This document shows, piece by piece, positions 1 to 64,000 of a stretch of 64,000 nt of DNA. Location of the stretch: the NCBI RefSeq assembly GCF_030144855.1, contig NW_026781537.1:62001-126000 (forward strand), read 5' to 3'. Made by a program: the position numbers and the translations under genes. The DNA is from Hypanus sabinus. Lineage: Eukaryota. The notes under the pieces were generated by a model that was given only the letters and a program-made list of their open reading frames with translations, had not been told where the DNA came from and did not search any database. Numbering within the stretch: the first letter of the stretch is position 1; every line of letters begins with the position of its first letter.

Positions 1-529
1 AATAAAATTTGCTATAGGTATGTCCTTCTAAGCATATAAACGAGATCGAAAGCAAAATCCCAGCGATATTACATAATAAAACTGTTACAGCCACAGAACC
101 TTATCTGCGCTTGTGAACGGATTGATGAACATACTTTTCTGGATTAGCAGAGAATGGATGTTTGATTCTTCGAATGTGACAAATGTATTGGCGTAAGATC
201 AGTTGTTTTAATGACTTAGATGTCGATGTAGAAAACTGAATCAGAAATAATTCGGACGAATCCTGGGTTGGGGGCGTTTTTCCAGCCAGGAACTCTATAA
301 AGACTTGTAGACTGGCTGGAAAATTGGTTGAAAATTGAAGATGGAATTTAATAGAGACAAGTATGAGTTCGTCTGCATTGTGAGGACAGATAGAACAGGT
401 TAACAACCACACTGAATAAAGGGAATTTAGTGTGCAAATGGAGACCTGGAAATACAGATCGATGATTCCAGAAAAGCGCGTCACGGGAAGGTCGGCTTGT
501 ATTGAGCTCTAATCACATTGACCTTCACA

Positions 530-1100
530 GTCAGTTCACTGAGAACAGGAGCTGCGACGTTATGTTGAAGCTGTACAACATGGTGGTGAGGCCGTAGATA
601 GACTATCCTCGGCTGCTGCGTCCACCAACCTACCGTTTTAAAAAGTCAATAAACTTCAAAGTGTGCAGCGATAATTTGAAAGCAAGAGTTCGGGAACTGA
701 TGACCAGAGTTAGAAGGAACTGTTGAATCGGAATCTATTCGCTTGGCAGCAGGACGATGAATGGAGCTCTTACAGACGTAACACATTTGTGAGAGTTACA
801 GACAGGGTGATTGCTCGCAGATTTTCCTGATCCTCTGAGTGAATCTAAAACTACTTTATTGGTGTGGGGTGAAAGTTTAAATATGCAAGAGCGTTGCGTG
901 CTAAAGCTGACTCGCCAAGAGGGTCGAGGGGTGTGGAAGATTCTGCCAGTGTCAGTGGTAGATGCGGGTTCGATTGTATCAGTTCAGGGAAGGTTGTCAA
1001 GGTAAGCGCTTGAGACGCGGACCGAGGTTGCAAATAAATGGGACGAGGCGAAGGATCGCAGAAGGATGACCCAGATGGTCGGAAGACCCTACTTCTCTGT
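530..1100 (+). mobile_element. Decayed CR1-type LINE 3' fragment
   Basis: Degenerate CR1 ORF2 3' sequence ('ttatgttgaagctgtacaacatggtggtgaggcc', 'gagggtcgaggggtgtggaa'), resembling the better-preserved CR1 at 63300-63850. Confidence 0.55.
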
Positions 1101-2289
1101 AGTAATAATCTCTGACTCCATGACGATCTCTGTCCCATTTCCCCATTTAGTGTCTTCTCATTTTCCACCTTGACACCGATCTCAGTATGTACAGAACTGT
1201 AGATGTGTTCAAACTCAACTTTCAACCACATTTCCTTCTGATCTCGCAGTACATCACTCTCTGCCTATTGAGGAACTCGTACCGATGAGCGTCTATCGGC
1301 TTCTTGGAAAAAAATAAAAACTCTCACCACTCTGTATCCATGATGGAAGTGGCATCGCGGTGCGGCCGACCGCCACCCTGCATCCATTGCGGCCGTCGTA
1401 CTGATGCGTGGCTCCCGGCTCAGTTCAGATTACCTCAGCGCTGAAACACGCAGTCCGCTCTTACGCTTTGAATACTATTTATGAGGCTGACTGCACCAGA
1501 CTCACCGTTTTACTCACCTTTTCCTGTGAATTATTTTCACCCCAACAGGTGAACAGCTGCTCTGTTTTGCGTCAGCTGTTCACTCAATTCCTACTCGGCT
1601 TTTTTTTTTAACCAACGGCGCCATTAATCAATACATCCACCCAGCATTGGTTTTGTTTACTTCTTCGATATAAGCGTTGTTACCAAGGCATTATTTATTA
1701 TGTGTCTCCAATTGCTCCTCAGATGGAACCGAATCGCTTCTCTTCTGTCCGACTACAGCCTTTCAAGCAGCGAATGGAAAGAGGGAGACTGAAGAACAGT
1801 GCCGTACGGAGATATATTTCTTGGCAAAGCAGGTATTTGTCTCGCACGGGATCGCTGAAGTGGTGAGGATTTCCTGCAATAGTGGTCATGGCTCCAGACA
1901 CTGGAAATGCAACCTTGGACGATCACCGCACGCGGCACACACAGTGCCGAATGAAATATGATAAAGTGGATTTTTCTGGATGGTATTAATAATCCTTCGA
2001 ATTGCTGAAGACCGATTTCCCCGTTCAGCGGGCAATGTTCCATCATTACTCTTCCTACGTACACTACGTGGAGAGAAAGCTGGATATTTTAAGAGGCGAG
2101 TCACAGAGCAAGTCTCCACCGTGAATCTGTGCCTCCTGTTGCAAGGCAGTCTGAAGCTCAATTTGCCAACCAGCCTGGGAATCACTGGATCCCATGCTTA
2201 TAGACCGGCCGCATATCCATTTGGATAGAAATAATGAGAATTGTTTACACGTCCATTCGCTAATGCAAAGGCCAGGGATTGTAGAGGAT

Positions 2290-2720
2290 GACTGCAAACG
2301 ATGGTGCTCCACAGTGCAAAACCCCATCTACATTGGGCCTCACCAATGTTGGGGCTATCATACTGGCAGAATCCAGTATAAACGTCTGACCTGGAATGAC
2401 AGATTTCCGTGAATGGTGGTAGGTGAGGGAGCAGGTGCAGATGATGGTGTTGCACCTGTAATGATTGCAGGGATAAGTGCCAGGATGGCGGTCAGTAGGA
2501 AGCGATAGTGGACAAGGGATTGATGTATAAAGCGATACCTGTAGATAGCGGAGAAGGCGGTGGAGGCGGGATAAGGGATCTGACGCATCGGGAGATCCTG
2601 CTGGAGACAGATGGAGTTACGGAGGACGAGATGTCCGTGGTGTGGTAGGTGACTTTATGAAGAACCTTTTCCCAGTCGTGACGCGGGGGGTGGGGGTGGT
2701 ACGAAGGCAAATTCTCTAAA
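2290..2720 (-). mobile_element. Penelope-like element fragment (GIY-YIG region)
   Basis: Minus strand reads 'cctggcacttatccctgcaa...ccctcacctaccaccattca...ttccaggtcagacg...cattggtgaggcccaatgtagatgggg', recognised as the common elasmobranch Penelope-like repeat. Confidence 0.55.
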
Positions 2721-3739
2721 TGTGAGACATGGATATCAATAAATTCTCAACGAGTTCTGAGTACTAATATCGTTCAGCCAAGCCAAGGTCAGTCAGATTT
2801 TGGGGTGACATCAGAAACACTGGAACCTGCAAAATAATAGTGATTACTATCTGAGGTAAATGAGAATACGAAAAGTCTGGTCCTTCAGTGGGATTCCGAG
2901 GGATTTGGGCCAGACGGTAAACTTATCTGCGTGGAAGTATTGTTCAACCAACTCTGCAAAAATTTCGGGTGGTCTGTCTGCGTTAAATACAACTACTGTC
3001 ACTATCGGCGTGAATGTACATGATCTCCTGCTGGTCCAACAAACATCGTAAGCGTTTATTAAGCTAAATATCATCAACTACAAGCTCCATTAAATACTAT
3101 TGGCTCATAGAAACGTGGATTTCCACCTACAGGAACAGATATAAATCTGTGTCCCTGCCAAATAAATTCCCTTTCCTTAACAAAGAATCTTGGGATCTGT
3201 GCAATAAGCTTTTCTTGTTTTTCTACACAACCGGGTAGAAACAACGAAGCAGACGCAAACATACATCGCAATCTGTTAAAAAAAAGTTGTTTTAAGTTTT
3301 TTAATGCCTGTTTAGAAAGAGACGGGATATAATCAAAAAGATTTAAAAGATAATACGAAACAGCAGACATGTTCAGCTGTGCAGTAATGAGTTCTAAACT
3401 CCATTGAACAATCAGAGATTCAGTAACAATATTTCTGCATTCATAATTTGGCACCGTTACCTCTCGCTAAAACATATACTTGGCACATATTTCCGCAACT
3501 TCTGCTTTCGTTTCCATTGATCTGCAGAAGTGCATAGAATTAAATTTGAAACGATAAGTTAGAGAACTGTCTGTGAGAAGACATCACTTAAACTTACAAA
3601 TGAAAATATGTGTCCGGAAGCTGGCAAGTGACAGATGGAAAAGGAAAAGGGATGGCAAGAAGGATACCTCCTCTACATAGATGCACCTACCACTGGTATC
3701 GCCTTTCCCCACATCTTTATTCTGTCCTCTACGCGCTTC

Positions 3740-3829
3740 CATTCCAGTCCTAATACGGTGCATTGGACTGAAACGTCAACTCATTACTGACTTCCATAGA
3801 TGTTGCCTGGCCTGCTGCGTTCCTCCAGT

Positions 3830-3891
<62 letters not shown>

Positions 3892-3930
3892 GCCCCTGGT
3901 ATGTAGCATCTGCGAATCTCTTGCCTTTCA
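3740..3930 (+). mobile_element. Penelope-like terminal repeat fragment
   Basis: 'tgaaacgtcaac...gatgttgcctggcctgctgcgttcctccagtattgtgtgtg'; related copies at about 12630-12715 and 26535-26645. Confidence 0.5.
3832..3890. repeat. (TG)n microsatellite
   Basis: Uninterrupted TG run. Confidence 0.98.
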
Positions 3931-5849
3931 GTATTGGAAACATTAATCTGCGATGAACCTGTAGTTGAATTGAACAATTTGTCACAGTCGAGCTTACATT
4001 ATTGCATTGTTTAAACACCTAACTTCATCGTCCGATCTTTTATGAAACTTTGTATCCATTGCTGCTCATTTAATATGATTTCCAATATGTAATATAACGA
4101 CTTGTATTCGAAACACGAGACCAGCCTCATTCTGACAAACTGGAATCTACTGACATTGGGATCACGATACATCAGCATCAAAGCCGGTGCATGGGATATG
4201 CAGTGATCCTGCATTACAGTCAATGTATCTGATTCATAACTGCCATAGTCCAATCCAAATCCCGGTATTGCCTCCCCAGGGACTCAGACAGATGTCCGTG
4301 AGTGTGCTTAGTGGATATCTGTGCACATCAATCCGGCTGTGTTTCACATTACTGCCCATCTGTAAAGACCTCTTAACCCGTTCCTTGCAATGTTTTATCT
4401 ATTTCTCGAAATACTTACAAATGTTTTCAAAATCTCTTTTGAAAAATAAACTCTTTTCTCATTGTACTCAATTATATGACTGCGTGTTTTCCGTAATTCT
4501 ACAAGCGCCGAAATATAGTGGGTTAACTGCATCTCATCTTGACAGTAATTAATCTGATTAGTGATGTGCAATAATTCTCCCTTGTTATTGTTACACAGGC
4601 GGATTGAAACAGCAAATATACACGCACGTTTATTCGCAGCATTCAGCATATTTTTCTTCAATAGTTAAATATGTTAAACATATATTTACGCGTACACAGT
4701 ATTTGAACAACTATATTTACTATTTTAATCCGGCTGCGATACATCAGAGAATATATTATCTGTTGTGTAAAGGTGTAAGTCAAGAAGGCTCGGCAATTTT
4801 ATGTCTCCCGTGGTTTCCATTATGTGAACCTACTGAACAAGCTGCACCTGTTTTTGTCATTGAGGTTCTTTATCCGCGAATGCACTGCACCACCTCTAAT
4901 GAACAATGTACAGATTTATTTTCGTACGGACTGACTAAATAAAAAACTGTAATAGGACCTGAAAATAAACTTGTATCGAATTTCATTTCGATATACGCAA
5001 ATGGAAATATGCTGGTGCTTCGATATATATAATATGCCCAATGTGGTGATAAAAATAATGGAGTGAATATTTCCCTTTAACCGCCGGGTCACTCTTAATT
5101 TTAGTAAGAAAATAAGAACATATTCTGTGGTTTAATACCTTTAAGTTTCACTGCTATTTCGATCACTCTTTGTCATATTGGCCGCACATCTCTCCGCTCT
5201 CAGCTGTATAGCCGGAAAGTTCCAGTCCATAACGAGAGCATGCACGCAAATTCTGACCAAGATACATCTGTCATCTCCCGCAGTGCAGACAGTTATAAAA
5301 ATAAGTAGTGATTGCACACTTGGAGCATTGATTTTGTAGCTTGTAATTTGTGCATTATCAGTATGTTAATTGTTGCAGGGGAGCGGGCATTGACAAATAG
5401 AGACATAAACAATTTCTTCCGATGTTCAGTAACAGTGTGGTCTGTGACTACTGGGCATTATCACTAACAGTCTGATTCTGCTGAGAGTATTTTGTGAAGC
5501 GAGATATTGATATGTTTTTTTTATTGCTTTATGGTCGTATCTTGTTTTCGCGGTGTCCATCGTGAGCCTGGACAAACAATGAGACAATGATATTACCAAT
5601 ATTCTGAGAGATGGTTCTGAATAAGCAGTGAGAGTCTCTTTATGTGTTCAATCGTGGGACCGAAAGAGCTGTGATTGTAACATTGCAGTATTGAGTGAAC
5701 TGGACAAGCAATAACCGTATCTATGTGGACGATGGCAGGTCGGGGAAAGCACTGATAATACCTGTGTGGTCAGTTTTGTGCCTGTTCTGTAAAGACAGTT
5801 CTGCTCATATAAACGATGCATGATAAAGGGGAAGATTTGTCGGTTCCTT

Positions 5850-6600
5850 ATTTAGATGCATACGTTTAGAGGTGACTGTAAGGTCGATCGTGCTTTTTGT
5901 AGAGAACATGGGTTCTCTACAAAAGGACATTAATAAGAAGTGGATCTGAGCTGTGAAATGGAAGTTGAAGGTCACTCCGGAAAAGACCGAAGACACAGCC
6001 TTTGTTGGCCGACATTGAAGAAAGACTGTGGGGTTATTGGCCGGATTTTCAGCAATGAGGAAGAGAATACCTCCTTGGTGATAACGAGCATAATTTACAG
6101 ATACCGCGCAAGTGAATAGTTTTGTTCCGAAGGGGTATGATGTGCTGTACTGCATTATTTCGGGGACTGAGTTCGAAGATATAACTGCAAGAACTATAAA
6201 TTCGTTGAAGAGAACACTGCAAATTGAGTTCAGTTCTGGTCCCCCATTATAAGGGACTCCCGAAATAGGGACGTCCGTTCAGAGCGGAGAAGAGGAGGAG
6301 GGTGTTTAGCCAGACGGTGGTGAATCTATGGTATTCTTTGCCACAGGCGGAAGCGGAGGACATAAAGGGGAACTGGATAGCCTGTTGAACAGTCCCGGCA
6401 TCAGAGGTTTCGGGGAGAAGGCAGCAGAAATGGCGGGGCCAGGAGTGCTGTCGGAGTCTGGCACATTAGGAACATCACAGAGACTCTTACAGAGGCGCTG
6501 GAATCAAAGGCCAACGGAGGGAATTGTTGGGTTGATCTTGGAGTAGATTAAGAGTTCAGTAGAGTTTTTTGGGCCAAAGACCCCGCACTCTAATACTCTG
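5850..6600 (+). mobile_element. Decayed CR1-type LINE fragments
   Basis: 'gagttcagttctggtcccccattataaggga', 'gtggtgaatctatggtattctttgccacag'; no intact ORF. Confidence 0.45.
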
Positions 6601-6893
6601 CGTGTTAGAGTTCAACGGCGGATCTGAGTGGTTGTTGCTCAAGTAATACCCCATCATTTTCCATGGTTTTTCAATGTATTCTCTGTCCTTGTGTGTTGTG
6701 ATTGATTTAACGGGTTTCTATACACAAAGGAAAACGCCACAAACTGAGTTTGTTTGACAGCGTCCTCCTGCGCATCAGTTACAATGCGCTGAAGAAAAAT
6801 CTCTGACATTTTTTTATTATTCATTACAACATTCAGCAATAGTTTGTGTCCCTTAAATATTAAAAACGCTGTATTACTTATTATTGTTTATAA

Positions 6894-7132
6894 TTTGGCG
6901 GCCCACTTCCCAGCGCACTCGAACCGGCTCACAAAGAGGCCAGCGCCAGCATTGAGGGCGGCACCAAAAAGAGCGCCAGGCGGGACAGGACTGTGAATAT
7001 GCGCTCCCAACAGCATTCCCACCCGGGGAGGGCAGGAACAGCAATGGTTTAAAGCGAAGTCGCGAAGCTTGAATAAACCTCTTTTTCAACTACGTGTCGT
7101 TATTTCAGCACTGCGTGTAGCACACCGCTAGA
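6894..7132 (+). repeat. 5' LTR of the Gypsy element
   Basis: Aligns with 9914-10182 ('ttcccagcgcactcgaacc', 'gaataaa', 'gtgtcgttatttcagcact') and is followed directly by the PBS. Confidence 0.8.
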
Positions 7133-7134
7133 AT

Positions 7135-7148
7135 TGGTGACCCCGACG
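7135..7148 (+). promoter_or_regulatory. Primer-binding site complementary to the tRNA-Trp 3' end
   Basis: TGGTGACCCCGACG immediately after the LTR. Confidence 0.85.
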
Positions 7149-7188
7149 GCCCAAACGATATTTGGACCGGGGATGAAAGACCCCGCAT

Positions 7189-9480
7189 TTGTTCATGTGG
7201 TATCGTTGGACACTGCGACCTCGCCTATGGTTCCAGAAAGCAGAAGCCCAATTCCACATTCGGCAAGATGTCTGGGACAAGCAGTCGAGATGCCGCTTTT
7301 TGGTTGACACCGGAGCCGAGATCAGCATCTTACCTCCGACGAGTTCCGACACCCGCAACAGATCTCCGGGTCCCACCCTGATGGCCGAGAACGGCAGCAC
7401 AATAAGGACCTACGGCACCCGTACCGTGAGGCTACAGTTCGGCTCCAGCCGGTTCACGTGGAACTTCACACTGGCCGCCGTAGCCCGACCGCTCCTGGGG
7501 GCAGATTTTCTGCGAGTTCACAGCCTAATGGTCGACCTGCAAGGGAAGAGACTTTCAAACGTTCTCCCTGGGAAAAGCCCAGTTGCCGGCCCCACACCTG
7601 AACTCCATCACGCTGTCCGACAACGACTTCAGCAGAGTCCTGGCGGATTTCCCATCGGTTATGGCACCGCAGTTCACGGCAGCCATGCCCAGACACGAAG
7701 GACAGCACCACAATATGACCCGGGGACCTCCCCTCCACCCCCGTGCTCGAAGGCTTACCCCGGACAAGCTCCGACTGGCGAAGTAGGAGTTCAAGAGGAT
7801 GGAGAATTGGGGATCGTACATCGGTCCGACAGCCCATGGGCCTTCCCCCTGCACATGGTACCCAAAGCAACAGGGTGCTGGAGACCATGCGGCGGCTACG
7901 GCAAGCAAAACAAGGCTACAACACCGGACCGCTACAGTATGCCGCATATTCAGGAATTTGCAGCAAACCTGCACGGCGCACGGATCATCTTCAAGGTAGA
8001 CCTCGTCCGGGGATACCATCAAATCCCGATGCATCCGGACGACCTCCCCAAAGCGGCACTCATCACCCACGTTCGGCCTTTCGAGTCCCTCTGCATGCCG
8101 TTCGGCCTGAAGAATGCCGCACAGACGTCCCAGTGGTTAATGAACGCGGTGGGACGAGACCTGGACTACGCTTTCATCTATTTGGACGACATCCTCATAG
8201 CTAGCAGCAGACGGCAGGAGCATCTGTCCCACGCGGTCCGCCATTTTCCCCGACCCAACACAATCAAAGGCCTTCAGGAATTCGAGGGTATGGTGAATTT
8301 CTACCACCACTTCCTCCCCTCAGCAGCCCGAATCAAGCGCCCCCTGTTCGCCCTGATTTCGGGTAAGGGCATGGACATTACATGGGACGAGAAGACCGCC
8401 GCTTACGTTAAAACCAAAGAAGCCTTGGCAAACGCCACGATGCTAATGCACCCCAGAACGGACGTCCCTACCGCTCACAGTGGACGCATCCAACACGGCA
8501 GACGGTGGAGTGCTGGAACAACTCATCCAGGGTCGCTGCAATCCGGCATTTCAGGTACCTCTTAGAAGGTAGGCCCTTCACCGCGTTCACGGACTACAAA
8601 ACGCTTACCTTTGCGTTCACGAATGCGTCCGACCGCTGGTCGTCCCGCCAGCAGCGACATCAGACCAACATCTCTGAATACACGACGGATGTCAATGTGG
8701 AGACATGCCGAGACATGCCGTCTCGGGAAAGGACAATGCCGTGGCGGACACCCTCCAGACCTAACATCCAAGCCCTGCCCCATGGGGTAGTCTATGAAGC
8801 GCTGGCGGAGGCGCAGCAGGCTGATCAGGAGATCCATAGTTACAGAACTGCAGTTTCCGGTTTGCAGCTCCAGAGCCTCCCCGTAGGCCCAGGTGAGCAG
8901 GCCCCTACTCTGTGACAGATCCACCGGCGAACCCCGCCCCATTGTCCCGGCAGCCTGGCGGCGGCGCGTTTTGCAATCCATTCACAACTTAGTGTACCCC
9001 TCCATCAGGTCAACCGTACGGATGGTCTCCAACAGTTTCGTTTGGCACGGACTCCGCAAGAATTCACCAATACGTGCAAGTACTGCCGACTAGACAAGGT
9101 TCAGCGGCACACCAAAGCCCTGCCGCAGCAGTTCCACCGGCGTTTCGACCACATTCATGTGGATATCGTGGGCCCACAGCCAGTGTCGCCCGAGCACTGA
9201 TTGCAACCTGGGTATCTCGCTTTGCTGTACCTCCGACAGAGGCGCCCAGTTGACCTCCAGCCTGTGGTCAGCTATTGCCAGCCTTTTGGGGACTCAGCTG
9301 CACCACACAACTGTCTACCACCCACAGTCGAATTGACTAGTGGAGCGTTTCTACCGTCACCTGAAGTCGGCTCTCATGGCCCGTTTCAAAGGGGCCTAAC
9401 TGGGTGGACGAGCTTCCCTGGGTCCTGCTCGGAATCCGCACGGCGCCCAGAGAGGATATGCACACCTCGTCGGCCGAGTT
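7189..9480 (+). pseudogene. Gypsy pol pseudogene (protease-RT-RNase H-integrase)
   Basis: Motifs split across ORFs 7189-8565, 7583-7786, 8505-8915 and 8893-9093; gag largely deleted. Confidence 0.88.
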
Positions 9481-9913
9481 GCTGATGGCGCACTCCAGGT
9501 CGTCCCAAGACAGTTCATACTAGCCCCAAGGGGGCAAGAGGAAGAACCCACAGCAGTCCTGGACAGACAACGTGAGATGCTTGGTAACTTGGCCCCATAC
9601 CCATTTCACAACATGTGCAGAACCCGACCCGCGTACCCGTAGACCTTCAGAACTGTAAGTTTGCTTTTGTACGACGGAGCGGACACTGGGCACCGCTACA
9701 ACGCTCCTGCGATGGGCCGTTACGGTGATCAGAAACAATGGGTCCATATTCGTGCTGGACACTGTGGGGAGAGAGGAAGTTTTCACAGTGGACTGACTAA
9801 AACCGACCCATTTGGAATTGGCGCAGCTGGTCGGGTTTCAGGCACCGCAGCGCAGTGCCAGCACAGGGACCGGCCCGGACTGAGGGCATTGGGGGGAGTG
9901 TTTTGTGGAGTTA

Positions 9914-10182
9914 GGTGGCGACTCAGTTCCCAGCGCGCTCGAACTGGCCCACAAAGTGGCGCGCGCCGGCATTGAAGCCGGTCTCAAATAGGGCGCCAGT
10001 CTTTCTTCACCAGCAAGGGGAAATGTCCGTGAGCGGTGCGGGACTGTGAACATGTGCCCCTTCCAGCATTCCCGCCCGGGGAGGACGGGAACAAGAAGAC
10101 TTTAAAGCGAGGCCGCGAAATTTGAATAAATCTTTTTTGCAACTGCAACACGCCGACTGCGTGTCGTTATTTCAGCACTACA
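9914..10182 (+). repeat. 3' LTR of the Gypsy element
   Basis: Follows a G-rich PPT, matches the 5' LTR and ends '...cactaca'. Confidence 0.78.
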
Positions 10183-10184
10183 AC

Positions 10185-11819
10185 CTTTTGAATGTTCGAT
10201 GCCCAGTAATAATGGAAAAAGCTAGGAAGGCCCATTCTATCTACGCCTCAACTTCTTTGACGAATGTGCTTATTAACACTTGGGACCTTATTTTCCCAAA
10301 TAAAGGAGCTTAAAACTTGGTCGACTGATTTGAAAAATAACATAGATAAGAGAACTGGCAAGCTCTGGAACAAGTAAAGAAATCTGGCAAGTATAGACAT
10401 TTTTACTGATTGAAATCTCCCAACTCTAGTAAGGGGTAAACTGCGCCATGTCTCAAAATCAGCCTTCATTTGGCTAACCTGAGGCCCGTAGTTAGCTTCA
10501 AATGGAAATGTAAAAGAGCGAGTAACGTGTATTCCCAGATATACAAAACCATCTTTAGATTCCTGTCGGATCTGTAGAGCCAAGTTATTAATAGAAGATC
10601 ATTTTCTTTTTTGAAGGTTCAGTTTATAGCCAGAGAAGGCTCCAAATTGACCTAATAATGACACAATAGCAGGACTGCTACCTACTGAGTCGCTAACATA
10701 AAGTAAGAGGTCATCAGCATACAGGGATACACGGTGTTCCATGTTCACTCTCCTACCAACTTGACATAATGTAGTTGACTTAAGTGCAATAGAAAGAGGC
10801 TCAATTGCAATTGCAAAAAGAAGAGGGGGCAATGAGCAGCCTTGGCTAGTGCCACGTGTTAATGGGAAATAGTCAGTTGGAAAACAATTCGGCTCCACAC
10901 TCGCTAAAGGCGAGTTATATAATAGCTTAATCCAGGCTACAAATATTCTGCCGAATCCAAATTTCACAAAAATATTAAACAAGTATACCCACTCCACTCT
11001 ATCAAACACCTTATCCGCATCCAAGGAGAAAAAGACCTCAGGACTTGGAGAATCACTGGCTGAATAAACCACATCAGCCGGTCGATGGATATTTAAAAAA
11101 AGAATGGCGATTTTTAATAAAACCTGTATGATCATCTTTACATTCAAAGAAATAAACCTCACAGGGTGGCCTCCATCTGCAGCCCTCATGTTAACTATAT
11201 CAAAAGACACATAGGGCCCACAATCCAAAACAATGCGAGGGCACAACTGCACACAATAACGCACAATGAAAAGAAAATCTGGCTAATCCGTAACACACAA
11301 AAGAACAAATTGCCATGGTAATTCCCAAAAAACTCTCCCACCCTTTTACACAAACACGCAAAAACAATTAACCCCCGAAACCTAGATCTACCTCTCCAAC
11401 TGAGGATGATCGCAGTCATTACAAACAAAAACCTTCCAAAGCTTTCCCCATACAACCAAAACTTCGATCAAGTGCGGCTTCCCTCCTTAGAATTTATACC
11501 AACACTTATTCTACTTTTAATATATATAGGCTGAAGATAACTAAGCGAAGCCTCTCCAAGTCATCGGGTAGAGCAGGTCCAACAGCGTGCATCTGTGACA
11601 TTAGCATCAGCTTCCTTGCTCAGGGCTTCGCTATTTTTCCTGTTTTACCTCGAGGGTGCATTTTGTTTGCCATGTCTGTGTCCAGCAACATCCCGGGTTG
11701 TTCACAATGCTCAGTTATCTCGATCATACGACAAAGATAAACAGGCAGTTTTTGAATAAAAATCGGGAGCCGCACTAACACGCACCTATTCACTCCACGC
11801 CCAACCCGAAAGTCCCCCA
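10185..11819 (-). mobile_element. L1-clade LINE, internally deleted (5' UTR, ORF1 start, ORF2 RT pieces)
   Basis: SLDADKVFDRVEW, GTSQGCSLPPLLFAIAIEPL and SLYADDLLLY in ORF 10599-11264; FVYLGIHVT...WENKVP in 10248-10583; L1-like 5' end 'gggggactttcgggttgg' and ORF1-like start MANKMHPRGK. Confidence 0.85.
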
Positions 11820-12333
11820 AGCCTGAACAACATTCTGACTGTAATAGCTCATCCATGATGGAATGATGAAGCAAACCGATCTGCAAAATATTTTATGTTC
11901 TTGTGAACCTTGTCACATTTTCGCTTTCTTCCAAAATCATCAGATTATTGGGCCTTATAGTCTATTTACCAAAATCCATCTGTAAAGCAGAGTTGCCCGG
12001 TAAAATTGAACCTCCCACCCAATGTATTCAGATTCAGTCCTGTCTATAAACATTTATTTCTCCGCTTCCCTAAATGTGAAAACAATGAGACTTCCAAGCG
12101 TTAACATTCATCTGAACAAAAGTCCTTCACGCATTCTTGCTGAGACGCGTCTCACGAGTCTTCGAATTGTAATTTTTGTACAGCTTCAATTTCCACAGAA
12201 GTTGCCGAAGCTGAGAAAACTGCAACACCCTCGCTTTCAATTCAGATTGGCAGGACGGTAGACGTGTTTGTGTGTACATAACTTTGCTTACAAATCAGGC
12301 ATTCATTCCCTTCTCAAACACAACTCAAAATTT

Positions 12334-12447
12334 GTCAGGATGGCCGAGTGGTCTAAGGCGCCAGACTTAAGGAATGAAACTTCTTCCGACAAACGGGAGG
12401 GTTCTGGTCTCCATCTGGGGTCGTGGATTCGAATTTCACTCCTGACA
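12334..12447 (+). tRNA. Intron-containing tRNA-Leu gene or pseudogene (Leu-CAA-type backbone, anticodon TAA)
   Basis: GTCAGGATGGCCGAGTGGTCTAAGGCGCCAGACT-TAA-G, 30-nt intron 12372-12401, then TTCTGGTCTCC...GTGGATTCGAATTTCACTCCTGACA; T-stem mismatches suggest decay. Confidence 0.85.
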
Positions 12448-12789
12448 TAATTTGTCTTTAAGTATTGAATCGAGATGATATTATTTCTGCAAACAAGAAC
12501 CTGGGTTTTTGAGTTGGATTAGAAAAAAACGGTTGGTAGATAAGTTTGATTTGTTTTTGAGGCTGTTCATCGCATTAGAGAAGATAACCCTACACAGAAT
12601 TCTGATAAGTGGTTTATTCAGAAACAATTTCACGGTGAAGGATCTTGGCCTGAAACGTCGACACTTTACACTTTTCCACCAATGCTGTTGTCTGCTGCGC
12701 TTCTCCTGGCATGCTCAGCTATTCAATATTGAATAACGTTTAAAGTGAAATGATGGATTGTCGGAATATTCAATGAATGGGCACGTGAG

Positions 12790-13220
12790 TGTACATTATC
12801 CCCTTTTGATCAATAGTCTGATTGTTGATGGGTAGTAACTGTTCTTGAGCGTGTCCGTGCGAGTCCTAAGGCTCTTGTACCGTCTACCTGATGGCAGCAG
12901 CGAAACAATTGCATGGCCTCTGATTTTATGATTTTCCTTCAAAGGTACAGTGTTTCCATACCACGTCTTGATGCAGCCAGACAATATACTCTCTCGGACA
13001 CACCTATATAAGTTCATCAAGGTTTTTGATGTCATGCTGAATCTCAGCAATCCTGAAAGAAAGTAGAAGAAATAGTTATACCAGCAATTTAAAGTTACTG
13101 ACACGCCCCGCCTCTGATCTTCCAAGTAGAATTGGCCCAAGGACTTCTGGTTTTCCCTCTGCTGAAGAAAACAATCAGTCCTTGGTCTTGCCGACATAGA
13201 GTGATATGGTGTTGGCATAT
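12790..13220 (-). mobile_element. Rex/Babar- or L2-like LINE 3' fragment
   Basis: LMNLYRCVRESILSGCIKTWYGN...LLPSGRRYKSLRTRTDTLKNSYYPSTIRLL, a typical ORF2 C-terminus. Confidence 0.75.
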
Positions 13221-13724
13221 CTTCTTTAAAACGATACGCTCTTAATTGAAGTGTATGCCCCAAGAGGGGATCGTTTTGAGACATGTAAATACTGGAATGG
13301 AAGTAACTTTTGCGTACTCTGCCAATATCTATGCCTGAAAATCAAAGAAACGTGTATCAGATTCCCCCTCACATCCGATGCTGCAGAGAAAAATAAAAGA
13401 AGTTTTACTAAACTCTTGTTATTGCACAAGCAGTCTATTTCAGGTAGCATCTGGGTGATGTTCCTCTGCACACTCTCCGAATCCTCGTCATCCTCTCTAC
13501 TGAGGATGGCCTGAAAGGGGTGCAGCACAATTCCAGTGCTGTGATTCTGTACGCTCTGATTCCGCACATGTTCGGCAACCTGAGAAAATGCATCACGTCC
13601 ATGTTCATTTAAAATCCCAGGATATAGTGTGTGTTTGTATGTATACCCTCCGAAGAAGCAGTCAATCAGACTAATCCGAAATACAGCTGTGTATCTCGCA
13701 TGCGGAGACAGGACTGCAGGGGTT

Positions 13725-13829
13725 GTCAGAGTGGCCGAGGGGTCTAAGGCGCCAGACGTAAGGGGAGAAAGTCGCTTCCTAGTAAACACGAGTGTTTTGG
13801 AGGCGTGGGTTCGAACCCCACTTCCTTAT
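13725..13829 (+). pseudogene. tRNA-Leu pseudogene (intron-containing, TAA at anticodon position)
   Basis: GTCAGAGTGGCCGAGGGGTCTAAGGCGCCAGACG-TAA-G, intron-like segment, deleted anticodon 3' stem/variable arm, B box GGTTCGAACCC, T6 tract at 13839-13844. Confidence 0.78.
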
Positions 13830-14629
13830 AAGTCGTTGTTTTTTACGTACTGTTTTTTTATAATGCAATCACTGTAATTTTACTGCAACGATCAAATCGT
13901 TGTCTGTTTGGGAATATGCGGAAGAGGCAAGTGAGATGAAGATTTTGTTTTAGTCACAACCGAGAGCAGAACAACAAGATACATTGCTAGGGATTCGGGC
14001 TGCGGAGTTTGATGAGAAAGAGGCCTCGGTGAAGAGTGTCTGCGTCACCTTTCCAACCGTGGCTGTTGTTGGACAGAATGACATCGGGGCCATTCAGACA
14101 CGTTGTTGGTCTCTATATTGAAACGGCATTTTACATCGTCTTTGTAATGCGTACATCTGCCGTGCAGCTCAGTAACGTGCGTTTAACACCTTTCTGGATT
14201 TGGGAATACCGGATTAATCATTCTGGACCGGATTATGTCCACTTTTTGTGGGTTAACAGGCCGCTCTTCCTTGTTTTGCAATGCAGCTGTTTTGAATGGC
14301 ACAGCATGGAAAACAGCGTACGGCCCAATTGGTTCATAGTTCAAAGCAGAGAGTAAATTTTGCATCACAGCCTTTCTATGTAAACGTATCACCATGTACA
14401 ATCAGATTCACTTTCTCGCGGGCATCACAATAAACACAGTAAAATCCATGAAGCACCGCACTTACAGAACTGCCAAAACACTCAACGTGTATAACATAAC
14501 AACCTGTGCAAAGATAAGCCAAAGAATAACGATAATAGCAATATTAGTTGTTATTTTACGTAATAATCCTGGGCGACTACGAAGCCCGCTGGAGTTTGTT
14601 TCGGTGTTACCGCTCTCAGAGACAACCAG

Positions 14630-15870
14630 ATAGAACTATAGAACAATAGAACATTACAGCACAGAAACAGGCCCTTTGGCCCTTCTTGGCTGTGCCGAAC
14701 CATTTTTTCTGTCTAGTCTCACTGACCTGAAACTGGGCCATATCCCTCTAAACCCCTGTCCTCCATATACCTGCCCAAGATCTTCTTAAATGTCCAAAGT
14801 GAGTCCGCATTCACCACTTCATCCAGCAGCTCATTCCACACTCCCACCGCTCTCTGCGTGAAGAAGTCCCCCCACCATGTTCCTTTTACACCTTTCCCCC
14901 TTCGCCCTTAACCCATGACCTCAGTTTTTTTTTTCTCCCATGGTCTCAGTGGAAAAGTCTGCTTGCATTCACTCTATCTATACCCATCATAATTTTAAAC
15001 ACCTCTATCAAATCACCCCTCATTCTCCTACACTGCAGGGAATAAAGTCCTAAACTATTCAACCTTCCGTTGTAACTAAGTTTTGCAAGTCCTGGCGACA
15101 TCCTTGTAAACCTTCTCTGCTCTCTTTCAAACTTATTAATATCCTTCCTGTAATTTCATGACCAAAACTGCACACAATGCTCAAAATTCGGTCTCACTAA
15201 TGTCTTATAAAACCTCACCATTACATTCCAACTCTTGTACTCAATACTTTGAGTTATAAAAGCCAAACGTTTCCGTTATAACATTATCTACTTGTGTAGC
15301 CACATTTTGGGAATTATGTACCTATACTCCCAGATGCCTCTGTTCTACTGCACTCATCAGTGTCCTACCATTTACCTTGCACGTTCTACCTTGGTTTGAC
15401 CCTCCAAAGTGCAATTCCTCACACTTGTCCGCATTGAACTCCATCTGCCATTTGTCAGACCATTCCTCCAACTTGTTCAAATCCCTATGCAAGCTTTGAA
15501 AACTTTCCTCACTGTCCACTGTACCTCCAAAGTTTGTATCATCAGCAAATTTGCTTATCCAATTGGCCACATTATCATTCAGATCATTGATATAGTTAAC
15601 AAATAACAATGGACCCAGCACTGATCACTGTGGCACACCACTTGTCACAGGCTTCAACTCAGAGTAGCAATCCTCCACTACCACTCTCTGGCTTCTTCTA
15701 ATCAACCAATGTCTAATCCAATTTACTAGCTCTCCATGTGTACCTAGCAAATGAATCTTCCTAACTAACCTCCCATGCAGGACCTAGTCAAAGACGTTAG
15801 TGAAGTCCATGTATACAAAATAAACTGCCTTCTCTTCATCCCCTTTCCAGGTACCTTCCTCGACAATCAC
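14630..15870 (-). mobile_element. CR1 LINE 3' part with RT
   Basis: GPLLFVNYINDL and ISKFADDT in ORF 15322-15621; (TTCTA)-type tail at 14630-14650. Confidence 0.92.
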
Positions 15871-15889
15871 TAATAGATTGGGTAATTGA

Positions 15890-16325
15890 TGCTCTTACGG
15901 ACCGGTTTGTGGACAAAATGGCGGAGCAGGACATCTGGAGGAAGCAGAAAGCCTACAAAAGGACGGAGACAGATTAAGAGAATGGGTAAAGAAGTGGCAG
16001 ATAGTACATGCTGTCAGGAAATATATGGTCATGCACTTGAGCAGAAGAAATAAAATGGAAGGCTATTTTTTCAACGCATAGAAAATTGGAAAATCGGAGA
16101 TGCAAAAGGACTCTAGGGATGCACAATGGGATTTTCAGATTTTTAAATGCACTGACGTGGCCTTACCTTGAGTAATGTGAGCAGTTTGGAGCCCCTTGTC
16201 TGAGACAGGTTGTGCTGTGACTGAAGACGGTTCAGAGGTGGTTTAGAAAATTATTCCCGGGTTGAAAGCTTTGTCATGCGAGAAGCATATGACGGTTCTG
16301 GGTCTCCACTCTCGGCAATTCAGCA
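15890..16325 (+). mobile_element. Second CR1-family fragment in opposite orientation
   Basis: 'gcagaaagcctacaaaaggac...gacagattaagagaatgggtaaagaagtggcagat'; mirrored at about 61260-61830. Confidence 0.7.
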
Positions 16326-16902
16326 GTGTCAGTGGTTCCCCCTTCAACCACCCCTTGGTCTCTTTCAGTATCTATCACCCGTGTCACCCAGCTGACTAAT
16401 GTACAGTGTCTCCCGTATCCACCACTCATGTCTCCCGCCTGACTACTGGACGGTGTCTCCCCGTGTCTATCACTCCAGTCACCTGGCGGTATAGGCGCTC
16501 CTGCTCCGTTATTAAATATAGCTTCATTCAGTTTCAGCTGCAGCTGATAAATATCTTGATCCCCTGCCGGAACTAATCGGCGAGGCTTCTCTGGGAAATA
16601 GGTGCCCTCTTTTGCTCTAATAGAGCGGCAAGTACTCCAGGAAAAAAAAAATCAAATTCAGACCTGCCAGTGGGAAAGACGTTCCAATATTTTATCAGTT
16701 AATCCCTGTTTCCATTCCTCGACCACTTTCAGCAAATGTAAAGTTTCCTGTCGCTCTAGCTGCTCCCAGAACGTAAAATGACAGGTTTAGACGGGATGTA
16801 CCTCACAGTTCCGCCTTTCCGCTGATCAATCTACTTAGCAGGAATTGCACCTTCTCAAAAACAGCACTGAACACATGGTGAATGGACAAGATGTTCAAAA
16901 AG

Positions 16903-17983
16903 TGTCATGGGGGGACATGGGGAGTAGACCCCCACTACACAGACACTGAACAACCAGGAACAGGACCAGGCATGAATAGGAAGCAAGGGAAGAGGAAAAA
17001 AGGACGTTGGACATGACACAGGCCCCGGACGAGACAAGGATTCCGGGCCTGGTCTAGGACTTGACAAGGAGAGCGGAACCAGGACATGAAACTGGGTAGA
17101 AGGAGCCTGGGCTTAGACTCCCAGTCAGAGACTGGACGAGGACACAGACCTTGGGTCTTCACTCGGGCTGAGACTCCAGAAACCGGCGAAGACAAGACAA
17201 GGTTACAAGACGCGGAGTTGGCACAGGACTAGACGTGAGACTATTGGACCCCAGCACAGGACGACGGAATCCCAGCACTGGGCTGAGCGAAGGACATCGA
17301 AAATACGAGGACACAGAGCCGTGGGTTGGACAGGACAAGGACCTAGGACGTGACTGGGATTGGACGAGACCCCGGAGCCTTGACTTGGTCGAAGAAGGGA
17401 CAGGAAAGCAGAACACTGAGCCTAGGGAGAGAGAGGAACAGGGAAAACCGAGCTGGGACTCCTCCTTGGGTACAGGACGGAGAGCCGGGACTCATTACAC
17501 AAAACGCTGAACACGACGAGACAGTTCCTAACGTTAGGAAGCGGCAAAACGGCCGGACCTACCTAGAGAAGGCATGGACACGGATAGGCAGTTCCCAACG
17601 CTAGGTTGCCGCAAAACGACTGGACCTACCTAGAGAAGTCGTGGACAGGAACAGACAGTTGCAAACAGGGCGAGGCTCCAGACACAGAAAAGGCTAGACA
17701 AGGCGAGGCGAGTCAACGCCCCAGAGGAGGCAAGGCAAAACTAGTGTGCAGAGGCGTAGCGAGGCAAGGCTCCCGGCCGGAAGGCTAGGGGGAGGGAAAC
17801 GGACGGGGGATTTGGATAGGAGCGATCCAGCAGCCAGAGACTGAATCCTAAAGCAATCGATGAAGCCAGCCCAAACAACAATAAGCTGCCTCAACAGAAA
17901 CTGTGGAAGCCCAGAAAACCTGGAGTAAGGAGCTAGACTGGTGCGTGAACCGGGATGAGGATTTCACGGACCGGACCATGACA
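16903..17983 (-). mobile_element. Solo LTR with 5-bp TSD AAAAG
   Basis: TGTCATGG...CCATGACA termini; AAAAG at 16898-16902 and 17984-17988; empty site in the mirror arm at about 60540-60560. Confidence 0.92.
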
Positions 17984-18434
17984 AAAAGTTCTCTCGGTTT
18001 CTCTCTTCGCATGTTCCATCCATTTCTATCTAATCTGGGCAGACCAACGATGGTGTGTCAATAGTCTCAGTTGCTCCAACATCCGATTCCGTAAGTTCCA
18101 ACTGCAACGGAAGGTAACCATCGTAGGGGTACTCATCAGTACTCGGAATATCAAGGACACTCATTGGCGCCAAAGGAAAGTGGGTCGGACACCGGTTGTA
18201 AGTGCATCAATAAAGCAACTTAACGTCAGAACCTGTGTCAATTATGTCTCTAGCATAAGCACTATCAATCTGTAGAGATACATCAGAGCTTGGCCACAGT
18301 ATCCCTTCAGGAATAGCATTTTTCGCACTCCCTCTTAAATTGACTATTTTCCCGTCAGTTGCGACAGAAAACACTGGTCATGGCACTGTTCTAAGGACCC
18401 TACACAGTAGCAGCCATCGCCCCGGTACATCACT

Positions 18435-18665
18435 GCGTCATGTATAGAAATACTTAGCAACGTGGACTCACCAGTGAAGTCAAGCACCGACTGCCCTGCG
18501 TCACAGGGAGGGGTTCTCCTTTTATACCATGTTGAACAAAACTATCACATGACCACACACTGGAGGGGAAAATGACGTCACTCCACCATCACAAGATCAT
18601 TACCTCATCTCCAGTATAGCCTCAATCACGTAATAGTCACGTGCCAAGTACCAGATACCCACAGG
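18435..18665 (-). mobile_element. LTR-like fragment inserted in the PNMA-type Gypsy remnant
   Basis: Contains 'gtataaaaggagaacccc' on minus; same junction at about 54870-55020; absent near 59900. Confidence 0.55.
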
Positions 18666-19729
18666 TACGCAACAATCGGCATTTGGTGCTTGATGGCAGC
18701 TCCAATCGAGATCATCCCTATTACGTCGGTCGTCAGATGTTTCACCACGACCTGCAAAACCAACACTTGTGTGACTTTCAGCAGTGGCAATAGCATCTTC
18801 CAGAGCTTGCAGGTAACTCGCTGATGAGGCAATAAATTTTCTGCCTTTAGGAAACTCGCTATATCAACAGCTATATCAAGCTCTCTGCCAGACTCAGTTT
18901 TCTCACATTATTCATCCAGTAACTGAGAAGTCTGCTCAGCCCAAGCCTCACATTCTTCATCTTCATCGGATGTGGGCTTGATGCCACCGAACGTTCCAAG
19001 CCTACAAAACTGGCTTTCCGAGGAAATCCCTCTGCATTTATCAACCAGAGATGTAAAGCCAAACCGAGTTCAGAATTTAAATCAACTGCTGAATGAATCA
19101 TTAGACCATTCACATCAGACAGCTTCTTCGCCTCACTCCGCAGAAACGAGAGCAACTTGTCTTTAAAGTCTTTGGCGTCAGTTACGGGAAACTCGACTTC
19201 CAATTCAGCACTCTCTGCTTAACTCCACTCTTCTCTGAAAGCAGGGACGGCCCATGGCCCCGCCTCTCCAGATACTCCAATGGGAACAGGCAGAACCACT
19301 CCCGTCAGGTCATCGCCTGTTTGGATAAAAACATGTTTACCCGCCATTTAGTCAAACTACCATCCCATGATCGTACCTTCACTAATATTTACGATAATTG
19401 AATCCTTTAAGCAATTAATTAATCTGGTCTTTCCCTCACTGAATCCTTCGTTCTGGCTCGCCCAGTTGTGGCTTGTCCTGTTTCATCGGAGTGTGAATTT
19501 CATGCTCAGTTTCCTATCGGGCAAGCTGTTTGTGCCTGAAGGAGCAAATCTTGTGGCCGTTCAATTCGGCTGATCACTGTATCCACCGATCCTGGTGGAT
19601 AGCAACCATCCTCCATCACTCCCTCACCTACTGCTTCTCGGGTCGTGACTGAACCAGCCCACGCCCGTTGCTTCGTCCTTGACCAGAGAACCCTGGTTTT
19701 CTATAGAACTCTGGTCAGGTTGCGTGTGG

Positions 19730-20400
19730 AATATTGCATTTAGTTTCAGTCGCCCCATTACAGGGAGCATGGCGAGGATTTGGAAAGGGGATAGAGGAGG
19801 TTATCAGGAGGACCTTTAAGAGGAGATCTACAAGATTTCAAGATGCAGAAATTACACTAACTTGAACAGTTCCTTTCGGAGTGGCAGAAGCCAGGGCAAT
19901 CCTTATTGTCATAAAGTGATGTTGCCGCTTTATCAATCTGTAGTTAGGTTCCATCTGGAGTTTAAAATTGGTTTCGGTCGCCCCGTTGTATGGAAGAGGT
20001 CGAGACTTTGTAAAAGGTTCATAAAAGGTTTATAGGGAGTTAGATCTAAAAAGAGGATTTGCACGAATTTGTGTTATTCTTTCCAGAATGGCAGCCACCA
20101 AGGGAAGACAGAGAGGCGGAAATACAGTAAGCAACTGTAAAAGTTCTCAAAAATTTAAGTACTGGATAATAGAGGACATGCAGTTGAGGTGAGAGTGGAA
20201 AATGTTGAAAGAGTTGTATGGGGAAATGTTTAAAACTACACAAAGCAGAGAGTAGCCGGTGGCTAGAATGCATTTCTAGCGTGATGGTGAAGGCGGTGGT
20301 AATTATGAGATTCTGAGATAGGTAATCAAATACACAGAGAAGGATCGGATATGGAAAACATGCAGGCAGAATGATCAGTTTAATTAGGCATCACCGGCTT
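19730..20400 (+). mobile_element. Decayed CR1 fragments
   Basis: Two partial copies of the 'tcagtcgccccattacaggg...ttggaaaggg' CR1 3' segment. Confidence 0.5.
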
Positions 20401-21200
20401 AATCATATCAGCCCAACATCACACACTAAACTGTCTCTTCCTGTACTGAACTGTCTATCTGGACCACTAATCACTGATAAGGGAAATTTATTTTCCACCC
20501 CATCGTGAATATCGTTTCCTTCATTCTGAGTCTATGACCCATGGTAAAAGAATTTTAATTCAATTGAAACATCCTCTCAGCAGTCGGTCCGACTTACCTG
20601 AAAGAATCCATCAATTCGCCTAACAATTTCAGAGAATATAGGCGCAGCTCATGCACTCTCCCCTCACAAAGACAGCCTGCCGTCGCTTGCATCCGTCAGG
20701 TCAGTGTGAGGAATAGTACATTCACTCTCTCTGTTGCAGGGATAACTTTCCTGAGGAACTGTGTCCAGACCTGGAAATTCTATTTAATGTGCATTCAGGC
20801 TGAAGGATTAGATTGATAAGGCATCACTGGCTTAATTATGTCAGCCCAACATCACAGACAAAATGTCCTCCTCCTGTCCTGTACTTTCATATGTTTTAAC
20901 TGAAGAGAGAATCATTCTTGCTGAATATCCGCTCCTTCATTCTGGGACTGTGACACATGGTGATATAATGATGATTCAGGGGAAATTTCTTCCCAGCAAC
21001 TGAGCTGAATGATCTGAAAGAATCCAACAACTCTCCTCAGAATTCCAGCGAATACAGTCTCACTCTCCCCGCACACAGCAAGTGTGTCATCCCCAGGACT
21101 ATACTGTCAGTGTGAGGAATAGTTTCGGCACCCTCTCTTCAATAGTGACAACTTTCATAAGGAAGTGTGATAAGACCTGGATCTAACATTCAAGGTGTAT
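20385..21200. repeat. Diverged tandem duplication, unit about 430 bp
   Basis: 'ggcatcac(c/t)ggcttaat..t.tcagcccaacatcaca.ac' at about 20387 and 20820 with colinear downstream sequence; mirrored at 57120-57930. Confidence 0.7.
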
Positions 21201-22491
21201 TCTCACCACAATTGCAGTACATCTCCCGGTAAGACATCTCTATAACTCTTATCAATCCTCCTGTATCACAACACAAAATACTGTTCGGCTTCTAAATTGT
21301 TTGCGGTATCTGAATGTTAGCTCTTAGTTATTTGTTTACAAGGAACATCAGGGCCCTCCGAACCGTTCACTCTGGCCCCATGTAAATATTGATTTTCTAG
21401 TTTGTTCCTCTGGGAATGAATGGCCTCACATAATCCTATATACTGGCCGCCTGCCACATCTTCACTCCTTCACTTCTATCCCCAAACCCTCCCTACGCCT
21501 TTCTCATTGACATTCAGCTCTATAGAACAGCCGACATGCATATAATATATAACATCTTCACTCCTTCACTTCTATCCCCAAACCCTCCCTGCGTCTTTCT
21601 CATTGCCATTCAGCTCTATAGAACAGCTGACATGCATATAATATAGTTCTTCCTCACATCCACATCTACACTGTAGACTGTGAATAGCTGCGGTTTCAAA
21701 CACAAACCTTGAGTCGCCTAAAATGTTCGAACGTGGTCAATTTATTCCATCTGTCTGACATTAACCTGCTGACTAATTCTGACACACGCATATTATCCAG
21801 AACCCTACGTGCTAATCCGAAACTTTCTTAATTTCTTCCAATACTACATTCACAATTTCCCAATTTTCCAGCTGTTCGTCCAATCCGGAGCTCACACTGA
21901 CACTGCTAACCCCGTGGGTGTGGATATGGAGACTTGGTCTTTGTCTCTGCTGTAGGACAGTAGTGCCGAATTCAATGGAAATATTATTCATCTGTGTTTC
22001 AGTGTAGCCGTTGTATTGGTAATCTGTGTCTGGGTCTTGAGTACAGTGTGGGACTGAATCTGAATTTCTCTGTTGACTGAAACTGTGGAACGAATGAGCA
22101 GTCGGTGTCTCTGTGCGTTGTACCACACCTTGTAGCGAGGAGCAACTGCTCTGGAGCCTCCACAGGAGGGAAAAGCGGAGATGATTGAAGTTTTTCCTTT
22201 TTGGCTGGAGAAGGAAAGTCGGTCAGTGATGGGGAGGTAAATGTCAGACGGTTGTGTGAAGCGGCCGTTGCAGCCTGTACCATTGTCAATCTGTCGGTTT
22301 GACTCTCTGTCTCTTTCACACATAGTAAATATTGTATATGACGCTTGTCTTTCTTTCATTCACTTTCATCCATCCTACGTCGATTCATCTCCCAAATTAG
22401 AGACCTATGTTACTATTTCCAGCTGAATATTTCCTTTGCAGATCTAAGCATTTCTTCGTTTAATCTCTGACAGGTTTGAGCTGCTGTTAAA

Positions 22492-22812
22492 ACAGACAGA
22501 CAGACAGACAGACAGACATATTCTATTGATCCCTAGGGAAATTGGGTTTCTTTACAGACGCACCAACCAAGAATAGTGTAGACATATAGCAATATAAAAC
22601 CATAAATAATTAAACAATAAACATCTTAATCATGCCAAGTGGAAATGAGTCCAGGACAAGCCTATTGGCTCAGGGTATCTGACACTACGAGGGAGGAGTT
22701 GTAAAGTTGGATGGCCACAGGCAGGAATGACTGCCTACGGCGATCAGTATTATATCTCGATGGAATGAGTCTCTGGCTGAATGTACTCCTGTGCCTAACC
22801 AGCAACCAGTGT
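22492..22812 (-). mobile_element. Rex/Babar-like LINE 3' end with (GACA)n tail, running into the gap
   Basis: STFSQRLI...TDRRRQSFLPVAIQLYNSS; (CAGA)n at 22492-22518; absent from right-arm copies. Confidence 0.75.
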
Positions 22813-23091
22813 NNNNNNNNNNNNNNNNNNNNNNNNNNNNNNNNNNNNNNNNNNNNNNNNNNNNNNNNNNNNNNNNNNNNNNNNNNNNNNNNNNNNNNNN
22901 NNNNNNNNNNNNNNNNNNNNNNNNNNNNNNNNNNNNNNNNNNNNNNNNNNNNNNNNNNNNNNNNNNNNNNNNNNNNNNNNNNNNNNNNNNNNNNNNNNNN
23001 NNNNNNNNNNNNNNNNNNNNNNNNNNNNNNNNNNNNNNNNNNNNNNNNNNNNNNNNNNNNNNNNNNNNNNNNNNNNNNNNNNNNNNNNNNN
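22813..23091. other. Assembly gap
   Basis: Run of N. Confidence 1.
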
Positions 23092-23403
23092 TCGAACATC
23101 GAAAACCACAGGGAGAGAAGTTTGGCGTCGGACGTGTCGTTGAAATCTGCTCACAAGTGGAGAATTAGAGGACAAAAATTTGAAATCTGTAAATGTGGCT
23201 GCTTCGGGTGTTTGTCAAGGGAGCTCCGACATTCTTTTCACTAAGTGAGTAACCGCTGAGGTAATGCCTAAGAATTCAAAAATTCTTGTCTCTGTCGGAC
23301 CAGTATTTACATCAGAGACAATAAATGGTGTTGAATTACCATGACTTTTAAGCGACTGTATTCAGTCAGCAGCATTACCGTGTCTCTGCAGACTGGTCCT
23401 TTA

Positions 23404-23409
23404 TATAAA
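23404..23409 (+). promoter_or_regulatory. Candidate TATA box of GPCR gene A
   Basis: TATAAA about 85 bp upstream of the ATG at 23495, retained in the third exon-1 copy. Confidence 0.5.
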
Positions 23410-23494
23410 TCAAGGCCGTTTTAAATATATTAGCCCAGAGTTTCTGAAGGAGCTGTGAATTCAGGAGCAACACAATTGGCAGTTTATCACTGAA

Positions 23495-23564
23495 ATGGGT
23501 TATCCAGTCCTTTTGCGGATAGGAGAAGTTTACTATCCTTTTATTTCAGCCTTTGGAATTCTCG
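23495..23564 (+). CDS. GPR139/GPR142-like orphan GPCR gene A, exon 1
   Basis: MGYPVLLRIGEVYYPFISAFGIL plus 1 nt; donor GTAAGC at 23565; phase matches the acceptor at 24926. Confidence 0.9.
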
Positions 23565-24926
23565 GTAAGCTGTGGTATCGGCTGCAATTGGTGGGAATTG
23601 AAGTTTATGTCAATATAGTGATTGATTCTGTCGCTGGTTTCCACAACCTCATTTCGAGCCCTCGTATTCGGCATTCTAGGGATGGAAACAAACCCAGCGA
23701 CTGTGGACTCTGGTTTCTGGATCTAAAAATAAACCGCTGTAAGTATTCAGCGAATCCGCCAACATCGGACGATCTCAATGGGACAAGCAGATATCTTCCA
23801 GCGATTTGTGTTCAATAATATGATGTTCGGTTATCTATGGTATTGGTCTCGCAGCAGCGACACTGCATTTGCAAATATAGTGTTAATGCGACCGCGGAGA
23901 TGACACTAATTGATTGTCTGCATTGGTATGTAAGCGGCTGTGTGTGGTACAATTAAGCTCGAGTGGTGGTAACAATTCAGCAAATGTGAGGGGCTCCATG
24001 TTTGAGCAGAATCTTAAGGATTTTAAGTAAATGTGTGCGGTGTGACAGAAAGTGAAGTAGTTGATGGAAGCACAATGACGGCGTTGCTGATCACTTACCA
24101 AAACCGACGAGTTGATTCATAAGTATCAAAACTGTGAAATGTATTCTATTATCCACATCTGAGACCGCTACGGACATCTGACTGCGTCACCTAGTCTGCT
24201 ACTGGATGTTGAATTTCTGCTCCCCGCTTCCCAGTGATGGATTCAGTCGGGGGCGTCAGGTATATCTGAGAGGCTGTACCAGACTAGGCTGCAACTGCTG
24301 CCTCAGTCAAAGTTCTGCTGTAAAGTCGGCGAGGTGGCAAATGCTGGAATAGGAAACAAACACGGGAAATGCTGGAAACACAAAGCCTCAGGCAGCCTGC
24401 ATAGAAAGAGTAAGAGAAAGTCATTTCATGGTAGCTCTCTGAAAACAGTTCAAGCAAAATACACGCTAACTGCTTTCCCACAGATTCTATTTTTGTCTGG
24501 ATGAGTGGTTCCGGGATTTCCTGTTTCTCTTGTGTCCTTAGGCTATTCTGTCGCTGACAGGGAGTCGCATGGAAATCCACAAATGTTTAATGTAAGAATC
24601 CCGCCATCAGCGTCCCGATTGATGCATTTCATTCATATCGGACGCGAATGACGACGATAGAAAATGTTCCAACCAGTATCGACTCTGATATTACCTCGTT
24701 TTATCTGTCCATTGCCTCTCTGCAGTTTTGGTCAACCGAAAGGAATCCGAATTCAAATCATTTGGCTTTATTTTAATGTGTAAACTCAGCCAGCTCTTGA
24801 CCCTCTCTTCTCCCTTCTACCGCTAAATACAGCAATAAAGGAGAAATATTGCATGGTCCCCGAAAACTGTTGCATTGGGTTCTGCTTAGAATTATCTCAA
24901 TTTTCCATTTTCCTTCTCTCTTCCAG

Positions 24927-25831
24927 CGAACTTGGTGGCGATTGTGATCCTGTCCCGGGATAAGTGCGGTCTGTCCAAATGTGTAACTTGCTACCTGCTG
25001 GGAATGGCAGCGGCCGATCTCCTGGTCGTTATCTCGCATCTGCTCCTGATGCGGACTGCTTGGATATATTTTCCCAGATCATTCCTGTTCATCACTCCTG
25101 TGTGCAGTATCGCTAGATGGTTGATTTTTGCGAGCACTGCGGCCTCTGTCTGGCTGACTGTCGCTTTCACCGTCGATCGATTTGTGGCTATTTGCTGTGA
25201 GAAGCTGAAGACAAAATATTGCACCGAGAGAACGGCGGCTGTGGTTATCGGGACACTGAGTGTACTGGCCTGTTCAGAGAGTGTACCCTGGGGCTTTACT
25301 TCTGAATCTCTTGTAATAATTGATGGTGTTCCCTGGTATTGTGTTCTTACACCGAGCTACAAAAACTGCCCCTCATGGGCGGCGTTTGAGATGCTTCACC
25401 GTATTTTAACCCCTTGTGTCCCATTCTTTCTGATTTTGCTTTTCAATATTCTGACATCCAGGCGGATTCTAGTGGCCAGTCGAGCCCGCAGGAGGATCCG
25501 GGGACAAAAGAGTGGAGAGAATGACAAGGACCGGGAGATGGAGAACAGACAAAAGTCCATCGTTTTGCTCTTCAGAATAACGGGTAGTTTCATATTGTTG
25601 TGGGGAACACGTTTGGTATTTTACATCTATCAACGCATTTCAATGAGTTTTGTTTATTATTCTGTCATGAATCCCGTTTACATTATAGAAGAGACATCGG
25701 GAATGCTGGAGATTCTTAGTTCCTGCACTAACACGTGTATTTACGCCCTGACACAGAGCAAATTCCGAGAGGACCTCAAGAATGTGGTTAAATACCCACT
25801 GAATCGGATTTTGATACTCACTAAAACATAG
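24927..25831 (+). CDS. GPR139/GPR142-like orphan GPCR gene A, exon 2 (spliced product 324 aa)
   Basis: Polypyrimidine tract plus CAG; NLVAIVIL, MAAADLLV, SVWLTVAFTVDRFVAIC, TPCVPF, SSCTNTCIY; 7TM pattern, uninterrupted; AATAAA at 25833. Confidence 0.93.
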
Positions 25832-26974
25832 AAATAAATGCTATGTAGCTACCTTCACGGTCCTATTCTGTACTCCCACTTGTAATAAACGGAAACAATG
25901 TGATGAACAGAGTTTTACACAAAGCAGGAGAAAATCTGTCGATCCTCGCACACACAAAACCATGAAGCTTGACGGCACGAATAGTTGAAAGTTTACTCTT
26001 TCCCAAAGTTGCCACCCATCTGCTAAATTGCTACCGCATTTTGTGTGTGCTGTCTTACAGTAAAAAAAAAACAAATATTTACTGTAGATCGTTACGGCAC
26101 CACTGCATTCAGCATCCCAGAAAAATCCCCTTTGCATCTCACCCTCGTACCGCTTAAGTTGTGCCTTGAGGCGAACCTGTCAACCCTTCTTCCCGATTCT
26201 GACAAAACAGCTTGATATGGAGTATACTTTCCACGGTATTAACCACTCCTGCTCTCATCATTACCCGTCCTTTACTTCACGGTGATTTTCCTCTGTCCCA
26301 TCCTGTAGCTATTCCTTCTGTTTACCGATTTGAACTAATTTCCAGGAACAGAAAGTTAGCTTTCAAAGGGAATGTGGAGGAGCGGTGTTAGGCGGACGAC
26401 GCGATGCTGTGAACCCAAGAACAAAAGACACAGCGAAGCGAAATGGGAACTGATATGATCTAAACCGACACAAAGTGCTGGCGAAAAACTTCAGCTCAGG
26501 CAACAGAATTGGAGAGACAGGAAAGAATCCAATTCTGCTGAAAGGTGTCTGCCCAAAATGTCCACTGTTTACACTTTTCCACAGATGCTGCCTGGCCTGC
26601 AGAGATCCTCCAGCATTTCGGATTTCTGGAATCTGCAGATTGTGTCTTGCTTGTGATTGGTCGAATCTTAATCAGTGTCAACGAGATATTCGGCTGTGCC
26701 AACACAGAGCTGACCCTGTACAAAGAACAAGCGAATAATGGTGAAAAGAACAGTGTTATAGAAATAGAGACTTGATAATCAATGGAATAAAGGCTCAGTT
26801 AATTTTGACTTTACGCACCTGGGAAATTGGAGGGTCACTCTAAACAAACACCATTGGGAATATTAGTACTTACACAATTAGAAAGATGATGGGAGTAGCG
26901 GTAGTTTGTGTTCAGATATTGCATACTCCACAGAAAGCTGAATTGAGGAATCAATCTGAGTCTTTCAGTGGTTG

Positions 26975-27672
26975 TGTTACGGTCCGATCCGAAGTCCGCA
27001 TTGCCGTTCACGGTCCGATCCGTGGAATTAGGACACGGGTCCTCCCACGGTCCCTTGTTTGTTTGAACTTAAAAACATAAGCACCAGATGCTCATCTTGG
27101 GGGCTGGGAATATAAATGGCCCTGGGATTGAGTGTGCTTGGAGGGTGGTCTCGTCAGTCTCCCCTTGGAGCAACCCACCCGTGGAAGGCTAGTACATTCA
27201 GTGAGTTAAGGATTCGGCTGTTCCGTAGCCCGCCGAGGTTACTGGCCGCTTCGAGTCTTGGAGCCACCCCAGACCGAGCTCCCTTCCTATCGCTCGCCTC
27301 CGTCGGGTAAGACCGGCTAGTTTCCGTTACCCTGCGGTTGGTTCTGTCCCTTCCACTGCCTTGCCCGCGTCATGCCCAGGAGCGAACTCCAAGAAAGCAA
27401 GCCTCCAGCCTGGAGCTCCATGAACACAAGCCTCCAGCATGGAGCTCCATGAACACAAGCCTCCAGCCTGGAGCTCCATGAACACAAGCCTCCAGCCTGG
27501 AGCTCCATGAACACAAGCCTCCAGCATGGAGCTCCATGAACACAAGCCTCCAGCCTGGAGCTCCATGAACACAAGCCTCCAGCCTGGAGCTCCATGAAAC
27601 ATTTATACCCCTGCTGTCCTCCATAATTGAAAAAGATTGAAGGATCAGTTTGCAGGGTGACAAAACGTGACA
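26975..27672 (+). mobile_element. LTR (TG...CA) marking the end of left-arm homology
   Basis: TGTTACGGTCCGATCC start resembles the 17983 LTR start; TATAAA at about 27111; ends CGTGACA; no clear TSD. Confidence 0.65.
27396..27597. repeat. 29-bp minisatellite, about 7 copies
   Basis: Unit GAACACAAGCCTCCAGC(C/A)TGGAGCTCCAT. Confidence 0.97.
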
Positions 27673-27989
27673 GGAGCACTAGGCCCTAAAAACTATTCCC
27701 TACCGGGAGAAAACAGCGTCTGTTTTTTTTTATTTTCCGCACTTTCTCCAGCAGTTTAAGGACTAAGTCCAGCCAGAACATAACTGGGTAAGGATATGGG
27801 CCTCAACATTAAATATCGGCACTCAGCCCAGAATGCGTGTGCAACTCCATATCCTGGTGGGCCATATGTGGAGCAAGAGCTTTATCGAACGGTTCACAAA
27901 ATAGCAGGTTGCAGCATAAAATAACAAGATTACTATTGAAAGTTCAAAGTGCACTTATTTTAAAGAATCTATAAATGAAACAATCTTGA

Positions 27990-30900
27990 GATACGTTGCA
28001 ACTCCAAATTGACAAAAATTACAAATCTGTGAGAACACTGAGATCCGTGCTCACCTCCAAATCCGTGTGTACCGTCATGTCTGTGTACAACTTGAAACCC
28101 GTGGACACACCGACTGGAAAACTAGATTATCCCAATACCATTTTACGAAAAGACAAAATAAGCGTCCAACCCCAAATCTGCACACTGCCCGCAAATCAGA
28201 TTAGTATGCACCTCAAATCCAGCGACACGCCCAAATCTGTATACGCCCCCAAACTGATTGGATAACATTCTAACGAAAAGGATATATAAGTCAATTGTAA
28301 TATGATAAACCGAATTTGCAAATGACATCTGGGTTCAGAGAGTGAATGGACAGTGAAGCAGTTTATGAAAACTTTCAGCGTCAGTGAAGCAGGTGGAAGA
28401 ACGGGCCGAACATTTTGCGGTTGGAATCTAATGTGACGTTCCATCCAGATGGGATCAAGAGCAGTTGCCCTTTTGCCGGACCTACCTGGCTAGACATATA
28501 CAATAATTGTTACGGAATTGAAGAAAGAGGGAGAGTAGAGGGATCTAAGAATACGCTTCCATAATTCCTATGTAAGCTCATAGGATAGACCGACACCACG
28601 AAATCCGTGTTGATCCCTAAACCAGCCGAGGTGCACAAATCTGTGCGCATCCCCGATCCAAGTACACCATAATGTTTTATAACTTTGAGATTCATGACAA
28701 TCCCAAATCGACCAACACCAACAAATTCATGTGCACCAATATGCGCCGACATGCACCTAAACCTGTCCTCATCCCCAGTGCTCAGGCACCCGCGTGCACT
28801 CCAAATGCATACTGATGTCCAGGTCCCTGTGCATTCATATTGCTTGTGCAGTCTCCCAGTCAGAAAGCACCATCAAATACGTATGTGGTTCCAAATCACC
28901 AAAACCGGTGCGCACCCCAAACCCGCTGACACCACAGATGAACAATGGATCCACGCCAGCAAACATTACAATCAATTCAGAAGTTGACCGTCTCGAGTTT
29001 GGGAAGCCACATGTGCGCCAAAATCCTTTTGCAGATCGGTGACATACCCAAATCTGCGAATGAACGTTAATCCGTGTGTAGCCCCATATTCAGGACTACA
29101 CCCCGAACTGTGCGCAGATCACTAATTCCGTCGGCACCCCCACAGGTATATTAGATGATCCAGACGGATAATCATTGCAAACACAAAATGGCTGTCTTTA
29201 CAGTAAAAGCCACCACGTATCCCAAAGTCTCTACGTACGACAACAAATCATATGCACTCACTAAAACGTGGAGGCTCGCCAACTACCCTAAATCTGCTAT
29301 CCCCAAAAAGGTACGCACCCCTATATCGGACCACTCCGCTAAATCAGTTTGCAACCCTTTATTAGAGAACGCTCCTAAATCCTTCACAACCATATCCATC
29401 CATATGAATCCCAAGACCGTGTGCAACCCACATTCGACGACAGAATGTAAAATTGCTCAATCGCACCCTAAACCCGTATACTTGTACATCAGATTTTCCC
29501 GGAGCAAAAATCAATAAAAAACGATTGAGAAAATGGCAGCCTCGACATTAATAATCCACAGGCAAATTTTGATCCGCCAAGTCACATAAATCTATGTGTA
29601 TCCCGTGATCGAAAAGGCAACCCAAATCAGCGAACAACACCAAATCCATGAGCATCGTCAAATTGGTGCGCAACACCAAATCCATGCATAGCCCGAACAC
29701 GCTGAAACCCCCACATTCAATTGTGGGGCTCGTTGGACACAGATATTGTCATCTTGTGAATGTCGGAAAATATTCTTTTCCGATAATCTAATTAACGTGT
29801 GTGTGTCCACGGTTTTGAAATTGTGGGGATGCATTTGCATTTGGAGATGCACACGGATTCCTCAAGTGTTTGGGGTGTAATTGAAGCTGTGCCGGAACTC
29901 AAAGATGTTTCGTTTAGATCACGTGATTCATTTGATTAGAAATTTGACATGAAGTATTTTAAATGTCCCTTCATCTGGGATAATCTAATGTGCAAGTGTC
30001 GTTCTCCGCGTGTATGATATTTGCATGAAATTTAGGGTGCGCACCTAGTTGAGGTGGTGCACATAATTGAGGTGTACATGGATTTGGGATTGTGTACATG
30101 GGAAAACGAATTTGGGTGAGATAAAGACTTGGGCGTGTTGGCGGATCTGAAGTTGCACATATGTGCGGATTTTAAAGTTGTGGCATCCATTTTCTGAATT
30201 CTTGAAAGGATTCTAAACTGCAATGTTTAAACTAAACTAAAATGTTAGCGGTTTTGGGGTGCGCACTGCATTGGGTCGCACAGATATTGGACAGTGTCTG
30301 AGAATAAGGGGTGCACACTGCTATGATTTGAGTTTAGATTATGGAATGCGCACGGATTTAACGTTGAGTCCTCAAATAAAGTTAAGCCCTCAGTTGAGCA
30401 CTGACTTCGGGTGTGCGTAGATTTAGGGTTTGACGGCAATATGCACAAGTACTTGGGGATACCCGCCAAGTTAGGGGTCTGTAGACATTTGCGGGGACTT
30501 AATTAGCTATTGTGATGTTCGTATATTCCGGGGGCTGTTTGTTGACCAATTAAAATTTGTAATCGTCGAAACAACCATTTTCTGAACTGTTGGACATAAA
30601 TTCTGCTTTGGAATTATTTATTATCTATGTGGGTTGTCAGTGTGTTTGGAGTGCGGACTGATTTGCTGATGTGCACATGTTTTGTGGATTCATGGCGGGC
30701 AGTTTTGATTTATCAGTGGAAAGACTCTGCTAAAGTAAATTCCGATAATCCGGAGCGCTGGGCAACTTTACAGACTATTGGTCTAATTCTTCGTCAATAC
30801 TGTAACATATTTTAAATTTACTTTTAAATGTACTGCTCTGCGCTTTTAGAAATTGCTGCAATTTAAGAGAAGGCGAAAAAAGAACCGCTGGTGAGATTTA

Positions 30901-32328
30901 AGGATGAAACTTAGACATCACTCGAAATTTAGTCTCAGACATGGCCGTGCACACGTTCTTGGGGATACACATAGATTTGGGTATGTTGACGGATCAAGAT
31001 TTGCACACGAATGTGTTGAGTGCGGATTGTTAACGTCGACGCTGCCATTTTCTCAACTGTTTCGAATCTATCATACTCGGAAAAATCTCATGGGCATGTG
31101 GGGGTGTCAGCGGGTTTATGATGCGCGCTGCACTGAGTACTGGGCATTGCGTGTCAGCGAAAATGGGTTGCACATGGTCTCGGGGTGCACGTGGATGCAC
31201 ACGGCTTTTGGGGTTTGTTCTTGTTATGGGGATGCGCTCGTATCTGGGGATTACATATTTGGGGGGTTGTCGGCGAATATGAAGTCGCCGACATGCCCAA
31301 ATCTATCTCACCCAAAATCCGTGTTTACGCCCAATTGTACGCATTCCCAAATTCATGCACACCTCAAATAGGTGCACCATCTCAAAAGGAGCGCACTCTA
31401 AAATCCATGCGAGTATCAAACCCGCAGGTAAACCCACTTGCACATTAGATTATCCCAGGAATCGTTTAAAATAGTTCACGACAAATTTGAAATTAAATTT
31501 ATTATTCTCGAGATCTAAATGAAATAACTTTGGGATTCGGCACACCTCCAAACCCGCAGACACACCAAATACGTAAGAAATCCGTCTGCATCTCCAAATG
31601 CAAATGCATACCCATATCTTTAGAGAATTTCCAAACCGTGGACACCACACATGCAAATTAGATTATCTCAACCTTTCACAAATGACAAAATCTGTGTACA
31701 ACGAGCCCCAGTAATGAAAGTGGGGTGCGCACAGAGTGTTTAGGCTGCGCAGTGATTTCTTGATATGCACCAATTCAAGGATGCACATGGATTTGGTGAT
31801 GTGCGCTGATTTAGGTTGCCGTTTTCGATCATGGGCTTATTGGAGATGTGTGAGTTGGCGGATGGTGAGTTTGTGTGATTAATTAATGTTGAAACATTAA
31901 TGATTGTTGCGCCGGGAAAGACTGATATACATGTGGCGGAGTCCGCCGGTTCATGGTGCGCTCTGAATTGGCGATTGCACAACTTTAGTTTTTGTCGTCG
32001 CATATGGGTTGCGCACGGTCTTGATAAGGATCTGGGGTTGTGCATGGATTTAGGAGCGTTCTCCAATAAAGGGTTGAAGACTGATTTGGTATTGTGCACT
32101 AATGTAGGGGTGTGTTCTGATACAGGGTTGCGCATCTCCTTGTGAATAGCAGATTTAGGGTAGTTTGCGAATATGTGAGTTTTTCTTGGTGCATATCGAT
32201 TTGGTGACGTCCGTATTGGTTTTTACTGGTAAGACCGCCATTTTGCGTTTGCAATCTATTATGCGTGTGGCGTTGTCAGCAGATTTGGGGGTACAGACCG
32301 ATTTTAGTGATTTTAGTTAGAATATGGG
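27990..32328. repeat. Degenerate satellite-like array, left part, mixed orientation
   Basis: Recurring GCACACGGATTTGGGGTG-like units (or reverse complement) and cores like GCCATTTTCTGAACTGTTTGAAATGATT. Confidence 0.8.
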
Positions 32329-33005
32329 AGTGCTGTCTTTACGACAGTTATTTAGTTTATAAAATTTTCGCTTAGTAATTCATTCAATAGTATTTTCTAG
32401 TTAGAATTAGAAGTGTTTAAAGTATTTAAAATACTTAGAAGTGTTTAAAATATATCGGCATGCGATGACGTCACATCCGGTTTCGCCGCGTCTTGTGGGA
32501 AAATACCGGTTTGAAATTAGCGCGAGGGTGGGGGCTTACCACGAGGCTCACCTGAGCAGAAGTTGTTTTGCAGGCATGAGAAATCACAGTGAGAGCAACG
32601 CTGTAAGTTAATAGATAATCGATATATTGAACTAAGATGTTAATGCCGATCCTGTTAGAAGTAACGACGGTAGATAATGTTTATGCTTTCGTTAGTTAAA
32701 GAGTCGCGGATAGTTTGCATGGAAGTGTATTTAAAGTAGTCAATGGAGCAGGTAAACTCTCCCTGTATACTGCACCTTAGTGTAATGTAGTTATAGTCAC
32801 CTTTGCAAGTATTTACACTTGAAATGTGATATTAGGGAAGGAACAAATACTGTATCAATCTTGTATTGTTTTATCAACAGTTTTCACCATATGTTAATGT
32901 GAAGAGTGAACAGTAAATGGTTAATCTTACTGTGATCTGGTCTCATTAACTGGTTTATCTCGACGTTAAATTCGGCGTTCGTGACACGCGAAGGAGAACG
33001 TTACA
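32329..33005 (+). repeat. BEL 5' LTR
   Basis: Closely matches 39020-39677; first base is A rather than T. Confidence 0.93.
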
Positions 33006-33043
33006 GTGAAAAAGCGGCATTATCAGGTGTTTCAAGTGCTGCA

Positions 33044-34798
33044 ATGTCAGCTCAATCCAGCATCAAGTCGACGCCGCCCAGCGACAAGGGCAGTAAACCG
33101 ACATCAAGTAAGCCCACCCAGGCGTTATCAGGTGTTCCAAGTGCTGCAATGTCAGCTCGATCCGGGATCAAGTCGATGGCGCCCAGCGACAAGGGCAGTA
33201 GAGCGACATCAAGTAAGTCCACCCTGGCAAGAGCCAAGGCAGAAGCCGCCAAGATGCGACTGCGTTACGCCAAACAAGAAGCAGTTTTGAAAATGAAACA
33301 GGCCACCAGAGAAGCCGAAATCCAGAAAGAAAGGGCCGCCAGACAAAGAGAAGAGGCTGCCAAAATCCAGAAAGAAAGGGCCGCCAGACAAAGAGAAGAG
33401 GCCGCCAGAGAAGCCGAAATCCAGAAAGAAGAGGCTGCCAGACAAAGAGAAGAGGCCGCCAGAGAAGCCGAAATCCAGAAAGAAAGGGCCGCCAGAGAAG
33501 CCGAAAAGGCCGCCAGAGAAGCCGAAACCCAGTTGGTAATGGCAAAAATATCGACAGAGTTGCAAGTGCTACAGCTAGAAAGAGAAGGAGAAGCTGCCAT
33601 GGCGGAAGCAGAGTACATAGAAGAAGCTGAAGGGGCTCGTGATCTGACCGAAGCAAGATCTACTTTAGAAAGGACCAGACTGGAACGCACAAGCGACTAT
33701 GTACAATATCAAACAGACTGGCAGGCTCGTCTCCCCTCTCCATACCTATTCGATAACTTCCCCAGCTACGAGGAAGAAAATTTACCCTCGCGGCTCCGTG
33801 ATGAAGTCAAGAATGAAAGAGCTGACAACCGATATTCTTTGACACCAAAGTTACAAAGTTCGATGCAAAGAGACGCGGAGGTCGAATCCAGGATGGCAAA
33901 TTCCATGAGAAACGTGCGTTCTCAGTCATATAGGCACCAACGTACTTCTCCAGCCCGCATGCCGCTTACAGCCGATCCCACGCTGCAGTATTTAGCACGA
34001 CGGGATCTCGTCACTTCGGGACTGTACCAGTTTGACGATAAACCCGAAAATTACCGTGCATGGCACTCCACATTCACCAACGTGATCGACGGGGTCCAGC
34101 TCAGTGCAACCCAAAAGTTGGACCTTAAGGCGAAATGGCTGGGGAAAGAATCACGCGACCAGGTGAGACGCATGCGTTCAGTGTACATCAACAAACCCGA
34201 GCTAGCCTTAAGCGAAGCGTGGGAGAGACTTTGGGAGAGATATGGGGCCCCCGACATTATTGAAGCGGCGCTATATCGACGTCTGGAAAACTTTCCTAAG
34301 GTGTCAGCCAAAGATCACATTAAGTTAAGAGATTTCGGAGATTTACTCATGGAGATCCAAGGCGTCAAAGAAGATGGCTATTCAGCTGGTCTAGTATACC
34401 TAGATACTCCATCCGGGATTAGACCAATCGTGGACAAACTTCCATTTGGGCTGCAGGACAAGTGGCTGACTGTTGCCTCAGAGTACAAGGAAGACCACGG
34501 TGTTCGATTTCCTCCCTTTGAGCACCTCACTGAGTTTGTGCGCAAGGAGGCGAGGAGGCGAAACGACCCTAGCCTCGTGGGTCCAGGAAGCAGTTCGATT
34601 TACACCAAGCCAGGTAGATCCTCTTCGAATGTTTTCAACATTGATAAACCAGTGTCAGTGCTCAAGACCGAAGCCCTTACAACTAACAACGACCCTGGCA
34701 AGTATTGTCCATTGCATAACAAACCTCACCCCCTGAAAGCATGCAGAATGTTTAGGGAAAAACCCCTTGAAGAGAGGACGGCTCTTCTCAAGGAGTAA
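33044..34798 (+). pseudogene. BEL gag, cut by a premature TAA inside the zinc-knuckle region
   Basis: Coiled-coil repeats, FDDKPENYRAW, CPLHNKPHPLKAC; frame continues after the stop as RICFRCCSSTSHLAREC...CPECDSPDH. Confidence 0.88.
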
Positions 34799-35944
34799 AG
34801 AATATGTTTTAGATGCTGTTCCTCAACCTCTCACCTCGCCAGAGAGTGTACGATCGCCGTGAAGTGTCCGGAATGTGATAGCCCAGATCACGTCGAGGCC
34901 ATGCATCCCGACCTGTCACCGCAAACCGAGAGCGCTCCTTCACCCCCACAACAGGACGGCGGGGAGGGAGAGGCTCACTCTAGGTCAATAGCTGTCAGCA
35001 CGAACTGTACAGAAGTTTGCGGTCAAGCTCAGTCAAGTCGTTCTTGTTCCAAGATCTGCCTCAGAGCAATCGTTCACTAGTCAGTCCAGAGTTCTTTATA
35101 TTGTTCAACATTGAGAGTGAGCGGTTCCCATACTACCTCAAAACTTGCTCAGGCAACATGGAAACCCAAGGAAGGAAGGCAGAAGGCATCCAGATCGAGT
35201 CCCTGGATGGTAAAGTCGTCATCTGTCTCCCTCCGCTCTTAGAGTGCAATGAAATCATGAATAACCGCGCTGAGATCCCGACACCAAGTGCGGTGCTACA
35301 CCAGCCGCATCTCCACCACATCGCCAAACACATCCCAGAACTGGATCCGAAAGCGGAAATACTCCTGCTATTAGGAAGAGATGTTATCCAGGTACACAAG
35401 GTTAGGCAGCAGGTCAATGGACCACTCGACGCCCCCTTCGCGCAACGTCTGGATCTGGGCTGGGTGGTGATAGGAGAGGAGTGTCTCGGTGACGTACACA
35501 AACCGACGGTCGACTCAAGACCAATGTGCTAGAGAGTGGCCGCCATTCGATTTTTCAACCCTGCACAAGTTCCATGTATATCAAGGAAGCACAACAAGGC
35601 GTTAACAAGCGCGAGGCAAACGACGAGTCGCTGGGCCAGTCAGTCTTCGCTCAAACGAAGTATGACAATAAACTTGCTCCATCAGCTCAAGACGTCTTCT
35701 TCTTAAGAATGATGGACACCAAAGTCTTCAGGGATGAAGCAAATAATTGGGTCGCCCCACTACCCTTCAGAGAACCACGCCAGCGGTTGCCAAATAACAG
35801 AGAGCAAGCGGTCAAGCGGTTCACGTCCTTACAAAAAACCCTGAACCGGAAACCCGAGATGCAACAGCAATATATAGCATTTATGGGAAAGATCTTCGCT
35901 AACGGACATGCCGAAGTAGAAACACCACTGCCGGAAGGCGGGGA

Positions 35945-38900
35945 GTGCTGGTACCTCCCAGCATTTGGAGTTTACCATCCACAAAAACCCAATCAGATCA
36001 GGGTGGTCTCCGACTCCAGGGCGTCTCCCTAAATGACGCGCTTCTCACAGGCCCCGATCTTAACAATACCCTACTCGGGGTCCTGCTGCGCTTCCGGAAG
36101 GAGAAGGTCGCAATCTTAGCGGACATCCAGCAGATGTTCCATTGCTTCTTAGTACAGGAGGACTATCGCGATTTCCTCCGTTTCTTATGGTATAAGGACA
36201 ACGACATCAACAAAGAAGTTATCGAGTACCGGATGAAAGTCCACGTTTTCGGCAATAGTCCGTCACCTGCCGTGGCCATCTATGGGCTGCGAAGAGCCAT
36301 CAGAGAGGGTGCACAGGAGCACGGTGACGACACCGTTAAGTTTGTAGAAAGGCACTTCTACGTCGACGATGGTTTGATATCACTACGGACAGAAGAGGAA
36401 GCAATCGATCTGCTCCGACGTACACAAGCCTCACTCGCGGAGTCAAACCTCCGCTTGCATAAGTTTGCATCAAACCGGCAGGCAGCAATGGAGGCCTTTC
36501 CACACGGTTACTGTGCTCCAGCAATCAAAGACCTAGATTTAGATGGAGAAACCATACCTACAGAAAGGAGCTTGGGTCTCCTCTGGGAGATAACGACCGA
36601 CTCATTTACATTCTCTGTGCCGACCGTGATCAAACCATTTACCCGCCGTGGAGTCCTCTCCACTGTCAACAGTATTTTCGATCCTTTGGGCCTACTGGCA
36701 CCAGTTACGATTCAAGGAAGAGCCCTTCTCAGAGAACTTACGTCTGAGCCCTCTGACTGGGATACTCTTCTGCCTGAAGACAAGCTAAGCAAGTGGGAGG
36801 CTTGGAGAGATTCACTCCCGGATTTAAAACAGCTTCATATCCAACGCAGGTACACTGTGACCTCACCCACCGAGGCAGCGCTCACAGAATTGTGTGTTTT
36901 TTCGGATGCGTCCGCCAAGGCCATCGGCGCTGTGGCTTACTTGAAAGTAGTCGGAAAGGACGGTCAAGTCGAAGTGGGATTTGTAACGGGTAAGGCGAAG
37001 CTCACTCCTCCGTCGGAGCCGACGATTCCAAGGCTTGAACTGTGTGCAGCCGTCCTGGCCGTGGAAATGGCAGATCTTATCCAGGACGAGCTGGACCTAC
37101 GGTTCGACGATATCAAGTTCTACACGGACAGTAAAGTCGTGCTTGGTTATACTTACAACGAATCAAAACGCTTCTACGTGTACGTTCATAATAGAGTTCA
37201 AGGCATCCGCCTGTCATCAAAGCCCGAACAATGGCATTATGTACGTACCGAGGATAACCCTGCAGACCACGCATCAAGATCCTTACCTGCATCCCGTCTG
37301 GCTCAGACAACCTGGCTTACCGGACCCCCCTTTCTGCATCAGCCACCATCGGAAAGGACTCAGACGAACGAGATATTTGAACTGATCGAACCCGAGAGAG
37401 ACTCGGAAATTCGGCCGCAAATACAAACAGGAGCCACCAACCTCACGGAATCGATACATACAAACGAACGCTTTCGGCGGTTCTCCACTTTGAATTCTTT
37501 AGTGAGAGGACTTGCGTTCCTCATTCATATGGCCAGATCACACAAACATTCATCCCGAAACAGTAAATGTAGGGGATGGCACAAATGTACTTTGCCTCGC
37601 ACCGCGGACGAATTAGCCCAGGCAAAGGATGTCATCTTCAAAGCAACGCAAAGAGCGGCTTTCGCAAGGGAGTTTTCAGCTCTCCAAGTCAACAAACCAA
37701 TACCAAAGGACAGCCCTTTGAGGAAGTTCAGCCCGATCCTGAAGAACAATATCATCTGCGTTGGAGGCCGGTTAATACACTGCCAGCTTCCGGCCGCAGA
37801 AAAGAGTCCAGTACTCCTGCCCAAAGGCAGCCATGTATCCTTACTGCTCGCCCGCCATTATCATGAACAGGTAAAGCACCAGGGCCGCCACCTTACCGAA
37901 GGAGCAATAAGAGCAGCGGGACTGTGGATCTTGGGAGGTAAATCACTGATCAATTCGGTACTTCATAAATGTGTAACCTGCAGGAAACTACGAGGCAGAT
38001 TAGAAGTTCAACGCATGGCAGAACTCCCACCTGAGCGCCTTGAAGCCTGCCCTCCCTTTACAAATGTAGGGCTCGATGTATTCGGCCCCTGGTCTATCAC
38101 TACGAGACGCACCAGAGGAGGACAAGCAGTGAGCAAGCGGTGGGCCATCATGTTTAGCTGCATGAGTTCAAGAGCGGTACACATTGAGGTCATCGAATCT
38201 TTGGATACCTCCAGCTGCATCAATGCTCTCAGGCGGTTCTTTGCGATAAGAGGCCCTGCAAAACAGTTAAGATCTGATTGCGGAACGAACTTTGTAGGAG
38301 CATCAAAGGAGCTGGGGATGGACAGAGCTGTGCAACGGTACCTCAGTCAACAGGGATGCAACTGGGAGTTCAACACACCACACGCCTCCCACATGGGAGG
38401 CGCATGGGAGCGGATGATTGGGATCGCCAGAAGAATTCTGGATTCAATGTTTCTGCAGCAACGCACCCGATTGACCCACGAGGTACTGTGCACCCTAATG
38501 GCAGAGGTCACAGTCATTATGAACTCACGACCACTCCTGCCTGTGTCCTCTGACCCAGAAAACCCCTTCATCCTTTCGCCATCAATGCTCCTTACACAGA
38601 AGGCAGGAGCACCTCCTCCACCAGGAGACTTTTCAGACAAGGATTTGTACACAAAGCAATGGAGACAAGTCCAGGCTTTGGCAAATCAGTTCTGGTCCCA
38701 CTGGAGACAGGAATATCTACCCTCGTTGCAACAGAGACGAAAGTGGACAGAACCCCGCAGGAATCTTCAAGTTGGAGACTTAGTCCTGCTCAGGGACAAG
38801 CAGATCACCCGCAACAGCTGGCCAATGGCCAGAATCACTGCTACATTCCCTAGCGAGGATGGACATGTCAGGAAGATCGAATTGAAGACTACCGACCAAG

Positions 38901-38962
38901 GCGATGTGAAAATTTACCAAAGGCCAGTTACAGAAATTATTCTACTTCTACCCAATGACTGA
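35945..38962 (+). CDS. BEL pol RT-RNase H-integrase open segment, disconnected from gag and protease by lesions
   Basis: 1005-codon ORF; homology starts at GVSLNDALLTGPDLNN (about 36020). Confidence 0.88.
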   Translation: MLVPPSIWSLPSTKTQSDQGGLRLQGVSLNDALLTGPDLNNTLLGVLLRFRKEKVAILADIQQMFHCFLVQEDYRDFLRFLWYKDNDINKEVIEYRMKVHVFGNSPSPAVAIYGLRRAIREGAQEHGDDTVKFVERHFYVDDGLISLRTEEEAIDLLRRTQASLAESNLRLHKFASNRQAAMEAFPHGYCAPAIKDLDLDGETIPTERSLGLLWEITTDSFTFSVPTVIKPFTRRGVLSTVNSIFDPLGLLAPVTIQGRALLRELTSEPSDWDTLLPEDKLSKWEAWRDSLPDLKQLHIQRRYTVTSPTEAALTELCVFSDASAKAIGAVAYLKVVGKDGQVEVGFVTGKAKLTPPSEPTIPRLELCAAVLAVEMADLIQDELDLRFDDIKFYTDSKVVLGYTYNESKRFYVYVHNRVQGIRLSSKPEQWHYVRTEDNPADHASRSLPASRLAQTTWLTGPPFLHQPPSERTQTNEIFELIEPERDSEIRPQIQTGATNLTESIHTNERFRRFSTLNSLVRGLAFLIHMARSHKHSSRNSKCRGWHKCTLPRTADELAQAKDVIFKATQRAAFAREFSALQVNKPIPKDSPLRKFSPILKNNIICVGGRLIHCQLPAAEKSPVLLPKGSHVSLLLARHYHEQVKHQGRHLTEGAIRAAGLWILGGKSLINSVLHKCVTCRKLRGRLEVQRMAELPPERLEACPPFTNVGLDVFGPWSITTRRTRGGQAVSKRWAIMFSCMSSRAVHIEVIESLDTSSCINALRRFFAIRGPAKQLRSDCGTNFVGASKELGMDRAVQRYLSQQGCNWEFNTPHASHMGGAWERMIGIARRILDSMFLQQRTRLTHEVLCTLMAEVTVIMNSRPLLPVSSDPENPFILSPSMLLTQKAGAPPPPGDFSDKDLYTKQWRQVQALANQFWSHWRQEYLPSLQQRRKWTEPRRNLQVGDLVLLRDKQITRNSWPMARITATFPSEDGHVRKIELKTTDQGDVKIYQRPVTEIILLLPND

Positions 38963-39019
38963 TTAAGAGACTAAGTTTGTACTCTGCTCATTGTGACCTT
39001 ACGAAGGTCAAGCGGGGAG

Positions 39020-39677
39020 TGTGCTGTCTTTACGACAGTTATTTAGTTTATAATATTTTCGCTTAGTAATTCATTCAATAGTATTTTCTAGTTAGAATTA
39101 GAAGTGTTTAAAGTATATGCATTACATGTAAAATATATCGGCATGCGATGTCGTCACATCCGGTTTCGCCGCGTCGTGTGGGAAAATACCGGTTTGAAAT
39201 TAGCGCGAGGGTGGGGGCTTACCACGAGGCTCACCTGAGCAGAAGTTGTTTTGCAGGCATGAGAAATCACAGTGAGAGCAACGCTGTAAGTTATTAGATA
39301 ATCGATATATTGAACTAAGATGTTAATGCCGATCCTGTTAGAAGTAACGACGGTAGATAATGTTTATGCTTTCATTAGTTAAAGAGTCGCGGATAGTTTG
39401 CATGGAAGTGTATTTAAAGTAGTCAATGGAGCAGGTAAACTCTCCCTGTATACTGCACCTTAGTGTAATGTAGTTATAGTCACTAAGGACTATATAGATA
39501 TTAAGGAAGGAACAAATATTGTATCAATCTTGTATTGTTTTATCAACTGTTTTCACCATATGTTAATGTGAAGAGTGAACAGTAAATGGTTAATCTTACT
39601 GTGATCTGGTCTCATTGACTGGTTTATCTCGACGTTGAATTCGGCGTTATCAGTTACACGCGAAGGAGAACGTTACA
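39020..39677 (+). repeat. BEL 3' LTR
   Basis: TG...CA, preceded by PPT-like 'agcggggag'. Confidence 0.93.
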
Positions 39678-42600
39678 ATGGGGCTGCACACGGATTTGGG
39701 ATGACACGCAGATTTGGGTGTCACGCCGATCTCTAAAAAGGATGTTTGTGCACATGTGGCTTTCTAACCTCAAGTCGGTCATTTGCAAAATTGTTTGAAA
39801 AGTTTGCTGGTCTGGAATAATCCATTATGTATCTGGGGTGTCACCGACTTCGGGATTGCGCAGATTTATGTCTGCTTCGGCATATATGGGTGGCAACTGA
39901 TTTGCGATGCGAACAGCTTCAGTGAAAACCGTCAATATTCTGATTTCGAGATGTTCTGGTCTTTACTGATTTCCGTATTCTCAGAGATCTGAGGTGGCTG
40001 CGGAATTGGAGTGTGGCGTATCTGAAGTTTGTTTCATCTACAGTTACTTTCGACGATATTCATGCTGGAGGCAGTTATCCCGTGAACTGTTTGAAATGAT
40101 TCTTGCTCTGACATGGTCTGTTGCATCTAAAGGGGTATCAGCGCGTTTGGAAGTGCGCTTTGCTTTGTGAGTGTGCACTTGTAATGTGCGCAGACTTGTG
40201 AAACACATGTATCTGGGGGTGCACACGGTTTAATGCATGAACAGAGATTCGAGTGATGATGCGGATTTGGGGTCGAACACGAATTTGGTTGTTCATACCG
40301 ATCTGGCTTGTCGCTGGATGTTTAATGATACTTTGTTAAGAAATGCACTTGCAAGTTAATACTTTATTCTTATTGATTGGTTAAGGACGATTTTGTGAAC
40401 TGGTTGAAATTATTCCTGCTCATGGATATTCTTATGTGCATGTGGCATTGCCAGTGAGTTGCTGGCGCACACTGATTTCGGGTGTGGGTGGGACAAATCT
40501 CATTTATAGAAACCGGATAATAAATGCAATTTGAACCTTGGCCTTTGTTCCAGGTATTATTAACATATGAGCCAGCTACTTTGTGAAACTGTTGGAAATG
40601 TTACTTCCTCCAGAATAATGCAATGTGCATGTAAGTGTTTCAGTGTATTTGGGGGTGCATACAGATTTAGTGGAGTGCACAGCTTTAGGAGAGTTTCGGC
40701 GAGTACGTATGCACAGTGATTATATGGGTGGATTTGGCAGGTGAATGCTGCCATTTTAAAGTGACTCTTCCATTGGGAAAATCAACAGGTTCAGCAGGTT
40801 TGGTGGTGTACACGATCTTAGGGTGTTCCCGCATTTGGGGGTGTCTCTGGATTTGAGATACTGACAAATCTCAGGGTTGTTTCATTGATAGGTACTTTAT
40901 TAATAAATATTCTTTCAGTTCTCTACTTTGCTAGTACTGTGATTTTTAAGTTGGAGGTTGGTACTTTGTGAACTATTTGAAATTGTTTCTCCTCTCGGAT
41001 AATATTATCTGTAAACAGGAGATGTTGACGGGTTCGGAGTGCGCACCCATTCGGGTGTGCATACGGATTTGTGAGTGCGCGTGGATTTTGGAATGTCAAG
41101 GGAATTGGATAAATGCGAAAATTCGTTTAGTTTACAAATACTCGGATACAAATGCACTTTAACGTCGAGCTTTTTACTTGTTATTTTTAATGTGGATTAA
41201 CCTATCTTGTGAAGTGTTTGAAAAGTTTCTTGCTCTGGGATAAACAGTCGTACAAATGTACATGTAGGGGCTCACTCGGATTTGAGGGTTCTCAGAGATC
41301 TTGACATGTGCGCGGCGAGTTTGGGTACTCACGGATCTGAGAGTGTCGGTGGATTGGGGTGTGCGAAGAATCACGAGGTTGTTTCATTTATAGATACATT
41401 AAAAATCGAACTTGGAACTTTGGTAAGGATTTAAGGATAGGTATGTCAAATGCATTTGCACATATTTCATGGTTTGTTTGAATATTTTGGTGCACTTGGA
41501 TCGGGGATGCGCACAGATTTGTGCGCCTCGGCAGGTTTAGGGATGCACACGGATTTCGGGGTGTCGGTCTATCCTATGAGGTTACATAGCAATTATGGAA
41601 GCGTATTCTGCTGTCCCGCTTTCCGCAATTCCCTACCATTTATTATATAAGTCTACCCAGGTAGGTCCGGCCAAAGTGCAACAGCTCACACTAGATACCA
41701 TCTGGTTGGAATGTCACATTATATTCCAACTGCAAAATGTTCAGCCCGTTTTTCCAGCTGCATCACTGACGCTGAAAGTTTTCATAAACTACTCTGCTGT
41801 CCACTCACGCTCTGAACCCAGGTGTCATCTGAAAATCCACTTTATCATATTACTTTATCACTTATATATCCCGTTCCTTAGAATGTGTTTCAATACGTTT
41901 TGGACTGCACACAGATTCGGGTGTGTCGCTGGATTTGAGGTGCATACTAATTTGATTTGCAGATATAGAGGGAGAGGGTGTACGCATATTTTGTCATTGC
42001 GAGGAATGGTTTTGGGATAATCTAGTTTTCAAGTCGGTGTGTACACGGGTTTCAAGTTGTAAATAGACATAAGGGTACACACGGAATTGGAGGAGCGTAC
42101 GGATCTCGGTGCTCTCACTGATTTGGCGTGTCTACGGATTCGAAGGTGTGGCGAATCTCAAAGTTGTTCCATTTATAGATACTGTAACAAACAATGTCAT
42201 TTGAACGTCGACACCTGTTCTTGAATTTCATTTTTTCTTCTTCTTCAGGCAGCCATTATGGCAAAATTTGAAATGATTCTTCNNNNNNNNNNNNNNNNNN
42301 NNNNNNNNNNNNNNNNNNNNNNNNNNNNNNNNNNNNNNNNNNNNNNNNNNNNNNNNNNNNNNNNNNNNNNNNNNNNNNNNNNNNNNNNNNNNNNNNNNNN
42401 NNNNNNNNNNNNNNNNNNNNNNNNNNNNNNNNNNNNNNNNNNNNNNNNNNNNNNNNNNNNNNNNNNNNNNNNNNNNNNNNNNNNNNNNNNNNNNNNNNNN
42501 NNNNNNNNNNNNNNNNNNNNNNNNNNNNNNNNNNNNNNNNNNNNNNNNNNNNNNNTCTTATTTGAGGATGGGCATATATTTTGAGGTGCACACGGATTTG

Positions 42601-45365
42601 GGAATGCGTACAGATATAGGTGTACGTTGACGAAGATGGAGATGTACATGGATTTCGGGTTAATCACAAGTTTGGTTGTGTCAGAGGATTTCAACTTGAT
42701 CACGAATTTTTGGCTGTGTACCGATTTTAAAGTCCAGTCAGCTATGTTTTGATCTGTTTGAAATGATTCCTGCTCTGGGAATATCTGGTGTGAATGTGAG
42801 AGTTGTCAGCACGTTTGGGGTGCATACTGAATTGGACATTGCACAGATTCAACGGTATTTTCTAGAATATGTAGATACAAATCTGTCTGGCAATTGAGCA
42901 GATTTAGGGATGTGTTCTCGAGTATCGGACGCACAGGGATTTGGGATTAAAACTTCAAAATGTTTCTGAATCTGAGGTAACCAAATGTGCATATGCGATT
43001 GTCAGAGGACATGGAATTTGAGGTTGCGCACGCATTCTGGATTACGTGCGGACTTTTAATGTCGAGGCCCATCTTCTTATACAGTTCTGTTCCGGCTGGA
43101 CTTCGGCCTTAAACGGCTGGAGAAAGTGCGGAAAGGACAGATGTTGTCTTCTCCCGGTAGGGAACAGTTATATTTCGAAGTGGTCCTGTCATGTTTTGTC
43201 ATCCTGCAACCTTATCCTTAAATCTCTTTGAATTATGGAAGTGAACATGTGTATAAATGTCTCTCTCCAGCTTACTTCATCATGATCATCATGATTCTAG
43301 TACTTGTACTTTTATTTAAATGGCTCCTAATTATACATGCGATTTTTTATGGTTTATCGGCGAGCAGCAGTGAACCATCTGATTGGCCTTGTAGAGTTCT
43401 CGTTGGGAACTAGTTAACATGATCAGCATTTCTGATCGTGTGTTCACGATCACACTTAATAAAAAAGGCTGCTATATTCTGAACATTTTGAAATGATAAC
43501 CTCATGATCAAGTGGATGTGTCAGCGGGCTTAAGTGCACAATCAATTGTGAATTGCGCAGATTTAGGGCAGCATCGGCGAATATGGAGGAATATGGAATA
43601 CTGCTTTGGTTTGCTCATGGATTTGGAGATGCGCACGGATATGGGATTATTCTATCAAATATGGGGGTGCGCGCTGATTTGGAAAATGCACAGATTCAGG
43701 GGTGTGGAGGCAAATACGGGTCTGCAAACAGGATTATGGAGTGTACATGGATTTGTCGAGTGGCGCAGATTTAGAAGTGTTTACCTGAGTGTTTACCTAA
43801 GTGTGGGGCACGGAATTTGTGATGTGCGCAGGTATGTTATCCAATTTGAGGGGGCACACTCATTTGGGACACGCATTAGAGTTGTGTCTGTCGCCCTATC
43901 TGCAGTTGAAATCGCATTTCGGTGTGCGTGAGGATTTTAAATGCCCAAACAGACATTTTCTGAACTGTTTGAAATCATTCCTGCTCTTGAATAATCTATT
44001 TTGTATGTGGGGTGTCAGCGTATTTGGGAACGCACTGATTAGGTGAGGTGCACAGACTTGGGGATGCGCTTTGGGTGTGTTGGCGGATCAGGATTTGCAG
44101 ACGTAAAAGTTTTGTTTTTCATGTGGATTTTTAACGACTAGGCTTCCATTTTGTGAACTGGTTTAAATGGTCTTTGCTTTGGAATAATCTAATGTGCATG
44201 TAGGGATGCCAGTGGGTTTGTGGTTCACACTATTTTGGGGACTGTGCAGACAGAGCTGTCTTTACGAATATGGGGTTCACACGGTTTTGGGAATGCACAT
44301 GAATCCGGGGATGTGTTAGATTTCGGGATCTGTTCTCGAATTTAGGGTCCACACGTATGTTATGTTGTGCGCATACTTTGGCGTGCATTTTCGAATTTGG
44401 GCGTGCACACGCATTTATTGTTAAATTAGACATTTGCGACTCTCGGTCGATCTACAGTTCAAATCGTATTTTGGGATACATTGGAATTTTAATGTCGTAA
44501 CAGCCATTTGCTGAACGGTTTGAAATGATTCTTGCTCTGGAAAAATATAATATATGTGGTGTGTCAGCGTGTTTGGAGAGCTCACTGATTTGAGATATGC
44601 GCAGATGTCGGGGTGTGTTCTCAAAGATGGGCCTGCACATGTACTTGGAAAACATATAGATTTGGCTGTGTTTGGCGGATCAAGGTTTGTGCACGAATAT
44701 TTAACTTCATGCAGATTATTAATGACGAGGATGCCATTTTCTCAACTGTCTGAAGTGATTCTTGCTCTAGGAAAATATGATGTGCATGTGGGAGTTTCAG
44801 AAGCTTTGGGGTGCGCACTGAATGCGGATTGCGCATATTTAGTTTATGTCGGCGAAATCGGGAGTGCACACGTTCTTGGGGAGGGCATGAACCCAGGGAT
44901 GCGCACGGATTCAAATGAGTTCTCGAAAGCGGGTTTGCACACGCATTTGCACACATGCGCTGATTTAGGGGTGTGTGCTCCAATTTGGGTCTACGGATTT
45001 ATTTGGGGATTGAGCAAATTTAGGGGACGAATACGGGAGTCGCAAAGTTTTTGTGGGTGTATATGATGGTTCAGACGGATCTGGCTGTGTCGGACCTTGG
45101 GATGCGTGCGGATAATTTAATGTCCAGATCGCCATTTTGTGTTTGGAGTGAATTTTCGTTTGTATAATTTAATGTGCATATGGGAACATGCGCAGATTTG
45201 TGGGGTGCACGTGGATTTTAGTGATGCGCGCATTTCAATGGGGCATTTTAAATATGGGGTTGCACACGAATTTGGGTGACAGCCAGATCTGTGTACGTCG
45301 GCCGATCTGCAAACGGATATTAAGGGGCGTGTGAGCTTTTATTGTTGGGACAGCCATTTTCTGCT
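39678..45365. repeat. Degenerate satellite-like array, right part
   Basis: Cores at about 39780, 40080, 40390, 40580, 40965, 41200, 42250, 42740, 43470, 43950, 44145, 44500, 44733, 45130 and 45350, separated by short GGATTTGGGG-type units. Confidence 0.85.
42283..42555. other. Assembly gap
   Basis: Run of N. Confidence 1.
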
Positions 45366-45639
45366 GTGAACCAGATCTCTGTAATAGCTGGCTCACTACG
45401 TTACGTATTAATCCAGGTTCGAAGTACGTCTTTCTTAAATGTTACACACCTTTTGTGAAATAAACTGACCACGGCCTCGGAGCTACCGGGATAATTACCT
45501 GGGTCCAGTTTGGCGTTCGTTGACCTCGTCTCTGCCTTTTATTCAATGCTACTTGCTCACCTGTGGTACTAGTTCCTACTCCACCTCCCACCACCCAACA
45601 GCAGGCATGCGCATACCACATGTTAATGCCAGGGCAGCT

Positions 45640-46690
45640 GCATCAAACTCCTCAGTTAGAATATTAAATCTCTTTCAGTACATGTATAAGACCCGTGCTC
45701 CTTACACCAGTCGCACCAAATGCTGGAAAAGAGTCAAATACGATGAACTCCTGCCAAAATCGTTAGCCACACATTTACCTGTCCTTCCTTAGCGTCTCTT
45801 CCCTCGTCAGATCACTAATCCGGAGTTGCTAGTTCTTGAGCCATGAGCCTTCGGAACCTCTAATTTAACTTATTTGGAAATGTTGGAGGATCTATAGGCT
45901 TGCATAGCACGACTCTCCTGTTCCTCCACACTGCGATCAAATCTACCATAAGTACTCTGTAATCCAGTTTAAAGTTTTATTGTGTATGAATTTTTATTGT
46001 GATGAAATTCTACGCTATCCACAATACTACAGAGGTGTCATTGATTCACTTAGAGATGGAGCGAAGAATAATGAGCCACGGCGCCCAGTATCCTCAATTT
46101 TACCCCAGCCTAATCGCTGAGTTGTTTTCTTTTTTTTTTACGTTTACCTTGTGAGAATACCCATAAATATCACGGAGAGGATGTACAAATTCCTTCCGGA
46201 ATGAACTCCGATTTCCATTGCTCCGAGCTGGAATCGTCTGATTCTAACCGCGATGCTACGTGGAGCCGCAAACTGCGAGTTGCCAACCCACATATCCACT
46301 TCTTCTCTCAAGTCATTTACAAATATCAGAGAAAGCAGGGTTACAAAAAAGATCTTTTGGAAACATCCCATCTACTGCCAGCCCCATACTCACCATGCCT
46401 CCCGACATTCTGGATCGAGCTATTGTGAGGGCTCTTGTCAAACGTCTCACTCAATTCCATACATAGATCATCCATCTCCTTAATTTGTTTTGTCACTCTC
46501 TCAGAAAGTCATTCAGGTGCGTAAAGTATGACCTTCCCCTCACAAAGCCAGTTGATTGCCTGTGATTATGCTTCTCCAATTATTTGTCAAACCTGTCGTG
46601 AAGAATCCCCTTCAAACGTTTAGCCTCCATTGATGGCAGTAGTCACTGTTTTACAATTCCTAGTACAAATCCTCACTACTTATTAACCGT
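45640..46690 (-). mobile_element. Decayed CR1 fragments (ORF1 esterase-like and RT pieces)
   Basis: Minus-strand 'caggtaaatgtgtggctaa' (QVNVWL); 'tgtgagggggaaggtcatactttac', 'atggatgatctatgtatggaattgagtgagacgtttgacaag'. Confidence 0.5.
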
Positions 46691-47828
46691 CTTAACCAAG
46701 CTTATATTTAGAGTTTATACTTCGATCTTACAAGCTCAGGATTACAATTTGAAAAAAATCATCGCGGACCATCCACTGAAGGACTCAGTCTGAAACCTCA
46801 ATTCAGCTTTCTCTGGAGAATGTAAAATCTGAATACAAACTGCCGGTACTCCCAACATCTTACTAATTGCATAAATAATTTATCCCCGATCGTGATTGTT
46901 TAGAGAGACCCTCCAATTTCCCAGTTGCGCCAATTCAAAATTAGCTCAACCTTTGTTCCATTATTTATCAAGTTTATATCACACTGTCTTTTTCAACCAT
47001 TCGTTGCTTGTTCTTTGTCCAACGTCAGTTCTGCGTTGGCATAGTCGAATATCTCGTTGACACTGACTAAGATTAGACCAGTCAGAAGCAAGAGACAATC
47101 TGCAGACCCTAGAATTCCAATATGCTGGAGGATTCCAATTCCAATTCCAATTCTGCTGCCTGAGCTGAAAACCTTCGCCAGCACTCTCTGTAGGATTAGT
47201 TCATATCAGTTCGCATTTCGCTTCGCTGTGTCTTTTGTTCTTGGGTTCACAGCATCGCCTCGTCCACCTACCACCGCTCCTCCACCTTCCCTTTGAAAGC
47301 TAACATTCTGTTACGGGAAATTAGTTCAAATCGGAAAACAGAAGGAAAAGCTACAGGTAGGGACAGAGGAGAAAATCACCGTGAAGTAAAGGACGGGTAA
47401 TGATGGGAGCAGGAGTGGGTAATACCGACGGAAGTATACTCCATATCAAGCTGTTTTGTCAGAATCAGGAAGAAGGCTTGACAGGTTCGCCTCAAGGCAC
47501 AACTTAAGCGGGATGAGGGTGAGATACAAAGGGGATTTTTCTGGAATGCTGAATCCAGTCGTGTCGTCGCGATTGACTGTACATATTTGTTGTATAACTG
47601 TAAGGCAACACACACAAACTGCTGGAGCAATTCAGCAGATGGATGGCAACTTTGGAGAAGAGTAAACATTCAACTATTCGGCCGACAACCTTCATGATTT
47701 TGTGTATTGCCTTACAGTTATACGTTGTTTGAAACACTGTTCATCATATTGTTTCTGTTTATTAAAAGAGGGAGGACAGAATAGGAGCGTGAAGACAGCT
47801 GAATTGTACTACTGCATAGCATTTATTT

Positions 47829-48733
47829 CTATATTTTAATGAGTTTCAAAATCAGATTCAGTGGGTATTTCACCACATTCTTGAGATCCTCTCGGAATTT
47901 GCTCTGAGTCAGGGCGTAAATACACGTGTTGGTGCAGGAACTGAGGATCTTCAGCATTCCCGATGTCTCTTCTATAATGTAAACGGGATTCGTGACAGAA
48001 TAATAAACAAAACTCGTTGAAATCCGCTGATAGATGAAAAAGACCAAACGTGTTCCCCACAACATTATGAAACTACCGGTTATGCAGAAAAGCAAAACGA
48101 TGGATTTGCGTCGGTTCTCTATCTCCCGGTCCTTGTCATTCTCTCCACTTTTTTGTCCCCGGAGCCTCCTGCGGGCTCGACTGGCCACCAGAATCCGCCT
48201 AACAGTCAGAATATTGAAAAACAAAATCAGAAAGAATGGGACACAAGGGGTAAAAATGTGGTGAAACATCTCAAATACCACCCATGAGGGAGAGTTTCTG
48301 TAGCTCGGTGTAAGAACAAAATACCAGGGGATACCATCAATTTTTATCATAGGCTCGTATACAAAGCCCCAGGGGACACTCTCCAAACAGGCCAGCACAC
48401 TCACTGTCCCGATAACCACAGCCGCCGTTCTCTTGGTGCAATATTTTGTTTTCAGCTTCTCACAGCAAATAGCCACAAATCGATCGACGGTGAAAGAGAC
48501 AGTCAGCCAGACAGAGGCAGTAGTGCTCGCATGAATCAGCCATCTAGCGATACTGCACACAGGAGTGATGAACAGGAATGATCGGCGAAAATAAAGCCAA
48601 GCAGTCCACGTCAGGAGCGGAAGCGAGATAACGACCAGGAGATCGGCCGCTGCCATTCCCACCAGGTATAGAGTTACACATTTGGAGAGACCGCACTTAT
48701 CCCGGGACAGGATCACAATCGCCATCAAGTTCA
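47829..48733 (-). CDS. GPR139/GPR142-like orphan GPCR gene B, exon 2 (spliced product 324 aa)
   Basis: Acceptor CAG at 48734-48736; 905 nt, same length as gene A exon 2; TVDRFVAIC, SSCTNTCIY; uninterrupted. Confidence 0.93.
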
Positions 48734-50141
48734 CTGAAGAGAGAGCGGAAATAGCAATTTGAGAAAATACTGAGTAAAACCCATTGCCGCAGTTTTCGGG
48801 GATCATGCAATATTCCCGGTTTATTGTTGCATTCAGCGGTAGGAGGGTGCAAAGAGGGTCAAGAGCTGGCTGAGTTTACACATTAAAATAATGTCACGTA
48901 ATTAAATTTGGATTCCTTTCTGTTGACCAAAAAATATGAAGAGGCAGCGGACAGATGCAACTAGGTACCCTCAGAGTTAGTACGGTTTGAAACATTTTTA
49001 TCGGTTTCATCCGCGTCTGATATGAATGAAATGAATCAATTCGGACGCCGATGGCGGGATTCTTGCATTAAACAATCATCAACTTCCCTGTGACTCCCTG
49101 TCAGCGACAGAACAGCCGAAGGACACAACAGAAACAGCAATTCCCGGAACCTCTCATCCAGACAAAAATAGAATATGTGGGAAAGGAGTTAACGTGTATT
49201 TTCTGAACTGTTTTCAGAGAGGCCCCATGACACGACTTTCTCTTACTCTTTCTATACAAGCTGCCTGAGGCTTTATGTTTCCAGCATTTCCGGTGTTTGT
49301 TTCCTATTCCAGCATTTGCCAGCTCGCCGACTTTCTAGCAGAACTTTGACTGAGGCAGCAGTCACAGCCTAGTCTGATACAGCCTCTCAGATATACTTGA
49401 CGCCCCCGACTGAATCCACCACAGGGAAGCGGGGAGCATAATTCAACACCCAGTAGCAGGCACGGTGACACAGACAGATGATTGTAGCGGTGTCAGATGT
49501 GGATATATTATAATACATTTTGCAGTATTTATATTTATTTGGATAATATAATACATTTCGCAGTGTTGGTAGTTATGAATCTACACGTCGGATTTGTTAA
49601 TTGAACAGCAACGACGTCATTGTATTGTCCAGCAACTGCTTCACTTTCTGTCACACAGCTCGCTTTTAGTGAAAATCCTCAATATTCCTGCTGCAACAGG
49701 GAGCTTCTCAAATTTGCTGAATCCTTACCTCTAATCGATTGTTTGATCACGACACGTACCTCACACAACCGCTCACATAACAATGCAGACAATCAATTAG
49801 CATCATCTCCGCGGCAGTATAAACACAGTATTTGCAAATGCAGTGTGGCTGCTTCGAGACCAATAGCATAGAGACCCGAGCATCACATTATTGAACACAA
49901 ACCGCTGGAAGATATCTGCCTGTCCAACTGAGGTCTTCCGATGTTGGCGCATTCGCTAAATTCATACAGCGGTTTATTTTTAGATCCAGATATCAGAATC
50001 CACAGTCGCTGGCTTTGCTTCCATTCCTAGAATGTCGAATACTAGCACTGGATATGAGGTTGTGGAAACCAGTGACAGAAGCAATCACTATATAGACATT
50101 AACTTCAATTCCCACCAACGGCAGCCGATACCGCAGCTTAC

Positions 50142-50211
50142 CGAGAATTCCAAAGGCTGACATAAAAGGATAGTAAACTTCTCCTATCCGCAAAAGGGCT
50201 GGATAACCCAT
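50142..50211 (-). CDS. GPCR gene B, proximal exon 1
   Basis: MGYPALLRIGEVYYPFMSAFGIL plus 1 nt, donor GTAAGC. Confidence 0.88.
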
Positions 50212-51614
50212 TTCCGTGATAAACTGCCAATTGTGTTGCTCCTGAATTCACAGCTCCTTCAGAAACTCTGAGCTAATGTATTCTAAGCGGCCCGGATTTA
50301 CAGAAATGATCAGTCTCCAGAGACACTGTTATGCCGCTGACTGACAACAGTCACTTGAAAAATCATGGTAATTCAGCACCATTCACTGTCTCTGATGTAC
50401 ATATTGAGCCGACAGAAGACAGCCACTTCTAACTTCCTCGGCATTACCTCCGCGCTTCCTCACCTAGTGAGAAGAATGCCGGAGCTCCATTGATAAACAC
50501 CCGAAGCAGCCACATTTACAGATTTCATCCTTTTTCTCCGCTAATTAACCACTTGTGAACAGAGTTCAACGACACGTCCGAACTCAAACTTCTCTCCCTG
50601 TGGTTTGCCATTTTCAACATCATCCTGGACGCACGCACACACACGCGGAATGGCCGTGTTCGGATGACTGCGATGCTGATGCACTAAAGATGACAAAATT
50701 TGCAGATGCTGGTAATCCTCAGGGGAAGGCAACACACACAAAGTGCTGGGAAAAAAAATCTTGAGATGTTGCTGATGTAATTGGATCTTAAGAGCATCTC
50801 AGACCAGCCAGAACGGAAAGGAAGAACTGCTTCGATCTGCAAAGGGAATATTCAATAATAAACATTAAACAAAGGACTCTAAATTGGGAGATGAATCGAC
50901 GTAGGATGGATGAAAGTGAATGAAAAGAAGACCAGTACAATATGCTATATTATAACGGTGTGAAAAAGACAGAGGGTCAGACCGACAGATTGACAGTGGC
51001 ACACGCTGCAACGGCCGCTTCACACAACCGTCGGGCATATACCTCTCCCTCACTGACCGAGTTTCCTTCTCCTACCAACAGGGAAAACTTCAATCAACTC
51101 CGATTTTCCCTCCTGTGGAGTCAACAGAGCAGTCGCTCCTCTCTGACACGCAAGGTGTTTTACAAAGCACAGGCACCGACTGCTCATTAGTTCCCACAGT
51201 TTTAGACAGTGGAGAAATTCAGGTACAATCCCACACTGAACTCAAGACACAGATTACCAATACAACGGCTACACTGAAACACAGGTGGATAATATTTCCA
51301 TTGACCTCGGCACCACTGTCCTACAGTAGAGACACAGACCCAGTCTCCAAATCCACACCCACAGGATTAGCAGTGTCAGTGTGAGCTCAGTATTGGACGT
51401 ACCGCTGATAAATTGGAAAATTATGAATGTGGTATTGGAAGAACTTAAGAAAGTTTCGGATAAGCGCGCGAGGAGGACATTTTGTCTGTGATGTTGGGCT
51501 GACGAAAGTAAGCCAGTGATGCCTCATTAAACTAATCCCTCTGCCTGAATGCACGTCACGTATTATTTCCAGGTCTGCGCAGAGTTCCTCAAGAAAGTTA
51601 TCCCTGCAACGGAG

Positions 51615-52454
51615 TTTGACGAATGAGGAGCAACTCCGATGGGAAGAAGGGTACAGAATCGCCAATGCCCCCCCCCCATCCTTTTGGAGAATCGCAAATC
51701 GCTACTATTCCGATGCTGTTATCAAAGGGAATGAGAGATATAAACAGCTCATAACAAATTTATGAGAGAGGGGCACAGCACAGGTTGGAATGTATCCTAT
51801 TGACAAAGAGAGAGATTACTGCTATAGTCCCTTGGAGAAAGATTCGTGTATTGAGTACTGTTCGATTCATTGAAACCCCGCAGGGGGCAACCAGAGTGGT
51901 CTGGTTGAGGGATTGCATCATCCCTACCTGGTTGACTTCTGAGACCCCGTGAGTGGGGGAGAAAAGTAAGGGTCTGGAGAACACCCCTCAGACGCACCAG
52001 AAGAGACGCTACGAGACCGGTGGGGGCTGGTGTGTGTGTCCACCCTTGCCTGGGTGACGAATCCTCCACGGAACGGTCTAGCTAAAGGACGGAGACGGAT
52101 CAAGACCGTAAAAGTAAAGTCGGCACGTTACTCTCACTCTCTCTCTCTCTCTCTGTCTCCAACAATTGCAACACAGTGAACAAAAACTACTGCAGCCAGT
52201 ATGAACTGAACTGAACCTTATATTTCCATCAGACTATTCATTATCCCCGAGACAACGATAGAGCTTATTTCTTATTGATTATTATTAAACCTGCACTTTT
52301 AGGTTTAGAATTGATGACGTATATTATCTGTATATTTGCATTGATATTACTTTTGTGTATTTTTACTAATAAATACTGTTAAAATAGTATCATCAGACTT
52401 CAACGGATACTCCTATCTTTGCCAGTAAGACACCCAGTTACGGGGTTGGTAAGA
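51615..52454 (+). mobile_element. Degenerate solo LTR
   Basis: Insertion relative to paralogous sites at about 20730 and 57600; decayed termini 'tttgacg' and 'ggtaaga'; GGAG/AGAG flanks; AATAAA at about 52368. Confidence 0.7.
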
Positions 52455-53759
52455 AGAGAGAGTGAAGGGACTATTCCTCACTCTGAACTGACGGCTGCAA
52501 GCGATGACAAGCTGTCTGTGTGAGGGGCGAGTGCATGAGCTGGGCTTGTATTCTCTGGAATTGTGAGGAGAATTAATGGATTCTGTCAGGTAATTCGACC
52601 GACTGCTGGGAGGATGTTTCCCTTGAATGAAAATTCTATTACCATGGGTCATAAACTCAGAATGAAGGAAATGATAATCAGAATGGGGTGGAAAATAAAT
52701 TGCCCTCATCAGTGATTATTTCTCCAGTTAGTCAGTTCGGTACAGGAAGAGACAATTTAGTCTGTGATGTTGGGCCGATATGATTAAGCCCGTAATGCCC
52801 AATTAAACTAATCACCCTGTCTGCAAGTACTCTATATCTGACCCTTCTCTGTGGATTTGCTATCCTATCTCAGACTCTTATAATTACCACTGCCTTCACA
52901 ACAACGCTAGAACTGCATTCTAGACACCCGCAACTCACTGCTTTGGTTTGTTTTAATCATTTCCGCACACATCTCCTTTGAACATTTTTCTCTCTCACCT
53001 CAACTACATGTCCTCTGTTATCGGATACTTAAATTCTTTGAGAAAGGTTACAGTTGCATACTGTATTTATGCCTTTCCATCGCCCCTTGGTGGCTGCCAT
53101 TCTGGAAAGAATAACTCAATTTCTTTCAAATCCTCCTTTTAGATCCCCTCCGGATGAAACTTTGCTAAAAATTTCCAAAGCCTCGGCTTCTTTCTGATAA
53201 CGGGGCGACGGAAGCCAATGTTAAACTCCAGACGGAATCTAACCAGAGATGGATAAAGCGGCAACATCACTTTCTTTATGACAAGAATGATCCTCCCAGT
53301 TATTGCCTAGGCTTCTGCCATCCGGAAAGAACTGTTTAAGTTTGTGCAATTTCAGCAACTTGAGACCTTGTAGACCTTCTCTTAAAGGTCCTCCCGATAA
53401 CCTCCTCTATCCCATTTCCAAATCCTTGTCATCTTCCCTATAATGGAGCGACTGAAACTAAATTCAATATTGCACAGGCAACATGACCAGAGCTCTATAG
53501 AAAACCAAAGTTCTCTGGACGAGGACGAACCGACGGGTGTGAGCTGGTTCTGCGATGTCCCGAGAAGCAATAGGTGGGAGAGTGCTGGAGGACGTTTGCT
53601 CTGCACACGGACAGGTGGATACAGTGATCATCCGAATTGAACGGCCACAGCACCTCCTCCCTCAAGCGCAAAGAGCTTGCTCGACAGGAAGCTGAGCATG
53701 AAATTGACATTCCGGATAAACAGGACTAGCCAGAAATGAACGAACGAGAACGAAGGGGT

Positions 53760-54870
53760 CAATGAGGAAAAGACCAGATTAATTATTTGCTTAAGGGTTT
53801 CAATTATCGTAAATATTAGTGAACGTTACGATCATGGGACGGTAGTTCGACTAAATGGCGGGTAAATATGTTTTTATCCAAACAGGCGATGATCTGACGG
53901 GAGTGGTTCTGTCTGTTCCCATTGGAGTATCTGGAGAGGCGGGGCCATGGGCCGTCCATACTTTCAGAGAAGTGTGGAGTTAACGAGAGAGTGCTGAATT
54001 GGAAGTAGAGTTTCCCGTAACTGACGCCAAAGACTTTAAAGACAAGTTGCTCACGTTTCTGCGGAGTGAGGCGAAGAAGCTGTCTGATGTGAACGGTCTG
54101 ATGATTCATTCAGAAGTTGACTTAAATTCTGAACTCGGTTTGGCTTTACATCTCTGGCTGATAAATGCACAGGTATTTCTTCGGAGAGTCGAAGTTATTG
54201 TCGCGTTGGAATGTTCGGTGGCATCAAGTCCACATCCGATGGGGATGAAGAATATGAGGCTTGGGCTGAGCAGACTTCTCAGTTACTGGGTGAATAATAT
54301 GAGGAAACTGCGACTGGCAGAGAGCTTATATAGCTGATATAGCGAGTTTCCTAAAGGCGAAAATTCTGTTGCCACATCAGCGAGTTAATTGCAAACTCTG
54401 GAAGATGCTATTGCCACTGCTGAAAGCGCAGCCGATCTGAGGATGAAGGTCAGGTACATATTATAGTAATAAGGAGCTATTTGCTTGCCTACATTTTCAG
54501 ATTGGCGAAGCTGCTGCACTGTTTGATCTACAAAGGGTGCATTCAACTGTATAAGAGATATTGAGGAAAAGAAAATTGTGAAGAGCGGGTTGTCACATAA
54601 CGTGAATGCTCTACGTATTCGAATGACCCGAAAGATGCGGCCTCTTCCGACTTTACTCAGAGATGTTATAGAGCAGGAAAACAAGATGGAGAAGTGGGAG
54701 GCCTCCATCACCAGAGCAAAGTTCTCTGTAGAAACCTATGTTACTGAAGCGCCCTTAACGTCACACAAATGTGGGTTTTGCAGGTCGTCGAGAAACATCT
54801 GACGACCGACGTAATTGGGATGATCTCGGTTGGAGCTGCCACCAAGCACCAAAGGCCGAATGGTACGTAC
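53760..54870 (+). mobile_element. PNMA-type Gypsy gag remnant (copy 2)
   Basis: ORFs 53999-54337 and 54578-54802 (LPTLLRDVIEQE); DEEYEAWAEQTSQLL in another frame. Confidence 0.7.
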
Positions 54871-55646
54871 GCGTGGGTATCTGGTACATGTCACGTGACC
54901 ATTACGTGATTGAGGCTATACTAGAGATGAGGTAATGGTCTTGTGATGGTGGAGTGACGTCATCTCCCCGCCAGTCAGAGGTCATGTGATAGTTTTGTTC
55001 AACAGGGTACAAAAGGAGAACTTTTTACAGTATGTATAATTATATGGATAACATAATACATTTCACAGTGTTGGTAGTTTTGAATCAACACGTCGGTTTT
55101 GTTAATTGATCAGCAACGATGTCATTGTGTTGACTAGCAACTGCTTCACTTTCTGTCACACAGCTCACTTTTACTGAATATTCTCAGTCTTTCTGCTGCA
55201 ACAGGGAGCTCCTCAAATTTGCTGAATCATTACAATCCACTGTTTGATCAAGACACTTACCTCAGACAACCGCTCACATACCAAAGCAGACAATCAATTA
55301 GCATCATCCCCGCGGCAGTATAAACACAGTATTTGCAAATGCAGTGTAGCTGCTTCGAGACCAATATCACAGAGACCTGAGCATCACGTTATTGAACACA
55401 AACCGCTGGAAGATATCTGCCTGTCCCACTGATGTCTTCTGATTTTGGTGGATTCGCTGAATGCTTACAACGGTTTATTTTTAGATCCAGATACCAGAAT
55501 CCACAGTCGCTGTTTTGATTCCATTCCTAGAATGCCGAACACTAGGACTTGACATGCGGCTATGGAAACCAGCGACAGAAACAATCATTACATTGGCATT
55601 AACTTCAATTCCCCCTTCCCCGACGGCAGCCGATAACACAGCTTAC

Positions 55647-55716
55647 CGAGAATTCCAAAGCCTGAAATAAAAGGATAGTAAACTTCTCCTATCCGCAAAA
55701 GGACCGGATAACCCAT
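55647..55716 (-). CDS. Third intact GPCR exon 1 with no exon 2 of its own; candidate distal first exon of gene B
   Basis: MGYPVLLRIGEVYYPFISGFGIL plus 1 nt, donor GTAAGC, TATAAA at about 55802-55807 on minus. Confidence 0.65.
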
Positions 55717-58700
55717 TTCCGTGATAAACTGCCAATTGCTTTGCTTCTGAATTCACAGCTCCTTCAGAAACACTGAGTTAATGTATTCAAAACGGCCTTG
55801 ATTTATAGAAATGATCAGTCTCCAGAGATATGGTTATGCCGATGACTGACTGCAGTCACTTGAACAATCATCGTAATTAAACACCATTCATTGTCTCTGA
55901 TGTAAATATTGGGCCGATAGAAGACTACTACTAAATTCCTAGGCATGACCTCAGCGGTTGCTCACCTAGTGGAAAGAATGTCGGAGGTCCATTGACAAAC
56001 ACCCGAAGCAGCCGCATTACAGATACTTTTTTTTTGTCCGCCAAATATCAATTTGTAAAAAGAGTTCAACCACACTTCCGACGCCTAGCATTTCTCCCTG
56101 TAGTTTTCCATATTCAACACTATGCTTACCACACACACGCACACACACATGCACGAGTTGACAGTGTTCAGATGACCACGACGCTGATGTACAAATCATG
56201 AGTTAATTTGCAGATGCTATAAATTCAAGGCAACACACACAAAGTGCTGGTGCAGAGCAGCCGCTCCTCTCCGACATACAAGATGTGTTACAGAGCAGAG
56301 ACACAGACAGCTCACTAGTTCCACAGTTTCAGAGAGCAGAGAAATTCAGATACAGTCACACACTGAACCGAAGGCCCAGACGCAGATTACCAATACCACA
56401 GATGGTCAGGATTTCCTTTGAATTCTGCACAACTGTCCTACAGGTAGAGACACAGACCCAATCCGAAATCCCTACTCACGGGGCTGACAGTGTCACTGTG
56501 ACTTCAGGATTGGACACACAGATGGAAAATTGGGAACTGATGAATGTGGTATTGGCAGAACTTAAGACAACTTCGGATAAGCATATGGGCTTCTGGGTAA
56601 TATGCGTGTGTGTGAATTAGTCAGCAGTACAATGTGAGATGCAGGAAATAAATGGACCACACTCAAACCTTTCGGTAACTCAGGGATTGTGGTAGAGACC
56701 CCAGCTGTTCACAGTCTACAGTGGAGATTTGGATATGAGGACGAACTATATTATATCCACGTCGGCTGTTGGAAAGAGCTGAATAGCAGGGCTAGTAGTG
56801 GGAAGGGAGCAGCGAGGGCTTGGGGATGCAAACAGAAGGAGTGAAGGTGTAGCAGACGGACAGAATATAGGGTTATTCGGGGACATTCTCTCCCAGAGGG
56901 ACAAACTAGAAAATCAATATTTACATGGGGCCGGAGTGTCCGGTTCGGAGGGCCCTGACGTTCCTGGTCAACAAATCACTAAGAGTTAACATTCAGGTAC
57001 AGTAAATAATTAGGGAGCCAAACAGATTTTTGTGTTGTGATGCAGGAGAATTGGAGAACAGTTATACGGATGTCTTACTGGGAGGTGCTCTGCGGGGTGC
57101 GGTGAGAATGCACCATGAATATTAGATCCAGGTTTTGTCACCCTTCCTTGTGAAACTTATCCCTGTTGAAGAGACGGGGCCGAAACTATCCCTCACACTG
57201 ACAGTATAGATCCGGGGATGGCACACTTGTTGAGTGGGGGAGAGTGTGTCTGCATTCCTTGGAACTGTGAGGAGAATTGCTGAGATTTTTCAGATCGGTC
57301 AGACCAATTGCAGGGAGGATGTTTCCCCTGAACGATGATTACATTACCATTTGTCACAGTCCCAGAATGAAGGAACGGATATTCAGGAAGGAGTGGAAAA
57401 CAAATGTTCTTAATCAATGATTCTCTTTTCAGTTAAAACATACAACAGTGCAGGACAGGAGGAAGCCATTTGGTCTGTGGTGTTGGGCTGACGTAAGTAA
57501 GCCAGTGGTGCTTCATTAAATTAATCCCTCTGCCTGAATGCACATTGAGTATTATTTCCATGTCTAGTCACAGTTCCCCAAGAAAGTTATCCCTGAAACA
57601 GAGAGAGCGACGGGACTATTCATTACACTGAGTTGACAGCTTCAGGAGATGACAGGCTGAGCCTGTGTTGTCTGAAATCGTGAGGATCATTGAAGGATTC
57701 CTTCAGTTATTTCCGACCGATTGCTGGGAGGATGGTTCGCTTGAATGAAAATTCTTTTCCAATGGGTTTCAGACGCAGAATGAAGGGAATAATATTTACA
57801 ATGGAGTGGAAAATAAATTTCCCTCATCAATGATTATTTCTCCAGTTAGACATTGCGGTACAGGAAGAGACCCTTAGTCTGTGGTGGTGGGCTGATATGA
57901 TTAAGTCGGTGATGCATAATTAATTAAATCTCCCTGCCCGCGGTTTGTCTATACAAACACCCAGACACCCGTAAACCTCTGTTTTGTTTTATTTTAAACA
58001 TTTCTCCCATAAATCTCCTTCGAACATTTTCCTCTCTCATCTCAACTGCATGTCCTCTCTTGATACTGTGAGAAAGGTTACATTTGCTTACTGTATTTAT
58101 GACTGTTATAAGCCTCTCTATCTCCCCTTGGTGGCCCCCACTCTGGAAGGAATAACACAAGTTCGTGAAAATCCTCCTTTTAGATCTCTTCCCTATAAAC
58201 CTCTTCGAAACTCTTTCCGAAGCCTTGGTCTCTATTTTATAACGGGGCAACCGAAGCAAATTTTAAACTCCAGACGGAACCTAACCAGAGATTGATAAAG
58301 CGTCAACATCACTTCCTTTCATGACAATAAGGATCTTCTCAGTTATTGCCTTGGCTTCTGCCATTCCGGAAAGAGCAATTCAATTTCGTGCAATTTCTGC
58401 ATCTTGAGGCCTTGTAAATATCCTCCCAAAGTCCTCTTTATATCCTCCTGTATTCCCTTTCCAAATCCTCATCATCCACCTTATAATGGAGCGACTGAAG
58501 CTGAATGCAATATTCCACGTGCCACCTGACCAGAGTTCTATAGAAAACGGGAGTTCTCTGGACAAGGACGAAACGTCGGGAGTGTGCTTGTTCTGCAATG
58601 TCCCGACAAGCAGTAGGCGGGGGAGTGCTGTAGGATGTTTGCTCTGCATGCGGACAGGTGTATATAGTGATCAGCCGAAGAGAACCGCCAGAGCACCTCC

Positions 58701-58799
58701 TCATTCAAGCAAAATGAAGCTGCCCGACAGGAAGCAGAGCATGGTATTCACATTCCGAGTAAACTAGTCACAAATGGACAAGCGAGAACGAAGGGGTCA

Positions 58800-60940
58800 A
58801 TGAGGAAAATACCAGATTAATTAATTGCTTAAGGGATTTAATTATCGTAAATATGAGTGAAAGTTACGATCATGGGACGATAATTTGACTAAATGGCGGG
58901 TAAATATGTTTTTGTCCAAACTGGCGATTACCTGAGGGAGTGGATCTACCTGTTCCCATTGGAGTATCTGGAGAGACGGGGCCATGGGTCGGCCATACTT
59001 TCAGAGCAGAGCGGAGTCAAGGAGAGAGTGCTGAATTGCAAGTCGAGTTTCCCGTAACTGACGCCAAAGACTTTAAAGACAAGCTGATCTCGTTTCTGCG
59101 GAGTGAGGCGAAGAAGCTGTCTGATATGAACGGTCTAATGATTCATTCAGCAGTTGATTTAAATTGTGAACTCGGTTTGGCTTTACATCTCTGGCTGATA
59201 ACTGCAGAGAGATTTCTTCGGAAAGCCAGTTTTGTAGGCTTGGAAAGTTCGGTGGCATCAAGCCCATATCCGATGAGGGTGAAGAATATGAGGCTTCGGC
59301 AGAGCAGACCTCTCAGTTACTGGATGCATAATACGAGGGCACTGACACTGGTAGAGAGATTAAACGGTCCGTCTGCTGATATAGCGAGTTTACTAAAGGC
59401 AGAACATTTATTGCCTCTTCAGCGAGTTACCTGCAAGCTCTGGTAGATGTTATTGACATTGCTGAAAGCGCAGCCGATAGGAGGATGAATTTTAGCCACT
59501 AAATTGCTTGCCTACATTTTCAGATTGGTGAAGCTGCTGCTCTGTTTGATCTACAAAAGGATGCATTCAACTATTTGAGAGATATTGAGGAAGAGCAAAT
59601 TGTGAAGAGCGGGTTGTCACATGACGGGATTGCTCTACTTATTCGAATGTCCCAAAAGATGAGTCCTCCTCCATCATTATAATGAATTACTAAGAGAAGT
59701 TAGAGAGCAGGAAAACAAGATGGAGGAGTAGGAGGCCTGCATCATCTGGGCAAAGTTCCTGGTTGTGGGCTCTGTTGTTAAAGCGCCCTTAACATCACAC
59801 AAATACGGGTTATGCAGGTCGTCGTGAAATATCTGACGACCGACGTAATTATGAAGATATCGTTTGCAGCCGCCACCAAACACCAAGGGCCAATAGGACG
59901 CCCGACCCACTGGTGCGATGTACCGAGGCGAGGGCTGCTACTGAGCAGCGTCCTTAGAACAGCGCAGTGACCAGTGTTTTCTGTTGCAATTGAGGGGAGT
60001 ATAAACATTTTAACTGGTAGAGCGAAAGACATGAAAGTCTTCGGAAAGTTAATCAGCGGTTAATCAAATAACAAAGCAAATAGGTAAAACTACAGAGGGA
60101 CACAGTGAAGGAACGGGATGACGTTTTCTAGTGGATACGTAACTATCAGTGTATCAAGGCTCAGACTAAAGTTAAAAAAAAATATTCCCGAAGGGTTAGT
60201 GAGACCAAGCTCTGATGTATCTAGGCGAAGTGAAGGAGTATATGTTAGAGCCATAACTGACCACTGGTTCTGAAGTTACTTTGCTTTGTAGATCCATTTA
60301 CATCCGATGTTTGACGCACTTGCCATTGGCGCCAGTGTGTGCCCTTGATATTCCGCGGCTTAGTACTGATGGTTACCCCTCCGATGGTAACTTTTCGTCA
60401 ATGCTGGAGTTTATGGAAACATATGTTGGAGTAACTGAGACTATTGACACAACACTGTTGTTGAGCCCGGATTGGATTGAAAAGGATGGAATTTTTATTC
60501 TTGTGAGAAGGCGCCAAAGAGAATGAGAAGCGAGAAATACAGAGAACTTTTTGAACACCTTGTCCATTCACCCCGTGTTCAGAGCCGCTTTTGAGAAGGT
60601 GCAAGTTCCTGTTAAATAGGATGATGAGCGCAAAAGAGGAACTGTGAGTTCTGTCATGGATACGTTCTGGGAACAGCTGGAGCAACAGGAAACCCTACAT
60701 TTGCTGAAATTTTCGAAAAGTGGAAACAAGGATTGACTGATAACATGTTGGAACGCGAAGACGCCTTTTCCAATGGAAAATCGGAATTTGAATTCGCCAC
60801 ACTGTTGGAGCAATCGAGGGAACCCTTTTCCGAGAGAGGTTTTGCCGACTGGTTCCAGCAGGGGATCAAGATATTTATCAGCTACTGAAGTCACCGAAGG
60901 AAGCTAAGTTTAGTCATGGAGCAGGAGCGCCTAAGCCGCC
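58800..60940 (+). mobile_element. PNMA-type Gypsy gag-protease remnant (copy 3)
   Basis: ORF 58940-59446 (ERLNGPSADI); protease-like 'actggttctgaagttactttgct' (TGSEVTLL) near 60263. Confidence 0.7.
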
Positions 60941-61225
60941 GGGAGACACGACTGATGGACACGGGGAGAGTCGGTCCAGTAGTCAACTGGGAGACACGAG
61001 TGATAGACACGGGGAGACACGGTCCAGTATTTTACCGGGACACATAAGTGATAGACACGTGGAGACACCATCCACTAGTCAGCCGGGAGAAACGAGTGTC
61101 AGACACGGGGAGACTCGGTCCAGTAGTTTACCGGGACACATAAGTGATAGACACGGAGAGACACCATCCAGTAGTCAGCCAGGAGATATGGGTGATAGAC
61201 ATGGAAGACACGGTCCAGTAGTCTG
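60940..61225. repeat. Degenerate minisatellite, unit about 42 bp
   Basis: Unit approximately GTGATAGACACGGGGAGACACGGTCCAGTAGTCAGCCGGGAGACACGA; shorter mirror array at 16360-16490. Confidence 0.85.
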
Positions 61226-61254
61226 TAAGGGTCACAAGCGCTGATTTAATGCGC

Positions 61255-61830
61255 AAACCATTCATTTTCCTGAATCCCCGAGAGTAGAGACCTAGAACCG
61301 TCACATTCTTCTCGCATGACAAAGCTTTCAACCCTGGAGTGATTTTCATAAACCACCTTTGAACCGTCTCCAGTAACAGCACACCCTGTCTAGGACTAGG
61401 TGCTCCAAACTGCTCACAGTACTCAATGGGCATTTCATCCGAAATCTACATCGCTGCATCCATACTCCATTCCTCTCGAAATGATCACGAACATCGCATT
61501 GGCCTTCCTCACCACTTTGGCAAACTGCATATTAACATTTTGGGAATACTGTACGAGGAACTAGAGTCCATTTACACCTTAGATTTTCCAATTTCCTCTG
61601 CGTTGAGAAAAGAGCCTTCTATTTTATTTCTTCTACTTAAGGGCAGGACCATATGTTTCCTGACAGTATGGACTATCTGCACCTTCTTTGCCCATTCTCT
61701 TAATCTGTCCCCGTCCTTTTGTAGCCTTTCTGCTTCCTACAGATATCCTGCACCTCCACCTATGTTCATCCTGACCGCAAACCTGTCCGTATGATCATCA
61801 ATTCCAACATCCAATTCATTAACATATAAA
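61255..61830 (-). mobile_element. CR1-family fragment (mirror of 15890-16325)
   Basis: Reverse-complement match. Confidence 0.7.
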
Positions 61831-62074
61831 ATAAAAATATTCATCCATCCATCAGGTCAACTGTATCCTGCATTTCTGTCTGATATTGTGCTACCTCAAT
61901 TGCAAAACTCTTTACATATCATCTAGTACGCCTATATTGTCTAAGGTTTGTTCTTATAACTTTCGAAATCATGTTTACTATCTGCATTAAATGTTTGAGC
62001 TTTACTTGAATAATTTAAAATCGTGCATGTTCGATCCTCTGTCAAGGTGTAATTCGTCTGAGAGAAGAGTAAGA

Positions 62075-63912
62075 AATTACTTAAGAAATAAATCAGGAGG
62101 GATAAAAGAAGACATGAGGTTGCTTTCCAGTCAGGGTGAAGGATAATCCTAAGGTATGTTAAGAGCAAAAGGATATTTAGAGATAAAATTGGTCCATTTG
62201 AAGATCAGAGTGGTCGGCTATAAAATAAATGGGAGAGATATTAAATGTTTTTTTTTGCATCTGTATTTACTAAAGAAGCTGGAATGGAGTTTATGGAACC
62301 AAGGCAAACAAGTAGGGAGTTCATGGAATTCATACAGATTAAAGAGGAGGAGGTGCTTGCTGTCTTGAGGTAAATCAGAGTAGATAAATCCCCAGGACTT
62401 GACAGGGCATTCCCTTGGACGTTGAAGGAGACTAGTTTCCTGGCAGGGGCCCTGGCAGAAATATTTAGCATGTCGATATCCACGGGTCAGCTTCCGGAGG
62501 ATTGGAGGATAGCTCATCTAGTTCCGTAGTTTAAAAAAAAAGGCTCAAAAAGGAAGCCGGGAAATTATAGGCCGGTAGTAGGTAAATTATTGGAAGGAAT
62601 TTTAAGAGATAGGATCTACAAATATTTGGATAGACAGGGACTTATTAGAAAAAGTCAGCATGGCTTTGTGCGTGGTTCGTCATGTTTAACCAATCTATTA
62701 GGGTTTTCCGGGGAGGTTACAAGGAAAGTGGATGAAGGGATGGCAGTGGATATTGTATACATGGACTTCAGTAAGGCATTGACAAGGTCACGCACAGGAG
62801 GTTAGTTAGGAAAATTCAGTCACTAGGTATACATGGAGAGGTACTGAAATGGATTTGACATTGGCTGAATGGAAGAAGCCAGAGAGTGGTAGTGGAGGAT
62901 TGCTACTCTGAGTGGAGGCCTGTGACTATGGTGTGCCACAGTGATCAGTGCTGGGTCCATTGTTGTTTGTCAGCTATATCAATGATCAGGATGGTAATGT
63001 GGCAAATTGGATCAGCAAATTTGCAGATGATATAAAGATTGGACGTGTTGTGGACAGTTAGGGAGGTTTTCAAAGCTTGCAGAAGGATTTGGACCAGTTG
63101 AAGGAATGGGCTGAAAAATGACAGATGTAGATTAATGCGGACATGTGTGAGGTATTCCACTTCGGAAGGTCAAACCAAGGCAGAACATACAAGGTAAATG
63201 GTAGGACACTGAGGATTGCAGTAGAACAGAAGGATCTGACAGTACAGCTACATAATTCCCTGAAAGTGTCTTTCAGCTAGGTAGGGTTGTAAAGAAAGCT
63301 TTTGGTACATTGTCCTTTATAAATCAATGTATTGAGTATAAGAGTTGGAATGTAATGGTGAGGTTCTACAAGACATTGGTGAGACCGAATCTGTAGTATT
63401 GGATGCAGTTTTGGTCACCTAATTACAGGAAGAATATTAATAAGGTTGAAAGAGTGCGGAGAGGTTTACAAGGATGTTGCCGGGTCTTGAAAAACTGAGT
63501 TACAGAGAAAGGTTTATTCCCTGGAGCATAGGAGAATGAGGCGTGATTTGATAGAGGTGTATACAATTATCATGGGTATAGATAGAGTGAATGCAAGCAG
63601 GCTTTTTTTCCACTGAGGCTAGGGGAGAGAAAAATAAAACAGAGGTCATGGTTTAAGGGTGAAGGGGGAAAAGTTTAAAGGGGGGCTTCTTCATCTGGAA
63701 AGTGGCGGGAGTGTGGAATGAGCTGCCAGATGAAGTGGTGAATGCGGGCTCACTTTTGACATTTAAGAAAAACGTGGACAGGTATATGGATGAGAGGGGA
63801 TTTGAGTGATATGACCCATGTGCATGTCTGTGGGACTAGGCAGAAAAATGATTCGGCACAGCCAAGAAGGGCCAAAAGGCCTTTTTCAGTGCAGTAATGT
63901 TCTATGGTTTTA
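62075..63912 (+). mobile_element. CR1 LINE 3' 1.8 kb, decayed
   Basis: SQHGFVRGSSCLTNL, VDIVYMDFSKA, SKFADD; tail 'ttctatggtttta'; same 3' flank as the 14630 copy. Confidence 0.92.
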
Positions 63913-64000
63913 TCTGGTTGTCTCTGAGAGAGGTTATATCTAAACAAACTCCAGTGGGCTTCGTAGTCGCCCTGGATTATTACGTAAAATAACAATTAAT

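What the first reader, a model, noticed from the sequence alone, without database searches (positions are those of the whole stretch)
47829..55900. Duplicated promoter/exon-1 cassettes that could both feed one GPCR exon 2
Seen: on the minus strand, two intact 70-nt first exons (55716-55647 and 50211-50142) lie upstream of a single exon 2 (48733). Both have an ATG, an open frame, a GTAAGC donor and the same phase. The distal copy keeps TATAAA; the proximal copy has TGTAAA at the equivalent position. The N-termini differ at three residues (V/A, I/M, G/A). Inference: tandem duplication created a variable-first-exon arrangement, and the distal promoter may drive gene B through an intron of about 6.9 kb.
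Basis: partly seen in the sequence, partly recalled or inferred. Interest (0 to 1): 0.72.

Follow-up and report, generated by a model that had tools for sequence, protein, structure and literature searches.

The report
Spare first exon from partial gene duplication
A 5.5-kb piece holding the promoter and tiny first exon of a ray orphan-receptor gene was copied in tandem without the rest of the gene, leaving a second, still intact-looking first exon upstream that has drifted at about the neutral rate, so it looks like an ordinary by-product of duplication and not a designed variable-exon system.

Summary
On the minus strand, two 70-nt first exons (55716-55647 and 50211-50142) lie upstream of one exon 2 (48733-47829). 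Each has an ATG, an open frame, a GTAAGC donor and phase 1. Either one gives a 324-aa class A GPCR of the large shark-and-ray "probable GPR139" family. The 23 residues it encodes are that family's standard N-terminus.

The cause is a clean partial tandem duplication. Unit 49515-55019 is repeated as 55020 to about 60000, with the junction at 55020|55019 inside intron 1, so exon 2 was never part of the distal copy. This lies in one arm of a larger inverted duplication; the other arm carries gene A on the plus strand. The copies differ by 12-18%, so a collapsed or expanded assembly is unlikely.

Whether the distal exon is used could not be tested:
- no RNA run holds this locus;
- the runs laid were DNA of relatives;
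- the tool for fetching related loci was closed.

The distal first exon shows 6-7 lineage-specific changes where neutrality predicts about 9. The constraint seen on the other two copies predicts about 2. An unconstrained copy would still look intact 33-56% of the time.

It is most likely an unselected spare exon, possibly giving a minor isoform. The scan reached a similar duplication-and-decay verdict for another cluster of this genome. Interest is low.

The parts
47829..48733 (-). Gene B exon 2: 905 nt including the stop at 47831-47829. It encodes residues 24-324 with the 7TM core.
   Evidence: Acceptor and open frame. Pfam 7tm_1, E 6e-22. 60-85% identity to elasmobranch 'probable GPR139' proteins. 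dN/dS 0.42 against gene A.
48734..50141 (-). Gene B intron 1 as spliced from the proximal first exon (1,408 nt). Its upstream 627 nt (49515-50141) are part of the duplicated unit.
   Evidence: 85.4% identity to gene A's 1,362-nt intron.
50142..50211 (-). Proximal first exon, coding part (70 nt, phase 1, MGYPALLRIGEVYYPFMSAFGIL), with a GTAAGC donor.
   Evidence: 2 lineage-specific changes in the whole first exon against about 6.4 expected.
50297..50302 (-). TGTAAA where the other two copies have TATAAA. It is part of a cluster of 5 proximal-specific changes (50301, 50294, 50293, 50287, 50284).
   Evidence: The cluster is not significant as a scan statistic, P=0.17.
49515..55019 (-). Tandem unit 1: the 5' part of intron 1, the proximal first exon and promoter, and about 4.3 kb of upstream sequence. 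It includes a unit-specific high-copy repeat insertion at 51612-52455.
   Evidence: Self-blastn. Repeat depth and empty-site joints in DNA runs.
55020..55646 (-). Truncated copy of the 5' part of intron 1 (627 nt), downstream of the distal exon. It ends at the duplication junction 55020|55019.
   Evidence: Alignments A2 and A3. Left of the junction matches the proximal intron at 49515. Right of it matches the start of the upstream unit and the gene A side at 18513.
55647..55716 (-). Distal first exon, coding part (70 nt, phase 1, MGYPVLLRIGEVYYPFISGFGIL), with a GTAAGC donor.
   Evidence: 6-7 lineage-specific changes in the first exon plus donor against 9.0-9.6 expected under neutrality.
55802..55807 (-). 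TATAAA of the distal copy, 91 nt upstream of the ATG. It and the next 13 nt are identical to gene A.
55020..59917 (-). Tandem unit 2: the distal cassette 55020-56250 plus its copy of the upstream sequence. The far end is approximate.
   Evidence: 55020-56250 matches 49515-50749 at 84.7%. 57963-59900 matches 52922-54867 at 81.7%.
23495..23564 (+). Gene A first exon, the third copy of the cassette (MGYPVLLRIGEVYYPFISAFGIL).
   Evidence: 1-2 lineage-specific changes against about 12.5 expected, P<=3e-4.
24927..25831 (+). Gene A exon 2 (acceptor ..tcttccag|CG), with an intact frame.
46770..64000 (.). B-side arm of a large inverted segmental duplication. Its partner arm is 14543-26974. It runs to the end of the window.

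Best explanation
Gene B is a two-exon class A GPCR of the elasmobranch-specific 'probable GPR139' expansion. Its 70-nt first coding exon encodes the family's standard 23-residue N-terminus and start of TM1. Its 905-nt second exon encodes the rest. After, or about when, an inverted segmental duplication produced genes A and B, a segment of about 5.5 kb was duplicated in tandem on the B side. The segment ran from 627 nt inside intron 1, through the first exon and promoter, to about 4.7 kb upstream. The join is non-homologous, with 1-3 nt of microhomology. Exon 2 lay outside the segment, so the distal cassette was an orphan first exon from the start and is not the remnant of a decayed full gene. 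These steps are shown. The rest is inferred. The distal cassette keeps everything needed to fire and to splice to the only downstream acceptor, across a 6,913-nt intron. Its transcribed part has nevertheless changed at close to the local neutral rate. It is therefore most likely an unselected spare first exon. It is either silent or gives a minor, functionally near-equivalent isoform that differs at 3 of 324 residues. The proximal exon remains the main route into exon 2.
For: Structure:
- Self-alignments define the two units and the inverted arms.
- The junction is resolved to 55020|55019, with the intron homolog on one side and the start of the upstream unit on the other.
- There is no exon-2-like sequence, no ORF of 120 aa or more and no Rfam match between the cassettes.
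- The distal and proximal copies share a roughly 40-nt intron segment that gene A lacks.

Gene model:
- 49 of 120 retrieved relatives start with a standard 23-residue N-terminus of consensus MGYPVIxQIxxIYYPVLAAxGVP followed by VNLVAI, and 324 aa is the most common length among them.
- In gene A, the frame upstream of the acceptor carries stop codons.
- Exon 2 of A against B gives dS 0.185 and dN/dS 0.42, with both frames intact.

Constraint, over the first exon plus donor (132-142 nt):
- Distal: 6-7 changes, against 9.0-9.6 expected at the flank rate.
- Proximal: 2 changes, against 6.1-6.7 expected.
- Gene A: 1-2 changes, against 12-13 expected (P<=3e-4).
- If the distal copy were constrained like the other two (ratio 0.16-0.21), 1.5-2.0 changes are expected. 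P(at least the observed number) is 0.004-0.016, and the likelihood ratio for neutral over constrained is 7-33.
- The distal A19G change hits a position that is Ala in 42 of 49 relatives.
- Simulation shows that an unconstrained copy keeps its ATG, open frame and GT with probability 0.33-0.56, so intactness says little.
Against: - No transcript data of any kind could be obtained, so silence or minor use is inferred and not observed.
- The constraint signal comes mostly from gene A. Distal (6) and proximal (2) counts do not differ significantly once the flank rates are allowed for.
- The distal copy keeps TATAAA and 13 following bases identical to gene A. The proximal copy has TGTAAA and four more changes there. 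This is the opposite of what a dead distal copy and a live proximal copy would predict, although the cluster is not significant.
- Low divergence of first exons could partly reflect short gene-conversion tracts and not selection.
Confidence: 0.58

Rival explanations
1. This is a working pair of alternative promoters and first exons. Both cassettes fire, perhaps in different cells or stages. Each splices to exon 2, giving two receptor isoforms that differ at residues 5, 17 and 19 and, more importantly, in regulation.
For: - Both copies keep the ATG, open frame, phase 1 and an identical donor (CTCG|GTAAGCTG).
- The distal copy keeps TATAAA and about 4 kb of homologous upstream sequence.
- No competing exon 2 or long ORF lies between the cassettes.
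- Only one AATAAA stands on the transcribed strand in the 5.4-kb interval.
- The distal exon count of 6-7 against about 9 expected is also compatible with weak constraint.
Against: - The distal first exon changes at close to the flank rate, and significantly faster than under the constraint seen on gene A and the proximal copy.
- Intactness is expected by chance in 33-56% of cases.
- There is no transcript evidence.
- The protein difference is 3 conservative residues in the N-terminus and TM1.
Confidence: 0.27
2. This is a promoter hand-over. The distal cassette has become the main promoter, and the proximal one, now lying inside the intron, is decaying.
For: - The proximal copy lost the TATA box (TGTAAA) and has 5 lineage-specific changes within 19 nt there. 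That is the densest proximal-specific cluster in the cassette.
- The distal copy is identical to gene A in that stretch.
- The proximal I17M change puts a residue at position 17 that is seen in none of 49 relatives.
Against: - The cluster is not significant after scanning all windows, P=0.17.
- The proximal first exon has the fewer changes: 2 against about 6.4 expected, compared with 6-7 against about 9 for the distal.
Confidence: 0.1
3. This is an assembly artefact: two paralogous loci wrongly joined at 55020, or a falsely expanded repeat.
For: - A chimeric join between paralogs would look like a partial tandem duplication.
- The laid stretch (47500-53499) did not reach the junction, so it was not checked with independent reads.
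- The family is highly multi-copy.
Against: - The copies differ by 12-18%, far more than haplotypes or read error would give.
- The junction joins non-homologous sequence with no N run, whereas assembler switches happen inside shared repeats.
- The distal and proximal copies share an intron segment absent from gene A.
- Unit 2 continues in order into sequence that is collinear with the gene A arm.
Confidence: 0.04
4. No first exon is needed. Gene B is a single-exon gene that starts at the ATG at 48806, giving the 325-aa ORF 48806-47829.
For: The frame upstream of the acceptor is open in gene B back to an ATG.
Against: - The same stretch in gene A has stop codons.
- The last residues of that extension are just the translated polypyrimidine tract of the acceptor.
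- Relatives in sharks and skates carry the exon-1 peptide.
Confidence: 0.01

Closest known systems
Variable-first-exon clusters (clustered protocadherins, UGT1A); recalled from established knowledge, not tested here
   Same: Repeated cassettes of a promoter plus first exon, made by tandem duplication, lie upstream of shared downstream exon(s). All have a donor in the same phase, so any one could splice to the common acceptor.
   Different: In those clusters there are many variable exons. Each encodes a whole functional domain, is kept by selection and is shown to be spliced to the constant exons with regulated promoter choice. Here there are two copies of an exon encoding 23 residues (3 differences), no transcript evidence, and the distal copy drifts at about the neutral rate.
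Partial (incomplete) tandem gene duplication leaving orphan exons, as in the duplication-and-decay reading given to another GPR139-like cluster of this genome (earlier finding s1-146629)
   Same: This is segmental duplication in a fast-expanding receptor family, with a breakpoint inside a gene, so that a gene fragment sits beside an intact gene.
   Different: Here the fragment is the 5' end and sits upstream in the same orientation as an intact gene, so it remains structurally able to feed that gene. Nothing in it is visibly broken.
Human GPR139 (solved structures 7vug and 9m42)
   Same: It is the best solved-structure match, aligned over almost all of exon 2 (residues 1-281). It is a class A receptor. 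From memory, GPR139 and GPR142 also have a short first coding exon ending in TM1.
   Different: The similarity is weak (E 1.5e-9, 41 bits) and barely above AT2R, NMUR2 and GPR15. The ray and shark proteins form their own very large expansion, so the name is a best-hit label and does not show orthology.

Membership tests
Class A (rhodopsin-type) GPCR | A match to the 7tm_1 profile over the full seven-helix core | tested here: met
   PF00001: E 6.2e-22 over profile positions 2-260 of 260 for gene B, and E 4.4e-19 for gene A.
Elasmobranch 'probable GPR139' expansion | High identity to annotated members and the family's usual length | tested here: met
   The best 120 hits are all shark, ray or skate proteins at 54-85% identity, and 324 aa is the most common length among them. 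Gene B spliced is 324 aa.
Elasmobranch 'probable GPR139' expansion | The standard 23-residue N-terminus, consensus MGYPVIxQIxxIYYPVLAAxGVP (exact strings vary between members), followed by VNL(V/M)AI | tested here: met
   All three exon-1 copies encode MGYP(V/A)LLRIGEVYYPF(I/M)S(A/G)FGIL and join to (V/A)NL(M/V)AI. 49 of 120 relatives have the standard start.
True GPR139 orthologue | Clear, specific similarity to GPR139 above other class A receptors | tested here: inconclusive
   Human GPR139 is the top solved-structure hit, but at 41 bits against 40 bits for AT2R and 37 bits for NMUR2. No phylogeny was made.
Variable-first-exon gene (protocadherin or UGT1A type) | Two or more promoter-plus-first-exon cassettes upstream of shared exon(s), with compatible phase | tested here: met
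   Two cassettes, both phase 1, identical donors and one acceptor.
Variable-first-exon gene (protocadherin or UGT1A type) | Each first exon is seen spliced to the common exon in transcripts | not testable with these tools
   No RNA run holds the locus. The runs laid were DNA contigs of relatives that also cover the intron and upstream sequence, and no 50142-to-48733 joint was listed.
Variable-first-exon gene (protocadherin or UGT1A type) | Each variable exon is maintained by selection | tested here: inconclusive
   The distal first exon has 6-7 changes against about 9 expected neutrally and about 2 expected under the constraint of the other copies (P 0.004-0.016). The distal and proximal copies are not separable.

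The most novel reading that the evidence does not exclude
The distal cassette is in real use. Either it is a second, differently regulated promoter, or it has taken over from a proximal promoter that lost its TATA box. Partial tandem duplication would then be a way for members of this very large, unstudied elasmobranch receptor family to gain new expression patterns without changing the receptor.
Probability: 0.25. Interest if true: 0.4.

Novelty: new member of a known kind. Interest (0 to 1): 0.2.

Why it matters
In itself it matters little. Partial tandem duplications that leave spare exons are routine in expanding receptor families, and the two possible proteins differ at three N-terminal residues. 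It has three modest uses. It gives a cleanly resolved example, with exact breakpoints, of how an alternative-first-exon layout arises. It fixes the correct two-exon gene model, with a short first exon about 1.4 kb upstream, for a family whose annotated ray models mostly have non-standard N-termini. And it points to a first exon and 5' UTR that are far better conserved between paralogs than the receptor body. If the distal promoter proved to be active, the locus would be a simple natural case of regulatory gain by promoter duplication.

Tried and rejected
1. RNA evidence. The one run search found no run on record as RNA that holds the locus. The four runs laid (X1-X4) gave short DNA-type contigs, mostly 90-95% alike, covering the intron and upstream sequence as well. 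They showed no splice joint and did not reach the distal exon or the junction, because at most 6,000 letters could be laid.
The other locus collections hold no ray genomes.
3. Single-exon model from the ATG at 48806. Rejected, because gene A has stops in that stretch.
4. Decayed full gene copy. Rejected, because there is no exon-2 remnant and the junction lies inside the intron.
5. Cluster of changes at the proximal TATA box as a sign of promoter death. Not significant as a scan statistic, P=0.17.
6. Order of the two duplications. The three-way branch lengths are star-like (cassette 6.5, 4.3 and 8.1%; upstream unit 8.0, 6.5 and 6.1%) and the shared indels conflict, so the order is unresolved.
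7. Literature. No paper in the library links GPR139 with sharks, rays or skates in a relevant way. A search on alternative first exons and tandem duplication gave nothing specific.
8. Rfam and small ORFs between the cassettes: nothing found.
9. Joined model. The joined exon 1 plus exon 2 was only translated and compared with the window inside a local script, to check the frame.
10. The N runs at 22813-23091 and 42283-42555 were left untouched.
Full report
**What is there**

An ATG-initiated 70-nt open exon ending in CTCG|GTAAGC lies at 55716-55647, and another at 50211-50142. A strong acceptor (..ccgctctctcttcag|TG) opens exon 2 at 48733, which runs to the stop at 47831-47829. A local frame check shows that either first exon joined to exon 2 gives 975 nt, or 324 codons. 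The two N-termini differ at V5A, I17M and G19A, plus one silent CCG/CCA change. TATAAA lies 91 nt upstream of the distal ATG (55807-55802). The proximal copy has TGTAAA there (50302-50297). A third copy of the cassette belongs to gene A on the plus strand: exon 1 at 23495-23564, a 1,362-nt intron, and exon 2 at 24927-25831. Gene A also has TATAAA, so the proximal G is derived. tblastn at E<=10 finds exon-2-like sequence only at the two known exon 2s. Between the two cassettes there is no ORF of 120 aa or more and no Rfam family.

**What the gene is**

Exon 2 matches Pfam 7tm_1 over the whole profile. Searched by reference, it finds about 2,000 proteins. The best 120 are all from sharks, rays and skates, and nearly all are labelled "probable G-protein coupled receptor 139". 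The closest are from Mobula and Hemitrygon at 78-85% identity.

Among the hits, 324 aa is the most common length. Of the 120, 49 begin with a standard 23-residue N-terminus of consensus MGYPVIxQIxxIYYPVLAAxGVP, followed by VNLVAI. The 70-nt exon therefore encodes the family's standard N-terminus and start of TM1, and the two-exon model is right. The longer single-exon ORF from the ATG at 48806 is an accident of an open intron frame: the same stretch of gene A carries stop codons.

Human GPR139 is the best solved-structure match but only weakly (E 1.5e-9, 41 bits, just ahead of AT2R and NMUR2). "GPR139" is therefore a best-hit label for a lineage-specific expansion and does not show orthology. 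Genes A and B both keep intact frames. Exon 2 gives dS 0.185, close to the intron distance of 0.162, and dN/dS 0.42, so both have been under purifying selection.

**How the arrangement arose**

Self-alignment shows two nested events.
- Inverted segmental duplication. The arms are 14543-26974 and 46770-64000, the latter running to the window's end. They carry genes A and B tail to tail.
- Tandem duplication within the B arm. Unit 1 is 49515-55019 and unit 2 is 55020 to about 59917. The cassette 55020-56250 matches 49515-50749 at 84.7%. The upstream block 57963-59900 matches 52922-54867 at 81.7%.

The A arm has only one such unit. Alignments across the join place it at 55020|55019 (on the minus strand..AAAAAGT|TCTCCTTTT..). 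The left side is homologous to the proximal intron at 49515. The right side is homologous to the start of the upstream unit, at 18513 on the A side. At most 1-3 nt of microhomology are shared.

The duplicated segment therefore ran from 627 nt inside intron 1 to about 4.7 kb upstream of the exon and never contained exon 2. The distal cassette was an orphan from the start and is not the relic of a decayed full gene copy.

The distal and proximal copies share a roughly 40-nt intron segment that gene A lacks. However, three-way branch lengths are star-like and other indels conflict. The cassette gives 6.5, 4.3 and 8.1% for the distal, proximal and A lineages. The upstream unit gives 8.0, 6.5 and 6.1%. 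The two events were therefore close in time and their order is open.

A divergence of 12-18% between copies, a junction between non-homologous sequences without an N run, and collinearity of unit 2 with the A arm make an assembly artefact unlikely. The junction itself was not checked with independent reads.

**Is the distal exon used?**

This could not be observed.
- The single run search returned no run on record as RNA that holds the locus.
- The four runs laid on 47500-53499 gave short contigs, mostly 90-95% alike, that also cover the intron and upstream sequence. They are DNA of relatives or paralogs, and no exon 1 to exon 2 joint was listed.
- They do show that both exons are high-copy sequences in those genomes.

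**Sequence evolution**

The three copies allow each change to be assigned to one lineage. I took the first exon plus donor as running from 25-35 nt after the TATA box to donor position +6 (132-142 nt) and compared it with the rest of the 1,056 aligned columns.

| Lineage | Changes observed | Expected at flank rate | P |
|---|---|---|---|
| Gene A | 1-2 | 12-13 | <=3e-4 |
| Proximal | 2 | 6.1-6.7 | about 0.04-0.06 |
| Distal | 6-7 | 9.0-9.6 | 0.17-0.26 |

If the distal exon were as constrained as the other two together (ratio 0.16-0.21), 1.5-2.0 changes would be expected. P(at least the observed number) is 0.004-0.016, and the likelihood ratio for neutral over constrained is 7-33.

Three of the distal changes fall in the 5' UTR, which is otherwise almost invariant. 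One replaces Ala19, which is Ala in 42 of 49 relatives. A simulation shows that an unconstrained copy at this divergence keeps its ATG, open frame and GT donor in 33-56% of trials. Intactness is therefore weak evidence for function.

**Caveats**
- The signal is carried mainly by gene A, and the distal and proximal counts are not significantly different from each other.
- The core promoter points the other way. The distal copy is identical to gene A over the TATA box and the next 13 nt. The proximal copy has five changes in 19 nt, including the TATA box itself. That is the densest proximal-specific cluster in the cassette, but a scan-statistic shuffle gives P=0.17.
- Short gene-conversion tracts could mimic constraint.

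**Verdict**

The observation and the tandem-duplication inference are confirmed and refined. The proposal that the distal promoter feeds gene B remains structurally possible: same donor, same phase, only one acceptor downstream, a 6,913-nt intron, and one AATAAA on the way.

My estimates:
- about 0.58 that the distal cassette is an unselected spare exon, silent or a minor isoform;
- about 0.27 that it is a genuine second promoter;
- about 0.10 that it has taken over from the proximal one;
- a few percent for an artefact.

This is an ordinary product of segmental duplication in a fast-expanding receptor family. An earlier follow-up on another cluster of the same genome reached the same kind of conclusion.

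The joined exon 1 plus exon 2 model was used only inside a local script for the frame check and a comparison with the window. The N runs were not touched.

Noticed in passing
window 14543-26974 and 46770-64000: A large inverted segmental duplication, about 76-90% identical in blocks, carries genes A (+) and B (-) tail to tail. About 20 kb of unrelated spacer lies between the arms. The B arm runs off the end of the window, so its full size is unknown.
   Followed up: partly
window 32981-38962 (+): A BEL/Pao-type LTR retrotransposon lies in the spacer. It has a 605-aa gag-like ORF (weak DUF1759 match) and a 1,005-aa pol ORF (Peptidase_A17, RVT_1, rve, DUF5641). It was described only.
   Followed up: partly
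window 51612-52455: A repeat of about 840 bp is present only in tandem unit 1. Its depth in the DNA runs is 100-1000 times that of its neighbours. Contigs of runs X2 and X3 join 51611 to 52456 and 51610 to 52597, which looks like the empty site in relatives or paralogs, so the insertion came after the duplication. 47500-47699 is another high-copy repeat.
   Followed up: partly
window 23435-23570, 50136-50270 and relatives P0001-P0021: The first exon (5' UTR plus 70 coding nt) differs at only 3-4 of about 137 positions between gene A and the proximal copy. Exon 2 differs by 9.6% and the intron by 14.6%. The annotated Mobula and Hemitrygon models read lack the standard N-terminus, and none of P0001-P0021 except the aberrant P0004 passed the N-terminus filter. 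The short first exon may therefore often be missed in ray annotations.
   Followed up: partly
family level: About 2,000 proteins match, and the best 120 are all from elasmobranchs and mostly labelled 'probable GPR139'. No paper in the searchable library discusses this expansion. Its ligands and tissue of expression appear to be unstudied.
   Followed up: partly
window 50284-50302 (-): Five proximal-lineage changes fall within 19 nt around the former TATA box (TATAAA to TGTAAA). The distal copy and gene A stay identical to each other there. This is suggestive of promoter change, but P=0.17 after scanning all windows.
   Followed up: yes
window 7189-8565 (+) and 10599-11264 (-): There are fragments of reverse-transcriptase ORFs. 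One is LTR-type with an aspartyl protease, and one is a LINE-like RVT_1.
   Followed up: no
window 22813-23091 and 42283-42555: Two N runs. The first starts about 400 nt upstream of gene A's ATG and cuts the three-way promoter comparison short at 23094. Both were left as they are.
   Followed up: no
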